Of a stretch of DNA of 64,000 bases, positions 1 to 64,000 are shown piece by piece. The notes beneath the pieces were generated by a model. The model saw only the letters and a list, made by a program, of their open reading frames with translations. It was not told where the DNA came from and did no database searches. Numbering within the stretch: the stretch's first letter is position 1; each line of letters opens with the position of its first letter. The stretch lies in NCBI RefSeq assembly GCF_026125825.1, contig NZ_JAHCKK010000015.1, positions 629-64,628 on the forward strand, read 5' to 3'. The translations under genes were made by a program, and so were the position numbers. The DNA comes from Hydrogenophaga sp. (GTDB taxonomy: Bacteria; Pseudomonadota; Gammaproteobacteria; Burkholderiales; Burkholderiaceae_C).

Positions 1-23
1 ACGCCTTCCTGATCGCCCTCACC

Positions 24-1217
24 ATGAAACTTCAGTTTTCCGACGCCGACGAGGCCTTCCGCCTGGAAGTGCGCCAGTTTGTCAAAGACCACCTCCCGCC
101 CGAGATCCGGCGCAAGGTGGAGCTCGGCCTGCGCCTGGAGCACGCCGACTACGTCACCTGGTTCCGCCTGCTGGAGGCACGCGGCTGGCTCACGCCGGGC
201 TGGCCTGTGGAGCACGGCGGCCCCGGCTGGAACGCGGTGCAGCGCTACATCTTCGACGAAGAGACGCTGCTGGGCGGCGCGCCGCGCATCATCGCCAGCG
301 GCATCCAGATGCTGGGCCCGGTGCTGCACGCCTTTGGCACCGAGGAACAGAAGAAGAAGTACCTGCCCGACATTCGCCAGAGCAACACCTGGTGGGCGCA
401 AGGCTTCTCCGAGCCGGGCGCGGGCTCGGACCTCGCGGCCGTGCGCACCACCGCCGTGCTTGAACCCGATGGCCAGCACTTCGTGGTCAACGGCCACAAG
501 GTCTGGACGTCCTACGCGCACTGGTGCTCGATGATGTTCGCGCTGGTGCGCACCGACCCGAACGCCAGCAAGCCGCAAGAAGGCATCTCCTTCCTGCTGA
601 TCGACATGAACTCGCCGGGCCTCACGGTGCGGCCGATCCGCCTGCTCGAAGGCGGCACCGACCTCAACGAGTGTTTCCTGGACAACGTGCGCGTGCCGGT
701 CGAGAACCTCGTGGGCGAGTTGCACAAGGGCTGGTCCTACGGCAAGTACCTGCTGGGCCACGAGCGCACCGGCATCGCCGGCATCGGCTCGTGCAAGCAG
801 CAGCTGGCGCGCGCGCGCCGGCTGGCCGAGCGCCAGGGCCTGTGCGACGACCCCGTGCTGCAGGCGCGGCTGGCGCAGTTCGAGGTCGAGCTGATGGCGC
901 TGGAATTCACCGCCCTGCGCCTGCTGTGCGACCACCAGCAGAGCCGCACGCCTGGCGTGGAGGCCTCCATGCTCAAGGTGCGCGGCACCGAGCTGCGCCA
1001 GGCCATCTTCGAAGCGCTGCTGGACATCGCGGGCCCTGACGCCGTGCCTTTCTCGGCGGCGGCACAGCACCTTGAACAGTTGGACGAGGCGGCCACCGAC
1101 CCCGAGCTGGTGGCGCTGGCGGCCAACTGCCTGGACGCCCGAAAACTCACGATTTACGGCGGCACCAGTGAAGTGCAGCGCAACCTGATCGCGCGCGCCA
1201 CGCTCGATGCCTTCTGA
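24..1217 (+). CDS. acyl-CoA dehydrogenase family protein
   Basis: 397-aa ORF with ACAD-like layout: N-terminal helical part, middle domain WAQGFSEPGAGSDLAAVRT, C-terminal IYGGTSEVQRN. Lies 10 nt upstream of a second ACAD gene. Confidence 0.9.
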   Translation: MKLQFSDADEAFRLEVRQFVKDHLPPEIRRKVELGLRLEHADYVTWFRLLEARGWLTPGWPVEHGGPGWNAVQRYIFDEETLLGGAPRIIASGIQMLGPVLHAFGTEEQKKKYLPDIRQSNTWWAQGFSEPGAGSDLAAVRTTAVLEPDGQHFVVNGHKVWTSYAHWCSMMFALVRTDPNASKPQEGISFLLIDMNSPGLTVRPIRLLEGGTDLNECFLDNVRVPVENLVGELHKGWSYGKYLLGHERTGIAGIGSCKQQLARARRLAERQGLCDDPVLQARLAQFEVELMALEFTALRLLCDHQQSRTPGVEASMLKVRGTELRQAIFEALLDIAGPDAVPFSAAAQHLEQLDEAATDPELVALAANCLDARKLTIYGGTSEVQRNLIARATLDAF

Positions 1218-1226
1218 GGACCGACC

Positions 1227-2333
1227 ATGGATTTCTCTCTGAACGACGACCACCTGGCCCTGCGCGACGCGGTGCAGCGCTTTTGCGACGGCGAGTACCC
1301 GACGGAACACCGGGGCCAGGCCGAAACACCCCAGCGCGCCGCCGAGCGCTGGGCCGGCATGGCCGGCCTGGGGCTGCTGGGCCTGCCCTTTCCGGCCGAG
1401 GCCGGCGGCAGCGAACAAGGCCCGGTGGAGGTGATGCTGGTGGTGCAGGAACTCGGCCGTGCGCTGGGCGGCGGCGCCTTCGTGGCCAGCACCGTGATGG
1501 CGGGCCGGCTGATCGCGCAGCTGGGCTCGCCCGCGCAGCAGCAGCGCTGGCTGCCGGATCTGGCCAGCGGTGCGCTGCAGGCCGCGGTGGCGCTGTACGA
1601 AGACGGCTTGCGCTACGACTGGCGGCACGTCGCGCTGCAGGCGCGCGCAGTGCCGGGCGGCCACGCGCTCCACGGCCGCAAGACAGGCGTGCCGCACGGC
1701 GACAGCGCGGGCCTGCTGCTTGTGGTCGCGCGCGACGCCGACTGCGACGGCCTCTCGGTGTTCGCGGTGGATGCGAACGCGCCAGGCGTGCGTGTGCGCG
1801 GCTTCGACACGCTGGACAACCGGCGCGCCGCGCACGTGGACTTCGACGGCGTGCAGGTGGATGCCTCGCGCCGGCTGGGCCGAGCAGGCGAAGCGCAGGC
1901 CGCCGTGGAGGCCGCACTCGATGCCGGCATCGCGGCCCTGTGCGCCGAAGCCGTGGGCGTGGTCGATGCGCTGATCGTGCACACCGCCGAGCACCTGCGC
2001 ACGCGCAAACAGTTCGGCGCCCCGCTGGCGAAATTCCAGGTGATGCAGCACCGCCTGGCCGACATGGCGATCGCGCTGGAGCAGCTCAAGTCCATGGCCT
2101 GTGTGGCCGCGATGGCGATCGATGCGGACGCACCGGCGCAGCGCCGCCGCCTGGTCTCGGCCGCCAAGGTGCTGGTGAGCCAGCAGGGCCGCGCGCTGGG
2201 CCTGCAGGCGATCCAGATGCACGGCGCCATGGGCATGACCGACGAATGCCGCATCAGCCACTTTGCCAAGCGATTGCTGGTGATTGGCCAGCTCTTCGGC
2301 GACGCCGACTGGCACCTGAAACAACTGCACTGA
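1227..2333 (+). CDS. acyl-CoA dehydrogenase family protein (probable partner subunit of the preceding ACAD)
   Basis: 368-aa ORF with ACAD C-terminal domain features (RKQFGAPLAKFQVMQHRLADM, IQMHGAMGMTDE). Shorter than its neighbour and lacks the typical Y-x-G-T-x-E tail. Confidence 0.85.
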   Translation: MDFSLNDDHLALRDAVQRFCDGEYPTEHRGQAETPQRAAERWAGMAGLGLLGLPFPAEAGGSEQGPVEVMLVVQELGRALGGGAFVASTVMAGRLIAQLGSPAQQQRWLPDLASGALQAAVALYEDGLRYDWRHVALQARAVPGGHALHGRKTGVPHGDSAGLLLVVARDADCDGLSVFAVDANAPGVRVRGFDTLDNRRAAHVDFDGVQVDASRRLGRAGEAQAAVEAALDAGIAALCAEAVGVVDALIVHTAEHLRTRKQFGAPLAKFQVMQHRLADMAIALEQLKSMACVAAMAIDADAPAQRRRLVSAAKVLVSQQGRALGLQAIQMHGAMGMTDECRISHFAKRLLVIGQLFGDADWHLKQLH

Positions 2334-2364
2334 CAACCTCTTACACCCACCCGGAGACCACCCC

Positions 2365-3342
2365 ATGAACCGCCCTGCTTTTGTGTCTGTGCTGATGACC
2401 GCCTTGATGTGCGCCTCGATGGTCGCTCAGGCCCAGTCGACCCCGCCCATCAAGATCCTGGTGGGCTTTCCACCCGGCGGCTCCACCGACACGGTGGCCC
2501 GCGTGCTGGCCGAGAAGATGTCGGTGGTGCTCAAGCAAACCATCATCGTGGACAACAAGCCCGGCGCGGGCGGGCGGCTCGCGGCCCAGGCGCTCAAGGC
2601 CAGCGCGCCCGACGGCCTGACCTACATGATTGCGCCCAACGCCACGCCGGTGTTCCAGACCCTGCTCTACCCACCGGACGTGCTGAAGTACGACATGCTG
2701 CAGGACTTCGCACCGGTCGGCGTGGTGGTGTCCTACCCGCTGGCGCTGGCGGTCGGGCAGCACACGGGCGTGAAGACCGCGAAGGACTACCAGGCCTGGC
2801 TCAAGGCCAACCCGAAGGACGCGAGCTTTGGCACCGCGGGCGCGGGCGGCCACACCCACTTCACCGGCCTGCAGCTGGGCAAGGCACTGGGCGTGCCGCT
2901 CACGGCCGTGCCCTACCGCGGCAACGGCCCGCTGGTCACCGACCTGCTGGGCGGCCAGGTGCCGGCCGGGGTGATGACGGCGGGCGACATCCTGCCGCAC
3001 CAGAAGAGCGGCAAGGTCGCGGTGGTCGGCGTCTTCGGTGCCCAGCGTTCGCCGCTGCTGCCCGACGTGCCCACCTTCAAGGAGCAGGGTTTCTCGATCG
3101 ACACCGGCGATGCCTGGACTGGCATGTGGGCGCCCGCGAAGACCCCCAAGGCCACGCTGGAGCGCGTGCAGAACGCGCTGAAGTACACGCTGGCCCTGCC
3201 CGAGGTGCGCGAGATCCTGATCCACAAGGCCATGCTGAACCCGGACTTCCGCTCCGCCGAGGACATGGACAAGCTGCAGCGCGCCGAGCTGGTCTATTGG
3301 CGCCCCGTCATCCAGGCCACCGGCTTCAAGCCCGAGCAATGA
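2365..3342 (+). CDS. Bug/TctC-family tripartite tricarboxylate transporter substrate-binding protein
   Basis: 325 aa. Signal peptide ending AQAQ, then the typical Bug signature IKILVGFPPGGSTDTVARVLA and NKPGAGG. Confidence 0.9.
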   Translation: MNRPAFVSVLMTALMCASMVAQAQSTPPIKILVGFPPGGSTDTVARVLAEKMSVVLKQTIIVDNKPGAGGRLAAQALKASAPDGLTYMIAPNATPVFQTLLYPPDVLKYDMLQDFAPVGVVVSYPLALAVGQHTGVKTAKDYQAWLKANPKDASFGTAGAGGHTHFTGLQLGKALGVPLTAVPYRGNGPLVTDLLGGQVPAGVMTAGDILPHQKSGKVAVVGVFGAQRSPLLPDVPTFKEQGFSIDTGDAWTGMWAPAKTPKATLERVQNALKYTLALPEVREILIHKAMLNPDFRSAEDMDKLQRAELVYWRPVIQATGFKPEQ

Positions 3343-3367
3343 ACCGCCCCCGAAGGAACCCCGCACC

Positions 3368-4582
3368 ATGAGCCTGAATGGAGCCGCCTGCATCGTGGGC
3401 GCCTACGAACACCCGACCCGCAAGGCCGACGACCTGTCGGTGGTGCGCCTGCACGCCGACGTGGCCAAAGGCGCCCTGGACGACGCCGGCCTGAGCAAGA
3501 GCGACATCGACGGCTACTTCTGCGCCGGCGACGCGCCCGGCCTGGGCACGGCCACCGTCGCCGAGTACCTGGGCCTGAAGCTGCGCCACATCGACTCCAC
3601 CGAATGCGGCGGCTCCGCGCCGATCCTGCATGTGGCGCACGCCGCCGAGGCGATCGCTGCCGGCCGCTGCAATGTGGCGCTGATCACGCTGGCCGGGCGC
3701 CCGCGCGCGCAGATGGCGGCGGCGCAGGCGGCGGCGAAAGCCGGCGGCGTGAAGGCGCCGCTGGCGCTCAAGCCGCCGGACCCCGACGCGCCCGAGCTGG
3801 CCTTCGAGCTGCCCTACGGCCCCGCGACGCAGAACCTGTACGCCGCCGTGGCCCGGCGCCACATGCATGAGTTCGGCACCACCAGCGAGCAGCTGGCCTG
3901 GATCAAGGTGGCCGCCTCGCACCACGCGCAGCACAACCCGAACGCCATGCTGCGCGACCGCGTCACGGTCGAGGATGTGCTGAACTCGCCCCTGGTGAGC
4001 GACCCGCTGCACCGGCTGGACTGCTGCGTGATGAGCGACGGCGGCGGCGCGCTCATCGTGGCCAGGCCCGAGATCGCGCGCGAACTGGCGCGCCAGAACG
4101 GCCGCCCGATGGTGCGTGTGCGCGGCACGGGCGAAGCCCCCAAGCACGGCATGGGCGGCCAGATCGACCTGACCTGGTCGGCCGCGGCCTGGTCGGGCCC
4201 TATGGCCTTCGCCGAAGCGCGCGTCAAGCCGGGCGACATCCAGTACGCCTCGCTCTACGACAGCTTCACCATCACCGTGCTGATGCAGCTCGAAGACCTG
4301 GGCTTCTGCGACAAAGGCCAGGGCGGGCGCTTCGTGATGGACGGCAACCTGATCTCCGGCGTGGGCAAGCTGCCCTTCAACACCGACGGTGGCGGCCTGT
4401 GCAACAACCACCCGGCCAACCGCGGCGGTATCACCAAGGTCATCGAGGCCGTGCGCCAGCTGCGCGGCGAAGCCCACCCCGAGGTGCAGGTGCCCAACTG
4501 CCACCTTGCGCTGGCCAGTGGCATCGGCGGTGCGCTCGCCTCGCGCCACACCGCCGCCACCCTGATTCTGGAAAGGGTCTGA
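3368..4582 (+). CDS. thiolase-like protein (SCP-x / lipid-transfer-protein type)
   Basis: 404 aa. Thiolase-fold pattern (AACIVGAYEHP..., C-terminal GGGLCNNHPANRGGITKVIEAVRQLRGEA). Followed 4 nt later by a DUF35 gene, the usual partner. Confidence 0.85.
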   Translation: MSLNGAACIVGAYEHPTRKADDLSVVRLHADVAKGALDDAGLSKSDIDGYFCAGDAPGLGTATVAEYLGLKLRHIDSTECGGSAPILHVAHAAEAIAAGRCNVALITLAGRPRAQMAAAQAAAKAGGVKAPLALKPPDPDAPELAFELPYGPATQNLYAAVARRHMHEFGTTSEQLAWIKVAASHHAQHNPNAMLRDRVTVEDVLNSPLVSDPLHRLDCCVMSDGGGALIVARPEIARELARQNGRPMVRVRGTGEAPKHGMGGQIDLTWSAAAWSGPMAFAEARVKPGDIQYASLYDSFTITVLMQLEDLGFCDKGQGGRFVMDGNLISGVGKLPFNTDGGGLCNNHPANRGGITKVIEAVRQLRGEAHPEVQVPNCHLALASGIGGALASRHTAATLILERV

Positions 4583-4586
4583 CCCC

Positions 4587-4997
4587 ATGAGCACCACCCC
4601 CCCGACCGCACCGCGCCCGCGCCGCATCCCGGCCCCGCGCGCCCTGCCCGAGTCCCTGCCCTACTGGGAGGCGGCCGACAAAGGCCGCCTGCTGATCAAG
4701 CGCTGCCGCGCCTGCGGCGAAGTGCACCACTACCCGCGCGACATCTGCCCGCACTGCCTGAGCGAAAACACCGAATGGCTGGAAACCTCCGGCTTCGGCA
4801 CGGTCTACACCTTCAGCACCATGGGCCAGGGCGAAGCGGCCTACACGCTGGCCTACATCACGCTGGACGAAGGCGTCACGATGATGAGCAACCTGGTCGA
4901 CTGCACCCCGGCGGACCTCGCCATCGGGCAGCGCGTGCGCGTGGTCTTCCAGCCCAGCGACGGCGGCCACCACGTGCCCATGTTCACCCCCCTCTGA
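4587..4997 (+). CDS. Zn-ribbon / OB-fold protein (DUF35 family)
   Basis: 136 aa. Cys4 ribbon CRACGEVHHYPRDICPHC followed by an OB-fold-like C-terminus (GTVYTFST...). Confidence 0.85.
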   Translation: MSTTPPTAPRPRRIPAPRALPESLPYWEAADKGRLLIKRCRACGEVHHYPRDICPHCLSENTEWLETSGFGTVYTFSTMGQGEAAYTLAYITLDEGVTMMSNLVDCTPADLAIGQRVRVVFQPSDGGHHVPMFTPL

Positions 4998-5008
4998 AAG
5001 CGCACCGG

Positions 5009-6226
5009 ATGTCCACCGCCCCATCTTCCGCGCCCCGCACAGGCCCGCTGTCGCACCTCACCATCCTGGACGCCACGCGCGTGCGCGCCGGCCCCACGGC
5101 CATCCGCACCTTCGCCGACCTGGGCGCGCGCGTGATCAAGCTGGAAATCCCGCCGGGTGCACCCGGCGGCGACGACATGATCGGCGGGCGCGACCACAAC
5201 CGCGCCGACTACGAGAACCTGCACCGCAACAAGGAAAGCCTCACGCTCAACATGAAGGCGCCCGAGGGCCTGGCCATCCTGCACGCGCTGGTGAAAGAGG
5301 CCGACGTGTTCATCGAAAACTACCGGCCCGACGTGAAGCACCGCCTGGGCATCGGCCCCGACGACCTGCGCGCCCTCAACCCGCGCCTCATCTACGCCAG
5401 CATCTCCGGCTTCGGCCAGGACGGCCCCTACGCCAACTGGCCGGGCTTTGACTCCATTGCCCAGGGCATGGGCGGCCTGATGAGCGTGACCGGCCAACCC
5501 AGCGAGGGCCCGATGCGCGTGGGCATTCCGATCGCCGACCTGTGCGCCGGGCACTTCTGCGCCCAGGCCATCATGGCCGCGCTGCTGGAGCGCTCGGTGA
5601 CGGGCGAGGGCCAGTGGGTGCACACCTCGCTGCTCGAATCGCAGATCGCCATGCTCGACTTCCAGGCCGCTCAGTGGCTGATCGACCGCAAGGTGCCGCG
5701 CTCCACCGGCAACGAGCACCCGCTGACCGTGCCCACCGGCGTGTTCGAGACCCGCGATGGCCACCTCAACCTCGCGGCCATCGGCCAGACCATGTGGAAG
5801 CGCCTTTGTGAGGCGCTGGAGCTGCCGCAGCTGGTGGACGAACCCGGCTTCGGCTCCGACCCCGAGCGCGTGTGCAACCGCGCGCGCGTGAACGCCGCCA
5901 TTGGCGCGGCCTTCAAGACCCGCAGCACCGCCGAGTGGACCGAGCGCCTGCTCAAGGCCGGCGTGCCCTGCGGGCCGATCTACACGGTGGACCACATGTT
6001 CGAGGACCCGCAGGTCAAGCACCTGGGCATGGCGCGCCCGATGCAGCACCCGGAGCTGGGAGAGATCGAGGTGGTGGGCCTGCCCATGCAATTCTCCAGG
6101 CACCCGCGCAGCGCCGGGCCGCTGGTGCCGGCGCCCCACCAGGGCGACCACACCGACGCCATCCTCGGTGGCCTGGGCTACGGCGCCGAGCAGATCGCGG
6201 CGCTGCGCAGCCAGTTTGTTGTCTGA
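5009..6226 (+). CDS. family III CoA-transferase (CaiB/BaiF type)
   Basis: Start moved to ATG 5009 (MSTAPSS...); the upstream in-frame part overlaps the DUF35 gene. Has the typical LSHLTILDATRVRAGP N-terminus and the GFDSIAQGMGGLMSVTG motif. Confidence 0.9.
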   Translation: MSTAPSSAPRTGPLSHLTILDATRVRAGPTAIRTFADLGARVIKLEIPPGAPGGDDMIGGRDHNRADYENLHRNKESLTLNMKAPEGLAILHALVKEADVFIENYRPDVKHRLGIGPDDLRALNPRLIYASISGFGQDGPYANWPGFDSIAQGMGGLMSVTGQPSEGPMRVGIPIADLCAGHFCAQAIMAALLERSVTGEGQWVHTSLLESQIAMLDFQAAQWLIDRKVPRSTGNEHPLTVPTGVFETRDGHLNLAAIGQTMWKRLCEALELPQLVDEPGFGSDPERVCNRARVNAAIGAAFKTRSTAEWTERLLKAGVPCGPIYTVDHMFEDPQVKHLGMARPMQHPELGEIEVVGLPMQFSRHPRSAGPLVPAPHQGDHTDAILGGLGYGAEQIAALRSQFVV

Positions 6227-6247
6227 CCCTTTCCTGAAGGTTGCACC

Positions 6248-7249
6248 ATGGCCCGACTCGTCGCCGCATTCGGCTCGTCCCACAGCATCATGCTGGTCTC
6301 GCAGCGCGAAGACTGGCAGCACGGCTTTCGCGTGATCGACACGAAGAACGCCCACTACTTCGACCAGCAGGGCGAAAAGACCGACTACCCAACCCTGCTC
6401 GCCCGGGCCCCCGCAGGCTCCGAAGCCATGGTGACGCCCGAGAGGATGGGCCAGCGCTACGACGCCGCCGAGGCCGCGATGGACCAGCTCGGCGAGCGCA
6501 TCCGCGCGGCGCGGCTGGACGTGCTGCTGATCGTTGGCGACGACCAGACCGAGCTGTTCCGCACCAGCAACAACCCCGCGTTCGCGATCTTCTACGGACC
6601 GACCATCCGCAACACCGCGCGCGAGCCCGCCTCGGCGAGCGACAGCTGGGTGAAGTCGGCACGCATGTGGCGCCACGAGCCCGAGACCGACCGTGAGTAC
6701 CCTGTGAAGAGCGACCTGGCCGAGTGGCTCATCCGCCAGCTGTGCGACCGCGACTTCGACATCACGGCCATGGATGGCCTGGAGCGCGGCCAGTCCGAAG
6801 GCCATGCCTTCCAGTTCATCCACCGCCGCCTGCTCAAGGAACTTGCGCTGCCGGTGATCCCGGTGATCCTCAACACCTTCGACCCGCCGAACCAGCCCAC
6901 GCCGCGCCGCTGCGTGGCCCTGGGTGCCGCGCTGCGCGAGCTGGTCGCGACCTGGCCTGAAGACCTGCGCGTGGGCGTGATCGCCTCCGGCGGCCTGAGC
7001 CATTTCGTGGTGGACGAGGCGCTGGACCAGAAGGTCCTCCAGGCCCTGCGCGAGAAGGACAGCCAGACCCTCGCCGCGCTCGACCCCAAGCTGCTGCAGG
7101 CGGGCAGCTCGGAGATCCGCAACTGGCTGGTGGTGGGCGAGATGGCGCGCGAGCTCGACCTCGAATGGGTCGAGTACGTGCCCGGCTACCGAAGCCCTGC
7201 GCTCACCGGCACTGGCCTGGCCTTTGCCGCGTGGAAGACGATCACCTGA
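6248..7249 (+). CDS. LigB-family (class III) extradiol ring-cleavage dioxygenase homologue
   Basis: 333 aa. Aligns by eye to the protocatechuate 4,5-dioxygenase beta subunit: GSSHSI, VGDDQTELF, GGLSHF, GSSEIRNW. Confidence 0.75.
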   Translation: MARLVAAFGSSHSIMLVSQREDWQHGFRVIDTKNAHYFDQQGEKTDYPTLLARAPAGSEAMVTPERMGQRYDAAEAAMDQLGERIRAARLDVLLIVGDDQTELFRTSNNPAFAIFYGPTIRNTAREPASASDSWVKSARMWRHEPETDREYPVKSDLAEWLIRQLCDRDFDITAMDGLERGQSEGHAFQFIHRRLLKELALPVIPVILNTFDPPNQPTPRRCVALGAALRELVATWPEDLRVGVIASGGLSHFVVDEALDQKVLQALREKDSQTLAALDPKLLQAGSSEIRNWLVVGEMARELDLEWVEYVPGYRSPALTGTGLAFAAWKTIT

Positions 7250-7273
7250 ACCCCCTCTCCTGAAAGCCCTGAC

Positions 7274-7951
7274 ATGAGCGACATCTCTCTCCTCGTCCAG
7301 CGCCTGCGCCGCCTCGATGCCTGCGCGGTGTCAGATGCGCTGGACAAGCTGCAACTGCCCGGCGTGGTCACCGGCCTGCCTCAGCGCAGCGGCCCCGGCC
7401 GCATCGCCGGCCGCGCCGTCACCATGAAGGTGGGCCCGGGCCAGCCACCGCCCGGCCCGCCCAGGCACCTGGGCTGCACCGCCGTCGAGCTCGCGGGTGC
7501 GGACGACGTGATCGTGGTCGAACAGCGCTCGGGCCTGGAAGCCGGTTGCTGGGGCGGCCTGCTCACGCTGGGCGCGAAAGTGCGCGGCGTGGCCGGCGTG
7601 ATCGCCGACGGCCCGCTGCGCGACGTGGACGAGGCCATGGCCTACGGCTTTCCGGTGTTCAGCCGCAGCCTGACCTCGCGCACCGCGCGTGGCCGGGTGG
7701 TGGAGCTGGGCGTGCAGGTGCCAGTGACCATCGGTGCGGCCGCTGGCGGCGAAGTCGGTGTGCAGCCGGGCGACTACGTGCTGGCCGACCGCAGTGCCAC
7801 GATCTTTATCGCTGCGGCTGACATCGAGCGCGTGCTGGAGACCGCCGAGGCCATCGTCGCCAAGGAAGCCGCCATGGCCAAAGCCATCCTCTCGGGCACC
7901 CCCATCGGACAGGTGATGGGCGGCCAATACGAACACATGCTGGAGAACTGA
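7274..7951 (+). CDS. RraA-family protein (HMG/CHA aldolase / oxaloacetate decarboxylase-like), copy 1
   Basis: 225 aa. Has DACAVSDALDKL, WGGLLT and GPLRDVDEA motifs. The C-terminal GDxDGVV motif is degenerate (ADRSATIFI). Confidence 0.8.
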   Translation: MSDISLLVQRLRRLDACAVSDALDKLQLPGVVTGLPQRSGPGRIAGRAVTMKVGPGQPPPGPPRHLGCTAVELAGADDVIVVEQRSGLEAGCWGGLLTLGAKVRGVAGVIADGPLRDVDEAMAYGFPVFSRSLTSRTARGRVVELGVQVPVTIGAAAGGEVGVQPGDYVLADRSATIFIAAADIERVLETAEAIVAKEAAMAKAILSGTPIGQVMGGQYEHMLEN

Positions 7952-7954
7952 ACC

Positions 7955-8635
7955 ATGACCACTGCCCCACCCGACCTCCCTATCGATGCCAACGTCGCGC
8001 GCGCCGCGCGCCTCGACACCCCCACCCTGTCCGACGCGCTGGACAAGCTGGGCATCCTGGGCCAGTGCCACAAGATCAAGCCGCGCGACGCGGGCTTTCG
8101 CATGGCCGGGCGCGCCTGGACCCTCAAGTACGGCCCCGCCGCCTCCCCCTGCGGCACGGTGGGCGACTACATCGACGACGTGGCCCCCGGCAGCGTGGTC
8201 GTGCTGGACAACAACGGCTGCGACAACGCCACCGTCTGGGGCGACATCCTGACCGAAATCGCGCACCGGCGCGGCATCGCCGGCACCGTCATCAATGGCA
8301 TCAACCGCGACACCCACCTCTGCCTGTCGCTGGGCTACCCGGTGTTCTCGATCGACCACTGGATGCGCACCGGCAAGGACCGCGTGCAGGTCGAAGCCAC
8401 CGGCGTGCCGGTGAACGTCGGCGGCGCACGCGTCGCGCCGGGCGACATCCTCAAGGGCGACACCGACGGCGTCGTCGTGATTCCCAAGGAGCACGAGGAC
8501 CGCGTGCTGGAGATCGCCGAAGCCATCGAGGCGGCCGAGAACCGCATCCGCGAAACCGTGCGCGCCGGCGTGCGCCTGGACGAGGCGCGCCGGCAGTTCA
8601 AGTACCACCAACTCCAGACCCGCGAGGCCACATGA
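7955..8635 (+). CDS. RraA-family protein, copy 2
   Basis: 226 aa. Has TPTLSDALDKLG, VWGDILTE, NRDTHL and GDTDGVVVIP. Starts 3 nt after copy 1. Confidence 0.85.
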   Translation: MTTAPPDLPIDANVARAARLDTPTLSDALDKLGILGQCHKIKPRDAGFRMAGRAWTLKYGPAASPCGTVGDYIDDVAPGSVVVLDNNGCDNATVWGDILTEIAHRRGIAGTVINGINRDTHLCLSLGYPVFSIDHWMRTGKDRVQVEATGVPVNVGGARVAPGDILKGDTDGVVVIPKEHEDRVLEIAEAIEAAENRIRETVRAGVRLDEARRQFKYHQLQTREAT

Positions 8636-9294
8636 AGCGACACGACGCCGCCCTGACCACCCGCCTGGACATCCCGCGCCTGAGCCCCACCCTGGTGGCC
8701 GCCGCGGCAAAGCTGCCCACCGCCACGCTGCACGAAGCGGCGAAGAAGATCGGCGCCCTGCCCTCGGCCATCCGGCCAGTGGCACCGGGCTTTCGTTGCG
8801 CCGGTTCGGCGCTCACCGTGCATTCCCCCGGCGGCGACAACCTCTGGCTGCACCGCGCGCTCGAGGTGGCGCAGGCCGGCGACGTGATGGTGGTGTTCGC
8901 CAACGGCGCCCACGAGCACGGCTACTGGGGCGAGATCATGACCACCATGGCCAAGGTCAAGGGACTGGCCGGCCTGGTGATCGACGGCTGCGTGCGCGAT
9001 GGCGTGCTGCTGGGCGAGATCGGCTTCCCGGTGTTCGCGCGCGGCCTGTGCATCCAGGGCACGGGCAAGGACTTCGGCGCCATCGGCTGGATCAACCACC
9101 CGGTTCTGATGGGTCAGGTGGTGGTGCAGGCAGGCGACCTGATCGTGGGCGATGCAGACGGCGTGGTGGCGATTCCGCACGCGCGCGCGGCCGAGGCGGT
9201 CGCTGCGGGCGAGCGGCGCGAAGCCGACGAGGCCGCCATCCTGCGCCGGCTCGAAGCGGGCGAAAGCACGATGGCCGTCTATGGCTGGCACTGA
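8632..9294 (+). CDS. RraA-family protein, copy 3
   Basis: Start at ATG 8632 (MKRHDAALT...), overlapping the copy 2 stop as ATGA. Has TATLHEAAKK, YWGEIMTT, VRDGVL and GDADGVVAIP. Confidence 0.85.
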   Translation: MKRHDAALTTRLDIPRLSPTLVAAAAKLPTATLHEAAKKIGALPSAIRPVAPGFRCAGSALTVHSPGGDNLWLHRALEVAQAGDVMVVFANGAHEHGYWGEIMTTMAKVKGLAGLVIDGCVRDGVLLGEIGFPVFARGLCIQGTGKDFGAIGWINHPVLMGQVVVQAGDLIVGDADGVVAIPHARAAEAVAAGERREADEAAILRRLEAGESTMAVYGWH

Positions 9295-9295
9295 G

Positions 9296-10072
9296 ATGAA
9301 CGCCCCCTCGGCGCCCCGGCTGTCGGTGGACGGCTGCGTGGCCACGGTCACGCTGAACCGGCCCGCGCACCGCAACCGGCTGGAGGCCGGCGACCTGAAC
9401 ACCTTGCTGGACCAGTTCGAGCGGGTCAATGCCGACCCCGCCATCCGCGTGCTTGTGCTCACGGCGCTCACCGAAGGCCAGGGCCGGCCGGTGTTCTGCG
9501 CCGGCTACCATATCGGCAGCTTCGACGATCAGGACAGCGATCCCCGGCTGTTCGAGCGCGTGGCCAACGCGCTGGCGGCGCTGCGCCCGGTCACCGTGTG
9601 CGCGCTCAACGGCAGCGTTTACGGTGGCGCCACCGACCTGATGCTGGCCTGCGACCTGGTCATTGGCCTGACCGGCATCGAGTTCCGCATGCCTGCGACC
9701 GCGCTCGGCCTGCACTACTACCCGGCCGGCCTGCAACGCTACGTGGCGCGGCTGGGCCTCTCGGGCGCCAAGCGCGCCTTTCTCTCGGCGCGCCCGTTCA
9801 CGGCCGAGATGCTGTGGCAAGCCGGCTGCCTGGAGGCACTGGTCGCACCCGAAGACTTCGATGCCACGGTGAACCAACTGGTGAAGGAGCTCGTGGCGCT
9901 GGCGCCGCTGGCGGTACAGGCGACCAAACAGTCGCTCAACGAGATCGCCGCCGGCGTGACCGACCTCGCGGCCATGCGCGCACGAGAAGCGCTGACATCG
10001 GCCAGCGCAGACTTCGCCGAAGGGCGCCAAGCGTTTCAGGAGAAACGCTTGCCGCGATTCTCGGGACGGTAG
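9296..10072 (+). CDS. enoyl-CoA hydratase/isomerase (crotonase) family protein
   Basis: Start at ATG 9296, 1 nt after the preceding stop. Has VATVTLNRPAHRNRL, FCAGYHIG and the C-terminal ADFAEGRQAFQEKRLPRF. Confidence 0.85.
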   Translation: MNAPSAPRLSVDGCVATVTLNRPAHRNRLEAGDLNTLLDQFERVNADPAIRVLVLTALTEGQGRPVFCAGYHIGSFDDQDSDPRLFERVANALAALRPVTVCALNGSVYGGATDLMLACDLVIGLTGIEFRMPATALGLHYYPAGLQRYVARLGLSGAKRAFLSARPFTAEMLWQAGCLEALVAPEDFDATVNQLVKELVALAPLAVQATKQSLNEIAAGVTDLAAMRAREALTSASADFAEGRQAFQEKRLPRFSGR

Positions 10073-10236
10073 GCAGCGTCGGCGAAAGAGGTGAGCGATT
10101 CGAAACCTCATCCGATCGCTCTCTCGCAAGGCCTGTTCTCTTCACAACGCCGCTTGCGAGCGCTTTTTCAGCGGCTCAAGAACGCTTTCCAGGCTGCCTC
10201 AGCCCCATAGACCGGTCCGAGAGGGGGCGGTACCCC

Positions 10237-10274
10237 AAAGAAAAACGGGCTAGCCCTTTTGGAGCTAACCCGTT
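10237..10274 (-). terminator. intrinsic terminator downstream of the tRNA-Arg fragment
   Basis: Read on the minus strand: imperfect hairpin (AACGGG..TAGC / GCTA..CCCGTT) followed by TTTTTCTTT, located 17 nt past the tRNA CCA end. Confidence 0.45.
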
Positions 10275-10291
10275 GTTCTCATTACGAATAA

Positions 10292-10337
10292 TGGTGCGGC
10301 TGGCAGGAATTGAACCCACGACCCCTTGGTTCGTAGC
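10292..10337 (-). tRNA. truncated tRNA-Arg(ACG): 3' half only (anticodon loop to CCA); att-type scar, not a functional gene
   Basis: The minus strand reads G-CTACGAA-CCAAG-GGGTC-GTGGG-TTCAATT-CCTGC-CAGCCGC-A-CCA. These are anticodon loop, 3' anticodon stem, variable loop, T-arm, acceptor 3' strand and CCA. No matching GCGGCTG acceptor 5' strand or D-arm lies upstream. Confidence 0.7.
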
Positions 10338-10638
10338 TACCAGATCATCTTTAAGTTGTTGATTTATATAGGCTCTGTGACCGCTCAGTGTACCAAAACT
10401 ACCCTGTTTAGACGTGTATTTCAGAGCCCAGTCCCGCAAAAGTCCCGCAGAGAAATTGCGTGCGAAGATACATCGACCAATTTCTGCGAACGGGGCGCAG
10501 ACGTTTTCTGTAGCGTGAGCAGTCGCCCGGTGAGTGTTGTGAAGCGACAAAAATGCGCCCGCTCCTTCTGAGCTGTCGGGGAGATAGGTGTCGATAACTA
10601 TATCTTATCGGCACTAATTTATATCAGAGAGCAGGGCG

Positions 10639-10894
10639 ATGCCAACGAAAAGTACGAGAGTCTCCCGGGGCGTCCAAGTCGATGACGTTTGGGCCGCGGC
10701 CGACGGCGTGCTTGCCCAACGCAAGCGGCCCACGATCGAGCGCGTGCGCACGCACCTCGGTCGCGGATCCGCGCCGGCGCCGCCACCTTGAAGACTTCAC
10801 CATTCACGTGCCGCAAGGTCGGTCAGAGCCCCTTTCTGCGCGAGTTGATCATTCCCTTTGGACGATCTGGATACGTCGTGTTGAGTTCCACTGA
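10639..10894 (+). pseudogene. decayed KfrA_N-like DNA-binding protein gene fragment
   Basis: ATG 10639 gives MPTKSTRVSRGVQVDDVWAAADGVLAQRKRPTIERVRTHLGRGS, then a stop at 10789-10791. This resembles the KfrA N-terminal domain. The expected RHL-type continuation appears in another frame (RRRRHLEDF...) ending at 10894, and the long coiled-coil part is missing. Confidence 0.35.
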
Positions 10895-10945
10895 TCTCTG
10901 CCGCTCTACGGGGGTCAGTTTTCAACGGAAGCCAACAGGCGGGCT

Positions 10946-11728
10946 CTACAACTGCAGTGCAAACGTCCTTCGTGCCACTTCAAGTTCTGGCATCAACTTG
11001 TTCACGACATCGTCGCGTGACATGCGCGAAGTGGCCACGGAAAGACTCATAGCCCCCAGCAACTCACCCTTTCCATTGCGCACCGGCACGGCAATGGAAC
11101 GCAAGCCAATTTCCAGCTCTTCGTCACTCATCGAATAACCGCACTCGCGCGCAGCCTGCACCTCCTTCATCAGTGCCGCCACGTCAGTCTTTGTTTTCGG
11201 CGTAATCGCCTGGCGACTCATTCGCTGAAGGCGGAATTCAACCTCCTCGTCTGACATACCCGCGAGAAGCACTCGCCCGGTTGCAGAACAATAGGCGGGC
11301 AATCGCGCGCCGATACCGAGTCCGAAAGACAAGCTGCGCCGCTGAGTTGAGCGTGCAACGAAAACGACAAACTGCGAGTCCAGCACCGCCAGCGACGCGG
11401 ACTCGCGCGTGCGCTCACTAGTGATCTCCAGGATGGGCTGCGCCACCTTGGTCAGGGGCGTAGAGTTCACGTAGGCGTGCACCAGCCGCAAGGTGCGCGG
11501 CTCGAGAAAAAAATGCCGCCCCGATGCTCGCGCGTAGCCTAGCTTGACGAGGGTAAGCAGGGCGCGGCGAGTCGAGGCCTTGCTGTGGCCTGTGATATCG
11601 GCCGCTTCGGTCAGCGTCAGAGGCGAATTGCTGACGCCGAAGGCCTCGATCAGGAGTAGGCCCTTCTCCAGACCCATGACGTATTCCTTGTCAACTGCAC
11701 GCGCTTCATCGTCCATTTGCGGCCCCAC
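10946..11728 (-). CDS. IclR-family transcriptional regulator (TphR/PcaR-like), divergent from the oxygenase operon
   Basis: Has LEKGLLLIEAF, an HTH (LTLTEAADITGHSKASTRRALLTLVKLGY) and an IclR effector domain. The longest ORF starts at GTG 11728. Alternative starts are ATG 11716, or ATG 11677 preceded by AAGGA. Confidence 0.9.
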   Translation of the reverse strand: MGPQMDDEARAVDKEYVMGLEKGLLLIEAFGVSNSPLTLTEAADITGHSKASTRRALLTLVKLGYARASGRHFFLEPRTLRLVHAYVNSTPLTKVAQPILEITSERTRESASLAVLDSQFVVFVARSTQRRSLSFGLGIGARLPAYCSATGRVLLAGMSDEEVEFRLQRMSRQAITPKTKTDVAALMKEVQAARECGYSMSDEELEIGLRSIAVPVRNGKGELLGAMSLSVATSRMSRDDVVNKLMPELEVARRTFALQL

Positions 11729-11740
11729 TCGAAGTTGAAT

Positions 11741-11757
11741 AAGTTCGGTATTCGAAC
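11741..11757. promoter_or_regulatory. candidate IclR operator, copy 1 (AAGTTCGGTATTCGAAC)
   Basis: Contains the inverted repeat GTTCG-N5-CGAAC. A near-identical copy lies 83 bp downstream. Confidence 0.45.
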
Positions 11758-11773
11758 ATTTTGCCGGATTTTG

Positions 11774-11802
11774 TTGACCTTCATCAACTCAAAAAATACA
11801 GT
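11774..11802 (+). promoter_or_regulatory. candidate sigma70 promoter of the oxygenase operon
   Basis: TTGACC (11774-11779), a 17-nt spacer, then TACAGT (11797-11802). Lies between the two operator-like repeats. Confidence 0.4.
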
Positions 11803-11823
11803 CGCGGTTCACCAAACGGTCAA

Positions 11824-11840
11824 AAGTTCGGTATCCGAAT
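11824..11840. promoter_or_regulatory. candidate IclR operator, copy 2 (AAGTTCGGTATCCGAAT)
   Basis: 15 of 17 positions identical to 11741-11757. Lies between the candidate promoter and the oxygenase start codon. Confidence 0.45.
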
Positions 11841-11868
11841 TCTTCCAAGGCAAGAACCCCACTGCATC

Positions 11869-13128
11869 ATGAGCGTCACCGCCCCTGCGAATAGCGCACC
11901 CCTAACCTTCTGGCCACCTGGGAACCTCACCCGCGTGCCATACCACCTGTACCAGGAACCGGCCGTGCTCGACGCCGAGCAACAGCGCATCTTCGAAGGC
12001 GCGACCTGGAACTACCTGTGTCTCGAAGCCGAGTTGCCACAACCCGGCGGCTACCGCACGACGTTCCTCGGCCGCATGCCGGTGGTGGTGGCGCGCGACA
12101 GCGACGGCGAGGTGTACGCGTTCGAGAACCGCTGCTCGCACCGCGGCGCACTGATCGTCCTGGACGACGGCGGCACCGCGCGTGACTTCCAGTGCGTGTA
12201 CCACGCATGGCGTTATGACCGCCAGGGCAACCTCAAGGGCATCGCGTTCCAGAACGGCGTAAACGGAGAAGGCGGCATGGACCCTGCTTTCTGCATGAAG
12301 AGTCATGGTCCGCGCAAATTGAGAACGAGTGTGTTTTGTGGCCTGGTATTTGGCAGCCTGAGCGACGACGTGCCCGACCTGGAGGACTACCTCGGCCCGG
12401 AAATCGCGCGCGGCATCTCGCGCGTGCTGCACAAGCCGGTGCAGATCCTCGGCCGCTTCAAGCAGACGCTGCCCAACAACTGGAAGCTCTACGTGGAGAA
12501 CGTGCGCGACACGTACCACGCGAGCCTGCTGCACGTGTTCTTCACCACGTTCCGGCTCAACCGCCTTTCGCAGAAGGGCGGCGTGGTGGTGAGCGAATGT
12601 GGCGGCAACCACATCAGCTTCTCCGCCATCGACCCCATCGCCGAAAATAGCGAGGACTACAAGACCGAGGAGCTGCGTTCGGAGAAGGACGACTTCAAGC
12701 TCGAGGACGCCACGCTGTTGAAAGGAATAGACGAGTTCGGCGATGGCGTGACGCTGCAGATCCTCTCGGTATTTCCGGGCTTCGTGCTGGCGCAGATACA
12801 GAACACCATCGCGGTACGCCAGGTGCTGCCCGAAGGCCTGGAGACCACCGCCCTGAATTGGGTGTACCTCGGCTTCCAGGACGACACACCCGAGCTGCGC
12901 ACCATGCGTCACAAGCAGTCCAACCTGATCGGGCCGGCCGGCTTCGTATCGATGGAGGACGGCGCTGTGGGCGGCTTTGTGCAACGCGGCATTGCCTCCG
13001 CTGGCGCGCAGGAAGCCATCGTCGAGATGGGCGGCGACAGCGTGCGCTCGCAGAGCAGCCGCACCACGGAAGCGTCCGTGCGCGGCTTCTGGAAAGCCTA
13101 CCGCCTGCACATGGGAGCGGATGCATGA
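11869..13128 (+). CDS. Rieske aromatic ring-hydroxylating dioxygenase alpha subunit, terephthalate 1,2-dioxygenase (TphA2)-like
   Basis: 419 aa from ATG 11869. Rieske motif CSHRG...CVYHAW and mononuclear-iron motif [16 protein letters not shown] overlap with the beta subunit. The overall residue pattern matches my recollection of TphA2 far better than NagG. Confidence 0.9.
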
Positions 13129-13601
13129 ACGCGGTGATCGACACCGCGAGCGCGTTGGCGCTCAACGCGCATTGCGCGCGCTGCATCGACAACGACGAGC
13201 TCGAAGCCTGGACGCAGTTCTTCACCGAACACTGCCTCTACCGCGTGACCACCGCCGACAACCATGCGCAAGGCATGGAAGCCAGCCTGATCTACGCCGA
13301 CTCGCGCGCCATGCTCAACGACCGCGTGCTCTCACTGCGCACCGCCAACGTCTACGAGAAACAACGTTACCGCCACCTGGTGGGCCTGCCCTCCCTGCTG
13401 GAGGACACGCCGCGCGGGCGCCGCAGCGAAACCCCGTTTGTGGTGGTGCGCATCATGCGTGGCGGCGAGACCAGCCTCTTCGCCACCGGGCGCTACCTCG
13501 ACGAGCTGGTGATCGATGGAGGCGATACCCTGCGCCTGGCCAGCCGTGTGGTGGTCTGCGACAGCCACAACATCGACACGCTGCTGGCCATTCCCCTGTG
13601 A
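13125..13601 (+). CDS. ring-hydroxylating dioxygenase beta (small) subunit, TphA3-like
   Basis: 158 aa. SnoaL/NTF2-like small-subunit pattern ([27 protein letters not shown]-terminal DTLLAIPL). Confidence 0.9.
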
Positions 13602-13608
13602 GCAAGCC

Positions 13609-14643
13609 GTGAGCACCCCGCACCTCATACGCATCGCCGGGATGGCCACCGCCATCCCCTGCGCCGCTGGTCAGACAGTGCTCGACGCAGTGCGACAGGC
13701 CGGCTACGAGATGCCGTTCTCGTGCAACTCGGGCGTGTGCGCGAGCTGCAAGGGCCGCGTCGTCTCGGGCCGGGTGAACCCCGGCGCGGCGGGTGAGCAT
13801 ACGCTCACGGCGGACGAGATCGCGCACGGACAGGTGCTGTTCTGCCAGGCGCGCCCGCTCACCGACATCGAGATCGAACCGCGCCAGATCGAGAAAACCG
13901 ATCCGAACGCGCGCCGCCAGCTCGCCGCCAGGGTCATGCGCATCGACTTTCTGGCCAGCGACGTGGCGCGCCTCAAGCTGCGTTTTCCGGCGGGCGAGAA
14001 GGTGAAGTTCAAGGCCGGCCAGTACCTGCAGGTGCTGCTGCCCGACGGCCAGCGCCGCAGCTTCTCCATGGCCAACCCGCCGCACCAGAACGATGGCGCC
14101 GAGCTGCATATCCGCATGCTGGAAGGCGGCGCGTTCTCGCATTGGCTCGCGCACGACCTCAAGGTGGGTGACCACCTCCGGGTCGAACTGCCGCATGGCG
14201 ACTTTCACCTGCGCGAGGGCAGCACCGCGCCCATCGTGATGCTCGCCAGCGGCACCGGCTTCGCACCCATCAAGTCGATGGTCGAGGACGGCCTGCGCCG
14301 GGGCCAGGCACGCGAGATCGCACTCTACTGGGGCGCGCGCACCGAGAAGGACCTGTACCTGCTCGACCTGGCGCGCGGCTGGGGAGAGCAGGCCGGCCTG
14401 CGCTTCGTGCCCGTGCTCTCCGAACCCGAGGCCGGCTGGAGCGGTCGCACCGGCTTCGTGCACCAGGCCGTGCTGCAAGACCACGACAGTCTTGCCGGCC
14501 ACCAGGTCTACGCCTGCGGCGCGCCTGCCATGGTGAGCGCGGCGCGCAGCGATTTCGTCGAAACCCGCGGCCTGCCGCCCGATGCGTTCTTCTGCGACGC
14601 GTTCGTGGTGGCCCAGCCCCGCACCTCCGCGCTGACCGACTGA
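13609..14643 (+). CDS. dioxygenase reductase component: N-terminal plant-type [2Fe-2S] ferredoxin fused to an FNR-type FAD/NAD(P)H reductase (TphA1-like)
   Basis: GTG 13609 chosen (ATG 13642 is possible). Has CNSGVCASC...C, RRSFSMANPPH (RxYS-type flavin motif) and GTGFAPIKS (NAD site). Confidence 0.85.
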   Translation: MSTPHLIRIAGMATAIPCAAGQTVLDAVRQAGYEMPFSCNSGVCASCKGRVVSGRVNPGAAGEHTLTADEIAHGQVLFCQARPLTDIEIEPRQIEKTDPNARRQLAARVMRIDFLASDVARLKLRFPAGEKVKFKAGQYLQVLLPDGQRRSFSMANPPHQNDGAELHIRMLEGGAFSHWLAHDLKVGDHLRVELPHGDFHLREGSTAPIVMLASGTGFAPIKSMVEDGLRRGQAREIALYWGARTEKDLYLLDLARGWGEQAGLRFVPVLSEPEAGWSGRTGFVHQAVLQDHDSLAGHQVYACGAPAMVSAARSDFVETRGLPPDAFFCDAFVVAQPRTSALTD

Positions 14644-14668
14644 AGCACACCCGAAGAAGAGCCATTCC

Positions 14669-15889
14669 ATGACCCATCCCAACCCCTACGACAACGTTCC
14701 CACCAGCGACTTCGACCCGTACGCCACCGAGGTGCTGGCCAACCCCTATCCCCACTACGAGCAGCTGCGCGAACTCGGCCCCTGGGCCTGGCTGGAGCGC
14801 TACGGCGTGCTTGCGGTCGCACGCCACGACGAAGTGCAGCGCATCCTGTCTCAGCCCGACATCTTCTGTTCCAGCGCGGGCGTGGGCCTTGCCAACTTCC
14901 ACACCGAGACGCCCTGGCGCAAGCCCAGCATCATTCTCGAAGCAGACCCGCCCCACCACAGCCGCACCCGCAAGGTGGTGGCGCGCGTGCTCTCGCCCGC
15001 ATCGATCGGACGCCTGCGCGCCACTTTCGAGGACGTGGCCGCGCGCATGGTCGACGAGCTCGTGGAACGCGGCTCGTTCGACGCCGCCAAAGAACTGTGC
15101 GAGGCCTTTCCCATTAAGGCCTTCGGCGACGCGGTGGGCCTGCCCGCCGAGGGGCGCGAGCACCTGCTGCCCTACGGTGACATGGTGTTCAATGGCTTCG
15201 GCCCGATCAACGAGCGTTTCCAAGACCGAATGAACAGCTCGGGCGAAGCGGTGAACTGGATCGCCAAGGTCTGCCAGCGCGACGCGCTCACGCCCGACGG
15301 CCTGGGCGCCCAGCTGTTCGCCGCCGCCGACGCGGGCGAGATAGGCCACGACGAGGCCGGCATGCTGGTTCGCACCCTGCTCTCCGCCGGGCTGGACACC
15401 ACCGTGTTCACCCTGTGCAACGCCTTCACCAGCTTCGCGCGCAACCCCGGTCAATGGGCCCTGCTGCGCGACGACCCCTCGCTGGCGCGCCAGGCACTCG
15501 AAGAGGTACTGCGCTACGACAGCACCTTCCACTCTTTCTACCGCACCAGCACCCAGGACGTGGAACTCGGCGGCATCACCGTGAAGCAGGGCCAGAAGAT
15601 CGTGGTGTTCATCGCCTCGGCCAACCGCGACCCGCGCCGCTGGCCCGAAGCCGACCGCTTCGACATCACCCGCCGCGCCACCGGCCACATGGCCTTCGGC
15701 ACGGGCATTCATGGCTGCGCCGGCCAGATGATGGCGCGCCTCGAAGGCGAGATCGTGCTCACCGCACTGGCCCGCCGCGTGGCCTCGATCCGCCTCGACG
15801 GCGAACCGGTCCAGCACTTCAACAACACGGTGCGCGGGCTCAAGAGCATGCCCGTGACGGTCGAGCCGCTGCTGGCCGCCGTGCACTGA
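14669..15889 (+). CDS. cytochrome P450, CYP199A-like (para-substituted benzoate oxidase/demethylase type)
   Basis: 406 aa. Heme-thiolate loop FGTGIHGCAGQ, I-helix SAGLDTTV, ExxR (EEVLR). Has PWRKPSIILEADPP and EGREHLLPY blocks as I recall them in CYP199A4. Confidence 0.9.
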   Translation: MTHPNPYDNVPTSDFDPYATEVLANPYPHYEQLRELGPWAWLERYGVLAVARHDEVQRILSQPDIFCSSAGVGLANFHTETPWRKPSIILEADPPHHSRTRKVVARVLSPASIGRLRATFEDVAARMVDELVERGSFDAAKELCEAFPIKAFGDAVGLPAEGREHLLPYGDMVFNGFGPINERFQDRMNSSGEAVNWIAKVCQRDALTPDGLGAQLFAAADAGEIGHDEAGMLVRTLLSAGLDTTVFTLCNAFTSFARNPGQWALLRDDPSLARQALEEVLRYDSTFHSFYRTSTQDVELGGITVKQGQKIVVFIASANRDPRRWPEADRFDITRRATGHMAFGTGIHGCAGQMMARLEGEIVLTALARRVASIRLDGEPVQHFNNTVRGLKSMPVTVEPLLAAVH

Positions 15890-15927
15890 CATCCCGCCCC
15901 ATTCGAACTAGAAGAGAGAAACCCACG

Positions 15928-16251
15928 ATGCCCCAGATCGTCTACGTACAACCCGACGGCTCCCGAGAAGCCGTGCCCGCCAGTCCCGGCGCTACCGTCA
16001 TGATGACCGCTGTCGGCCACGGCATTCCCGGCATCGTCGCCGAGTGCGGCGGCTCCGCCATGTGCGCCACCTGCCACGTGTACGTGGACCCGGCCTCGAT
16101 CGGCTTCCTGCCGCCCATCAGCGACGTCGAGGACGAAATGCTGGCCAGCGCCGCGGGCGAGCGCCGCGAACACAGCCGGTTGGGCTGCCAGCTCGCGCTG
16201 GCGCCCGGCGTGGACCAGCTGATCGTGCACATCCCGGAGCGGCAGGTCTGA
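15928..16251 (+). CDS. [2Fe-2S] ferredoxin, adrenodoxin/putidaredoxin type
   Basis: 107 aa from ATG 15928. Cluster ligands CGGSAMCATC...C(QL). Confidence 0.9.
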   Translation: MPQIVYVQPDGSREAVPASPGATVMMTAVGHGIPGIVAECGGSAMCATCHVYVDPASIGFLPPISDVEDEMLASAAGERREHSRLGCQLALAPGVDQLIVHIPERQV

Positions 16252-17426
16252 TGGCCCACGGCACCGTCATCGTCGGCACCGGGCAGGGCGGCTTCCAGCT
16301 CGCGGCCTCGCTGCGCGATTCGGGTTATGCCGATCCCATCACCCTGGTCGGCGACGAGCCCGGCCTGCCTTACCAGCGCCCCCCGCTGTCCAAGGCCTTC
16401 CTTCAAGGCAAGGTGGACGACACCGGCCTGCTGCTGCGCCCGCCCCCGTTCTACCAGCGCATCGATGCCCGCGTGCTCGGCGGCACGCGCGTGGCGCGCA
16501 TCGACCGCGCGGCGCGTGGCGTGCACCTCTCCAGCGGCCAGACCCTGCCCTACGACCACCTGGTGCTGGCCACCGGCGCGACCGCGCGCACCCTGTGCGT
16601 GCCCGGAGCGGGGTTGTCCGGCGTGCACGTGCTGCGCGGTCTGGAGGACGCGCGGCGCATCCGAGAGCAACTGGCCCGCGCGCGCGCGGTGGCCGTGGTC
16701 GGCGCCGGCTTCATTGGCTTGGAACTCGCGGCCGTGGCGCGCGGCCAGGGCCTGCCGATGCACGTGATCGAGGCCACGGCACGGCCCCTGCTGCGCGCCC
16801 TCTCCGAGCCCATGGCGCGACACCTGCAAGCCTTCCACGAAGCCCAGGGCACGCAATTCCACCTGAACACGCAGCTCGACGCCATCGAAGGCGAGGACGG
16901 CCGCGCCACCGGCCTGCGCCTGCACGGCGGTGGCCGCATCGTCGCCGACCTCATCGTGATCGCGGTAGGCGTCACGCCCAACGACCAGCTGGCGCGCGAC
17001 GCCGGGCTGGCGGTGGGCAATGGCATCGAGGTCGACGAGCTGCTGCTCACCAGCGACGCCGCCATCTCCGCGCTCGGCGACTGCGCGAACTTTCCGTTCG
17101 CGGCCGATGGCGGCTCCCGCGTGCGCATCGAGTCGGTACAGAACGCCGTTGATCAGGCGCGCTGCATCGCCGCGCGCCTGTGCGGTCAACCCCTGCCGTA
17201 CGCCAAGGTGCCCTGGTTCTGGAGCGAGCAAGGCCCTTGCCGGCTGCAGATGGCCGGCCTGGCCGCGCCGGGCGACCGCAGCGACATCGAGGGCGATCCG
17301 GCCAGCGGCCGCTTTTCGGTGCTGCGCTACCGCGGCGATCAACTCAGCGCCGTCGAATCCCTCAACGACCCTGCCGCCCACATGCGCGCGCGCACGGCCC
17401 TCGCGCCGGTGCTAGCACCGACCTGA
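16251..17426 (+). CDS. FAD-dependent ferredoxin--NAD(+) reductase (putidaredoxin-reductase type)
   Basis: ATG 16251 overlaps the ferredoxin stop (TGATG). Has VIVGTGQGG, the GD motif and a second Rossmann VAVVGAGFIGLELA. Confidence 0.9.
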   Translation: MAHGTVIVGTGQGGFQLAASLRDSGYADPITLVGDEPGLPYQRPPLSKAFLQGKVDDTGLLLRPPPFYQRIDARVLGGTRVARIDRAARGVHLSSGQTLPYDHLVLATGATARTLCVPGAGLSGVHVLRGLEDARRIREQLARARAVAVVGAGFIGLELAAVARGQGLPMHVIEATARPLLRALSEPMARHLQAFHEAQGTQFHLNTQLDAIEGEDGRATGLRLHGGGRIVADLIVIAVGVTPNDQLARDAGLAVGNGIEVDELLLTSDAAISALGDCANFPFAADGGSRVRIESVQNAVDQARCIAARLCGQPLPYAKVPWFWSEQGPCRLQMAGLAAPGDRSDIEGDPASGRFSVLRYRGDQLSAVESLNDPAAHMRARTALAPVLAPT

Positions 17427-17478
17427 GCTCCCTCAGTCCCATTCGACATCCACACCTTCCCACAGAAAGAGACAACAC

Positions 17479-18234
17479 ATGACAGCAGCATCCCGGGTCA
17501 TCGCGGTCACTGGCGGCGCCAGCGGCATCGGTTTCGCCTTCTCCGAAGCCCTCGCGCGCGCGGGCCACCAGGTCGTCATCGCCGACCTGCGCGGTGCCGT
17601 CGAAGCGGCCGAACGCCTCAGTGCCCAGGGCCTGAAGGCCATCGGCACGCAGACCGATGTGGTCAAGCCCGCCGACGTGGCGGGCATGGTCGAACAGGCC
17701 GTGAAGGCGTTCGGCCGGCTCGACGTGCTGGTGAACAACGCCGGCCTGTTCACCACGCTCACGCTCAAACCGTTCGACCAGATCAGCGACGCCGAGTGGA
17801 TGCGGGTGATGGAGGTCAACACCCTGGGGCCTTTCGTGTGCGCCAAAGCGGTCGTGCCCGAAATGCGCAAGAACGGGTTCGGCCGCATCGTGAACATCGC
17901 GTCCACCACGCCGATCAAGGGCACGCCCAACATGCTGCACTACGTGGCCAGCAAGGGCGCGGTGATCGCGTTCACGCGCTCGCTAGCCCGCGAACTCGGC
18001 AAGGACGACATCACCGTCAACGCCATTGCCCCGGGCTTCACGCTGAGCGACGGTGTGCTCGACAACGACCTGCACAGCAAGATGGGCGACGTGGTGCGCA
18101 AGACCAGCCGCTCGCTGCAGCGCGACCAGGTGCCTGAAGACCTGGTGGGCGCCCTGCTCTTCCTAGCCAGCGACGGCGCGGGCTTCATCACCGGCCAGAC
18201 CATCGCCGTCGACGGTGGCTCGGTATTCATCTGA
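17479..18234 (+). CDS. short-chain dehydrogenase/reductase (SDR)
   Basis: 251 aa. Has TGGASGIG, NNAG, the YVASK catalytic pair and C-terminal ITGQTIAVDGG. Confidence 0.9.
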   Translation: MTAASRVIAVTGGASGIGFAFSEALARAGHQVVIADLRGAVEAAERLSAQGLKAIGTQTDVVKPADVAGMVEQAVKAFGRLDVLVNNAGLFTTLTLKPFDQISDAEWMRVMEVNTLGPFVCAKAVVPEMRKNGFGRIVNIASTTPIKGTPNMLHYVASKGAVIAFTRSLARELGKDDITVNAIAPGFTLSDGVLDNDLHSKMGDVVRKTSRSLQRDQVPEDLVGALLFLASDGAGFITGQTIAVDGGSVFI

Positions 18235-18248
18235 TCGGTTGACTCACC

Positions 18249-19697
18249 ATGACCGACACCGCATACGGCAAGCCTTTCCTCTACATCGATGGCGAATTCA
18301 TCGAAGGCGGCGACCGCCAACACCAGGACATCATCAACCCCGCCAACGGCGAGGTGATCGGCTCGTTGCCGCACGCGCGCCGCGACGACCTTGACCGCGC
18401 ACTGAACGCGGCGCAACGCGCCTTCGAGAGCTGGCGCAAGAGTTCGCCGCTCGAGCGCTCGAAGGTGCTGCGCCGCGTGGCCGAGCTCACGCGCGAACGC
18501 GCACCGCAGGTCGCCCGCCAGATCACTCTCGACCAGGGCAAGCCGCTGAGCGAGGCGCTGCTGGAGGTGACCACCTGTGCCGAACACGCAGAGTGGCACG
18601 CCGAAGAATGCCGCCGCATCTATGGCCGCGTGATCCCCGCACGCCTGCCCCACGTGCGCCAGCTGGTGCTGCGCGAGCCCGTGGGCGTGTGCGTGGCCTT
18701 CACGCCCTGGAACTTTCCGTTTAACCAGGCCATCCGCAAGATGGTGGCGGCGATCGGCGCGGGTTGCACGCTTGTGCTGAAGGGGCCAGAGGATTCGCCG
18801 GGCGCGGTGATCGCGCTCGCGCGCATGTTCCACGACGCGGGTCTGCCCCCGGGCGTGCTCAACGTGGTGTGGGGTGTGCCGGCCGAGGTGTCGGACCACC
18901 TGATCCGCTCGCCGATCTCGCGCAAGGTATCGTTCACCGGCTCGGTGCCGGTGGGCAAGCAGCTGGCGTCGCTCGCCGGCCTGCACATGAAGCGCATCAG
19001 CATGGAGCTGGGCGGGCACTCGCCGGTGGTGGTGTTCGACGACGCAGACGTGGACGACGCGGCCCATCTGCTGGCGCGTTTCAAGGCGCGCAACGCGGGG
19101 CAGCTGTGCATTGCACCCAGCCGCTTCTTCGTGCAGGAGAAGGTGTACGACCGCTTTCTCGACACCTTCACGAAAGCCTACGGTGGCTTGAAGGTGGGCG
19201 ACGGCATGGACAAGGACACGCAGATGGGCCCCCTGGCGCACCTGCGCAGGGTCGATGCCATGGAAGGCTTGGTGGCCGATGCGCTGGAGCGTGGCGCGAA
19301 GCTGGCCAGCGGCGGCACGCGGCTCGCTGGCCCTGGCTACTTCTACCCGCCCACCATCCTCACCGACATTCCCGACGACGCGCGCCTGATGGTCGAAGAA
19401 CCCTTCGGTCCGGTCGCGCCGATCACGCGCTTCAAGGACACCGACGAGGTATTGAAGCGCGCCAACGCCCTGCCCTTCGGCCTCACCGGTTTCGTTTTCA
19501 CCGGCTCCATCAAGACCTCGGAGCGCATGGTCAACGGCCTCGAGGTGGGCATGGTCAACGTGAACCATTTCGGCATCACGCTGGCCGAGACGCCGTTCGG
19601 TGGCGTGAAGGACAGCGGCATCGGCAGCGAAGGCGGCAGCGAAACCTTCGACGGCTACCTCGTCACTAAATTCGTTTCGCAGGCAAGCCCTGCTTGA
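18249..19697 (+). CDS. NAD(P)-dependent aldehyde dehydrogenase
   Basis: 482 aa. Has FTPWNFP, ELGGHSP and the catalytic-Cys region NAGQLCIAPSR. Confidence 0.9.
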   Translation: MTDTAYGKPFLYIDGEFIEGGDRQHQDIINPANGEVIGSLPHARRDDLDRALNAAQRAFESWRKSSPLERSKVLRRVAELTRERAPQVARQITLDQGKPLSEALLEVTTCAEHAEWHAEECRRIYGRVIPARLPHVRQLVLREPVGVCVAFTPWNFPFNQAIRKMVAAIGAGCTLVLKGPEDSPGAVIALARMFHDAGLPPGVLNVVWGVPAEVSDHLIRSPISRKVSFTGSVPVGKQLASLAGLHMKRISMELGGHSPVVVFDDADVDDAAHLLARFKARNAGQLCIAPSRFFVQEKVYDRFLDTFTKAYGGLKVGDGMDKDTQMGPLAHLRRVDAMEGLVADALERGAKLASGGTRLAGPGYFYPPTILTDIPDDARLMVEEPFGPVAPITRFKDTDEVLKRANALPFGLTGFVFTGSIKTSERMVNGLEVGMVNVNHFGITLAETPFGGVKDSGIGSEGGSETFDGYLVTKFVSQASPA

Positions 19698-19772
19698 TCA
19701 CCAGTACTACAAGAAGCCAGCACCGCCCAGGGGGCCGGACCCGCCTTTCCCTTCAATCCAGGAGACAACCTC

Positions 19773-20825
19773 ATGATGCAACGCAGAACCCTCATCAAAT
19801 CGGCGGCGGCAGCCGCTTCCCTTGGAGCCCCCACCCTTGGCGTCTTCGCCCAGCAAGTGGTAACCCTGAAGTTCCATACCTTCATGGCGCCGACCTCGAA
19901 TGTCTATCTCAATGCACACAAGGCATGGATGTCGAAAGTGGAGAACGACTCGGGCGGACGTATCCGCTTCGAGGGCTTTCCTGCCATGCAGCTGGGGGGC
20001 TCACCAAGTCAACTTTTCGACCAGGCACGGGATGGTGTTGTCGATATCGTATGGACTTTGGCTGGACTTACCCCCGGTCGATTCCCTCGGACCGAAGTGT
20101 TCGAACTGCCGTTCATGACCATGGACGGCATCGGAGCGTCGCGTGCCGCCTGGGAGTACCTCGAAACCCACGCCAGCGATGAGTTCAAGGACGTCCAACC
20201 ACTCGCTTTTCATACCCATGGTCCAGGAGTGCTGCACTCGAAAAGCAAGGCCATCAACAGCGCTTCCGACCTGCGCGGCCTGAAGATGCGAGGGCCGACC
20301 CGCCAAGCGACTAAGTTGCTCGCAGCAGCAGGAGCATCCGCGGTAGGCATGCCGCTGCCACAGATTCCAGACGCGCTGTCCAAAGGCGTCATTGACGGCG
20401 CAGCCTTGCCTTGGGAAGTGATTCCTTCGGTCAAGGTGCATGAGCTTGTTCAGCACCACAGCGAGTTCGCGCCCGGCAAGCCAGCTCTTTACAACACGGC
20501 GTTTGTGATGGTGATGAACAAAAGAAAATATACATCGTTGCCTCCGGATATCAAAAAGGTGATCGACGACAACTCGGGCCTGGAAACCTCGGCTTGGTTC
20601 GGCAAGGTGCAACAAGATCATGACCCCATCAGTCGCAAGATGGCGACCGATCGAGGCAACAAGGTACACGTGTTCAGCGAATCGGAAACCAGCGAGTTTG
20701 TCAAACTGACTGGCACCATCGCCAGCGAATGGGTCCAGGAGATGGACAAGCGCGGGCAGGACGGTGCCAAGCTCTTGGCTGGCGCAAAGGCGCTCATTGC
20801 CAAACATAAACCAAAGGCTGCATGA
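19773..20825 (+). CDS. TRAP-transporter substrate-binding protein (DctP family), copy 1
   Basis: 350 aa. Tat/Sec-like leader ([15 protein letters not shown]..), the DctP-type LKFHTF start of the mature protein, and [10 protein letters not shown] with the conserved carboxylate-binding Arg context. Confidence 0.9.
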
Positions 20826-21772
20826 GCGGCCTTGCGCGCCTGGCCATCTCGATCGGCGATCCGAACGGCATCGGACCGGAGATCACGCTAAAGGCACTTG
20901 CCACTCTGACAGAGTCTGAGCGCGACCGTATTACGCTGTTCGGCCCGAATTCGGTGCTGCGCCGCTGCGCCGAGCAATTGAACCTTAGCGGGATGCTAGA
21001 TGGTGTTCGTTGCAACGAGGTAGGCGCCCTCGATCCGGCTGCAGCTGTACCTGGTCGCATCGACGCGGCCGCTGGCGCCTCGTCGGTGGCCAGCGCTACG
21101 GCGGCCATTCAGGCTGCGCAGGCTGGCGAGTTCGACGCCGTGATCGCCTGTCCTCACCACGAGACAGCGATCACGCAGGCAGGTATAGCGTTCAGCGGGT
21201 ACCCCTCTCTTGTGGCGCGTGTGTGCGGCCAATCTGCCGACTCCGTTTTCTTGATGCTGGTGGGGGCGGGCTTACGCATCGTGCACGTCACGCTCCACGA
21301 GAGCGTTCAAACAGCACTTGATCGTCTGAGCACCGACCTGATCGTGCGCGCCACTCAGGCAGGCATCGTCGCGTGTCAGCGGCTGGGCGTGGAAACGCCT
21401 CGCATCGGCATGTTCGGTATCAATCCACACGCATCCGAAGGTGAGCTTTTCGGACCGGAGGACGCTCGCTTGATGGTGCCTGCGGTGGCGCAGCTGCGCT
21501 CAGCAGGCCACCATGTCAGTGGGCCCACAGGTGCAGACACGCTGTTGGCAAACAGGCAGCACGATCTCTATGTGGCCGTCTTCCACGACCAGGGTCACAT
21601 TCCAATCAAGTTGCTGGCGCCCCACGCCGCAAGTGCCCTCAGCGTGGGAGGCAACGTCGTGCTGTCCAGTGTCGGGCATGGAAGTGCCATGGACATCGCC
21701 GGCAAGGGAATTGCCAGTCCCGAGGCCTTGCTTCGCACGATTTACCTGCTGAACTCCACGCTGAGCGAGTGA
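20822..21772 (+). CDS. PdxA-family NAD-dependent dehydrogenase, TphB (dicarboxy-dihydrodiol dehydrogenase)-like
   Basis: 316 aa. Has [26 protein letters not shown] and [16 protein letters not shown] overlap with the TRAP SBP gene. Confidence 0.85.
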
Positions 21773-21817
21773 CTTCCTAAATTTGACAGTCTCCTCCTAT
21801 GGTCAACCCAAACTGCG

Positions 21818-22247
21818 CTAACAAAGTCGTTCGAATTCCGACTGTTCGGGTGCGATCGCGATTCGTGAGGCGGACTGCTTCAGACGGTAGCTCTTGCCTT
21901 CGAACCCCAGCGTCGAGCAGCGGTGTATCAGTCGATCAAGGATGGTGGTGGCCATGGTGACGTCGGCCAGGTACTTGCTCAGGTCCTGCACCAAAAGATT
22001 TGAGGTGATGACGATGGCGCGGCGCAGGTTGTAGCGCTGGTGAACGATGGCATAGAGGAGTTCGTCGCTGATGTCGGCGATGCGCCGGGCCAGAGACTGG
22101 TCATCTAGCACGAGCAGGTCCGAGGACTCCACACATCCCACGGCCTGCACGCTGGTGCTTGGCTGTGGCGAACATGAGGACTCGGTCCTTGCGGTTCTCG
22201 TCGTGATCTTGTGGATTTGGCGATAGCGCCGGATGTTTCGTGCCGAC
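21818..22247 (-). mobile_element. IS21-family IstB (helper ATPase) remnant, frameshifted and 5'-truncated
   Basis: 21818-22150 encodes the Walker-B to C-terminal part (DLLVLDD..., ITSN, LDRLIHR, GKSYRLK). A degenerate Walker-A-like stretch (VGTKHPAL) lies upstream in a different frame. No istA is present. Confidence 0.7.
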
Positions 22248-22430
22248 CCAGCCTAACAACATCGAAGGTCATTTAGGTAACCGCTCACGACGCCCCCAGT
22301 GTTTACCCTGATTTCGTGGAGTGAACATAACCGTAGAATGAACAACATAATCACCAGACGGACAATCCGGATTGCGAACTGGATCAAGTCTCACTTCCTA
22401 GGTACTCACGCCTTCTCCTCAATTCACCAA

Positions 22431-23483
22431 ATGATCAACCGCAGAACCATCGTTCAGTTGGCAGTAGGGATGGCCTTGGGCGCTCCCTCGCTGACAGGCT
22501 TTGCTCAGCAGTCGATCACTTTGCGATTTCACACTTTCATGTCTCCCATGTCCAACGTATGGGTCAGCATGAACAAGGTATGGATGGAAAAGGTGCAACG
22601 GGAATCAGATGGGCGCATCCGGTTTGAGGCGTACCCCGCGATGCAGCTTGATGGCGCGCCTGTGCAGCCATACGACCAGGCACGGGATGGCGTGGCTGAC
22701 ATCGTTTGGACACTGACCGACTATTCACCTGGAGGCTTTCCTTGCAGCGAGGTGTTTGTCCTGCCGTTCATGACGACCAACGCCGAGGCTACTTCCAAGG
22801 CTTTCTGGGAGTTCATCAAGACAAAAGCGTCCAACGAACACAAGGAAGTGCATCCCATTGCAGTGCAGGTTCATAGGCCGGGGATGCTCCACACCCGCGA
22901 CCGCCTCTTTGAGGCTCCGTACGACTTGCGCGGCCTGAAAATGCGCGGTCCAACCAGACAAACTACGAAGATGCTGGGATACCTCGGCGCCAATGCTGTG
23001 GGCATGCCGCTGCCCAAGATTCCCGACGCACTGCAAAAGGGGCCTCTCGACGGTTGCGTGATCCCTTGGGATGTCGTTCCCTCCGTAAAGGTGCACGAAT
23101 TAACGAAGTTTCACAGTCAGTTCGATCCAGCCAGTGGCGCGCTCTACACCACGACATTCGTGATGGCAACAAACAAACGGAAGTACGAGTCCCTGCCGCC
23201 AGATGTCCGGAAGGTGCTGGACCCCAACTCGGGCATAACCGCTTCTGCGTCCTTGGGGCGCGCCCACCAATGTGGCGACGACCCTGCCCGCAAGTTGGTG
23301 GAGGCACGCGGCAACGTGACCCATAACTTCGGGCAGGTCGAAGCCCAAGAGTTCAGGCGCGCAGCAAGCCAGGTAGAGGTCGAATGGGTCAAGGACATGG
23401 AGAGCCGCGGCTTCGATGGTCGCGATCTTTTGTCAACAGCCCGGGCCTTGATCGAAAAACACACAAAAACTACCAAGACATAA
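22431..23483 (+). CDS. TRAP-transporter substrate-binding protein (DctP family), copy 2
   Basis: 350 aa from ATG 22431 (MINRRTIVQ...). Co-linear paralogue of 19773-20825, roughly half of positions identical by eye. No obvious Shine-Dalgarno upstream. Confidence 0.85.
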   Translation: MINRRTIVQLAVGMALGAPSLTGFAQQSITLRFHTFMSPMSNVWVSMNKVWMEKVQRESDGRIRFEAYPAMQLDGAPVQPYDQARDGVADIVWTLTDYSPGGFPCSEVFVLPFMTTNAEATSKAFWEFIKTKASNEHKEVHPIAVQVHRPGMLHTRDRLFEAPYDLRGLKMRGPTRQTTKMLGYLGANAVGMPLPKIPDALQKGPLDGCVIPWDVVPSVKVHELTKFHSQFDPASGALYTTTFVMATNKRKYESLPPDVRKVLDPNSGITASASLGRAHQCGDDPARKLVEARGNVTHNFGQVEAQEFRRAASQVEVEWVKDMESRGFDGRDLLSTARALIEKHTKTTKT

Positions 23484-23492
23484 AGACACTCC

Positions 23493-24275
23493 ATGAATCA
23501 ACTGCCCAAAGAAAACACCCCACGGCTGGCCAACCGGGTTGCGATCGTGACCGGCGCGGCGCAAGGTATCGGAGAGACATACGCTCGTGCATTGGCTCAA
23601 GAAGGTGCCTCCGTGGTCTGTGCCGATGTGCTGGACGCCACCGGGGTGGTCAACCAGATCATTGAGAAGGGTGGCCGGGCGGTGTTTGTCCACACAGACG
23701 TGACGTCCCGCGAATCGGTGGAGAAGATGGTTGGGTCCGCACTTCAGGCGTTCGGCCGCATTGACGTGCTGGTCAACAACGCCGCAATTTTCGGCAACCT
23801 TGCCCTCAAGCCGTTCGAGCAGATCGAGTCGACCGAGTGGGACAAGGTGATGTCCGTCAACGTGCGCGGCTCCTTCGAGTGCGCCAGAGCGGTCAGCCCC
23901 GTGATGCGTCAGCAGCGCTACGGCAAGATCATCAACATCGCCTCCGGCACGGTTTTCAAGGGCACGCCGCTCTTCCTGCACTACGTCACCTCCAAGGGCG
24001 CCGTGGTGGCGATGGCGCGCTGTCTGGCGCGTGAATTGGGTAACGACAATATCTGCGTCAATACACTGGCGCCGGGCCTGACCCTGAGCGCCAATGTCAG
24101 CGCAAATCCCGACTGGCAAGGCTCAATCGCTTCAGGCATCGTTTCGTCCCGCTGCATCAAGCGTGATCAGGTACCCGACGACCTGACCGGCACCTTGATC
24201 TACCTCGCCAGCGCCGACAGTGACTTTGTCACCGGTCAGGTGATTGTGGTTGATGGCGGATCGGTCACACATTGA
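23493..24275 (+). CDS. short-chain dehydrogenase/reductase (SDR), paralogue of 17479-18234
   Basis: 260 aa. Has TGAAQGIG, NNAA, YVTSK and VTGQVIVVDGG. Confidence 0.9.
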   Translation: MNQLPKENTPRLANRVAIVTGAAQGIGETYARALAQEGASVVCADVLDATGVVNQIIEKGGRAVFVHTDVTSRESVEKMVGSALQAFGRIDVLVNNAAIFGNLALKPFEQIESTEWDKVMSVNVRGSFECARAVSPVMRQQRYGKIINIASGTVFKGTPLFLHYVTSKGAVVAMARCLARELGNDNICVNTLAPGLTLSANVSANPDWQGSIASGIVSSRCIKRDQVPDDLTGTLIYLASADSDFVTGQVIVVDGGSVTH

Positions 24276-25750
24276 GCACTCCTATGCACGCCACAGCAGA
24301 ACTCTTGATCGATGGCCGGTGGATGCCCGCCAGCCAGGGCCTCGAAGTGCCCAGCCTGGACCCGGCCAACGGCAGCCAGATCGGTTGCTTCAGCGCTGCC
24401 ACCCGGGCAGACGCAGAGGCGGCCATTTCGGCTGCACGCAGAGCCTTTGAAAAGCCCACGTGGGCCCAGTCGCCGCGGCTGCGGCAGAACGTGATGAACG
24501 AATGGGCAAGCCGGCTAGAGCACAAGGCTGAAGCACTGGCCCAACTGCTAACGCAAGAGAATGGCAAGGTGATCGCGCAATCGCGGGGTGAGCTGATGGG
24601 AGCCATCTCGGAGATCCGTTACTACGCGGGTCTGGCCCGGCACATACCAGGCCACGTGCTCGAGGTGGAACCCGGCGTATTTTCCACGATGCTGAAAGAG
24701 CCGGCCGGCGTCGCCGGCATCATCGTCCCTTGGAACGCTCCCGTGATCCTGCTTATCCGGTCGATCACCCCCGCGTTGGCCGCTGGCTGTACTTGCGTGG
24801 TCAAGCCTGCACCGCAGTCCGCACTCATCACCGCTGCGGTGATCAGGGAACTGGCCGACGTGACTGGACTGCCGCCCGGTGTGGTGAACCTGGTGAGTGA
24901 GCAAGGCCACGACGTGGCGCAGTTGCTCACCTCCTCGCCAGAGGTGGATGTGGTCAGCTTCACGGGCTCCAACCTGACGGGGCAGCGCATCATGGCCGCC
25001 GCTGCTCCCACTATGAAGAAACTGTCGCTCGAACTGGGTGGCAAGTCATGCTGCCTGGTTTTTGAAGATGCCGATATCGACCACATCGCGCCTCAACTGG
25101 CTGCCGCTGCGACGGTCATCTCTGGTCAGCAATGCACGGCGGCGCGCCGGGTGTTGGTTCACGCGTCACGCTATGAGGCGATGAAAAAAGCGCTGGCCAA
25201 TGCACTGGCGGCAATCAAAGTGGCGCCCGGAAATACCCCGGGCGCCCAGATGGGTCCCTTGATCGATCTCTCTACCACTGAGTTGGTGCAACGTCGCATC
25301 GAGCAGGCGATGGACGACGCAGACGAAGTGATCCTGCGCGGTCAGCGTATCGGCGGAAACCTGCGGCTTGGCGGGTTTGTCTCGCCCACCTTGGTCGCGC
25401 ACCGGGATGCCAGTGCATCTTTTGTCCAAGAGGAGATTTTCGGCCCCTTGGTCGTGCTGGAAAAGTTTGAAACCGAAACCGAAGCGGTGGCGCGGGCCAA
25501 TCACACCGAGTTCGGGTTGTCCGCGAGTGTCTGGACCGAGCAGGGCGCGCGCGCCTGGCGTATCGCTCGAGCGCTGCGCAACGGCACCGTTTGGATCAAC
25601 GACCACAACAAGCTGTGCGCTGAAGCGGAGACCGGCGGCTATCGCCGCAGTGGCTTGGGCCGTCTCCACGGCTTTGACGCGTTGATCGATTTCACCGAGA
25701 TCAAACACATCTATCAGAACGTAGGTGTGCTTGATCCACCCAAGGGCTGA
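24272..25750 (+). CDS. NAD(P)-dependent aldehyde dehydrogenase (second copy; vanillin/benzaldehyde-DH-like context)
   Basis: Has ELGGKSC and the catalytic-Cys region ISGQQCTAARR. Starts at TTG 24272 (TTGA overlap with the SDR) or ATG 24284. Confidence 0.88.
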   Translation: MSTPMHATAELLIDGRWMPASQGLEVPSLDPANGSQIGCFSAATRADAEAAISAARRAFEKPTWAQSPRLRQNVMNEWASRLEHKAEALAQLLTQENGKVIAQSRGELMGAISEIRYYAGLARHIPGHVLEVEPGVFSTMLKEPAGVAGIIVPWNAPVILLIRSITPALAAGCTCVVKPAPQSALITAAVIRELADVTGLPPGVVNLVSEQGHDVAQLLTSSPEVDVVSFTGSNLTGQRIMAAAAPTMKKLSLELGGKSCCLVFEDADIDHIAPQLAAAATVISGQQCTAARRVLVHASRYEAMKKALANALAAIKVAPGNTPGAQMGPLIDLSTTELVQRRIEQAMDDADEVILRGQRIGGNLRLGGFVSPTLVAHRDASASFVQEEIFGPLVVLEKFETETEAVARANHTEFGLSASVWTEQGARAWRIARALRNGTVWINDHNKLCAEAETGGYRRSGLGRLHGFDALIDFTEIKHIYQNVGVLDPPKG

Positions 25751-25798
25751 CTCCACAAGCCTGCCCGAATCCTTAGTACTTATAGGAGAGAACGAATC

Positions 25799-26833
25799 AT
25801 GTTTCCCAAAAACACGTGGTATGTAGGCGCTACGCCCAGCGAACTCGATGGAAAGCCCCTTGGCCGCAAGATTTGCGGCGAGTCCATCGTGTTTTTCCGT
25901 GGCCCCGACAACAAGGTGGCCGCTGTCGAAGACTTTTGCCCCCACCGCGGTGCTCCGTTGTCGCTGGGCAAGGTTGAAAACGGCAAACTGGTTTGTGGCT
26001 ACCACGGTCTGGAAATGGGTTGCGATGGCAAGACGGTTGCCATGCCATGCCAACGCGTGGGCGGCTTCCCCGCCGTGCGGACGTATCCCGTAGTGGAGCG
26101 CTACGGGTTCATCTGGGTCTGGCCTGGCGATGCGCAAGAGGCCGACCCCTCCAAGATCCACCATCTGGCCTGGGCCGATGACCCCGAGTGGGCCTACAGC
26201 GGTGGGCTGTACCACGTCAAATGCGATTACCGGCTCATGATCGACAACCTCATGGACCTGACTCACGAGACTTACTTGCACCCGAACTCAATTGGTCAAA
26301 AGGAAATCGATGAGTCGCCGCCCAAGACGCGGATGGATGGAGACTGCGCCATCACCGAGCGTTACATGGAGGGCATCATGGCGCCGCCATTCTGGCGTGC
26401 GGGCTTGCGCGGAAACAACCTGGCCGACGATGTTCCAGTGGACCGGTGGCAAATCTGCCGCTTCTATCCGCCAAGCCATGTGCTGATCGATGTGGGTGTG
26501 GCGCACGCGGGCAAGGGCGGCTTCAATGCAGACCCCAAGGTCAAAGCCTCCAGCACAGTCATCGACTTCATCACACCTGAAACCGAGTCCTCGACCTGGT
26601 ACTTTTGGGGCATGGCCAGGAACTTCAATGCGCAGGACCAGGCGTTGAGCGAGCAGATCCGCACCAGCCTGAGCAAAGTTTTCTCCGAGGACCTCCAGAT
26701 GCTGGAGATGCAGCAGCAGAACCTGGAGCGCAACGCCGGGCGCAAGCTACTGAGCCTGAACATCGATGGCGGTGGCGTGCAAGCCCGCCGCATCATCGAT
26801 CGGTTGCTGGTTGCGGAAAAATCCGCTGCCTGA
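25799..26833 (+). CDS. vanA: vanillate O-demethylase oxygenase subunit (class IA Rieske monooxygenase)
   Basis: 344 aa. Has MFPKNTWYV, Rieske CPHRGAPL...CGYHGL, iron site DNLMDLTHETYLH and DRWQICRF. Very close to VanA as I remember it. Confidence 0.88.
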   Translation: MFPKNTWYVGATPSELDGKPLGRKICGESIVFFRGPDNKVAAVEDFCPHRGAPLSLGKVENGKLVCGYHGLEMGCDGKTVAMPCQRVGGFPAVRTYPVVERYGFIWVWPGDAQEADPSKIHHLAWADDPEWAYSGGLYHVKCDYRLMIDNLMDLTHETYLHPNSIGQKEIDESPPKTRMDGDCAITERYMEGIMAPPFWRAGLRGNNLADDVPVDRWQICRFYPPSHVLIDVGVAHAGKGGFNADPKVKASSTVIDFITPETESSTWYFWGMARNFNAQDQALSEQIRTSLSKVFSEDLQMLEMQQQNLERNAGRKLLSLNIDGGGVQARRIIDRLLVAEKSAA

Positions 26834-26867
26834 TGTTTTCCCGATCCCACCACAACAGGAGACACAG

Positions 26868-28055
26868 ATGAACTCACGGCGCTTTGTTTTGACACGAGGA
26901 GCCGCGCTGATCGGCGCGGCCTCCAGCGGAATTTTGTTGCCCCGGTGGGCGCAGGCGCAAACCAGCAATCTGCGGGTTGGCCTGATGCTGCCGTTCACAG
27001 GTACCTTTGCCCAGCCCGGTATCGCCGTCGAAAACGGCTTCCGGCTGGCGCTGGCGCAAAACGGCGGCAAGCTCGGTGGCCGCGAGGTGGAGTTCTTCAA
27101 GGTCGATGACGAATCCAATCCGGCCAAGGGCATCGAGAACGCGACCCGCCTGGTAATGCGTGACAAGGTCGACGTGCTGGTGGGTTCGGTGCACTCGGGC
27201 GTGCAGATGGGCATTCACAAGGTCGCACGCGATACAGGAGTTCTCAACATCATTCCCAATGCCGGCGTGCACGTGGCCACCCGGGCCCAGTGTGCGCCCA
27301 ATGTGTTTCGAACCAGCTTCACCAACGCCCAGCCTACCCTGGCTTTGGGCAAGGCCATGGTCGACCGAGGCCACAAGAAGGCGGTGTGGATCACCTGGAA
27401 CTACGCCGCAGGCGACGAGGCCTTTGAGGGTTTCGAAAAGAGCTACACCGAAGCCGGTGGCACCATCATCAAGAAGCTCGGCCTGCCCTTTCCCAACGTG
27501 GAGTTTCAGTCGCTGTTGACCGAGATTGCGTCTTACAAGCCCGACGCCGTGGCTTGCTTCTTCGCCGGTGGCGGTGCAGCCAAGTTCCTGCGCGACTACG
27601 CTGCGGCCGGCCTGAACAAGACGATCCCACTGTACGGCTCGGGCTTCCTGACCGAGGGCGTGCTCGATGCAGCAGGCGAAGCTGCCGAGGGCGTTCTCAC
27701 CACGCTGCACTACAGCGACTCGCTGGATATCCCGCGCAACAAGCAGTTCCGCCTCGACTATGTAAAGGCGTTCAAGGCGCAGCCCGATGTGTATGCCGTT
27801 CAGGGATACGACGCGGGCTTGCTGCTCGTCAAGGGTGCCAACGCAGTCAAAGGCGACTTGTCGAACAAACCGGCACTGTACGCAGCGCTGGAAGGCGCCA
27901 CCATCGACAGTCCGCGCGGGAAATGGACCATGAGCAAGGCCCACAACCCGATCCAGGACATCTACCTGCGCCAGGTGGTCAACAAGGACAACAAGGTGAT
28001 CGGCATTGCTCAGAAGGCTGTGGCCGATCCCGCCACGGGTTGCCGCATGGGTTGA
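26868..28055 (+). CDS. ABC transporter substrate-binding protein, LivK/branched-chain-amino-acid family (cluster often used for aromatic acids)
   Basis: 395 aa from ATG 26868. Twin-Arg-like leader SRRFVLTRGAA, then LRVGLMLPFTG typical of the family. Confidence 0.85.
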   Translation: MNSRRFVLTRGAALIGAASSGILLPRWAQAQTSNLRVGLMLPFTGTFAQPGIAVENGFRLALAQNGGKLGGREVEFFKVDDESNPAKGIENATRLVMRDKVDVLVGSVHSGVQMGIHKVARDTGVLNIIPNAGVHVATRAQCAPNVFRTSFTNAQPTLALGKAMVDRGHKKAVWITWNYAAGDEAFEGFEKSYTEAGGTIIKKLGLPFPNVEFQSLLTEIASYKPDAVACFFAGGGAAKFLRDYAAAGLNKTIPLYGSGFLTEGVLDAAGEAAEGVLTTLHYSDSLDIPRNKQFRLDYVKAFKAQPDVYAVQGYDAGLLLVKGANAVKGDLSNKPALYAALEGATIDSPRGKWTMSKAHNPIQDIYLRQVVNKDNKVIGIAQKAVADPATGCRMG

Positions 28056-28080
28056 GTCTTTCGCGCCCCGGTTGTCCTCC

Positions 28081-28121
28081 AGCGGCGGAGTTCGTCCAAA
28101 AGATGTTCCGCCGCTTTTCTT
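28081..28121 (+). terminator. hairpin + T-run between the SBP and permease genes (intra-operon attenuator/terminator)
   Basis: Perfect 9-bp stem AGCGGCGGA / TCCGCCGCT with a 17-nt loop, followed by TTTCTT. Confidence 0.55.
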
Positions 28122-28142
28122 CGTCCTTTTGTTCCTTAACTC

Positions 28143-29006
28143 ATGGATTTCGCCAACTTCCTCATCCAGTTGCTCAACAGCCTGCAGTACGGCCTGTTGC
28201 TGTTCATGCTGGCCGCGGGCCTCACGCTGATCTTCGGGATCATGGGTGTGGTCAACCTGGCGCACGGCAGCTTCTACATGCTGGGCGCTTACCTGGCCTG
28301 GTTTCTGGTGGGCCAGTTCGACAGTCTGGTGCTCGCCATCGTGGTGGGCACGGTGATCGCCGTGGCGCTGGGCTGGGTGCTGGAGTGGACCCTGTTCCGG
28401 CACTTCTACCACCGCGACCACCTCGACCAGGTGCTGCTGACCTTCGGTCTGATCTACATCTTTGAAGAGGTGCGCTCCATCCTCTGGGGCGACGACGTGC
28501 ACGCGGTGCAGGTGCCCGAGGTGCTGAACTGGTCGATCCCGCTGACCGAGAACCTCTCCTACCCGGTCTACCGGCTGGTAATGTCGGGCGTGTGCATCGC
28601 GCTGGCGCTCGGTCTGTACCTGCTCATTTCCAAGACCCGCCTGGGCATGAAGATCCGCGCCGGTGCGTTCAACCGCGAGATGACCGAATCGCTGGGCATC
28701 AACATCCGCCTGATCCACGGCGTGGTGTTCGCGCTGGGCGTGGCGCTGGCCGCCATCGCCGGCATGATCGCCTCGCCCATCGCGAGCGTTTACCCCGGCA
28801 TGGGCAGTTCGGTGCTGATCATGTGTTTTGTGGTGGTGGTCATCGGTGGCATCGGCTCAGTGCGTGGCGCGCTCGTGGCCGCCCTGCTCGTGGGCCTGGT
28901 CGATACCTTCGGCAAGGTGCTGGTGCCGCAGATTGCCGGCATGGCCGTCTACATGCTCATGGCCGCCGTGCTGCTCTACAAGCCCGAAGGGCTCTTCAAA
29001 CAATGA
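28143..29006 (+). CDS. branched-chain-type ABC transporter permease (LivH-like)
   Basis: 287 aa, multi-pass hydrophobic. Has the typical GIMGVVNLAHGSFYMLGAY motif. Confidence 0.9.
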   Translation: MDFANFLIQLLNSLQYGLLLFMLAAGLTLIFGIMGVVNLAHGSFYMLGAYLAWFLVGQFDSLVLAIVVGTVIAVALGWVLEWTLFRHFYHRDHLDQVLLTFGLIYIFEEVRSILWGDDVHAVQVPEVLNWSIPLTENLSYPVYRLVMSGVCIALALGLYLLISKTRLGMKIRAGAFNREMTESLGINIRLIHGVVFALGVALAAIAGMIASPIASVYPGMGSSVLIMCFVVVVIGGIGSVRGALVAALLVGLVDTFGKVLVPQIAGMAVYMLMAAVLLYKPEGLFKQ

Positions 29007-29995
29007 GCTCCCCCAAAGCCCAACTCGAAAAGCTGCCGCGCAGCATCCAGGCCATCCTGGTGCTGGGAGCCATCGCGCTCGCCGCGTTTCCACTCATCCC
29101 CGTCACCGGTAGCGACTTCTACCTGCAGATGCTCTCGCAGATGATGATCCTGGCGATCTTCGCCATGAGCCTGGATCTGCTGCAGGGCGTTACCGGTCTT
29201 GTGTCGCTCGGACACGCGGCTTACTTTGGTCTTGCCGGCTACGCGCTGGCTTTCCTCACCCCGGCGGACACTCCCATCAGCCTGTGGTGGTCCCTGCCCG
29301 CCTCGGCGCTGGGCGCGGGACTGGCCGCGCTCGTCATCGGCTTCTTCTTGGTTCGCACCCACGGTATTTACTTCATCATGGTCACCATGGCGTTCGCCCA
29401 AATGGTGTTCTTCCTGTTCTTCGACAACAAGGCGCTCGGGGGGTCGGACGGCGTGTACGTGAACTTCCGCCCCACCGCCTCGGTGTTCGGCTGGAGCGGC
29501 ATCGACCTCGAGAACAAGACAACCTTCTTCTACTTCACGCTCCTGCTGCTCGTGCTGGTCTATGCCTTCCTGCGCCGCCTGTTGTTCTCTCCTTTTGGCC
29601 GGGTGCTCGCGGGCATTCGCGTGAACGAGCACCGCATGCGCGCGGTGGGCTTTGGGACCTTCGGCTACAAACTCACGGCCTTCACGCTAGCAGGGGCGCT
29701 GGCCGGCGTGGCGGGCTTCCTGTGGGCCGCGCAGACCGGGTATGTGAACCCCGAGTTGATGGGTTTCCACATGAGTGCACACGCCATCATGATGGTCATC
29801 CTCGGGGGCATGGGCAATTTCGCTGGCGCCATCGTGGGGGCCTTCGCGTTCGAGTACGTGATGCACTTCTTCAAGGACCTCACCAAACACTGGCAGCTGC
29901 TCATGGGCACGTTCATCGTGCTGGTGGTGGTGCTGGCGCCGCGCGGCTTGCTGGGTCTGGTGCAGCGCTTCGCCAGCCCGAAGGAGCGCCCATGA
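29003..29995 (+). CDS. branched-chain-type ABC transporter permease (LivM-like)
   Basis: ATG 29003 overlaps the preceding stop (ATGA). Hydrophobic, with GLVSLGHAAYFGLAGY. Confidence 0.9.
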   Translation: MSSPKAQLEKLPRSIQAILVLGAIALAAFPLIPVTGSDFYLQMLSQMMILAIFAMSLDLLQGVTGLVSLGHAAYFGLAGYALAFLTPADTPISLWWSLPASALGAGLAALVIGFFLVRTHGIYFIMVTMAFAQMVFFLFFDNKALGGSDGVYVNFRPTASVFGWSGIDLENKTTFFYFTLLLLVLVYAFLRRLLFSPFGRVLAGIRVNEHRMRAVGFGTFGYKLTAFTLAGALAGVAGFLWAAQTGYVNPELMGFHMSAHAIMMVILGGMGNFAGAIVGAFAFEYVMHFFKDLTKHWQLLMGTFIVLVVVLAPRGLLGLVQRFASPKERP

Positions 29996-30753
29996 ACGAA
30001 CTGCTGCTCTCCGCCCGCAACCTGACCAAGCGCTTCGGGGGTCTGGCCGCCGTCAATGATGTGTCGGTGGACCTGCACCGTGAACGCATCCACGCGGTGA
30101 TCGGCCCCAACGGCGCGGGCAAGTCCACCCTGACCAACCTGCTCTCGGGCGACCTGCCGCCCACCTCGGGCCGCATCACGCTCAACGGCGTCGAGACCGC
30201 CGGCAAGACCCCCGAGAAAATCTCTCGCCTGGGACTGGGCCGCAGCTACCAGAAGACCAACATCTTCCTGCCCTTCACCGTGTGGGACAACGTGCGACTG
30301 GCGGCCCAATCGCGCGAACGGCATGTGCCGTGGAACCCGCTGCGCTGGGTGTCCTCGGCCAGCGCCATGGGTGCCGTGAACCAGCGCTGCGAACGTGCGC
30401 TGGAACTCGCCGGCCTCACAGAGCGCGCCGACGTGGTGGCCGGCACCACCAGCCACGGCGAACAGCGCCAACTGGAGATCGCCATGACCCTGGCCACCGA
30501 ACCCACCGTGCTGTTGCTCGACGAACCGCTGGCCGGCATGGGCCAAGCCGAGGCCGAGAGCATGGTGGCGCTGCTGCTGCGGTTGAAAAAGGACCACGCC
30601 ATCATGCTGGTGGAGCACGACATGGACGCCGTGTTCACCCTGGCCGACCAGCTCACCGTGATGGTGAACGGCCAGGTGATCGCCAGCGGCACGCCGGCTC
30701 AGGTGCGCGGTGATGCGTCGGTGCAAGCGGCTTACCTGGGTGAGGAACACTGA
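29992..30753 (+). CDS. ABC transporter ATP-binding protein (LivG-like)
   Basis: ATGA overlap. Walker A GPNGAGKST, signature SHGEQRQLE, Walker B LLLDEP. Confidence 0.9.
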   Translation: MNELLLSARNLTKRFGGLAAVNDVSVDLHRERIHAVIGPNGAGKSTLTNLLSGDLPPTSGRITLNGVETAGKTPEKISRLGLGRSYQKTNIFLPFTVWDNVRLAAQSRERHVPWNPLRWVSSASAMGAVNQRCERALELAGLTERADVVAGTTSHGEQRQLEIAMTLATEPTVLLLDEPLAGMGQAEAESMVALLLRLKKDHAIMLVEHDMDAVFTLADQLTVMVNGQVIASGTPAQVRGDASVQAAYLGEEH

Positions 30754-31475
30754 TGAGCGCTTTGACGAACGCATTGGTTGAGGCCACCGGCCTGCACACC
30801 CACTACGGCGCCAGCCACATCCTGCGCGGCATTCACTTCACCGTGGGCCAGGGCCAGACGATCGGCCTCATGGGGCGCAACGGCATGGGCAAGTCCACGC
30901 TGCTCAAATCCATCATGGGCATCGTCAAGCCCAGTGGCGGCCAGGTGCATGTGAAAGGCCGCGACATGACCGGCGCACCCACGTTCGAGATCGCCCGCAT
31001 GGGCCTGGCCTACGTGCCCGAGGGCCGTGGCATCTTCGGCAACCTGAGCGTGAGGGAAAACCTGGTGATGTCGGCGCGTGCCGGCACCAAGGGTCAACGC
31101 GACTGGACCTATGACAGGGTGCTCGAAACCTTTCCGCGCCTGGCCGAACGCCTCAACCACGGCGGGCAACAACTCAGCGGCGGCGAGCAGCAGATGCTCA
31201 CCATCGGCCGTGCGCTCATGACCAACCCCGACCTGCTGATCCTCGACGAAGCCACCGAAGGCCTTGCGCCGCTGATCGCGCGCGAGATCTGGCGCATTTG
31301 CGGCCTGATCCGCGAGAGCGGCATCAGCAGCATCATCGTGGACAAGAACTGGAAACACGTCACCCAGATCACCGACCGCAACGTGATCCTGGTCAAGGGC
31401 GAGGTGGTTTTTGAAGGCAGTTCCGAAGAGCTCCTGTCGAAGCCCGAACTGCTGGAGCAGCACTTGGGTGTATGA
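30753..31475 (+). CDS. ABC transporter ATP-binding protein (LivF-like)
   Basis: TGATG overlap. Walker A GRNGMGKST, signature LSGGEQQML, Walker B LILDEA. Confidence 0.9.
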   Translation: MSALTNALVEATGLHTHYGASHILRGIHFTVGQGQTIGLMGRNGMGKSTLLKSIMGIVKPSGGQVHVKGRDMTGAPTFEIARMGLAYVPEGRGIFGNLSVRENLVMSARAGTKGQRDWTYDRVLETFPRLAERLNHGGQQLSGGEQQMLTIGRALMTNPDLLILDEATEGLAPLIAREIWRICGLIRESGISSIIVDKNWKHVTQITDRNVILVKGEVVFEGSSEELLSKPELLEQHLGV

Positions 31476-31511
31476 GAATCAGTGTCGCCCCGGCCGGCCC
31501 CTTGAAGCTAG

Positions 31512-32273
31512 CTAGCGCTGCCCAAGTGCTTGCGAGAGTTTCCGTGCTTCTTCCTTGAGGAGCGTAACAAATACGCTGACACGCGCTTGGTCCACGCGCA
31601 CACCAGGACCGAAAACGGCCAAAGATCCCATGACTTTGTCGTTCCCCAGAAAAAACGGCACAGCAACCGCCACCGCGCCCTGGATCAATTCGTCCCGGCT
31701 TATCGCATACCCCTGTTCCCGGATCTGCTGCAGCCTGTCGAGATAGGCCGATACATTGACGGCTTCTCCGCTCTTGTTCAGATAGCTTTCGGGTGTGGGA
31801 ACATGGGCAAGGATGGCACGCCCGCTAGCGCCCAACGTCACGTCTTCCCGATAGCCCAAGCCGCGTTTGAAACTGAGCGGCTGTGCGCTGGGCAATTCGG
31901 CCACACAGATTCGACTGTTGCCCTGGTGAACAAGCAAGGCAACAGTCTCGCCCGTCTGGTCCCACAAGCGGCGCAGCATCGGTTGCGCCAGGGTCGCTAT
32001 GTCAAGACTGGAGCTCCACACGTGTGCAAGGTGCGCCACCGAGGGACCTAATTCGAAGCGCTGAGGATCACCGGACGACACGATGAACCCGCTGTGTTCC
32101 AGCGTGCGCAACAGCCTGTACAGGGTTGGACGGCTCAGGTCCACCCGCTTGAGCAGCTCACCCGCTGTCAGTTGGTGGTCGGTTGCCGTGAACGCCATGA
32201 GGATTTCCAGCGCTCTGTCCACGGCCCGGACACTCTCGCCCGGTTTTTCAGTTGGTCCCATAACTCCACCCAA
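31512..32273 (-). CDS. IclR-family transcriptional regulator (IphR-like position)
   Basis: 253 aa. Has VDRALEILMAF, an HTH (LTAGELLKRVDLSRPTLYRLLRTLEHSGF) and an IclR C-terminal domain. Divergent from the Rieske oxygenase operon. Confidence 0.9.
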   Translation of the reverse strand: MGGVMGPTEKPGESVRAVDRALEILMAFTATDHQLTAGELLKRVDLSRPTLYRLLRTLEHSGFIVSSGDPQRFELGPSVAHLAHVWSSSLDIATLAQPMLRRLWDQTGETVALLVHQGNSRICVAELPSAQPLSFKRGLGYREDVTLGASGRAILAHVPTPESYLNKSGEAVNVSAYLDRLQQIREQGYAISRDELIQGAVAVAVPFFLGNDKVMGSLAVFGPGVRVDQARVSVFVTLLKEEARKLSQALGQR

Positions 32274-32303
32274 GGTTGCACTTCTATCATGGTACCCGCC
32301 AAC

Positions 32304-32322
32304 CAGTCCACTTGATGGACTG
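32304..32322. promoter_or_regulatory. perfect palindrome CAGTCCA-N5-TGGACTG (candidate IclR operator)
   Basis: 7-bp perfect inverted repeat in the divergent intergenic region. Related GTCC-N7-GGAC lies at 32352-32366. Confidence 0.45.
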
Positions 32323-32334
32323 ACTATTCAAAAC

Positions 32335-32362
32335 TTGACAGAGCTCAATCGGTCCGTAAAAT
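32335..32362 (+). promoter_or_regulatory. candidate sigma70 promoter of the Rieske-oxygenase operon
   Basis: TTGACA (32335-32340), a 16-nt spacer, then TAAAAT (32357-32362). The -10 box is embedded in the GTCC-N7-GGAC repeat. Confidence 0.5.
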
Positions 32363-32413
32363 GGACTGTAATGTCATGCAGTGGACATGCCGATCAATTT
32401 TGGAGACCTGTCT

Positions 32414-33688
32414 ATGAACAAGGAAATGTCTGAAGCGCTCACCCGCGTCGGTCCCGGCACGCGCATGGGCAACCTGATGCGCCGCTACTGGGTGCCGGCA
32501 CTGGCATCGAGCGAAATCCCCGAAGCCGACGGGCCGCAGGTGCGCGTGCAACTGCTGGGCGAGAAGCTGCTCGCCTTTCGCAATAGCGATGGCAAGGCTT
32601 GCCTGATCGGCGAATTCTGCTCGCACCGAGGCGTGTCGCTGTACTTCGGCCGCAACGAGCACAACGGCATCCGCTGCGCCTACCACGGCGTGAAGTTCGA
32701 CGGCATGGGGCAATGTGTGGACGTGCCGTCCGCGCCTCAGGCTTGCGCGCGCATGCACATAAAGGGCTACCCTTGCGTGGAGCGCGGTGGCATCGTGTGG
32801 ACCTATATGGGCCCGGCCGATCAGCAGCCCGCACCGCCCGAGCTGGAGTGGTGCACGCTGCCGCCCGAACATGTGTATGTCTCCAAGCGCCTGCAGTACA
32901 GCAACTGGCTGCAGGCCATGGAAGGCGGCATCGACACCGCACACGTCTCTTACGTGCACCGCTACGAGGTGGATACCGACCCGATGCACCAGGGAGTGAA
33001 GGCGCTGGACTACATCAAGGCCGACGGCAACGTGAAGTTCGAGATCGAGCAGACGCCCTTCGGCCTGAGTCTGTTCGGCCGCCGCAACGGCGAACCCGAT
33101 TCGTATTACTGGCGCATCACGCAGTGGCTGTTCCCCTGGTTCACGCTGATCGCGCCGTTTGGCGAGCATGCGCTGGGCGGGCATGTGTGGGTGCCGATCG
33201 ACGACCATAGCTGCTGGGCTTGGAGCATCAACTGGCAGCCTGCCCATCCCCTCACCGACGAAGAACGCACCGCGATGGAAGAAGGTAAGGGCATTCATGT
33301 CGAATACGAAGCGCCCGGCAGCTTCATCCCCAAGCAAAACCGCGACAACGACTACTGCATGGACCGCGTGGCGCAACGCGAAGACCGCTCTTACAGCGGC
33401 GTGTTCGGCTTCTCCGCGCAGGACTATTCGCTGCAGGAAAGCATGGGCACGATCCAGAATCACGAGGCCGAAAAGCTACTGCCCACTGACAAGGCTATCG
33501 TGATGGCGCGCCGCATGTTGCATGAGGCCGCGCTCGGCTTGGCAGATGGCCAGACCCCGCCCGCGCTGGACCCAAGCGCACAGCACGTGCGCCCCGCCGG
33601 AGTGCTGCTGCCCAAGGAACAGGACCCCGTTGCGTGGGCACGCGAGCAGCTCGCCGACGCGACGAAAAAACCGGTCTTCAGCCTTTGA
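32414..33688 (+). CDS. Rieske non-heme iron oxygenase, phthalate-family alpha-only type (isophthalate dioxygenase IphA-like)
   Basis: 424 aa from ATG 32414, preceded by GGAGA. GTG 32381 would precede the predicted transcription start. Rieske CSHRGVSL...CAYHGV, iron site GGIDTAHVSYVH. Confidence 0.88.
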   Translation: MNKEMSEALTRVGPGTRMGNLMRRYWVPALASSEIPEADGPQVRVQLLGEKLLAFRNSDGKACLIGEFCSHRGVSLYFGRNEHNGIRCAYHGVKFDGMGQCVDVPSAPQACARMHIKGYPCVERGGIVWTYMGPADQQPAPPELEWCTLPPEHVYVSKRLQYSNWLQAMEGGIDTAHVSYVHRYEVDTDPMHQGVKALDYIKADGNVKFEIEQTPFGLSLFGRRNGEPDSYYWRITQWLFPWFTLIAPFGEHALGGHVWVPIDDHSCWAWSINWQPAHPLTDEERTAMEEGKGIHVEYEAPGSFIPKQNRDNDYCMDRVAQREDRSYSGVFGFSAQDYSLQESMGTIQNHEAEKLLPTDKAIVMARRMLHEAALGLADGQTPPALDPSAQHVRPAGVLLPKEQDPVAWAREQLADATKKPVFSL

Positions 33689-33734
33689 GCGACTTCACTT
33701 TTCCACCCCACGACAGACAGCACCGGAGACACCT

Positions 33735-34715
33735 ATGAAAACCCACCTGAAACTCGCGGCGGCTGTCGCGCTCGGGGCCTGCGCGGCCACTGCCGCCTGG
33801 GCGCAAGGCGCGTCCGACTGGAAGCCCAGCAAGCCGGTGCGCATCATCGTGCCCATCGTCGGCAGCACCAACGACGTGCTCGCTCGCCTGATCGGGCCGA
33901 AGCTGCAGGAGGCGCTCGGCCAGCCATTTGTGGTCGAGAACAAACCTGGTGCGGGGGGCAACATCGGTGCATACGAGGTGAGCCGCGCCGCGCCGGACGG
34001 CCACACCCTGCTGATCGGCTACAACGGGCCGCTGGCGATCAACGTCACCCTGTTCGACAAGATGCCGTACGACCCCATCAAGGACCTGGCACCCATCACG
34101 CTGGCGGTGAAGTCGCCGCAATACCTGGTGGTGAACCCGGCCACCGGCATCACCGATGTGAAGGACTTCATCGCCAAGGCCAGGGCCAACCCGACCAAGT
34201 ATGCCTACGGCTCGGTGGCCATGGGCAGCGCCTCGCACCTCACCATGGAAATGATGAAGTCGGGGGCGAACTTCCGCATGACGCACATTCCCTACCGCGG
34301 CGCCGGGCCAGCCGTGGCCGATCTGATCGCGGGCAACATCCAGGCCGGCTTCTTCGTGCCCGGCAACGTGCAGGGCTTCGTGAAGGAGGGGCGTCTCAAG
34401 CTGCTGGCCTCCACCGGCCCGAAACGTTTTCCGAGTACACCGGACATCCCGACTCTCAGCGAGTCGGGGCTGAAGGACTTCGAGGCCACCTCGTGGATCG
34501 GTCTGCTCGCGCCGGCCGGCACGCCGCCGGCCATCATCAACCGCTACCACGAGGAGATGGTGCGCATTCTCAACTCGCCCGACATCCAGAAGCGCCTGCA
34601 CGAGATGGAGTTCGAAATCGTCGCGAGCTCGCCCAAGCAGTTCAGCGACTGGATCGGCACCGAGATCGTGCGCTGGGGCAAGGTCATCAAGGACACCGGC
34701 GCCAAGGCGGAGTGA
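33735..34715 (+). CDS. Bug/TctC-family substrate-binding protein
   Basis: 326 aa from ATG 33735. Signal peptide ..AAWAQG, then VRIIVPIVGSTNDVLARL and NKPGAGGNIG. Confidence 0.9.
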   Translation: MKTHLKLAAAVALGACAATAAWAQGASDWKPSKPVRIIVPIVGSTNDVLARLIGPKLQEALGQPFVVENKPGAGGNIGAYEVSRAAPDGHTLLIGYNGPLAINVTLFDKMPYDPIKDLAPITLAVKSPQYLVVNPATGITDVKDFIAKARANPTKYAYGSVAMGSASHLTMEMMKSGANFRMTHIPYRGAGPAVADLIAGNIQAGFFVPGNVQGFVKEGRLKLLASTGPKRFPSTPDIPTLSESGLKDFEATSWIGLLAPAGTPPAIINRYHEEMVRILNSPDIQKRLHEMEFEIVASSPKQFSDWIGTEIVRWGKVIKDTGAKAE

Positions 34716-34721
34716 GCCGAC

Positions 34722-35501
34722 ATGAGCGCACCCCGACTCGCTGAGAAGACCGCGCTGATCACGGGCGGCGGTGCCGGCATTGGCGCCGCGGCGGCCACGC
34801 TGTTCTGTCGCGAAGGCGCGGCCGTGCTGCTGGTGGATGCCGACGCCCAGGCGCTGGAGCGCACCCGCCAAGCCATCGTGCAGGCCCTGCCCGGCGCGCG
34901 CGTGCTGTGCGTGGCGGCCAACGTGGCCGACGAGGTCGCCGCGCGCGCCGCCGTGCAGCAATGCAACGCGCAGCTCGGTGGCCTGGACATCCTGGTAAAC
35001 AACGCCGCCATGCGCAACTACTCGGCCGCCGCCGACGCCACGCCCGCCGAGTGGCAGGCCATGGTGGGCGTGAACCTGGTGGGCATGTCCAACTACTGCG
35101 CCGCGGCCTTGCCGGCGCTGCGGCAATCGGGCGCGGGCAGCATCGTCAACGTCTCGTCGTGTTACGCGGTCACCGGCCGCAAGGGCATGGCGCTGTACGA
35201 CGCGACCAAGGCCGCGCAACTGGCCTACACGCGCAGCCTCGCGTTCGAGGAGTCGTCGCACGGCGTGCGCGCCAACGCGGTGTGCCCCGGTTCCACGCTG
35301 ACGGATTTTCACGTCGGCCGCGCGCAGGGCTCGGGCAAGAGCGTCGAGCAGCTCAGGACCGAGCGCAAGGATACTTCGCTGATCGGGCGCTGGGCCTCGC
35401 CGGAAGAGATTGCCTGGCCCATCGTGTGGCTAGCGTCCAGCGAGGCCTCCTTCATCACCGGGACCACGCTGATGGTCGACGGTGGCTTGCACATCATGTA
35501 G
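34722..35501 (+). CDS. short-chain dehydrogenase/reductase (SDR)
   Basis: 259 aa. Has TGGGAGIG, NNAA, YDATK and ITGTTLMVDGG. Confidence 0.9.
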   Translation: MSAPRLAEKTALITGGGAGIGAAAATLFCREGAAVLLVDADAQALERTRQAIVQALPGARVLCVAANVADEVAARAAVQQCNAQLGGLDILVNNAAMRNYSAAADATPAEWQAMVGVNLVGMSNYCAAALPALRQSGAGSIVNVSSCYAVTGRKGMALYDATKAAQLAYTRSLAFEESSHGVRANAVCPGSTLTDFHVGRAQGSGKSVEQLRTERKDTSLIGRWASPEEIAWPIVWLASSEASFITGTTLMVDGGLHIM

Positions 35502-35545
35502 CTATTGGGGACATGTTCCCCAAGGTTCTTGTCTAGAACTCCGCA

Positions 35546-36517
35546 ATGTCAACATCCAAGCTTTCTGCACTTGTCTACAACATGAGGCTTGAAGCCCCCG
35601 GCGTTGTTAGTGTCGAATTTAGGCCAGCCACACCAGACACTGTCTTCCCACCTCATGCCGCTGGCTCACATATCGACCTTCATCTGGGAAACGGCTTGGT
35701 TCGCAGCTACTCGCTGATGAACCCGATCACCGATAAGCAACGCTACGTGGTGGGCGTTCTCAAGGATCGTCAGAGCCGTGGGGGGTCGAAGTATGTCCAC
35801 GAGAAGGTTCGCGTGGGCGATGTTCTGGACATCTCGGTGCCTCGCAACAATTTTCCGCTGGAAGAACGTGCTCAGCACTCCGTGCTGGTTGCAGGTGGCA
35901 TCGGCATCACACCTATGCTGTGCATGCTCAATCGACTGGCTTCGCTGGGTCGATCTGCCGAGCTGCTCTATTTCGCTCGTTCCCGCCGGGATGCTGCGTT
36001 CTTGCAAGTGCTGGAATCGATGGAGTCAGGCCAGCTCAAAGTGCGGTACCACTTCGATGACGAAGTCGGTGCGTCTCCCGACCTGCCAACACTGCTGGCA
36101 GCGTATCCGGCCGATACCCATTTCTATGGCTGCGGCCCCGGCCCCATGCTGGACGCGTTCCAGAAGGCTTGCGACGGTCTGGGATACACCCACGTGCATC
36201 TGGAACGGTTCGCCGCCGTGGAACCTGTGGGGACGCCGCCCTTCAACGCCAATGGCTGCACCGTAGAACTGCGCCGGAGTCAGAGGATCATTCAAGTGCC
36301 GGCTGGTTCGACCATTCTCGACGCCATGATGGATGCGGGCATCATTCCTAGCTACAGCTGCAAGGAGGGTATCTGCGGTGCCTGCGAAACCAAAGTTCTG
36401 GCTGGCGAGGTGGATCACCGGGACAGCATCCTGACACAGCAAGAGCGAGCAGCCAACAAGTCGATGATGATCTGTGTGTCGGGTTGTCGTTCCAATTTGT
36501 TGGTACTGGATCTCTAA
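35546..36517 (+). CDS. phthalate-dioxygenase-reductase (PDR/VanB)-family oxidoreductase: FMN + NAD domains with C-terminal [2Fe-2S]
   Basis: 323 aa. Has RSYSL flavin motif, GGIGITPM and C-terminal CKEGICGACE. Visibly less GC-rich than the upstream genes. Confidence 0.88.
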   Translation: MSTSKLSALVYNMRLEAPGVVSVEFRPATPDTVFPPHAAGSHIDLHLGNGLVRSYSLMNPITDKQRYVVGVLKDRQSRGGSKYVHEKVRVGDVLDISVPRNNFPLEERAQHSVLVAGGIGITPMLCMLNRLASLGRSAELLYFARSRRDAAFLQVLESMESGQLKVRYHFDDEVGASPDLPTLLAAYPADTHFYGCGPGPMLDAFQKACDGLGYTHVHLERFAAVEPVGTPPFNANGCTVELRRSQRIIQVPAGSTILDAMMDAGIIPSYSCKEGICGACETKVLAGEVDHRDSILTQQERAANKSMMICVSGCRSNLLVLDL

Positions 36518-36576
36518 GACCGGTGTTGTTTGGATAGGTTGCGCGCTTGGCCGGTTTGAACACACCGCCGAGCAGG

Positions 36577-37078
36577 TCACGAAATCGGGTCAACTCCAAC
36601 TCCAACTCCAACTCCAAGGTGCCAGTTGTAGTGGTGATTCCAATGGTCCGACGCAGCGGTGTGCTCGCTGGAGTTCTGGTAAGCGAAGCCATAGACCCAT
36701 TCGCTCAGATCCGACTGGATGAAGCGCTCGACCTTGCCGCTGGTTTGGGACCGCCACGAGCTGGTAATCGGTCACAAATACCCAAATCTTGGCAGGCCTG
36801 TGCGAAGTCTCTTAAGCGGAAGGCCGCTCCGTTGTCGATGAGCGGGAGCTAGATGCGCACACCCAGACTGGCGTAGTAGGCGTGGGCGTTGCACGAGAAC
36901 TGCACCGCGTTGAGCGCCTTCTGGTCGGGGTGGATGTCGATGAACGCGATACGGGCAGGGTCATCAATGGTCAAAAAAGCATCTTCCAGCCCGCTTCATC
37001 AACGCTATCCTTGCATTTGCCCATCCACGGAATTGGGGCCCAACGCGCTCACCAGTCGAGTCGCGTTTGATGCCGGAA
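36577..37078 (-). mobile_element. IS481-family transposase remnant (5'-truncated, in-frame stop, frameshift)
   Basis: Minus-strand reading gives IDDPARIAFIDIHPDQKALNAV...GVRI*, then LPLIDNGAAFRLRDFAQACQDLGI, then a frameshift to QTSGKVERFIQSDLSEWVY...HHYNWH. This is the DDE/rve core C-terminal pattern. The N-terminal third is missing. Confidence 0.7.
36591..36617. repeat. hexanucleotide microsatellite (CAACTC) x4.5
   Basis: caactc caactc caactc caactc caa read directly. Lies inside the 3' end of the transposase remnant and encodes GVGVGVGV on the minus strand. Confidence 0.95.
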
Positions 37079-37081
37079 GCC

Positions 37082-38329
37082 TCATTCTGACACCTCCGCA
37101 TCGGCGAGGAGTGGAACCGCTGCGCCACCAACCAGCAAGGACGCCAGCGCAACTGCATCAAAGCCGCATTCGCGCAGCACCGATTCGGTGTGCTCCCCCA
37201 ATCGCGGCGCGGGCGCCAGCTTGCTGACGTCGTAACCCACCCAGCGCGCTGGCGCGCCAAAGGTACGCATCGCTCCTTCGCTCGGGTGCTCGACCTGACG
37301 GAAGAAGCCCACCGCCGCCAAGTGTGGGTCATCCAACAGTGATTCGACGGTGTTCAGAGGCACCGCCGGCACGTCGATGTCTTCGAACAGCTCCAACCAG
37401 TGCGCGGTGCTTTGCACGCATAGCGTCTGGCCCAGAAAGCCGTACACCTCGTCAATGTGGCGGGTGCGGCTGGCCAAGTCGGCGAAGCGCGGATCGACCC
37501 GCAAATCGTCGCGCTCGATGGCATGCAGAAAACGCTGCCAGTGGCCGTCGTTGTATACCAGCGCGCAGATGTAGCCGTCGCTGGTTTCGTATGGCCGGCG
37601 CCCGGGCGACAACAGCCGCACGTAGCCAGCGTCACCACTGGGCGGCTCGAAGGTGCGCCCATATAGGTGGTCCGAAAGCACCACGCTGGCCATGGTTTCG
37701 AACATCGGCACATCGATGCGGCAGCCGCGTCCGTTGCGCTCGCGCCCGTACAGCGCCATGGCCACGCTGTGCGCTGCATGCAGGCCGACCATGCGGTCGG
37801 CAATCGTCAGCGGCACGTAGCGCGGCTCGCTCGCCCCGCTTTGCTGCTGTAAGGCGGCGATGCCGACCGCGCCCTGGATCAGGTCGTCATAGGCCGGGCG
37901 GCCGGCGTAGGGACCGTCCTCGCCGTAACCGTACACGCCGCACCAGATGATGCGTGGATTGATCATCGAGATGCTCTCGTAGTCCAGCCCGAGCCGGGCG
38001 ATGGAGGCCGGGCGGAGGTTGTGCACGAAGACATCGGCGCCTTCGATCAGGCGCCGCATCGCAGCCGCGCCCTCCGGCGATTTGAGGTCAAGCGCCACGC
38101 TGCGCTTGTTGCGGTTCAGGTGCAGGAACAGCGGACCCATGCCGGGATGGCGTCCGGGGCCGATCCAGCGTGTCGAGTCGCCCTCAGGGGATTCAATCTT
38201 GATCACGTCCGCGCCATGGTCGCCAAAGATCTGGGTGGCGTAGGGCCCCATCAGCACCGCGCTGAGGTCGATCACCCGCACGCCCTCGAGTGGCCCGGCG
38301 GGTGCTGCCTGCTTGTGTTGGCTTGTCAT
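37082..38329 (-). CDS. family III CoA-transferase (CaiB/BaiF type)
   Basis: 415 aa from ATG 38329, preceded by GGAGACA. Has LEGVRVIDLSAVLMGPYATQIFGDHGADVIKIE. Confidence 0.9.
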   Translation of the reverse strand: MTSQHKQAAPAGPLEGVRVIDLSAVLMGPYATQIFGDHGADVIKIESPEGDSTRWIGPGRHPGMGPLFLHLNRNKRSVALDLKSPEGAAAMRRLIEGADVFVHNLRPASIARLGLDYESISMINPRIIWCGVYGYGEDGPYAGRPAYDDLIQGAVGIAALQQQSGASEPRYVPLTIADRMVGLHAAHSVAMALYGRERNGRGCRIDVPMFETMASVVLSDHLYGRTFEPPSGDAGYVRLLSPGRRPYETSDGYICALVYNDGHWQRFLHAIERDDLRVDPRFADLASRTRHIDEVYGFLGQTLCVQSTAHWLELFEDIDVPAVPLNTVESLLDDPHLAAVGFFRQVEHPSEGAMRTFGAPARWVGYDVSKLAPAPRLGEHTESVLRECGFDAVALASLLVGGAAVPLLADAEVSE

Positions 38330-38393
38330 CTGTGTCTCCTCTGATTTCTCGATGCCAGGCTGCCTCAGCGCCGAGTGCTGAGGAAAAACCGGA

Positions 38394-38422
38394 TTGACGG
38401 CCGTCCATCCTAACGATATTCT
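38394..38422 (+). promoter_or_regulatory. candidate sigma70 promoter for the IclR/crotonase/PrpD-family operon
   Basis: TTGACG (38394-38399), a 17-nt spacer, then TATTCT (38417-38422). Followed by the inverted repeat TTCTGAT-N20-ATCAGAA and a strong AAGGAGG before ATG 38473. Confidence 0.35.
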
Positions 38423-38472
38423 GATTACCAAACAAATGTTCCCATATCAGAACACAAGGAGGCTTCGATTCT

Positions 38473-39348
38473 ATGAACATGCCCACGGCCAGCTTGCGCG
38501 AATGCACAGGCATCAATACCCGCGCGGAGGCTTCTCCCATGGCCGTGACCCGCGTGCTGCGGCTGCTGCGGATACTGGCCGACCGCCCTGCTGGCTTGGC
38601 CCTGACCCCGTTGTGCTTGGCGTTGAATGCACCAAAAACCAGCGTACTCTCGCTGTTGCGCGGCCTCACGGCGCATGGCTACCTGCAGCGCAGCAATGAC
38701 CTGTATGAACTGGGCCCCGAGGCGTTCTCACTAGGGGCATCTCTGGTGTCGGCCCGCTCGCTCGACGTTGTGGCCCTGCCCTTCCTGCGGGAGGCAGTGG
38801 CGCGATCCGGCGAGACCGCCCTGATCGCCAGAATCGACCGCACCGCAGATCGGCTCGTCTACAACCCGATCTTCGAGAGCACCCGGACGATTCGATACGC
38901 CGTGCCAGTCGGCACGACACGGCCGCTGTTTGCCTCGTCCGCCGGGCGCGTGCTGCTCGCGTTCCAGGAAGAGGCATGGCGGCGTGACTACCTGCGCCGG
39001 GCCGATCTGCGGGCCATGACCGAGCACTCGGTCACCGACCCGGCGCAACTGGCGCGGATCATCGAGGAAGCCCGGGTGAGAGGGGTGGCGGTCACATTCG
39101 GAGAAGTGACACCTGACGTTGCCGGCTTTTCGGCCCCGATCTTCGAACCTGACGGGCGCGTGAACGCAGCGCTGATCATCGCCGCGCCGATCGAGCGCGG
39201 TCGCGCCGTCGCCGATGCGCTGCAGCACCTGGTGATGGAACTCGCCGCAAGCATCTCGGGGGCACTCGGCTACCGTGCGGGACCGGAATCGCGTGAGGTG
39301 GCAACGAATCAAGCCAGACCAATGCCCCAGACCCGCCGCTCGCGGTAA
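38473..39348 (+). CDS. IclR-family transcriptional regulator
   Basis: 291 aa. AAGGAGG lies 9 nt upstream. Has VTRVLRLLRILA, an HTH and an IclR effector domain. Confidence 0.9.
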   Translation: MNMPTASLRECTGINTRAEASPMAVTRVLRLLRILADRPAGLALTPLCLALNAPKTSVLSLLRGLTAHGYLQRSNDLYELGPEAFSLGASLVSARSLDVVALPFLREAVARSGETALIARIDRTADRLVYNPIFESTRTIRYAVPVGTTRPLFASSAGRVLLAFQEEAWRRDYLRRADLRAMTEHSVTDPAQLARIIEEARVRGVAVTFGEVTPDVAGFSAPIFEPDGRVNAALIIAAPIERGRAVADALQHLVMELAASISGALGYRAGPESREVATNQARPMPQTRRSR

Positions 39349-39378
39349 CAGGCACAAACTTCAAAAGGAGACACCCCC

Positions 39379-40140
39379 ATGAACAATGAACTGCTTTACG
39401 AAGTGAACGACGGCATTGCCGTCATCACCATCAACCGGCCCGAGCGCCGCAATGCGCTGAATCGCGCCGTGCGCGAAGGCTTTTTTGAGGTCTGGCGCCG
39501 CTTCGAAGCTGACGGGCAGGCGCAGGTGGCCATCCTCACCGGCGCCGGTGACAATTTCTGCGCCGGCATGGACCTGGTGGAAGCCGCAGACACTCAACTG
39601 CGCATCCCGCCAGCGGGCTTCATCGCCGTGCTCGGCGACAACATCGAGGTCACCAAGCCCGTCATCGCTGCCGTGCAGGGCTATGCCTATGCAGGCGGTT
39701 GGCTGCTCTCGCAGATGTGCGACCTGTGCGTGGCCGACGAAACCGCCAAATTCGCCATCACGGAGGCCAAGGTCGGGCGCGGCATGCCGTGGGCCTCGCC
39801 GGTCATCCACATGCTGCCGCAGCGCATTCTGATGGAAGTCGCGATGACCGGCGACCCGCTGACAGCGCAGCGCGCCTACGAACTCGGCTACATCAACCGC
39901 CTGATGCCCAAGGGGCAAGCATTGCAAGGGGCCAAAGAGCTGGCGACCCGGCTCATGGCCAATGCGCCACTGACGGTGCGCGCGGCCAAAGAAATGGTGC
40001 GCCTGTCCACCGAGATGGGCCGCACCGCCGCGCTGCGCGCCTCCAACCGAGCGTTTGATGCCGTCTACCTCAGTGAAGATGCCCTGGAAGGCCCGCAATC
40101 TTTCCGGGAAAAGCGCAAACCGGTCTGGAAGGGGCACTGA
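39379..40140 (+). CDS. enoyl-CoA hydratase/isomerase family protein
   Basis: 253 aa. Has IAVITINRPERRNAL, FCAGMDL and C-terminal EDALEGPQSFREKRKPVW. Confidence 0.9.
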   Translation: MNNELLYEVNDGIAVITINRPERRNALNRAVREGFFEVWRRFEADGQAQVAILTGAGDNFCAGMDLVEAADTQLRIPPAGFIAVLGDNIEVTKPVIAAVQGYAYAGGWLLSQMCDLCVADETAKFAITEAKVGRGMPWASPVIHMLPQRILMEVAMTGDPLTAQRAYELGYINRLMPKGQALQGAKELATRLMANAPLTVRAAKEMVRLSTEMGRTAALRASNRAFDAVYLSEDALEGPQSFREKRKPVWKGH

Positions 40141-40141
40141 A

Positions 40142-41554
40142 ATGAGCATGACCACAACCAGAAAACCCGCACCGTCGTCCGCTATCCAAATCGCTGACAT
40201 CACGCGGGAACTGGCCGCGCGCTGCGCTGCCCTGTGCTACACCGATCTCCCGGAGGACGTGCGCCTGCGGGTCCGGCAATGCCTGCTCGACTGGATCGGG
40301 GTGACGCTGGCTGGCGCGTGCGAGCCACTGGTTCACATGCTGGCCGAAGAAGCCCGTGAACAGGGTGGGCATGCCCAGGCCACCGTCGTCGGGCACGCCA
40401 TGACGACCTCCAGCCGGCAGGCGGCATTGATCAATGGCTCGGCCTCGCACGCACTCGACTATGACGACGTCAACATGGCCTGCACCGGCCACCCCTCGGT
40501 GGTCCTGATCCCGGCCTTGCTCGCCCTGGCCGAATCGCGCGGCGCCAGCGGACGCGACTTCATGACGGCCTTCGCCGCCGGCTACGAAACCATGTGCCAG
40601 TTGGGGTTGGTGTGCGGCGACGCACAGTATTCCAACGGCTTCCACACCACAGCCACGCTAGGCACGCTCGGTGCGGCCGCCGCCTGCGCACGCTTGCTGC
40701 AACTCGATGCCGACGACACCGCGACCGCGCTGGGCATCGCCAGCACCATGGCGGCTGGGCTGAAATCGATGTTCGGCACCATGTGCAAACCCTTGCATGC
40801 CGGGCGGGCCAGTGCCGACGGCCTGCAGGCGGCCCAGTTGGCCGCACGCGGCTTCACCAGCCGTGCCGATGCGATTGAATGTCCGCAAGGCCTCATCGCC
40901 ACGCACGGTGGCACCGCATCGCTGGGAGCTGCGGTGGCCACGCCGAACGGCGGCTGGCATCTGCGCCACAACCTGTTCAAGTTCCACGCCGCCTGTTATG
41001 GCACACATGCCGCCATTGAGGCCGCGAGCCACTTGCGCCTGCAACACGCACTGCGGGTTGATGACGTGTGCCGCGTGACGGTGCGTGCCAGTTCCGCCTG
41101 CGAGGGTGTATGCAACATCGCGGAGCCGCGCACCGGGCTGGAGGCCAAGTTCAGTCTCCGTCACACGGTGGCGATGGCGCTGGCCGGGGTCGACACCGCC
41201 GGATTGGACGCGTTCAGTGACGAAGCCGTATACGCGCCCGAGGTGGTGGCGCTGCGTGATCGGGTGCAGGTTTTGCTCGCACCTCAATGCCCGGATCTCA
41301 CCCTCAGCGAGGTGGTGATCGAGACTCAGAGCGGCACAGTGCTGCGCCAACGCTACGACAGTGGGCGCCCAGCCAGCGACCTGCTGGAGCAGCAGCAGCG
41401 CCTGGAGGAAAAGTTTCGCCGGCTGGTCAAGTCTGTGCTCATACCTGACGAGTGCGACGAGCTGATAGACCTGGTGGCACGGCTCGACGAACTGACCGAC
41501 CTCTCGCCGCTGGCAGGCATGCTGGCTCGCCAAGCGTGCTCTGATCGACACTAA
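40142..41554 (+). CDS. MmgE/PrpD-family protein
   Basis: 470 aa from ATG 40142, 1 nt after the preceding stop. Typical LLDWIGVTLAG, ALDYDD and FHTTATLG blocks. Confidence 0.85.
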   Translation: MSMTTTRKPAPSSAIQIADITRELAARCAALCYTDLPEDVRLRVRQCLLDWIGVTLAGACEPLVHMLAEEAREQGGHAQATVVGHAMTTSSRQAALINGSASHALDYDDVNMACTGHPSVVLIPALLALAESRGASGRDFMTAFAAGYETMCQLGLVCGDAQYSNGFHTTATLGTLGAAAACARLLQLDADDTATALGIASTMAAGLKSMFGTMCKPLHAGRASADGLQAAQLAARGFTSRADAIECPQGLIATHGGTASLGAAVATPNGGWHLRHNLFKFHAACYGTHAAIEAASHLRLQHALRVDDVCRVTVRASSACEGVCNIAEPRTGLEAKFSLRHTVAMALAGVDTAGLDAFSDEAVYAPEVVALRDRVQVLLAPQCPDLTLSEVVIETQSGTVLRQRYDSGRPASDLLEQQQRLEEKFRRLVKSVLIPDECDELIDLVARLDELTDLSPLAGMLARQACSDRH

Positions 41555-41613
41555 CAGCGTTTATTGGTGCGGGCAGGCTGGCGGGCAGAAAAAAAAGAGA
41601 CGTGCAATACCCC

Positions 41614-42441
41614 TCATTGGTCGGCGTTTTTGCTCTCCGCGGAAGGGCTGCGCCCAATGCGGCAAAACAAGCGCTGCAACATGCTCCTGGTCTCCCCACG
41701 GGCCCGCTGCTGCGGATGGTGACCAACTCCAGGCAGCGCCGTCACTTCAAGCGGCATCAGACCGTGGCGAAACAAGGCAATCGCGCTGGGCCGCCAGCCA
41801 TATTCATCGTCATTGCCGAACAACACGGAGACCGGACAACGCACTGCGGCAAGCTCGACGCTCATGTCCCATTGAAGTGCCTGCGGGCTGGCCCAGGGCT
41901 CGTACCAGCCCCAGAACATGGTGTCGGTGTTGTCGCCATGGTGGCGACGAAGTTTTTCGCGCAAGCCGTCTTGCTCAAACGCGCGCCGCGCGACGGCCAT
42001 GGCATCCACCATGAACTGATCCACAGCCATGGTTGGCGAGCAGGCAAAAACGCCGCATACCAGCTCAGGATGCGCCGCCGCAGCCAGCACCGACATGGCT
42101 CCTCCATCACTGTGGCCGAACATCAACGCCTTGTGGATTCCAAAGTGGCGCAACACCTCGCCAAGCACCGGCCCAGCCTCTTCACGCCGGTAGCTGGGCT
42201 CGCGCCCACCCACCAGACTCTCGGATCGCCCATAACCATACCGGTCATAGGCCAGCACCGGCCAGCCGCTGGCTTCGGCCAACACCTGAGGCAGGTCTTT
42301 CCAGGTGGTGATGCAGTCCAGACCGCCATGCATCATCACGATGGTCGGCTGCCCGTTGCCCACATCACCCCAGGTGGTGGCGGCCAGCCGATGGCCTCCC
42401 GCAAACAGTTCGTGTTCCTTCATTTCGTTCTTTTTCATCAT
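41614..42441 (-). CDS. alpha/beta-fold hydrolase
   Basis: 275 aa from ATG 42441 (MMKKNEMKEHELF...). Has HGGLD and nucleophile elbow GHSDGG. The long upstream in-frame extension overlaps the ACAD gene and is spurious. Confidence 0.85.
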   Translation of the reverse strand: MMKKNEMKEHELFAGGHRLAATTWGDVGNGQPTIVMMHGGLDCITTWKDLPQVLAEASGWPVLAYDRYGYGRSESLVGGREPSYRREEAGPVLGEVLRHFGIHKALMFGHSDGGAMSVLAAAAHPELVCGVFACSPTMAVDQFMVDAMAVARRAFEQDGLREKLRRHHGDNTDTMFWGWYEPWASPQALQWDMSVELAAVRCPVSVLFGNDDEYGWRPSAIALFRHGLMPLEVTALPGVGHHPQQRARGETRSMLQRLFCRIGRSPSAESKNADQ

Positions 42442-42485
42442 GTCAATCTGCCTCCGGGTTGGGCATTGCAGAGGATCCACACAGC

Positions 42486-43718
42486 CTACAGGTCGGCCTG
42501 TCCAGTCAGCAGTTGGCGCGCGACGGTGCGGCGCTGGATTTCGCCCGTACCGTCGGGTATGCGCATCACGCGGGCGAAGCGGTAGCCCTCTTCCAGGCGC
42601 AGTTCGTTGGTCAGGCCCATGCCGCCGTGGATCTGGATGCTGCGGTCCATCACGCGCCCCAGCATCTCGGTCGAAAATGCCTTGACCATACTGACCTGTG
42701 CGTTGGCTGAGCGGCCGCTGTCCAGGCGCCAGGCACAGTTCTGGATCATGGTCTTGGCAGCGTAGATGTCCATCGCGCTGTCGGCCAGCATGAGCTGGAT
42801 GGCCTGGTGCTCGGCAATGGGCACGCCAAAGGTTTTTCGCACCTTGGCGTAGTCCACCGCCTGGTCCAGCGCCCAGCGGGCCAAGCCCAGGCAGGATGCA
42901 GCCATGCCCATGCGCCCGGCGTTGACGCCGTCCATGGCCACCGCCAAGCCGTGCCCGACGTCGCCGAGCCGGTGGTCGTCGCGCACACGCACGCCGTCGA
43001 GCACGATGACGCCGGTGTCGCCGCCTAGGTGACCCATGGTGTTGATGATGCGCGGCACTGAAAAACCTGACGCGCGCGTGTCGACGAAGAAACCGGTGAC
43101 ACCACCCTTGTGGCGCGCTGCGGCTTCGGGGTCGGTCAGCGCGAACACCATGGCGTAATCGGCGTAGGGCGAGTTGGTTATCCACTGCTTGGTGCCGGTG
43201 AGCACCCATTCGTCACCGTCGCGCACGGCGCGGGTTTGCATGCCGAATACATCGGAGCCCGCATCGGGCTCGCTCAGACCAAAACACAGGGTCTTGTCGC
43301 CGCTGGCGATGTCGTCGCGGTACTGCGCGAAGATGTCCGGCTTCAGATGCCGCAGCACAGGCGACAGACCGTTGGTGAAGGGCGAGGGCAGCACCACCGT
43401 CTGCACCAGCGGCTGGGCCGGACCCACGCAGTGGTTGAGGCTCTCCTGCACATGGGCCATGACCTGCGCGCCCTGCCCGCCACCACCCAGTTTTTCGTCG
43501 CCGAACAAGGTGTAGAAGCCCAGTTCCGCGGAGCGCTTGCGCACCTGCTGGCGCAGCGCCAGCGCCTCGGGCACATAACGGCCGCTGGCGTCGAACAAAG
43601 TGCGTTCGCTGCCCAGCAGATCGTGGTGGCGCTGCTGCAGTGGCAGCACTTCGCGCTCCACGAAGCGCAGCACTGCCTCGGCAATCGCCACGGTATCGGG
43701 ATCGATGGTGAAGTCCAT
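42486..43718 (-). CDS. acyl-CoA dehydrogenase
   Basis: 410 aa. Has GLSEPDAGSD, WITNSPYAD and C-terminal IPDGTGEIQRRTVA. Confidence 0.9.
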   Translation of the reverse strand: MDFTIDPDTVAIAEAVLRFVEREVLPLQQRHHDLLGSERTLFDASGRYVPEALALRQQVRKRSAELGFYTLFGDEKLGGGGQGAQVMAHVQESLNHCVGPAQPLVQTVVLPSPFTNGLSPVLRHLKPDIFAQYRDDIASGDKTLCFGLSEPDAGSDVFGMQTRAVRDGDEWVLTGTKQWITNSPYADYAMVFALTDPEAAARHKGGVTGFFVDTRASGFSVPRIINTMGHLGGDTGVIVLDGVRVRDDHRLGDVGHGLAVAMDGVNAGRMGMAASCLGLARWALDQAVDYAKVRKTFGVPIAEHQAIQLMLADSAMDIYAAKTMIQNCAWRLDSGRSANAQVSMVKAFSTEMLGRVMDRSIQIHGGMGLTNELRLEEGYRFARVMRIPDGTGEIQRRTVARQLLTGQADL

Positions 43719-43734
43719 ATGGGAAACCTCGGCG

Positions 43735-44136
43735 CTACAACAGCCGGAACTTCGGCAGCGTGACCTCGTCGGTCACGTCGTCGTACTGCACCGTCACACG
43801 CTGGCCGATGCGCACCGCCTCCACATCGTCGGTGACGATGTTGGTCATCATGCGCGCGCCCTCGTCGAGGTCGATCACCGCCACCACGTAGGGGGTGTCG
43901 GCCTTGAAGGCCGGACCGGCCGGCCGGCGCGCGATGGTGTAGCTGTAAATGGTGCCGGTGCCGCGCGCATCGACCCATTCGACGGCGTCGGAATGGCAGT
44001 GCGGGCACAGGACGCGCGGATAGAAATGGTGCTTGCCACAGTCATGGCAGCGCTTGAGTGTCAGGCGATGTTGTTTCAGGGCGTCCCAATAGGAGCGGCT
44101 CTCGCCATCGATGACGGGCAGGGGTTTGTCGTACAT
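43735..44136 (-). CDS. Zn-ribbon / OB-fold protein (DUF35 family)
   Basis: 133 aa from ATG 44136. Has CHDCGKHHFYPRVLCPHC and GTIYSYT. Confidence 0.85.
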   Translation of the reverse strand: MYDKPLPVIDGESRSYWDALKQHRLTLKRCHDCGKHHFYPRVLCPHCHSDAVEWVDARGTGTIYSYTIARRPAGPAFKADTPYVVAVIDLDEGARMMTNIVTDDVEAVRIGQRVTVQYDDVTDEVTLPKFRLL

Positions 44137-44141
44137 GGTGT

Positions 44142-45311
44142 TCACCGGGTGGAGAGAATGCAAGTGGCACCGCTGGAGAGCGTGCCGCCGGTGCCGTGGA
44201 CCAGCGCGGTCACGGCGTCCTGGATCTGGCGCGGGCCGCATTCACCGCGCAACTGGCGCACCGCCTCGATCAGCAGGAAGATGCCGTACATGCCGGGGTG
44301 TGCGTAAGACAGACCGCCGCCGTTGGTGTTAAGCGGGAATACACCGCCCGGCGCGGTGCGCTGGTTGGCGACAAAGGCTCCACCCTCGCCACGCTTGCAA
44401 AAGCCCAGCGCTTCGAGCGTCAGCAGCACGGTGATGGTGAACGAGTCATAGACCTCAACCACGTCAATGGCGTCATGCCGGATGCCCGCCATGGCAAAGG
44501 CGTCCCGACCGGCCACTTCGGCGGCCGTCAGGCGCGCTAGGTCGGGCATGGCGGCGATGGTCCAGTGGGTGTGTGATTCGCCGTAACCGCGCACGAACAC
44601 CGGCTTGCGACCGAGCGCCTTGGCGTGCTCGGCGGTGGTCATGACCAACGCGCCACCACCGTCGGTGACCAGACAGATATCGAGCAGGTGCAGCGGGTCG
44701 GAGATCATCGTGCTCTGGAGCACATCCTCGATCGACAGCGGCTCGCGCATGGTGGCCGCCGGATTGAGCGCCGCCCACTTGCGCGTGGCCACCGCGATCT
44801 CGGCCAGGTTCTCGGAGGTGGTGCCATATTCGTGCATGTGGCGCTTGGCCGCCATCGCATAGCCGCCCACCGGCGTGGGCATGCCCCAAGGCGTCTCGTA
44901 CTGCATGGTCAGCACCGCCGGGCGCCCGGCGAGGTTGCGGCTCATCTCGCTCTTCTGCAGGCTACCGTAAGTGATCAGCGCCACCTCGCAGCGGCCAGCC
45001 TCGATGGCGGTGGCGGCATGCGCCACATGCGCCTCGAAGGCCGAGCCGCCGATGTTGGTGCCGTCGACGAAGCGCGGCGTAATCCCCAGGTACTCCGACA
45101 GCGTCACGGTCGGCAACTGGCCCGGACCGGGCACCCCCCACATACCGGCGGTCAGCAACCCATCGACTTCGTGCATGGCGATGCCGGCGTCCTTCAAGGC
45201 GTCGCGGGCGACCAGCGCCTGGGCCTGCAGGACCGACATGGGCGCAAGGACCTTGCCGTCCTTCAGTGGCAGGTCGGCAACGCCGACGATCACAGCTTCT
45301 CGTTTTGTCAT
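44142..45311 (-). CDS. thiolase-like protein (SCP-x / lipid-transfer type)
   Basis: 389 aa. Co-linear with 3368-4582 (C-terminal NTNGGGLSYAHPGMYGIFLLIEAVRQLRGE). Lies immediately upstream of its DUF35 partner. Confidence 0.85.
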   Translation of the reverse strand: MTKREAVIVGVADLPLKDGKVLAPMSVLQAQALVARDALKDAGIAMHEVDGLLTAGMWGVPGPGQLPTVTLSEYLGITPRFVDGTNIGGSAFEAHVAHAATAIEAGRCEVALITYGSLQKSEMSRNLAGRPAVLTMQYETPWGMPTPVGGYAMAAKRHMHEYGTTSENLAEIAVATRKWAALNPAATMREPLSIEDVLQSTMISDPLHLLDICLVTDGGGALVMTTAEHAKALGRKPVFVRGYGESHTHWTIAAMPDLARLTAAEVAGRDAFAMAGIRHDAIDVVEVYDSFTITVLLTLEALGFCKRGEGGAFVANQRTAPGGVFPLNTNGGGLSYAHPGMYGIFLLIEAVRQLRGECGPRQIQDAVTALVHGTGGTLSSGATCILSTR

Positions 45312-45433
45312 AGTTGGAAGTTTCCTAGTGTTGAATATCCCGGTCCACCCGGTCTGTACTGTTGATCCGGCCCTTTGACGTCGCGAGTCGTAGACGGGCT
45401 GCCACAGGCAAACGACTCACGAAAGTTCAAAAT

Positions 45434-45916
45434 TCATGGAGCCGGAGCAGCAGGCAAAAAAGTAATGGTTTCAGTGAAGTCGGCAATGGTCTCGCCACGC
45501 TGATTGATCACCAAATGTTGCAACTCCATCAGGGTGTAGCCGCGCGAGGTCGTGGGGAGCAACCGGGCCTCCCCTTCGACATGAATGGTGTCGCCCGGAA
45601 ACAGCGCACCGCGCAGGCGCGCCTGTACGCCGGTCATACCGCCGAACGGGCCGACTTCGTGGCCTTTGAGCGTGCCCTTGATGATGCCCGCCACGTAAGT
45701 CGCCAGCAGCCCCATGCCTAGCGAGATGACCATCGGGCCGGGCGCAAAGCGGCTGCGATGCGATCCGGTCATGTTCTCCCGGATGTACTCCATGTCGATG
45801 AAAAATGGTTCATGCAAGCCGACCACATTGACGAAGGTGACGATGTCGGTTTCGCTGATGGTGCGCCGGTGCGTCTTGAAATGATGCGACTTGGCACTGT
45901 CGGTCAGCTTGGTCAT
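45434..45916 (-). CDS. MaoC-like (R)-specific enoyl-CoA hydratase / hot-dog dehydratase
   Basis: 160 aa. MaoC dehydratase pattern (TISETDIVTFVNVVGLHEPFFID...). Confidence 0.8.
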   Translation of the reverse strand: MTKLTDSAKSHHFKTHRRTISETDIVTFVNVVGLHEPFFIDMEYIRENMTGSHRSRFAPGPMVISLGMGLLATYVAGIIKGTLKGHEVGPFGGMTGVQARLRGALFPGDTIHVEGEARLLPTTSRGYTLMELQHLVINQRGETIADFTETITFLPAAPAP

Positions 45917-46046
45917 TTTGAAGTCCGGTGATGGATGGGGGGTGGTGATGGATGAAAGTGGTCCTCTGCGGGCAATCCCTCGATCGGCCTGTCCCGCTGT
46001 TTTGACAAAGTCGGGTTTTTATGTATCCAGCGCCGGAGAACAGCGG

Positions 46047-46856
46047 ATGAACCCAGCACCCTTGACTGGCGGTCCACTTCAGGGCCAGATCGCCCTCGTC
46101 ACCGGTGCCACGGCCTTCATCGGTCGTGCCATAGCGCTGGAGTTGGCGCGGCGCGGCGCGCACGTGGTCGTCAACGGCCGCAATCCCGAAGCCGGGCAGG
46201 CGGTGATCAACGAGATCGCTGCGAACGGCTACAGCGCCACGTTTGAACAAGCCGACCTGACCAATAGCGATGCGGTTCATGCCATGGTGGATCGAGTTGC
46301 CGAGCGCCACGGTCGCCTTGACATCCTGGTGGCCAGCGGCGCAGATGCCAGTGCCGACTTGCCGTTCTTTCGCCTTTTCAAGGAAATGCGCGACGGCGGC
46401 TTCGACAACTACATCCGCGCCCACTGGCTCACCCGCGTGTATGCGATCCAGGCGGCCGCCCGCGTCATGGCACTGCACGGTCGCGGCAAGATCGTCGCGG
46501 TGGGTACCGCCGCGGGCCGCGTGGCCACGGTCGGCGAATCTTTCATTGGCGGTGCCACAGGCGGCATGATGCAAATGTGCCGCGTGCTGGCACGTGAACA
46601 GGGGCGCGACGGCATTCGCGTCAACGCGGTGGCGATGAGCTACATCTGGGATGCCGAGCCGCGCTGGGGTCCGGGCTCGCCAGCGCTCGAAGACGGCCAT
46701 GGTGCGGGCATGATCGAGAACCCGCGCAAGCGCATGCTGTTTCCAGTGCATTGCCAGAACATCGCCAACTCGGCGGCGTTCTTGGCCGGACCGGAGTCCG
46801 ATGCCATCACCGGCCAGACGCTCAGCGTCAACGGCGGTTTGAGCACACCGGGCTGA
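46047..46856 (+). CDS. short-chain dehydrogenase/reductase (SDR)
   Basis: 269 aa from ATG 46047. Has TGATAFIGRAIA and C-terminal ITGQTLSVNGG. Confidence 0.85.
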   Translation: MNPAPLTGGPLQGQIALVTGATAFIGRAIALELARRGAHVVVNGRNPEAGQAVINEIAANGYSATFEQADLTNSDAVHAMVDRVAERHGRLDILVASGADASADLPFFRLFKEMRDGGFDNYIRAHWLTRVYAIQAAARVMALHGRGKIVAVGTAAGRVATVGESFIGGATGGMMQMCRVLAREQGRDGIRVNAVAMSYIWDAEPRWGPGSPALEDGHGAGMIENPRKRMLFPVHCQNIANSAAFLAGPESDAITGQTLSVNGGLSTPG

Positions 46857-46864
46857 CATGGCCA

Positions 46865-48379
46865 TCAGGCGCCACCGTGCGCGGCCTTGACGGCCGCGCG
46901 GTCAATGCTATCGGCACCGCCCAAGGGGAGTGCCGATACAAACACCACGTGCTTGGGTTTTTTGTAGCGTGCGATGCGACCGCCCACAAACTCGATCAAC
47001 TCCTCGGCGCTCAGCGTGCACCCCGCCTTCAGCACGCAGACAGCCTTGACCGCCTCGCCCCACTGAACGTCCGGCACACCGAGGACCACCACCTGCGCCA
47101 GCGCCGGGTGCTCCATAATGACCCGCTCGACTTCAGCCGGATAAACGTTCTCGCCCCCCGGCTTGATCAACTCCTTGGCCGGTGAACGCCCGCTGTACCA
47201 GAGGTAGCCCTCGGCATCGACGCGCCCCATGTCGCCCGTGTGGTGCCAGCCGTTGCGCAGCGTGAAGGCGTTGTCTGCTTCACAGCGCCAGTAGCCCTGG
47301 AACACCATCGGCCCCCGCACCACAATTTCGCCGGTGGCGCCTGTGGGCAACGGGCGGTCCAGTTCGTCCACCACCGCGACCATGTTCAGCGCGGTGGGAC
47401 GCCCGGCGCTGCCGGGGCGCTCGTCAAATGGCGCCAGGCTGACCGAGCCCGAGGTCTCGGTCTGGCCGTAGGCACTCCAGAAGGTCGCCTGGGGACAGGT
47501 GGTGCGCAAGCGCGCGATGGTCTCGGGCACATCGATCCCCGACACCACGCGCAACCTGGCCAGTGAAGAGCCTTGGGCGGCTGCGGCGTCCAGCAGGGCA
47601 CCCAGCATCGGTGGAAAGGTGCCGATCAGGCTGCCCCCGTCCTCGTCGATATGTTTGACCAGACTGGGCGGATCGAAACGTGTCAACAGCAGCGTCGCCC
47701 CGCCCGCCTGCTGCGTGGCCAGCATGAAGCCGATGGCGGCCACGTGAAACAGCGGCAAAACGCCCAGATTGACGTCCGTCGGCGTCAGGTGCCAGGCCAG
47801 TTGCGTCTGCAGGCTGGCGGCAATCAGGCCGCGGTGCGAGAGCAGCGCGCCGCGCGGCCGACCGCCCACGGCGGCGGTGTGGATGATGAGCAAACCGCTG
47901 TCGTCGGCCAGACCGGGCAGATCCGCCGCCTGCGTATCGCACTCCCGATACAGCTCACTGACGGGTTGCCATGGCGCTGGCGCGGCGCCCAGCGTGTAGC
48001 GCAGCGTGTCGTCCAAACCGCGCTGCGGCAGCAGGGCCTGGAATTCATCGGCCACGATCAGCACCCGCGGTGCCACGTCCTCGATGACATAGGCGACCTC
48101 CTCGGCCGACAGCCGCCAGTTGATCGGCACCACGATCGCGCCCAACTGGGCTGCGGCGCCGAACAGATCGACGTATTCCAGGCAGTTGGGGGCCAGTATC
48201 GCCAGCCGGTCACCCTGGCCCACGCCTGCGTCCGCCAGACCGGCTGCCAGGCGCGCTGTGCGCCCGGCGTACTGGGCGTGCGTGATCCGCTGATTGCCGA
48301 ACACCAGAGCGGTGTTCGATCCGTACAACCGCGCGTTGCGGTTGATGAGATCGTGCAGCGTAAAAGATCGCAAACTCAT
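46865..48379 (-). CDS. AMP-dependent acyl-CoA synthetase/ligase
   Basis: 504 aa. Has AMP-binding motifs (IIHTAAVGGRPRGALLSHRG, YGQTETSG, TGDMGRVDAEGYLWYSGR). Confidence 0.9.
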   Translation of the reverse strand: MSLRSFTLHDLINRNARLYGSNTALVFGNQRITHAQYAGRTARLAAGLADAGVGQGDRLAILAPNCLEYVDLFGAAAQLGAIVVPINWRLSAEEVAYVIEDVAPRVLIVADEFQALLPQRGLDDTLRYTLGAAPAPWQPVSELYRECDTQAADLPGLADDSGLLIIHTAAVGGRPRGALLSHRGLIAASLQTQLAWHLTPTDVNLGVLPLFHVAAIGFMLATQQAGGATLLLTRFDPPSLVKHIDEDGGSLIGTFPPMLGALLDAAAAQGSSLARLRVVSGIDVPETIARLRTTCPQATFWSAYGQTETSGSVSLAPFDERPGSAGRPTALNMVAVVDELDRPLPTGATGEIVVRGPMVFQGYWRCEADNAFTLRNGWHHTGDMGRVDAEGYLWYSGRSPAKELIKPGGENVYPAEVERVIMEHPALAQVVVLGVPDVQWGEAVKAVCVLKAGCTLSAEELIEFVGGRIARYKKPKHVVFVSALPLGGADSIDRAAVKAAHGGA

Positions 48380-48393
48380 TTCAGGCTCCTGGT

Positions 48394-49260
48394 TCAGATT
48401 TCACCCGACGGGGACTGTGTCGACGGCATCACTTCGTGCAGAAACGCCGCCACGCTGGCGGCGAAGGCGTCGTTGGCATCACCAGCGATCATGTGACCAG
48501 CACCCTTCAGATCGATAAAACGCGCCCGCGGCAGGGTTTGCACCAGGGCGCGCGCATCTTCTTCGCTGATGACGTCGCTGCGCTGGCCGCGCAGCAGCAA
48601 AGTGGGCGCCTGCAGGCCGCGCAAAGCGCGCTCGTAGCCGTCCGCATCGCGCCGGTGGTTGTGGTTGGCCTCGCTCATCAGTTGCGGGTCCCAATGCCAA
48701 TTCCAGAGACCTTGCGCATTCATGCGCAGGTTTTTCTTCAGCCCCTCAACCGGTCGTTCCATGGGTCGGCCCCGGTAGGCGGCGATATGCTGGGCGGCCT
48801 CTTCAAGTGACGCAAAACCATCGGGCCGAGCCCGCATGAAGCGCACGATGCGCTCGACACCGACTTCTTCCATGCGCGGCGCAATGTCCACCAGCACCAG
48901 CGCGTTGATCGGCGGCGCATCGGCGCGGCCCACGGTGGCCATGCTGATGAGGCCACCCAGCGAGGCACCGACCACCGCCAGCGGTGTGCCCAGTTCGCGC
49001 CAGATGCAGCACATGGTGTCGGCCAGCGTCTCGATGCGGTAATCGCCATCCTTGGCCCAGGCACTGTCGCCGTGGCCCGGCAAGTCCAGCGCCACGGTGT
49101 ACCAACCCGCATCGCCCAGCACCTGTGCCGCCTTGCCCCATGCATGGCGGGTTTGCCCGCCACCGTGCAGCAGCAACACCGTGGGCGCGCCGACTGGGCC
49201 ATAGACGTCGGCCACCAGAGAGCCACCGGCAAAGCCGGGAAATTCCCGGCGCGTCGTCAT
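48394..49260 (-). CDS. alpha/beta-fold hydrolase
   Basis: 288 aa from ATG 49260. Has LLLHGGGQTRHAW and nucleophile elbow GASLGG. Confidence 0.85.
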   Translation of the reverse strand: MTTRREFPGFAGGSLVADVYGPVGAPTVLLLHGGGQTRHAWGKAAQVLGDAGWYTVALDLPGHGDSAWAKDGDYRIETLADTMCCIWRELGTPLAVVGASLGGLISMATVGRADAPPINALVLVDIAPRMEEVGVERIVRFMRARPDGFASLEEAAQHIAAYRGRPMERPVEGLKKNLRMNAQGLWNWHWDPQLMSEANHNHRRDADGYERALRGLQAPTLLLRGQRSDVISEEDARALVQTLPRARFIDLKGAGHMIAGDANDAFAASVAAFLHEVMPSTQSPSGEI

Positions 49261-49964
49261 GATGACGGCCCCACTTCCTGCGCGAAGTCGGCCCCGCTGT
49301 CCGCGGTCTGTCCCCAGTCGGCGAAGGTTTTGTAATGTGCGCGCCAAGAGGCCAGCAGTTCATCGCGCGGCAAGTCGGCGTAAGTGCCGTGGTCGTGCAC
49401 ATACTCCATGTGCCTGCGGCCGCTGACATCGAATTCATGAAAGACCGAATCGGCGCGGCCATCGAATTCCAGTGGATGGATACCGGCCTTCTCGCACAAG
49501 GAGCGGTTGAAGGCGGGCGTGGCCTTGAGCCACTGCCCGTCAACCCACAGCTCGGTGTAACCGTGAAAGACGAACAGATCGGTGCCCATCATGTCTTGCA
49601 GGCGCTTGCTGCTCAGGTGGTTGCGAACGTCGGCATAGCCCAGCCGTGCCGGCACGCCCAGGACGCGGGCTGCCGCTGCCAGCAGCGCCGCCTTGGGCAC
49701 GCAAAAGCCACGCCCGGCCTCGATCACGCGACTGCCCTTCAAACCCTCGACCGTGGTGTCAAAGCAGTAGGGGTCGTAGAGAAACTCGTCACGCACGGCG
49801 TAATAGAGCTTGACTGCGATCTCGCGCGGCGCCATGGCAGGGTCGGCCACCCGGTGCGCGAACGCGATCACCGCCGAGTGATCGCTGTCCACGTAGCGGC
49901 CGGGCGCGAGATAAGCCGACGGATCGTTCGAAGGGGTGATTGGGGTTTGCATAGTCACTTCCAT
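49257..49964 (-). CDS. transglutaminase-like (papain-fold Cys-His-Asp) domain protein
   Basis: 235 aa. Has GRGFCVPKAALLAAAARVLGVPAR (Cys) and FHGYTELWVDGQW (His/Asp region). ATGA overlap with the downstream hydrolase. Confidence 0.75.
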   Translation of the reverse strand: MEVTMQTPITPSNDPSAYLAPGRYVDSDHSAVIAFAHRVADPAMAPREIAVKLYYAVRDEFLYDPYCFDTTVEGLKGSRVIEAGRGFCVPKAALLAAAARVLGVPARLGYADVRNHLSSKRLQDMMGTDLFVFHGYTELWVDGQWLKATPAFNRSLCEKAGIHPLEFDGRADSVFHEFDVSGRRHMEYVHDHGTYADLPRDELLASWRAHYKTFADWGQTADSGADFAQEVGPSS

Positions 49965-49965
49965 G

Positions 49966-50856
49966 TCATTGATCCTTGACGCTCAGGCACTTTGGCGGTT
50001 CGGCCAGCGCAAAGCCATTGAAGGGTTTGGATCGATCATGAGCCTGCAATTTCCAGGTCGGTCGGGCATTGGGCACGCCACCATCGACCCGAATGCAAGA
50101 ACCCGTGATGAAAGCCGCCGCCTCGCACAGCAAAAACACAATCGCCGCCGAAATCTCGGCCTCGGTGCCATAGCGTTGCAGCGGCACCTTGGTCTTCAGG
50201 CTGCGCAGTTCGGCCTGCATCTCGGGGCTGTAGGTATCAAAGCCGCTGCTGGCAATCCAGCCCGGTGCCACGGCGTTGACACGCACGCCGGCGCAGGCCC
50301 ATTCGCAAGCCGCCGTCTCGGTGAACGACAGCATGCCGGCACGCGCCGCACCGCTGTGCGCCATGGTCGGCATGCCGCCCCAGATGTCGGCGATGATGTT
50401 GACAATGGCGCCGCCATGGAACTCCATGGACTGGTTGAAGGCTTCGCGCGCCACCAGGAAGCCGCCGGTGAGGTTGCTGCGCACCACCGCATCCCAGCCC
50501 TTCAGGCTGATGTCCTTGACCGGCTGCGGGTACTGGCCACCCGCGTTGTTGACGAGACCATCGATCTTGCCGTGCTGTGCGATCACGTCGGCGATCATGG
50601 CCTTGACGCCCGCCTCGTCGCGAATGTCGCAAGCGTGGATACTGGCCCGGCCGCCGGCCTGCGTGATTTCAGCTTGCACAGCTTCCAGCTTCTCGACGCG
50701 GCGACCGACAAGCGCGACGCTGGCCCCTAGGTTGGCCAGTTCGTGCGCGGTGCAGCGGCCAATGCCACTGCCACCACCGGTGACGATAACGGTTTGACCA
50801 ACAAACAGGCCAGGGCGGAACACGGAACGGTAGGTAGATTGAGACATGATGGACAT
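49966..50856 (-). CDS. short-chain dehydrogenase/reductase (enoyl/dienoyl-CoA-reductase-like SDR)
   Basis: 296 aa. Has TGGGSGIGR and NNAGG. C-terminal extension. Confidence 0.85.
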   Translation of the reverse strand: MSIMSQSTYRSVFRPGLFVGQTVIVTGGGSGIGRCTAHELANLGASVALVGRRVEKLEAVQAEITQAGGRASIHACDIRDEAGVKAMIADVIAQHGKIDGLVNNAGGQYPQPVKDISLKGWDAVVRSNLTGGFLVAREAFNQSMEFHGGAIVNIIADIWGGMPTMAHSGAARAGMLSFTETAACEWACAGVRVNAVAPGWIASSGFDTYSPEMQAELRSLKTKVPLQRYGTEAEISAAIVFLLCEAAAFITGSCIRVDGGVPNARPTWKLQAHDRSKPFNGFALAEPPKCLSVKDQ

Positions 50857-50871
50857 TTCCTTTCTGCACCC

Positions 50872-51306
50872 TCAGGCTCGCAGCATGAAATTGCCGTGGC
50901 CAAGGGCGATGGGCTTATCGGGGCTGGATTGCCATGCCTGGATGCGCAGGTTCGCCACACGCTGGCCCAGCTTGACCATCACGACGTTGGCATAGGTGTC
51001 CTGCGGACGGCCCGAGCGCAGGTAATCAATGTTGAAATCGATGGTCTTGGGCAAGTCCCGGCTGTCCATGTGCCACAGCAGGTAGAACAATCCGGCGCAT
51101 TCCAGAAACCCTCCGGTGGCACCGCCATGCAGAGCCGGCAGCATGGGGTTGCCTATCAGTTTTTCCTGGAAAGGCAAGACGCAGGTGAACTCCTCGCCCT
51201 TGACATCAATGCGCAGGTCCAGAAAACGCGCAAAGGGCACCGCCTGGATCACTTCGCTCCAGTCACCCTGGGCGCGCGCATGGTCAATTTGTTCGGTCCA
51301 TTTCAT
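50872..51306 (-). CDS. PaaI/hot-dog-fold thioesterase family protein
   Basis: 144 aa from ATG 51306 (MKWTEQ...). Has NPMLPALHGGATGGFLECAG. Confidence 0.8.
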   Translation of the reverse strand: MKWTEQIDHARAQGDWSEVIQAVPFARFLDLRIDVKGEEFTCVLPFQEKLIGNPMLPALHGGATGGFLECAGLFYLLWHMDSRDLPKTIDFNIDYLRSGRPQDTYANVVMVKLGQRVANLRIQAWQSSPDKPIALGHGNFMLRA

Positions 51307-51779
51307 CGTGGCACATCCTCGTTGCGCAATACCGGTCGCCCGGAAGTAAACATGTAAATGCCGACTGCGGTGGCTATTGGGTCGTCCAACGTGTCGTGGT
51401 AAGCGGCGCCACGGACGAACGCCAGTTCTGCAGTCAACTTGTAGCAAACGGCTCCCCCCAGAATCGCCCGCCCGGGCGTCGCGGGCTTGAGGTAGTCGAT
51501 GCGCAAGTCCAGCGTGGCCATCGGCCGTATCTCCGGCAGCTTGACGAAAATCGCGAATCCGAGCGCGGCGTCGAGCAGCGCAGTGATGACTCCGCCATGC
51601 AAAACCCTGGTCTGCGGATCGCCCACCAGTGCTTCCTGGTACTCGACTTTGAGCACGCACCAGTCGGTGTGCACCGCGTGCGGCAGGAAGCCCAGTTCGC
51701 GGTTATACGGCGACACATGGGCGAACTTTTGCCATCGCTTGGCGATTTCTTCTTCTTTGATGATGTGTGTTTCTGTCAT
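51303..51779 (-). CDS. PaaI/hot-dog-fold thioesterase family protein
   Basis: 158 aa. Has GDPQTRVLHGGVITALLDAALG. ATGA overlap with the next thioesterase gene. Confidence 0.8.
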   Translation of the reverse strand: MTETHIIKEEEIAKRWQKFAHVSPYNRELGFLPHAVHTDWCVLKVEYQEALVGDPQTRVLHGGVITALLDAALGFAIFVKLPEIRPMATLDLRIDYLKPATPGRAILGGAVCYKLTAELAFVRGAAYHDTLDDPIATAVGIYMFTSGRPVLRNEDVPR

Positions 51780-52843
51780 CTCGACATGTCTCCAGACAAG
51801 GTGAGGGTGGGCTCTTCGCTGGCCGCCGTCACCGGATACCAGCGGGTCGCGGCTGGCGTTTCTTCATGGCGCACATGGCCGGCACGCTGCAGCCACAGCA
51901 GGTGCGCCAGGGTTTCGCCCATGGCCAGGTAAGCATGCAGCGGGTCGCTCTGCGCGCCATAAACGGCGTAGCCGAGTTCGGTGGCATTCATGCCCCCCTC
52001 GCCCAGACGCGCCAAGAACTTGCGCAGTGCCCTCTGGTGGTGCGCCACCAGTCCATGCGCGCGCTCGACCCCGGCGTGGTAGACGCCGTGGTGGGCTGGC
52101 AAGACGTACTCGATGTCCAGTCCCGCAATGGTGCGCAGGCTATCCAGGTAACGTGGCAGCGGATCGGTTTCGCCATAGGGCCAGACACCAATGTTGGGTG
52201 TGATGCGCTCGAGCAACTGGTCGCCCGTGAGCAGCAATTTCAGCTTGGGCTCGTACAAGCAGATTTGGGCAATGCTGTGTCCACCAAGCACCAGCACGTC
52301 GAAAGCATGATCGCCGATGTGCAAGGTCTGGCCGGCTTCGAGCGGCTCGACGCGAGTCGGCACGGCACAGGCCATATTGCTTTGCAACACCCCGCCCACC
52401 ACCTGATGCGCATCTTCCGGCGCCACCCCATGGCGGCACATGAAGTCGATACAGTAAGCGCGGTCATCGATGCTGACCACGTGCGTCTGCCGCGCCACCG
52501 CCACCTCCTCCTCGCGCATCAGGATCGGAGCCCCGGTGCGCTCGTGCAGCCACACCGCCAGCCCGAGGTGGTCGGGGTGGTGGTGCGAGACGATGATGCG
52601 CGTCAAGCCAGCCGCCAGCGGGCCTTCCAATGCGCGCAGCCACAAGGCCCGCGCCGCCTCGCAATCGGCACCCGTGTCGAATAGGCACCAACCCTCGCTG
52701 TCGCGAATCAGGTAGATGTTGACGTGGTCGATGCCATAGTCCACCGGCAGCGTGAACATCAGGATGCCGGGCAGGACCTCCTTCAGAGGCAGCTCGACCA
52801 ACCCGTCAATGACTGAAGTAGCTCGAGAGGTGCTCATGTTCAC
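51776..52843 (-). CDS. MBL-fold metallo-hydrolase
   Basis: 355 aa. Has the HHHPDH metal motif. Starts at GTG 52843 (overlap) or ATG 52837. Confidence 0.85.
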   Translation of the reverse strand: MNMSTSRATSVIDGLVELPLKEVLPGILMFTLPVDYGIDHVNIYLIRDSEGWCLFDTGADCEAARALWLRALEGPLAAGLTRIIVSHHHPDHLGLAVWLHERTGAPILMREEEVAVARQTHVVSIDDRAYCIDFMCRHGVAPEDAHQVVGGVLQSNMACAVPTRVEPLEAGQTLHIGDHAFDVLVLGGHSIAQICLYEPKLKLLLTGDQLLERITPNIGVWPYGETDPLPRYLDSLRTIAGLDIEYVLPAHHGVYHAGVERAHGLVAHHQRALRKFLARLGEGGMNATELGYAVYGAQSDPLHAYLAMGETLAHLLWLQRAGHVRHEETPAATRWYPVTAASEEPTLTLSGDMSR

Positions 52844-53981
52844 AACCGTTTCGCCACTTCTTCGAGCATGACCTCGGTGGCACCGCCACCGATAGCTTGG
52901 ACGCGTGCGTCGCGCACCATACGCTCGATCGCGGCCTCGCGCATGTAGCCGAAGCCGCCGTGGAACTGCTGGCAGTCATAGACCACATCGTTGACCAGCT
53001 CGCCGCACAGCGCCTTGACCATCGACACCTCCTTGACGCAGTCGCGCCCCTGCGCGTCCAGCCAGGCCGCGTGGTAAACCAACTGGCGGGCCGCCGCCAC
53101 CTGCGCTGCCCGCATGGCCATGCGCTGGCGAATCGCCTGCTTGTCCCACAGCGTGGCGCCGAAGGCCTTGCGCTCGCGCACATAGGCCAGCGTCAGCTCG
53201 ATCGCGCGTGCGGCCTCGCCCATCACCTGCGCACCTAGCACCATGCGCTCGTTCTGGAAGTTGCGCATGATCTGGTAGAAGCCCTTGTTCTCTTCGCCCA
53301 GCAGGTTGGCGGACGGCACGCGGCAGTCCTCGAACACCAGCTCGGCGGTGTCGCTGCACAGCCAGCCGCTCTTGTTGAGCGCACGCCCGACCCGAAAACC
53401 CGGGGTGCCCTTCTCGACGATGAAGATCGAGATACCGCGCGAACCCTTGGCGCTCGGATCGGTCTTGGCGGCGACAAAGTACACGTCGCCATGCACGCCG
53501 TTGGTGATGAACATCTTGCTTCCGTTGATGACCCAGTGCTCACCGTCGCGCACCGCGCGTGTGCGGATGCCGGCCACGTCGGAGCCGGCATCGGGCTCGG
53601 TGACCGCCACAGCGCAGATCTTCTCGCCACCGATGATGGGCGGCAGGTAGCGTGCGAGCTGCTCTGGCGTGCCAAAGTTGGCCAGGTGCGGCGAGGCCAT
53701 GTCGGTGTGCACCATCACCGTCACGGCGAAGCCGCCGTAAGTGGAACGGCCGAGTTCTTCGGCCAGGATGGCGCTGTACACGGTGTCGAGTTTCGAGCCG
53801 CCGTACTTTTCGTCGTAGCGTATGCCCAGATAGCCCAGTTCGCCCATCTTGCGCAGCAGCGCGCGCGGCACCATGCCCTGATCTTCCCAGAGCGCGGCGT
53901 GCGGCACTACTTCCTGCTCGACAAAGCGGCGCAGGTTGTCCCGGAACTGCCGGTGTTGCTCGTCAAAATAAATCGGCTCGT

Positions 53982-53985
<4 letters not shown>
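52840..53985 (-). CDS. acyl-CoA dehydrogenase (isovaleryl/citronellyl-CoA-DH-like position)
   Basis: 381 aa. Has VTEPDAGSD, FITNG and C-terminal GGGATEVMLEEVAKRL. ATGA overlap with the carboxylase alpha gene. Confidence 0.9.
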
Positions 53986-56006
<2,021 letters not shown>

Positions 56007-56031
56007 CAGTCGCACGCCTTCATGCCAACAC

Positions 56032-56829
56032 TCAGACCTGCCGCCACACCGGCAGCCGCTTGCCAAAAAAGGCTGCAATGCCGTCGCGCCCTTCTTCGGT
56101 TTCCCAGGCGTCGGCCAGCTTGTCAGCGGTGTAGATCATGTTGGTGGGCAGATCGTGCGCCTGCACATAGGCCACCAGCTTCTTGGTGGCCGCCACCGCG
56201 CCGGGCGCGCACTGCAGCAGGTCGGCGAGTTCGCGTTCAATGGCCGCGTCGAGCTGATCGGCCGCCACCACTTCTGAGAGCAGGCCCAGGCGCTGCGCCT
56301 CTGCCGCGCTCATGCGGCGCGCCGTCAGAAAGGTGCGCCGGGCGTTGGCTTCACCCATGCGCGCCACAACGTAGGGCGCGATGTTGGCCGGCAGCAGGCC
56401 CAGGCGCACCTCGGTCAGCGAGTAGATGCCGGTATCGACCGCGATCGTGATGTCACAGACAGAGATCATGCCGACGCCGCCGCCATACGCGGGGCCATTG
56501 ATGCGGCCAATGACGGGCATAGGCAGCTCGTTCAGGGCGCGCAGCATGAGCGCCAGATCGCCGCTTTCGCCCACGCGCTCGGTCCGGCTCTTTTTCATGT
56601 TGTCCTGCATCCAGCCCAGGTCACCACCGGCGCAAAAGGTCTTGCCGGTGCCGGTGAGCACCACCGCGCGCACGCCCGGCGCTACGGCCAGCCAATCGAC
56701 GGCACGGCGCAACTCGCTGATCAGGGTGGCGTTGAGCGCGTTATGAGTGTCGGGGCGGTTGAGCGTGAGGCGGGCCACGCCGCGCGCGTCGACGACCAGT
56801 TGCAGGGTCTCGTAGGTGGGGGTGTTCAT
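56032..56829 (-). CDS. enoyl-CoA hydratase (methylglutaconyl/isohexenylglutaconyl-CoA hydratase-like position)
   Basis: 265 aa from ATG 56829. Has LTLNRPDTHNAL and FCAGGDL. Confidence 0.88.
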   Translation of the reverse strand: MNTPTYETLQLVVDARGVARLTLNRPDTHNALNATLISELRRAVDWLAVAPGVRAVVLTGTGKTFCAGGDLGWMQDNMKKSRTERVGESGDLALMLRALNELPMPVIGRINGPAYGGGVGMISVCDITIAVDTGIYSLTEVRLGLLPANIAPYVVARMGEANARRTFLTARRMSAAEAQRLGLLSEVVAADQLDAAIERELADLLQCAPGAVAATKKLVAYVQAHDLPTNMIYTADKLADAWETEEGRDGIAAFFGKRLPVWRQV

Positions 56830-56839
56830 AGAGGTTCTC

Positions 56840-58435
56840 TTACATGCGGTAAACAGGGGTTGCCGTACTCGGCAACGCACGGCGCGCCGCCAGCGCCAGC
56901 GCCAGGCCCAGCACGTCGCGCGAGGCCGAGGGTTCGATCAGACCGTCGTCCCACAGCCGGGAGGTGGCGTAATAGGGATCGCTCTGGCGCGCGTACTGCT
57001 CGCGTACCTTGCGTTCGATATCCAGCAGCCGCGCCTCATCAGCCGGGCCGCGCAGGTTAGAGCGCGCCAGCTCGACCATCACGTTGCTGGCAATGTCGGC
57101 GCTCATCGTGGCAACTCTGGCACTGGGCCAGGCGAACAGGAATTCGGGCTCAAAGCCGCGGCCGCACATGCCGTAGTTGCCGGCGCCATAAGAGCCGCCA
57201 ACCACCAACGTGAGCTTGGGCACGCGCGCGCAAGCCATGGCATACACCATCTTGGCGCTGTGCTTGGCAATACCGCCACGCTCGGCCTCGGTGCCAACCA
57301 TGAAGCCGGGGATGTTCTGCAAAAACAGCAGCGGTACTCCGCGCTGGTTGGCCAGTTCGATGAAATGCGCGCCCTTCAGGGCCGACTCGGACAGCAGCGC
57401 GCCGTTGTTGGCGAGGATGGCGACCGGCTGGCCGTGGATCGCGCCAAAGCCGGTCACCAGCGTATCTCCCCACAACGGTTTGAACTCGTGGAAAGCGCTG
57501 CCGTCGAGCAGCCGCGCAATGATTTCGCGCGCGTCGTAGGGCTGTTTGGGGTCGACCGGTACGACGCCATCGAGCTCAACCGGGTCGTAACGTGGTGCGC
57601 TGGGCGGCAGCGGCGGCACCATGGGCGGCTCGGGCGGCAGGCTGGCGACGATCTGACGCAGCATGGCCAGCGCCTGATGCTCGTCCTCGGCCAGGTGGTC
57701 GCTGACACCGGAGACACGGCTGTGCATCTCCGCGCCGCCCAGGGTTTCGCCGTCTACCACTTCGTTGATCGCGATCTTGACGATGGACGGGCCACCCAGA
57801 TGAATGCGTGCGTTACCGCGCACCATCACCACTTCGTCCGACAGCGCGGGAATGTAGGCGCCGCCCGCGGTGCAACCGCCGAACACGGCCGAGAGCTGCG
57901 GCAGGCCAGCCTGCGACATGCGGCACTGGCGGTGGAAGCTGTTGCCGAAGTGGTCCTTGTCGGGAAACACGCGGTCCTGCTCCGGCAAAAAGGCGCCGCC
58001 GCAATCCACCAGGTACAGGCAAGGCAGGCGCAGGCGCTGGGCAATCTCCTGCGCCCGTATGTGTTTTTTAACGGTTTCATGGAAGAACGAGCCGCCCTTG
58101 ACGGTGGCATCGTTGGCAATGAACATGCAGGGCCGCCCGGCCACCATCCCGACGCCGGTGACGATGCCCGCACCCGGCACCTCGTTGCCATACTGATCCC
58201 AGGCCGCCAGCGGCGAGAGTTCCAGGAAGGCGCTACCGTCATCGACGATGAAGTCGATGCGCTCGCGCACCAGCAGCTTGCCGCGCTCGCGGTGGCGCTG
58301 GATGTGCGCGTCGCGCCCGCCGGTGGCCACCTCGGCCAGGCGTGCGCGCAGAAGAGCGATCTGGCCCGCGTGGTGTGCAAGGTTGTCGCGGAAGCTCGGA
58401 CCTTGCACATCGACCAGCGTTTGAATCACGGACAT
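56840..58435 (-). CDS. acyl-CoA carboxylase carboxyltransferase beta subunit (MCC/GCC type), set 2
   Basis: 531 aa. Typical GKLLVRERIDFIVDDGSAFLELS and IANDATVKGGS blocks. Confidence 0.9.
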   Translation of the reverse strand: MSVIQTLVDVQGPSFRDNLAHHAGQIALLRARLAEVATGGRDAHIQRHRERGKLLVRERIDFIVDDGSAFLELSPLAAWDQYGNEVPGAGIVTGVGMVAGRPCMFIANDATVKGGSFFHETVKKHIRAQEIAQRLRLPCLYLVDCGGAFLPEQDRVFPDKDHFGNSFHRQCRMSQAGLPQLSAVFGGCTAGGAYIPALSDEVVMVRGNARIHLGGPSIVKIAINEVVDGETLGGAEMHSRVSGVSDHLAEDEHQALAMLRQIVASLPPEPPMVPPLPPSAPRYDPVELDGVVPVDPKQPYDAREIIARLLDGSAFHEFKPLWGDTLVTGFGAIHGQPVAILANNGALLSESALKGAHFIELANQRGVPLLFLQNIPGFMVGTEAERGGIAKHSAKMVYAMACARVPKLTLVVGGSYGAGNYGMCGRGFEPEFLFAWPSARVATMSADIASNVMVELARSNLRGPADEARLLDIERKVREQYARQSDPYYATSRLWDDGLIEPSASRDVLGLALALAARRALPSTATPVYRM

Positions 58436-58459
58436 CCTGTTTCGTCCTTTGAAGCGCGG

Positions 58460-59069
58460 TCAGACCGCGGCGTAGCCACCATCGACCACCAACTCGGCAC
58501 CCATGACGGTGGACGACTCATCGGAGGCCCCGGAACAGCACCACCGCCGACACTTCCTGATGCTGCACCGCCCGCCCAATTGGAGTGGTGCCGAGCAGCG
58601 ATTTGTGATCGGCCGGATCGCTCAACAAGTCCTTGGTCATCGGCGTCTCGATGGCGCCAAGGTGAACCGAATTGACACGAATATTGAAAGGGGCGAGATA
58701 GGGCGCGCTGGCCATACTGAACAGCCGTACCTCGCCCTTGGAAGCCCCATAGGCACAGGGTGCGCCTAACGGCCGTAGATAGACAGGATGTTGATGATCG
58801 AGCCACCACCTGCCTGCTTCATCGTCGGCACCCCCGTCCGCGTGCCGAAAAAGGGGTAGCGCACGTTGACGTTGAACATGCGGTCCCACTCCGCCGCGCT
58901 GGCGAACGCCCGCCGCGACGGTTTCGCCAATCCCGGCGTTCATGTCCGCGACAGGCAGCTCGCAGTGGACCTGGCCCATGCCCATCGCACTGCCCGTCAC
59001 AAGAATGACCTTGTCCTGTACTCGACCAATGACCTTCTCCTTGTCATGTGATTCAGCGCACCGCCCCAC
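58460..59069 (-). pseudogene. decayed SDR gene (multiple frameshifts, in-frame stop, internal deletion)
   Basis: Pieces of one SDR lie in three frames: DKVILVTGSAMGMG; then EWDRMFNVNV...GGGSIINILSIYGR*; then YGASKGEVRL...NIRVNSVHLGAIETPM; then ASDESSTVMGAELVVDGGYAAV*. The segment between the Gly motif and EWDR is far too short. Confidence 0.75.
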
Positions 59070-60042
59070 AAATCTCTTGCATTCGCTGGCCGGCGCGAAA
59101 TCCCTTGAGCGAGCCGCTGTGCATCACATGGCCCGACAGGGTGCGGCCGATGACGCGTTCGGCCAGAAGGGACGCCTCGATCAGCGCCTCTAAATCGATG
59201 CCGGTCTCGATGCCCAGTTCCTGGCACATGAACACCATGTCTTCGGTGCAGATATTGCCGGCCGCGCCACCGTGCGTGTGACCCGCGAACGGACAGCCGC
59301 CCAGACCGGCGACCGAACTGTCGAACAGCCGCACGCCCATTTGCAAGGCGGCATAAACGTTGGCACCGCCGACGCCGCGCGTGTCGTGCAGGTGCAGGCC
59401 GATCTGAGCCTCCGGCACGATCGCGCGCACCGCGCCGACGCGGCGCTTGATCTCCTCGGGATTTGCCCAGCCCATGGTGTCGGCCAAGTAGACCGCCGGC
59501 AGCGGCACACGCCGGTCGGCGCAGGCATCGACCAGCCAGCGGACCTGATCGGTGAGGACCGACAGCGGCACGGCGCCACCGAGATTGCAGCCAAAGGCCG
59601 TGATCACGTAGGCCTTTTCCACCGGAATGCCCAGGGCGATGTAGCGGTCCAGCCAGCCGAGCTGGCGTTCACGCATCTCGGCCACGCTGCAATTGTTGTT
59701 GCGCTGCGAAAACGGCTCGGTTGTGTAGAACATCAGCTTGCCGTCCAGATCCACCTGTTCACAGGCGCGCGCCCGCTCGAAGCCGTTGTCGTTGAGCCAA
59801 AGCGCCGTGTAGCGGGTACCAGGGCGCTTGATGATGGCGGCGAACAATTCGGACGTGTCGGCCATCTGCGGCACCGCGCGCGCACTGACAAAGGACGCAA
59901 CCTGGATCTGCCTCAGACCCGAGAGGCTCAAGGCATCAATCAGCGCGGCGCGGTCCGCCAGCGGATAGGTTTTTGGCTCCATCTGGAAGCCCTCGCGCGG
60001 TCCCTCCTCATGGAACTCGACGGAGGTAGGCAAGTTGCTCAT
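59053..60042 (-). CDS. HMG-CoA-lyase-family (HMGL-like) protein
   Basis: 329 aa. TIM-barrel lyase pattern EEGPREGFQ and GLGGCPFAG...AAGNICTEDMVFM. Confidence 0.85.
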   Translation of the reverse strand: MSNLPTSVEFHEEGPREGFQMEPKTYPLADRAALIDALSLSGLRQIQVASFVSARAVPQMADTSELFAAIIKRPGTRYTALWLNDNGFERARACEQVDLDGKLMFYTTEPFSQRNNNCSVAEMRERQLGWLDRYIALGIPVEKAYVITAFGCNLGGAVPLSVLTDQVRWLVDACADRRVPLPAVYLADTMGWANPEEIKRRVGAVRAIVPEAQIGLHLHDTRGVGGANVYAALQMGVRLFDSSVAGLGGCPFAGHTHGGAAGNICTEDMVFMCQELGIETGIDLEALIEASLLAERVIGRTLSGHVMHSGSLKGFRAGQRMQEICGAVR

Positions 60043-60060
60043 CGCTTGTACCTCCTTCGA

Positions 60061-62058
60061 TCAAGCCGGGCTGACTTCGGCCAGCACTTGGTGGCGCTCA
60101 ACCATGTCGCCGACCCGGCAGCGCAGGCTGCTCAGGCTGCCTTCGAATGGCGCCATGACGTGCAGCTCCATCTTCATCGATTCGAGCACGATCACGGTCT
60201 GGCCGATGGAAACCTTCTCACCGACCGCCGACTTGACCGCCACCACCTTGCCCATCATTGGCGCGCCCAATTGACCGCTGGCGGCAGCGTCACCGGCGCC
60301 CCCCCCCAGATAGGGTCGTGCCGTGAACAAGCTGCTGCCCAACGCGCTGGCGAGCTCGGCCTGCCACGCGTCGCCCCGGATCGTCAGTTCCAGCGCCCGC
60401 CCACCACATTGCAGCAGGAAGCGTCCGCCCGCGAGCGGCTGCAGCGTAGCGCGCACCTTTTGCTCGCCAATGACCAGCGCACTGCTGCCCTGGTCATCGC
60501 GCATCGAAAACCGCACGGGCCATTCCGCCGCGCCCGCCTTCAACACAAGGACCGGCTGGGGTGCGGCCTGAATCGGCCCACTGCTCAGGCGCCAGCCCGT
60601 GAAACCGTCCCAGAGGGTCCAGCAGCCCAGCGCGGACGACTCGGCACGCCGTTGCGCCAGCCAGTGCAGCGCGGCAGCAGCCAGATGCTCAAGAGGCGGC
60701 GCGGCGGGAGCCACCACGCCGCGCTGCGCGTGGCGCTCGTCGATCAGGCGGGTGTGAAATGTGGCATCGCGGGTCTCCGGCCATTCCAGCAGTTCATGCA
60801 AAAATTCCAGGTTGGTGACCAGGCCGATCACCGTGCTTTCGCGCAATCCGGCCACCAGCGCCCGGCGCGCCGACTCGCGGTCGGGCCCGTGCGCGATGAG
60901 CTTGGCGATCATCGAGTCGTAGTGCGGCGAGATTTCGTCGCCACTGTCTACCCCGGACTCGACGCGCACGCCCGCGCGCGAATAATCGACCACCTGCAAC
61001 CGCCCGGTAGCCGGCAAAAATCCCGCAGCGGCGTCTTCAGCGCACAGCCTGGCCTCGAAGGCGTGACCGGTGCACCGCACGTCGGCTTGCGCCAGCGGCA
61101 GGCTGTCCGTGTCGGCAATGCGCAGTTGCAGTTCGACCAGATCGAGGCCGGTGACTTCTTCGGTCACCGGGTGTTCGACCTGCAAGCGAGGATTGACCTC
61201 CAGGAAATAATATTCTTCACCCGTGACGACAAACTCAACCGTGCCCAGCCCGCGGTAATTCACGCCAGAGGCCAGCTTGACCGCATCGGCCAGGATAGCT
61301 TCACGCAGACGCGGGCTCAGACCGCTTGACGGCGCTTCTTCGATCACTTTTTGATGGCGTCGCTGCAAGGTGCACTCGCGCTCGAACAGGTGAATGGCGT
61401 GGCCCTGGCCGTCACCGGCCACCTGCACCTCCAGGTGGCGCACATGCGGCAGGTAGCGCTCGACGATCAGTTCGCCGTTGCCGAAGGCTTTTTCGGCCTC
61501 ACGCATGGCACTCTCGATGCGCGACTCCAGCCCCTCCAGCGTCTCGACCACCGCCATGCCACGGCCACCGCCACCAGCCACGGCCTTGAGCAGCACGGGC
61601 AGCTTCATACCGCGCACCAGATTCAACACCTCGGCTGGGTCGGTCATGCCGCTTTCGCTGCCGGGAATGACCGGCACGCCGAGACGGGCTGCCTCGCGCT
61701 TGGCACTGGCTTTGCCGCCGACGCGCTCGATGGTGTCGGCCCGGGGTCCAATGAAGGTCAAGCCAGCCGCATCCAGTGCGCGCACAAAGGCCGGATTTTC
61801 CGAGACAAAACCGTAGCCCGGATGAACGGCGTCGGCGCCCACACGCCGGGCCGCCGCGATGATGGCATCGATGTTCAGATAACTCTCGCTGGGCGCTGCA
61901 CCCCCGAGTTCGACCGATTCACCGATCTCACGCACATGGCGGGCAAACCGGTCGGCACTGGAGTGCACGGTGGCCACTTCCAGGCCGAGCTTGCGGCAGG
62001 TGCGGGCAATGCGGCAGGCGATCTCGCCGCGGTTGGCAATGAGGACTTTCTTAAGCAT
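60061..62058 (-). CDS. biotin-dependent acyl-CoA carboxylase alpha subunit (biotin carboxylase + BCCP), set 1
   Basis: ATG 62058 (MLKKVLIANRGEIACRI), preceded by AGGAG; the track start 62064 is TTG. C-terminal biotinylation motif is ESMKM. Confidence 0.9.
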   Translation of the reverse strand: MLKKVLIANRGEIACRIARTCRKLGLEVATVHSSADRFARHVREIGESVELGGAAPSESYLNIDAIIAAARRVGADAVHPGYGFVSENPAFVRALDAAGLTFIGPRADTIERVGGKASAKREAARLGVPVIPGSESGMTDPAEVLNLVRGMKLPVLLKAVAGGGGRGMAVVETLEGLESRIESAMREAEKAFGNGELIVERYLPHVRHLEVQVAGDGQGHAIHLFERECTLQRRHQKVIEEAPSSGLSPRLREAILADAVKLASGVNYRGLGTVEFVVTGEEYYFLEVNPRLQVEHPVTEEVTGLDLVELQLRIADTDSLPLAQADVRCTGHAFEARLCAEDAAAGFLPATGRLQVVDYSRAGVRVESGVDSGDEISPHYDSMIAKLIAHGPDRESARRALVAGLRESTVIGLVTNLEFLHELLEWPETRDATFHTRLIDERHAQRGVVAPAAPPLEHLAAAALHWLAQRRAESSALGCWTLWDGFTGWRLSSGPIQAAPQPVLVLKAGAAEWPVRFSMRDDQGSSALVIGEQKVRATLQPLAGGRFLLQCGGRALELTIRGDAWQAELASALGSSLFTARPYLGGGAGDAAASGQLGAPMMGKVVAVKSAVGEKVSIGQTVIVLESMKMELHVMAPFEGSLSSLRCRVGDMVERHQVLAEVSPA

Positions 62059-62124
62059 GCCCAACTCCTGCGGCGAAGTGGGTCATCAAGACGGTGTGGA
62101 TGCGTTGCATGGCTGGCGTCCTGG

Positions 62125-63732
62125 TTAAAAACGGAAGACACCGAACGGCGTCGGTTTGGCGGCAGTCCGGGATGCGAGGTCGAGCAGCAGTCCCATGGCG
62201 TCGCGTGTTTCCACCGGATCGATGATGCCGTCCACCCACAAATTCGAGGAGAAGTTCGCAGCAGGCTGGAAGTCTTCGTAAATCTTGCGTACCGGCGCCT
62301 TGAACGCCTCTTCTTCCTCGGGCGTCCACTCTTTTCCCTCGGTCTTGTTGATCTGTCTGCGCACCAGTGCCATCACCGTGGCGGCCTGATCCGGACCCAT
62401 GATGGCCGCGCGGCCGGTCGGCCAAGCAAACATCGCGGTCGGGTTGAACGGGCGGCCACACATCGCCAGGTAACCTGCACCGTAAGAGGCGCCCATGATG
62501 ATGGTGTACTTGGGCACGTTGGCCGAGGCCATCGCCGTGATCATCTTGGCCCCGGCTTTGGCAATGCCAGCCTGCTCGGCGGCGCGCCCGACCATGAAGC
62601 CGGTCACGTCGGCCATGAACAGCAGAGGGATGTCTCGCTGGCAGCACAGATCGATGAAGTGCGCCGCCTTCATCGCGCTTTCCGGGAACAGCACGCCCTG
62701 GTTGGCCAGGATGCCAACCTCGTGGCCATGGATGCGAGCAAAGCCGGTCAGCAGGGTGTCGCCGTACATCGGCTTGAATTCCTGGAACCGGCTGTCATCG
62801 ACGAAACGCGCCAGAATCTCGCGCGTGTCGGTCGGGATTTTGGTGTCGCGGCTGATGATGCCGTAAATCTCGCGCGGATCGAAGCGCGGAGGCACCGACG
62901 GCTGACGCGTCCAGCGTGGCTTGGGCTGCTCACCCAGGTCCCGTACGATTTCACGCGTGATGGCCAGCGCGTGGCGGTCATCTTCGGCAATATGATCAGT
63001 GACACCGCTGACGCTGCAGTGCATCTTGGCGCCGCCCAGCGACTCTGCATCCACCGTCTCGCCGGTGGCGGCAAAGGTCAACTCGGGGCCACCGAGGTAC
63101 ATATAGCCTTGTTCCTTGACAATCACCGCCTCGTCGCACAGCGCCGGGATGTAGGCGCCACCCGCCGTGCAAGGCCCCATCACCACGGCAATCTGCTGGA
63201 TACCCTCGGCCGACATGCGTACCTGGTTGTTGAAAATGCTGCCGAACTGCCCCACATCGGGAAAGATGTTGGCCATCTCAGGCAGGAAGGCGCCACCGCT
63301 GTCCACCAGCGTGATGCAGGGCAAGCGGTGTGCCCAGGCAATTTGCTGCGCCCGCACATGCTTCTTGCAGGTCATGCCGTAGTAGGTGCCACCCTTCACG
63401 GTGGCGTCGTTGGCAATGATCATGCACGGACGGCCCTGCACCAGACCGATGCCGGTGATGATGCTGGCACCCGGCGGCACGCCGTCGTACATGCCCTCGC
63501 CGGCAAGCATGCCGACCTCTAGGAAAGGCGAACCTGGATCGAGCAGCACTTCGACGCGATGGCGCGGCAGGATCTTGTTGCGCGCCAGGTGTTTTTCCCG
63601 CGCTTTCGGGGGGCCTCCGGCCAGCGCCAGTTGGCGACGGCTTTGCAGGTCCGCAATCACGGCCTGGTAGGCTTTTTGGTTGAGCCGAAATTCGTCGTCG
63701 GAAGTCGATATGCGGGAGGAAAGGATGGTCAT
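62125..63732 (-). CDS. acyl-CoA carboxylase carboxyltransferase beta subunit (MCC/GCC type), set 1
   Basis: 535 aa. Has NKILPRHRVEVLLDPGSPFLEV and IANDATVKGGT. Confidence 0.9.
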   Translation of the reverse strand: MTILSSRISTSDDEFRLNQKAYQAVIADLQSRRQLALAGGPPKAREKHLARNKILPRHRVEVLLDPGSPFLEVGMLAGEGMYDGVPPGASIITGIGLVQGRPCMIIANDATVKGGTYYGMTCKKHVRAQQIAWAHRLPCITLVDSGGAFLPEMANIFPDVGQFGSIFNNQVRMSAEGIQQIAVVMGPCTAGGAYIPALCDEAVIVKEQGYMYLGGPELTFAATGETVDAESLGGAKMHCSVSGVTDHIAEDDRHALAITREIVRDLGEQPKPRWTRQPSVPPRFDPREIYGIISRDTKIPTDTREILARFVDDSRFQEFKPMYGDTLLTGFARIHGHEVGILANQGVLFPESAMKAAHFIDLCCQRDIPLLFMADVTGFMVGRAAEQAGIAKAGAKMITAMASANVPKYTIIMGASYGAGYLAMCGRPFNPTAMFAWPTGRAAIMGPDQAATVMALVRRQINKTEGKEWTPEEEEAFKAPVRKIYEDFQPAANFSSNLWVDGIIDPVETRDAMGLLLDLASRTAAKPTPFGVFRF

Positions 63733-63772
63733 ATGTGATTGCGCCTATTCGCGAGACAAAGCATTCAGCCGC

Positions 63773-64000
63773 TCAGGCCTTGAACACCGGTGTACGGCGT
63801 GCCTCGAAGGCCGCCAGACCTTCGCTGACGTCGTCATCGAGCAGAGCCGCGCTGGCCAGGTCTTCCTCAAGCTGGAGACCGACCTCCGACGAACCCTCCA
63901 TGCCTTGCCGTGCCAAACGTTTCATGGTGGCCATGCCGATGCGGCTGCGCGTGGCGATCTTGCTGCAATACGCCAGCGCCGCTTCACCCAACTGCTCAGG
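63773..64000 (-). CDS. enoyl-CoA hydratase family protein, C-terminal part only (gene runs off the window)
   Basis: C-terminus ...SEGLAAFEARRTPVFKA is typical of crotonases. The ORF is open to the window edge. Confidence 0.7.
   Translation of the reverse strand, partial: PEQLGEAALAYCSKIATRSRIGMATMKRLARQGMEGSSEVGLQLEEDLASAALLDDDVSEGLAAFEARRTPVFKA

Follow-up and report, generated by a model that had tools for sequence, protein, structure and literature searches.

Gene content and organization of the locus

Eleven genes were verified in family and order at positions 10946–21772 of the window (the whole 64-kb stretch of DNA that was analysed), and the same eleven were called by independent gene callers on six public contigs. 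They are listed here with the control region and the flanking gene fragments (coordinates; strand; description).

10291–10345; minus; left end of the module, sequence resembling a tRNA gene 3' end
10639–10791; plus; truncated KfrA_N-type gene fragment (sequence reading)
10946–11716; minus; IclR-family regulator, PcaR/PcaU/PobR subfamily, divergent from the operon
11741–11839; plus; control region, two 16-nt repeats around the promoter
11869–13128; plus; TphA2, terephthalate 1,2-dioxygenase alpha subunit (PDB bit scores and residues)
13125–13601; plus; TphA3, terephthalate dioxygenase beta subunit (match to TPADO beta chain)
13609–14643; plus; TphA1-like reductase (GTG start; BenC-type order Fer2, FAD_binding_6, NAD_binding_1 in Pfam)
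14669–15889; plus; CYP199-family P450, Thr244/TFHSFY subclade, predicted 4-methylbenzoate methyl hydroxylase
15928–16251; plus; putidaredoxin/HaPux-type [2Fe-2S] ferredoxin for the P450 (Pfam Fer2)
16251–17426; plus; FAD-dependent ferredoxin reductase for the P450 (Pyr_redox_2 and Reductase_C)
17479–18234; plus; SDR, predicted alcohol dehydrogenase (Pfam adh_short)
18249–19697; plus; aldehyde dehydrogenase (ALDH; Pfam Aldedh, 517 bits)
19773–20825; plus; TRAP-type (DctP) periplasmic SBP without membrane partners (Pfam DctP)
20822–21772; plus; PdxA-family TphB, dihydrodiol dehydrogenase/decarboxylase (TphB-type structure matches)
21818–22150; minus; IstB (IS21 helper) gene fragment (PF01695, profile positions 154–236 only)

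The original prediction had named these eleven families in this order with three start/stop overlaps, and all of them were recovered: ATGA between alpha and beta subunit, TGATG between ferredoxin and ferredoxin reductase, and ATGA between SBP and TphB. The remaining intergenic gaps measure 7 to 75 bp, and a search for internal terminators across the gene string gave none that was convincing. For the beta subunit, ORF 12977–13612 of the mechanical ORF list was rejected, its frame being without homologs; the true frame starts at 13125.

The regulator carries Pfam HTH_IclR and IclR_C domains and scores 274 bits against TIGR02431, slightly below the cut-off of 284.75. A sigma70-like promoter (11774–11802) lies between the two repeats (AAGTTCGGTATyCGAA, at 11741–11756 and 11824–11839), each of which encloses a TTCG-N5-CGAA palindrome; at many loci a GTTCG-N5-CGAAC palindrome is kept between the IclR gene and the divergent gene beside it, be this tphA2 or the P450 gene. 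The regulator is nearer to P450-adjacent IclR proteins of Ramlibacter, Ottowia, and other lineages (65–72% identity) than to TphR (47%) of the canonical tph operon used for comparison (Variovorax paradoxus VAI-C, annotated copy, L087).

Terephthalate dioxygenase, reductase, and TphB

The alpha subunit scores 621 bits against 7vju_A and 619 bits against 7q04_D, versus 266 bits against salicylate 5-hydroxylase NagG (7c8z), and lies far under the AndAc and AntA cut-offs, which agrees with the predicted TphA2-like rather than salicylate or anthranilate type. Residues H210, H215, and D356 are kept. From the published TPA-recognition motif, N224, S243, and I290 are likewise present, together with both arginines of the distal carboxylate, R309 and R390; the full set of eight was found in 40 of 40 TphA2 homologs adjoining such cassettes. 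The beta subunit matches the TPADO beta chain 7q04_A with 161 bits versus 65 bits for NagH; the reductase is 42% identical over 337 aa to that of the Variovorax tphA2A3BA1 operon; the PdxA-family protein scores 387 bits against 8zj3/8zhy and 271 bits against TphB 4aty, with true PdxA proteins at 91–163 bits, and is 67% identical to the PdxA-like gene within the Variovorax operon. The proposed TphA3-, TphA1-, and TphB-like assignments therefore stand, the Tph proteins being 42–67% identical to their canonical Variovorax tphRCA2A3BA1 counterparts, and the sequence marks the oxygenase as a genuine terephthalate dioxygenase. Only para-dicarboxylates serve as TPADO substrates, and 4-formylbenzoate is not turned over (PMC9060491), so that an aldehyde dehydrogenase step is required ahead of the dioxygenase. 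Terephthalate enrichments were dominated by Hydrogenophaga MAGs, one of which expressed TPADO alpha, beta, and reductase genes (PMC10576394).

P450 system, dehydrogenases, and binding protein

Membership of the P450 in the CYP199 family was upheld (450 bits against CYP199A2, 2fr7; 442 bits against CYP199A4), at an identity to CYP199A2 (52%) below the 55% that is customary for a subfamily. Arg92, Ser95, Phe182, Phe185, and Ala248, which anchor the benzoate, and the catalytic Asp-Thr pair are kept, and the P450 shares its carboxylate anchors and Phe182/Phe185/Phe298 cage with Rhodopseudomonas palustris CYP199A2 and CYP199A4. Differences from these two enzymes are Thr for Ser244 and, in SRS5, TFHSFY for PVQTFF; P450s with Thr244/TFHSFY form a monophyletic subclade in the tree of CYP199 loci. 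For CYP199A4, hydroxylation of 4-alkylbenzoates at their alpha carbon has been reported (PMC13139632). The [2Fe-2S] ferredoxin has 4ltu as its best PDB match (115 bits), followed by putidaredoxins.

Public annotations of the SDR carry generic names only; among solved relatives the benzylic (S)-1-phenylethanol dehydrogenase 2ew8 ranks second (203 bits), and oxidation of 4-(hydroxymethyl)benzoate to 4-formylbenzoate is its predicted reaction. The closest solved relatives of the ALDH are SSADH- and alpha-ketoglutarate-semialdehyde-type enzymes, whose aldehyde substrates also bear a carboxylate; it is predicted to convert 4-formylbenzoate to terephthalate. The SBP scores 464 bits against 5im2, other TRAP SBP structures giving about 306–314 bits. 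At locus L027 an SBP ortholog is found with DctQ and DctM next to the P450 cassette, and a different SBP, of TctC type, stands ahead of tphA2; the TRAP SBP is probably part of the P450 module, and its predicted ligand is an aromatic acid, most likely p-toluate.

Linkage across CYP199 loci

Linkage was scored at 80 CYP199 loci from a collection with one genome per species, 52 of the Thr244 subclade and 28 other. An SDR1 ortholog (66–98% identity) lies just downstream of the P450 gene at 45 of the 52 subclade loci, ALDH1 is present at 34, and tph genes occur at most 10 kb away at 34; each of these counts is 0 of 28 for the other CYP199 loci. The counts come from related genomes, and Fisher p-values on them overstate independence. 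About one third of the subclade loci are without tph genes in the fetched DNA, some on short contigs and at least five with 10-kb flanks on both sides, and several loci with SDR1 are without ALDH1. Carrier genera include Hydrogenophaga, Noviherbaspirillum, Neopusillimonas, Ramlibacter, and Solimonas, and further Celeribacter, Roseobacter, Tardiphaga, Afipia, and Bradyrhizobium. At least four distinct gene orders were seen, varying among Alpha-, Beta-, and Gammaproteobacteria; the partnership proteins are 54–100% identical across lineages, and P450 and TphA2 divergences correlate (r = 0.99). The association of P450, ferredoxin, SDR, ALDH, and TPADO has been conserved in evolution and is confined to a single CYP199 subclade.

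Module layout and mobility

The original prediction placed the oxidation cassette inside a tph operon. That layout is present in Hydrogenophaga, but it did not arise by a cassette inserting into an older tph operon and dividing it: other lineages keep tphA2A3BA1 contiguous, with the IclR gene adjoining the P450 gene. The Hydrogenophaga gene order is a derived, lineage-specific rearrangement, with the SBP-tphB tail exchanged separately; GC3 of the SBP gene is 0.67 versus about 0.88 for the genes upstream, and is also lower in the IclR and TphB genes.

The operon lies on an 11.5-kb module (10292–21773) that Hydrogenophaga carries in several different genomic surroundings; Hydrogenophaga sp. RAC07, Root209, and PBL-H3 and H. 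palleronii NBRC 102513 are among the strains with the operon. Six public contigs, which differ in their upstream genes, share homology from 10291/10292 onward, where the tRNA 3'-end fragment looks like an attachment-site remnant; ARAGORN found no complete tRNA at this left end. The KfrA_N-type fragment, called as the same 50-aa ORF with PF11740 in L003, is a plasmid or ICE backbone scar. The IstB fragment marks the junction with the next catabolic module; it is absent in L003 and L007, where homology ends at 21773, and a recombination breakpoint was seen relative to both. Directly downstream lies a second module of a Rieske monooxygenase, an SDR, and an ALDH.

Proposed pathway and comparison with known systems

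The string is probably a single operon under IclR control, serving growth on 4-methylbenzoate (p-toluate) via terephthalate. The orphan TRAP binding protein would capture the aromatic acid; the P450, reduced by its own ferredoxin and FAD reductase, would hydroxylate the methyl group in para position, yielding 4-(hydroxymethyl)benzoate; the SDR would form 4-formylbenzoate from this, and the ALDH terephthalate; TphA2A3 with the TphA1 reductase would dihydroxylate terephthalate, and TphB would dehydrogenate and decarboxylate the diol to protocatechuate. That p-toluate is the substrate we infer from the gene neighbourhood and the known chemistry of the enzyme family; the reactions assigned to the SDR and the ALDH, the SBP ligand, and the regulator effector are likewise putative. 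The predicted route from p-toluate through terephthalate to protocatechuate has good computational support: all in-silico checks suggested with the original prediction turned out in its favour, and the strongest line of evidence is the conserved, subclade-specific P450/SDR/ALDH/tph linkage. Dozens of unrelated bacteria share this partnership, which suggests an as yet undescribed route from p-toluate to terephthalate by way of a P450; no published description of such a P450-based operon was found in the literature.

In Comamonas testosteroni T-2, TsaMBCD oxidizes the methyl group of p-toluenesulfonate and p-toluate to a carboxylate. The logic is the same here (methyl monooxygenase, SDR-type alcohol dehydrogenase, aldehyde dehydrogenase, then tph enzymes), but a three-component class I cytochrome P450 system stands in place of Rieske TsaM and its TsaB reductase. 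Engineered E. coli that carries TsaMBCD together with xyl genes converts p-xylene to terephthalate (PMC5460024). Shared with the Comamonas-type tphR-C-A2-A3-B-A1 operon (7q04, 7vju) are the two-subunit Rieske dioxygenase with the full TPA motif, the Fer2-FAD-NAD reductase, the PdxA-family diol dehydrogenase, and the divergent IclR gene; in contrast, six genes here separate tphB from tphA2A3A1, and a TRAP SBP replaces the TTT-family TphC. Unlike CYP199A2 and CYP199A4, the P450 belongs to a distinct subclade with an SDR/ALDH/tph neighbourhood that was never found with the other CYP199 homologs sampled.

Alternative explanations

The same chemistry might serve another physiological substrate, p-toluate being one of several para-substituted benzoates that end as a para-dicarboxylate; candidates are p-toluates with further ring substituents, for example dimethylbenzoates (giving substituted terephthalates), 4-(hydroxymethyl)benzoate, 4-formylbenzoate, and p-methylbenzyl alcohol or aldehyde from p-xylene. 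TPADO accepts 2-substituted terephthalates, CYP199A4 accepts many para-substituted benzoates, and the SDR and ALDH could take more than one benzylic alcohol or aldehyde; we nevertheless regard this as unlikely, the pocket residues clamping a simple para-substituted benzoate being conserved and the operon bearing no sign of extra ring substituents or of a p-xylene monooxygenase. It is quite improbable that the P450 is an ordinary CYP199 O-demethylase turning 4-methoxybenzoate or veratrate into 4-hydroxybenzoate, with the SDR and ALDH serving another purpose, such as the handling of formaldehyde or of methoxybenzyl alcohol and aldehyde; the original prediction had itself named a 4-methoxybenzyl reading as its alternative. 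Among characterised enzymes, CYP199A2, A4, and A35 are best known as 4-methoxybenzoate demethylases, and the Asp-Thr pair and carboxylate anchors are retained in the window P450, but the subclade departs from the classical demethylases at SRS5 and Ser244 and the operon is without a 4-hydroxybenzoate hydroxylase. Given its strictness for para-dicarboxylates, TPADO does not take 4-hydroxybenzoate as substrate, and demethylation would thus leave the subclade-only tph linkage (34 of 52 species loci) unexplained.

Least probable, to our mind, is an accident of mobile elements that juxtaposed two independent modules in Hydrogenophaga, the string then not being one pathway. The region is mosaic and mobile, as the tRNA-fragment end and the KfrA and IstB fragments show, and the lower GC3 of the IclR, SBP, and TphB genes and the breakpoint relative to L003 and L007 fit such an origin. 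The partnership nevertheless recurs in differing orders in Alpha-, Beta-, and Gammaproteobacteria at 54–100% protein identity; the genes, joined by tight gaps and start/stop overlaps, share one promoter region, and no convincing terminator was found between them; and a common regulator and operator pair controls tphA2 or the P450 gene in different lineages.

Gene organization and control region

The gene families and their order in the eleven-gene string agree with the original prediction in the ORF listing and in Pfam/NCBIfam scans, and the same eleven genes are returned by independent gene calls on six public contigs.

Genes of the putative operon and its divergent regulator (ORF listing, Pfam/NCBIfam)
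10946-11716, minus strand, IclR regulator, divergent
11869-13128, plus strand, Rieske alpha subunit (TphA2)
13125-13601, plus strand, beta subunit (TphA3)
13609-14643, plus strand, Fer2-FAD-NAD reductase (TphA1-like)
14669-15889, plus strand, P450
15928-16251, plus strand, [2Fe-2S] ferredoxin (Fdx)
16251-17426, plus strand, FAD ferredoxin reductase (FdR), Pyr_redox_2/Reductase_C flavoprotein
17479-18234, plus strand, SDR
18249-19697, plus strand, ALDH
19773-20825, plus strand, SBP of the TRAP/DctP type
20822-21772, plus strand, PdxA-family protein (TphB)

All three predicted overlaps (ATGA, TGATG and ATGA) are present, the remaining intergenic gaps measure 7-75 bp, and a search for terminators inside the ten-gene string found no convincing one. 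Two 16-nt repeats, AAGTTCGGTATyCGAA, stand on either side of a sigma70-like promoter (11774-11802); a GTTCG-N5-CGAAC palindrome is kept in the IclR-divergent intergenic region of many loci, in front of tphA2 and of the P450 gene alike. The window IclR is 65-72% identical to P450-adjacent regulators, versus 47% to canonical TphR (Variovorax). A mechanically called ORF at 12977-13612 was rejected as the beta subunit, having no Pfam, NCBIfam or PDB match; the correct frame starts at 13125.

Terephthalate (tph) genes

The alpha subunit scores 621 bits to 7vju and 619 bits to 7q04 (solved TPADO alpha subunits) versus 266 bits to salicylate 5-hydroxylase NagG (7c8z), and among anthranilate dioxygenase models it reaches 430 bits for AndAc (cut-off 750) and 97 bits for AntA; it is thus TphA2-like, as had been proposed, and does not cluster with NagG or AntA. 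Among the residues that hold TPA, R309 is common to relatives and N224, S243 and R390 are TPADO-specific [Kincannon et al., PMC9060491]; the recognition set is completed by I290 and the iron ligands H210, H215 and D356 (PMC9060491). Both arginines, R309 and R390, are conserved in the window alpha subunit along with the other six residues of this motif. The full eight-residue motif is found in 39 of 40 TphA2 homologs encoded beside P450 cassettes, down to 54% identity, the one exception being a sequence cut off by a contig end.

The beta subunit scores 161 bits to the TPADO beta chain (7q04_A), and the reductase has the matching domain order. The PdxA-family protein scores 387 bits to 8zj3/8zhy and 271 bits to TphB of Paraburkholderia xenovorans (4aty), versus 91-163 bits to PdxA/PdxA2 structures, and stays below the cut-offs of the NCBIfam PdxA models. 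Compared with tphR-C-A2-A3-B-A1 of Variovorax paradoxus VAI-C, identities are 47% for the regulator, 65% for A2, 53% for A3, 67% for B and 42% for A1. Judged by sequence, the window proteins belong to the TPADO and TphB families; these scores, the conserved TPA motif and the identity to the Variovorax operon argue that the tph part of the window consists of genuine terephthalate genes. Conversion of terephthalate to the 1,2-cis-dihydrodiol by the window TphA2A3 is a predicted activity, for which the support is indirect. Hydrogenophaga MAGs dominate terephthalate enrichments, and one such MAG expressed TPADO genes there (PMC10576394).

The window operon is not a canonical tph operon, because both the contiguity of the tph genes and TphC are absent. 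The canonical operon (tphR-C-A2-A3-B-A1) has contiguous A2-A3-B-A1 genes, whereas in the window the genes for P450, Fdx, FdR, SDR, ALDH and SBP stand between tphA1 and tphB; its TphC is of the TTT family (TctC type), whereas the sole SBP of the window operon is of the TRAP/DctP type. The window does contain TctC-type genes outside the operon, at 2365-3342 and about 33790-34715.

The P450 cassette

CYP199 enzymes hold para-substituted benzoates via the carboxylate and oxidize the para substituent. Membership of this family was taken as >40% identity, a heme-thiolate motif and an acid-alcohol pair, and the predicted CYP199 type of the window P450 was confirmed on all three: it scores 450 bits to CYP199A2 (2fr7) and 442 bits to CYP199A4, shows 52% identity to CYP199A2 in a trimmed alignment, and carries FGTGIHGCAG as heme-thiolate motif and DTT as acid-alcohol pair. 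The customary naming rule for P450s asks for >55% identity within a subfamily, and at 52% to CYP199A2 the window P450 would be placed under this line for CYP199A.

In CYP199A4 the substrate carboxylate is anchored by Arg92, Ser95, Ser244, which hydrogen-bonds it, and Arg243, and the ring is surrounded by Leu98, Phe182, Phe185, Ala248 and Phe298 (PMC11854964). In the window P450, Arg92, Ser95, Arg243, Phe182, Phe185, Ala248 and Phe298 are kept (CYP199A4 numbering); Ser244 is replaced by Thr, which could probably still hydrogen-bond the carboxylate, Leu98 by Ile, and the SRS5 neighbors of Phe298 are changed. A role for the Val to Phe change in SRS5 is our own suggestion, since no mention of roles for V295 or S244 was found in the CYP199A4 papers searched. 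CYP199A4 hydroxylates the alpha-carbon of 4-alkylbenzoates (PMC13139632).

The ferredoxin is nearest to PDB 4ltu, with putidaredoxins next, and P450, Fdx and FdR together are predicted to form a complete class I P450 system. For the SDR, the second-best relative among solved structures is (S)-1-phenylethanol dehydrogenase, a benzylic enzyme; for the ALDH, the nearest solved relatives are of the succinate-semialdehyde/alpha-ketoglutarate-semialdehyde type, whose substrates are carboxylate-bearing aldehydes. These relatives give weak hints that fit the substrates proposed below. Database names are generic for all 120 close SDR homologs listed and speak neither for nor against kinship with TsaC, and no specific NCBIfam family was hit by the SDR, the ALDH, the SBP or the VanA-like and LigXa-like oxygenases described below.

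Linkage across genomes

A P450 scan of a one-genome-per-species collection yielded 80 loci, and the window proteins were mapped onto these and onto six metagenomic contigs (loci and contigs are numbered with L). The CYP199 homologs split cleanly into a monophyletic subclade of 52 loci, which includes the window P450, and 28 other loci. The subclade is marked by Thr for Ser244 of CYP199A4 and by TFHSFY for PVQTFF around Phe298 in SRS5; its top identity to any sampled non-TFHSFY CYP199 is 55%. Directly downstream of the P450 gene, 45/52 subclade loci encode an SDR that is orthologous and 66-98% identical to that of the window; an ALDH ortholog is present in 34/52, and tph genes occur within the fetched flanks in 34/52, versus no SDR, ALDH or tph neighbor at any of the 28 other CYP199 loci. 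Fisher p-values for this linkage range from about 1e-9 to 1e-17 and are not true probabilities, because the loci come from related genomes that are not independent samples.

Carriers are betaproteobacterial (Hydrogenophaga, Noviherbaspirillum, Neopusillimonas/Pusillimonas, Ramlibacter, Polaromonas), gammaproteobacterial (Solimonas) and alphaproteobacterial (Celeribacter, Mesobacterium, Roseobacter, Pseudorhodoplanes, Tardiphaga, Afipia, Bradyrhizobium). The position of the tph genes varies by lineage (upstream, downstream or divergent), mostly as a contiguous A2-A3-B-A1 block, and the divergence of the P450 correlates with that of TphA2 (r = 0.99). Linkage that survives repeated rearrangement across three classes is a classic signature of a shared pathway, and this comparative evidence is the decisive part of the case for the pathway reading.

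The transporter genes show a pairing of their own. The order in a Solimonas MAG (L027) is IclR, P450, Fdx, FdR, SDR, DctQ, DctM, TRAP-SBP, TctC-type SBP, tphA2, tphA3; therefore, the TRAP system travels with the P450 cassette and the TphC-like SBP with tph. By analogy, this pairing suggests that the orphan TRAP SBP of the window may bind p-toluate and not terephthalate. Only unrelated papers came up when the PDB codes of the nearest TRAP SBP structures were used to look for their ligands in the literature.

A small sister group of CYP199 sequences from Rhizobiales MAGs (L059 10001-12000; L062 4012-6000) has TFHSFY with Ser244 kept and stands without tph, SDR or ALDH neighbors of the cassette type; in two of the five sister-group loci a homolog of the second SDR of the window (60-61% identity) comes after the P450 gene. 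In Piscinibacter defluvii SH-1 (L060 2185-3225) a subclade P450 matches residues 1-347 only and is directly followed by tphA2A3BA1, without Fdx, SDR and ALDH, and may represent a decayed cassette.

Mosaic layout and mobility

The cassette had been described as embedded in the tph operon, which holds insofar as it separates tphA1 from tphB; GC3, two related contigs (L003 and L007) and the other lineages argue against an ancestral operon having been split by an insertion. Only Hydrogenophaga-type loci (L001-L018, L034) show the order A2-A3-A1, cassette, SBP, tphB, and in other lineages contiguous tphA2A3BA1 genes beside the cassette (as in L019, L021 and L028), with IclR next to the P450 gene, rule out an insertion of this kind. 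GC3 is 0.84-0.90 from tphA2 through the ALDH gene versus 0.67 for SBP, 0.71 for tphB and 0.70 for IclR. Identity of L003 and L007 to the window is 100% through the SDR, then 95-96% for ALDH, 87% for SBP and 84% for tphB. A recombination breakpoint can thus be placed inside the ALDH gene; the SBP-tphB tail was swapped by recombination, and the layout is a derived mosaic.

The left homology border of the 11.5-kb module (10292-21773) lies at 10291/10292, among contigs with at least three upstream contexts (GreA/SpoT, KfrA fragment, phage integrase). The border sequence, 10291-10345, is the 3' end of a tRNA gene whose remainder is missing, no complete tRNA was found in the whole window, and a truncated KfrA_N gene follows at 10639-10791; the tRNA end and the KfrA fragment resemble what an integrative or plasmid-borne element would leave behind. 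At the right border, homology in L003 and L007 stops one base past the tphB stop, and in the window and five other contigs the link to the next module is an IstB fragment (21818-22150). In a near-identity search of plasmid DNA the best match reached 75%, over Variovorax tphA2A3, which excludes the island as a segment of a known plasmid.

About 150 contigs encode a P450 identical to the window protein, several complete Hydrogenophaga genomes among them, and the recurrence of the module in several Hydrogenophaga contexts suggests how the trait may spread. Isolates with an exact or nearly exact copy of the operon include Hydrogenophaga sp. RAC07, Root209 and PBL-H3 and H. palleronii NBRC 102513; Neopusillimonas maritima KCTC 62121, Celeribacter baekdonensis B30 and Noviherbaspirillum suwonense DSM 26001 are carriers at a greater distance. 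In Hydrogenophaga sp. PBL-H3, one P450 sequence within the 90%-identity cluster of the window P450 is listed under two accessions (QHE75565.1, QHE79991.1), suggesting that this strain carries two copies of the module.

Proposed route and alternatives

The simplest scheme that uses every gene has five steps: 4-methylbenzoate would be hydroxylated to 4-(hydroxymethyl)benzoate by P450, Fdx and FdR, the SDR would convert this to 4-formylbenzoate and the ALDH would yield terephthalate, from which TphA2A3A1 would form the dihydrodiol and TphB protocatechuate. We infer the substrate and the reactions of SDR and ALDH; the identities of the enzymes and their linkage are found directly. TPADO accepts para-dicarboxylates only and does not turn over 4-formylbenzoate (PMC9060491). 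The functional logic is like that of the TsaMBCD-plus-tph route of Comamonas testosteroni, and an SDR and an ALDH, the enzyme classes to which TsaC and TsaD belong, are also present in the window cassette; the oxygenase differs, being a Rieske (VanA-family) TsaM with TsaB in the former and a P450 with Fdx and FdR in the latter.

The original reading of a p-toluate to terephthalate to protocatechuate route gains support from the comparative evidence and from the TPADO identity of the dioxygenase, and on the sequences we consider this route, as stated, probable. The same chemistry acting on a different or wider set of substrates we think rather unlikely. The small weight that is left is split between an ordinary O-demethylase, to which the retained CYP199 pocket residues would be suited, and an accidental mosaic, such as the exchanged tail in Hydrogenophaga might suggest; SDR, ALDH and tph neighbors follow the Thr244/TFHSFY subclade and none of the 28 other CYP199 loci, and they do so across three classes with differing gene orders. 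For the p-toluate route, the view that a P450 equivalent in a tph operon had not been described is in line with our search, as no description of a P450-based toluate/methylbenzoate-to-terephthalate route was found in open-access papers and preprints.

The linkage is widely distributed, which suggests a role for terephthalate as an intermediate in natural pathways. More tentatively, and as a possibility that we rate somewhat short of even, the subclade may be a dedicated 4-methylbenzoate methyl hydroxylase that provides, with SDR and ALDH, a widespread natural terephthalate route in Alpha-, Beta- and Gammaproteobacteria of soil, groundwater, bog and sea. If so, terephthalate would be an ordinary intermediate of natural methyl-aromatic catabolism, which would help account for the commonness of tph genes away from plastic-polluted sites, and the P450 would offer an alternative to TsaMB for biological terephthalate production. 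Terephthalate catabolism is central to PET upcycling, and biooxidation of p-xylene/p-toluate to terephthalate at present depends on the Rieske enzyme TsaMB; a natural P450 alternative would be a new set of parts with matched ferredoxin, reductase and alcohol and aldehyde dehydrogenases, to which a transporter-binding protein and a regulator-operator pair could possibly be added. The changes Ser244 to Thr and PVQTFF to TFHSFY provide testable hypotheses on the tuning of a model P450 from O-demethylation to methyl hydroxylation. Public annotations of the operon genes carry generic names throughout ("cytochrome P450", "SDR family", "Rieske domain protein"), leaving current pipelines blind to the pathway.

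Neighboring modules

Directly past the IstB fragment, at 22431-26833, lies a second module of like logic with a Rieske oxygenase; its TRAP SBP, SDR and ALDH are 55%, 52% and 32% identical to those of the first module, and its composition is like that of a Tsa-type methyl-oxidation set. Its VanA/DdmC-like Rieske monooxygenase was rejected as a clear TsaM: the best solved relative is dicamba demethylase DdmC (192 bits), and no TsaM-named chain was found at E ≤ 1e-10. In the stretch 31512-36517, after a minus-strand IclR gene, come genes for a Rieske oxygenase of the LigXa_C type, an SBP of the TctC type, an SDR and an FNR+Fer2 reductase, a layout presumably like that of the Comamonas isophthalate operon iphRACBD; NCBIfam gave no specific match for these genes. 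If that likeness holds, the Rieske monooxygenase/SDR/ALDH module by this isophthalate-like operon may be a twin of the P450 module that leads from m-toluate to isophthalate. Between both aromatic modules, at 26766-31475, stands an ABC transporter of the LIV type with five genes (Peripla_BP_6, two permeases and two ATPases); Ramlibacter rhizophilus (L043) has a comparable ABC system after its P450 cassette.

Just beyond the island, in host DNA of 70% GC, 6248-8635 holds a LigB-family extradiol dioxygenase-like gene and two RraA/aldolase-like genes, which may have ring-cleavage functions; acyl-CoA dehydrogenase, CoA-transferase and thiolase-like genes lie around them.
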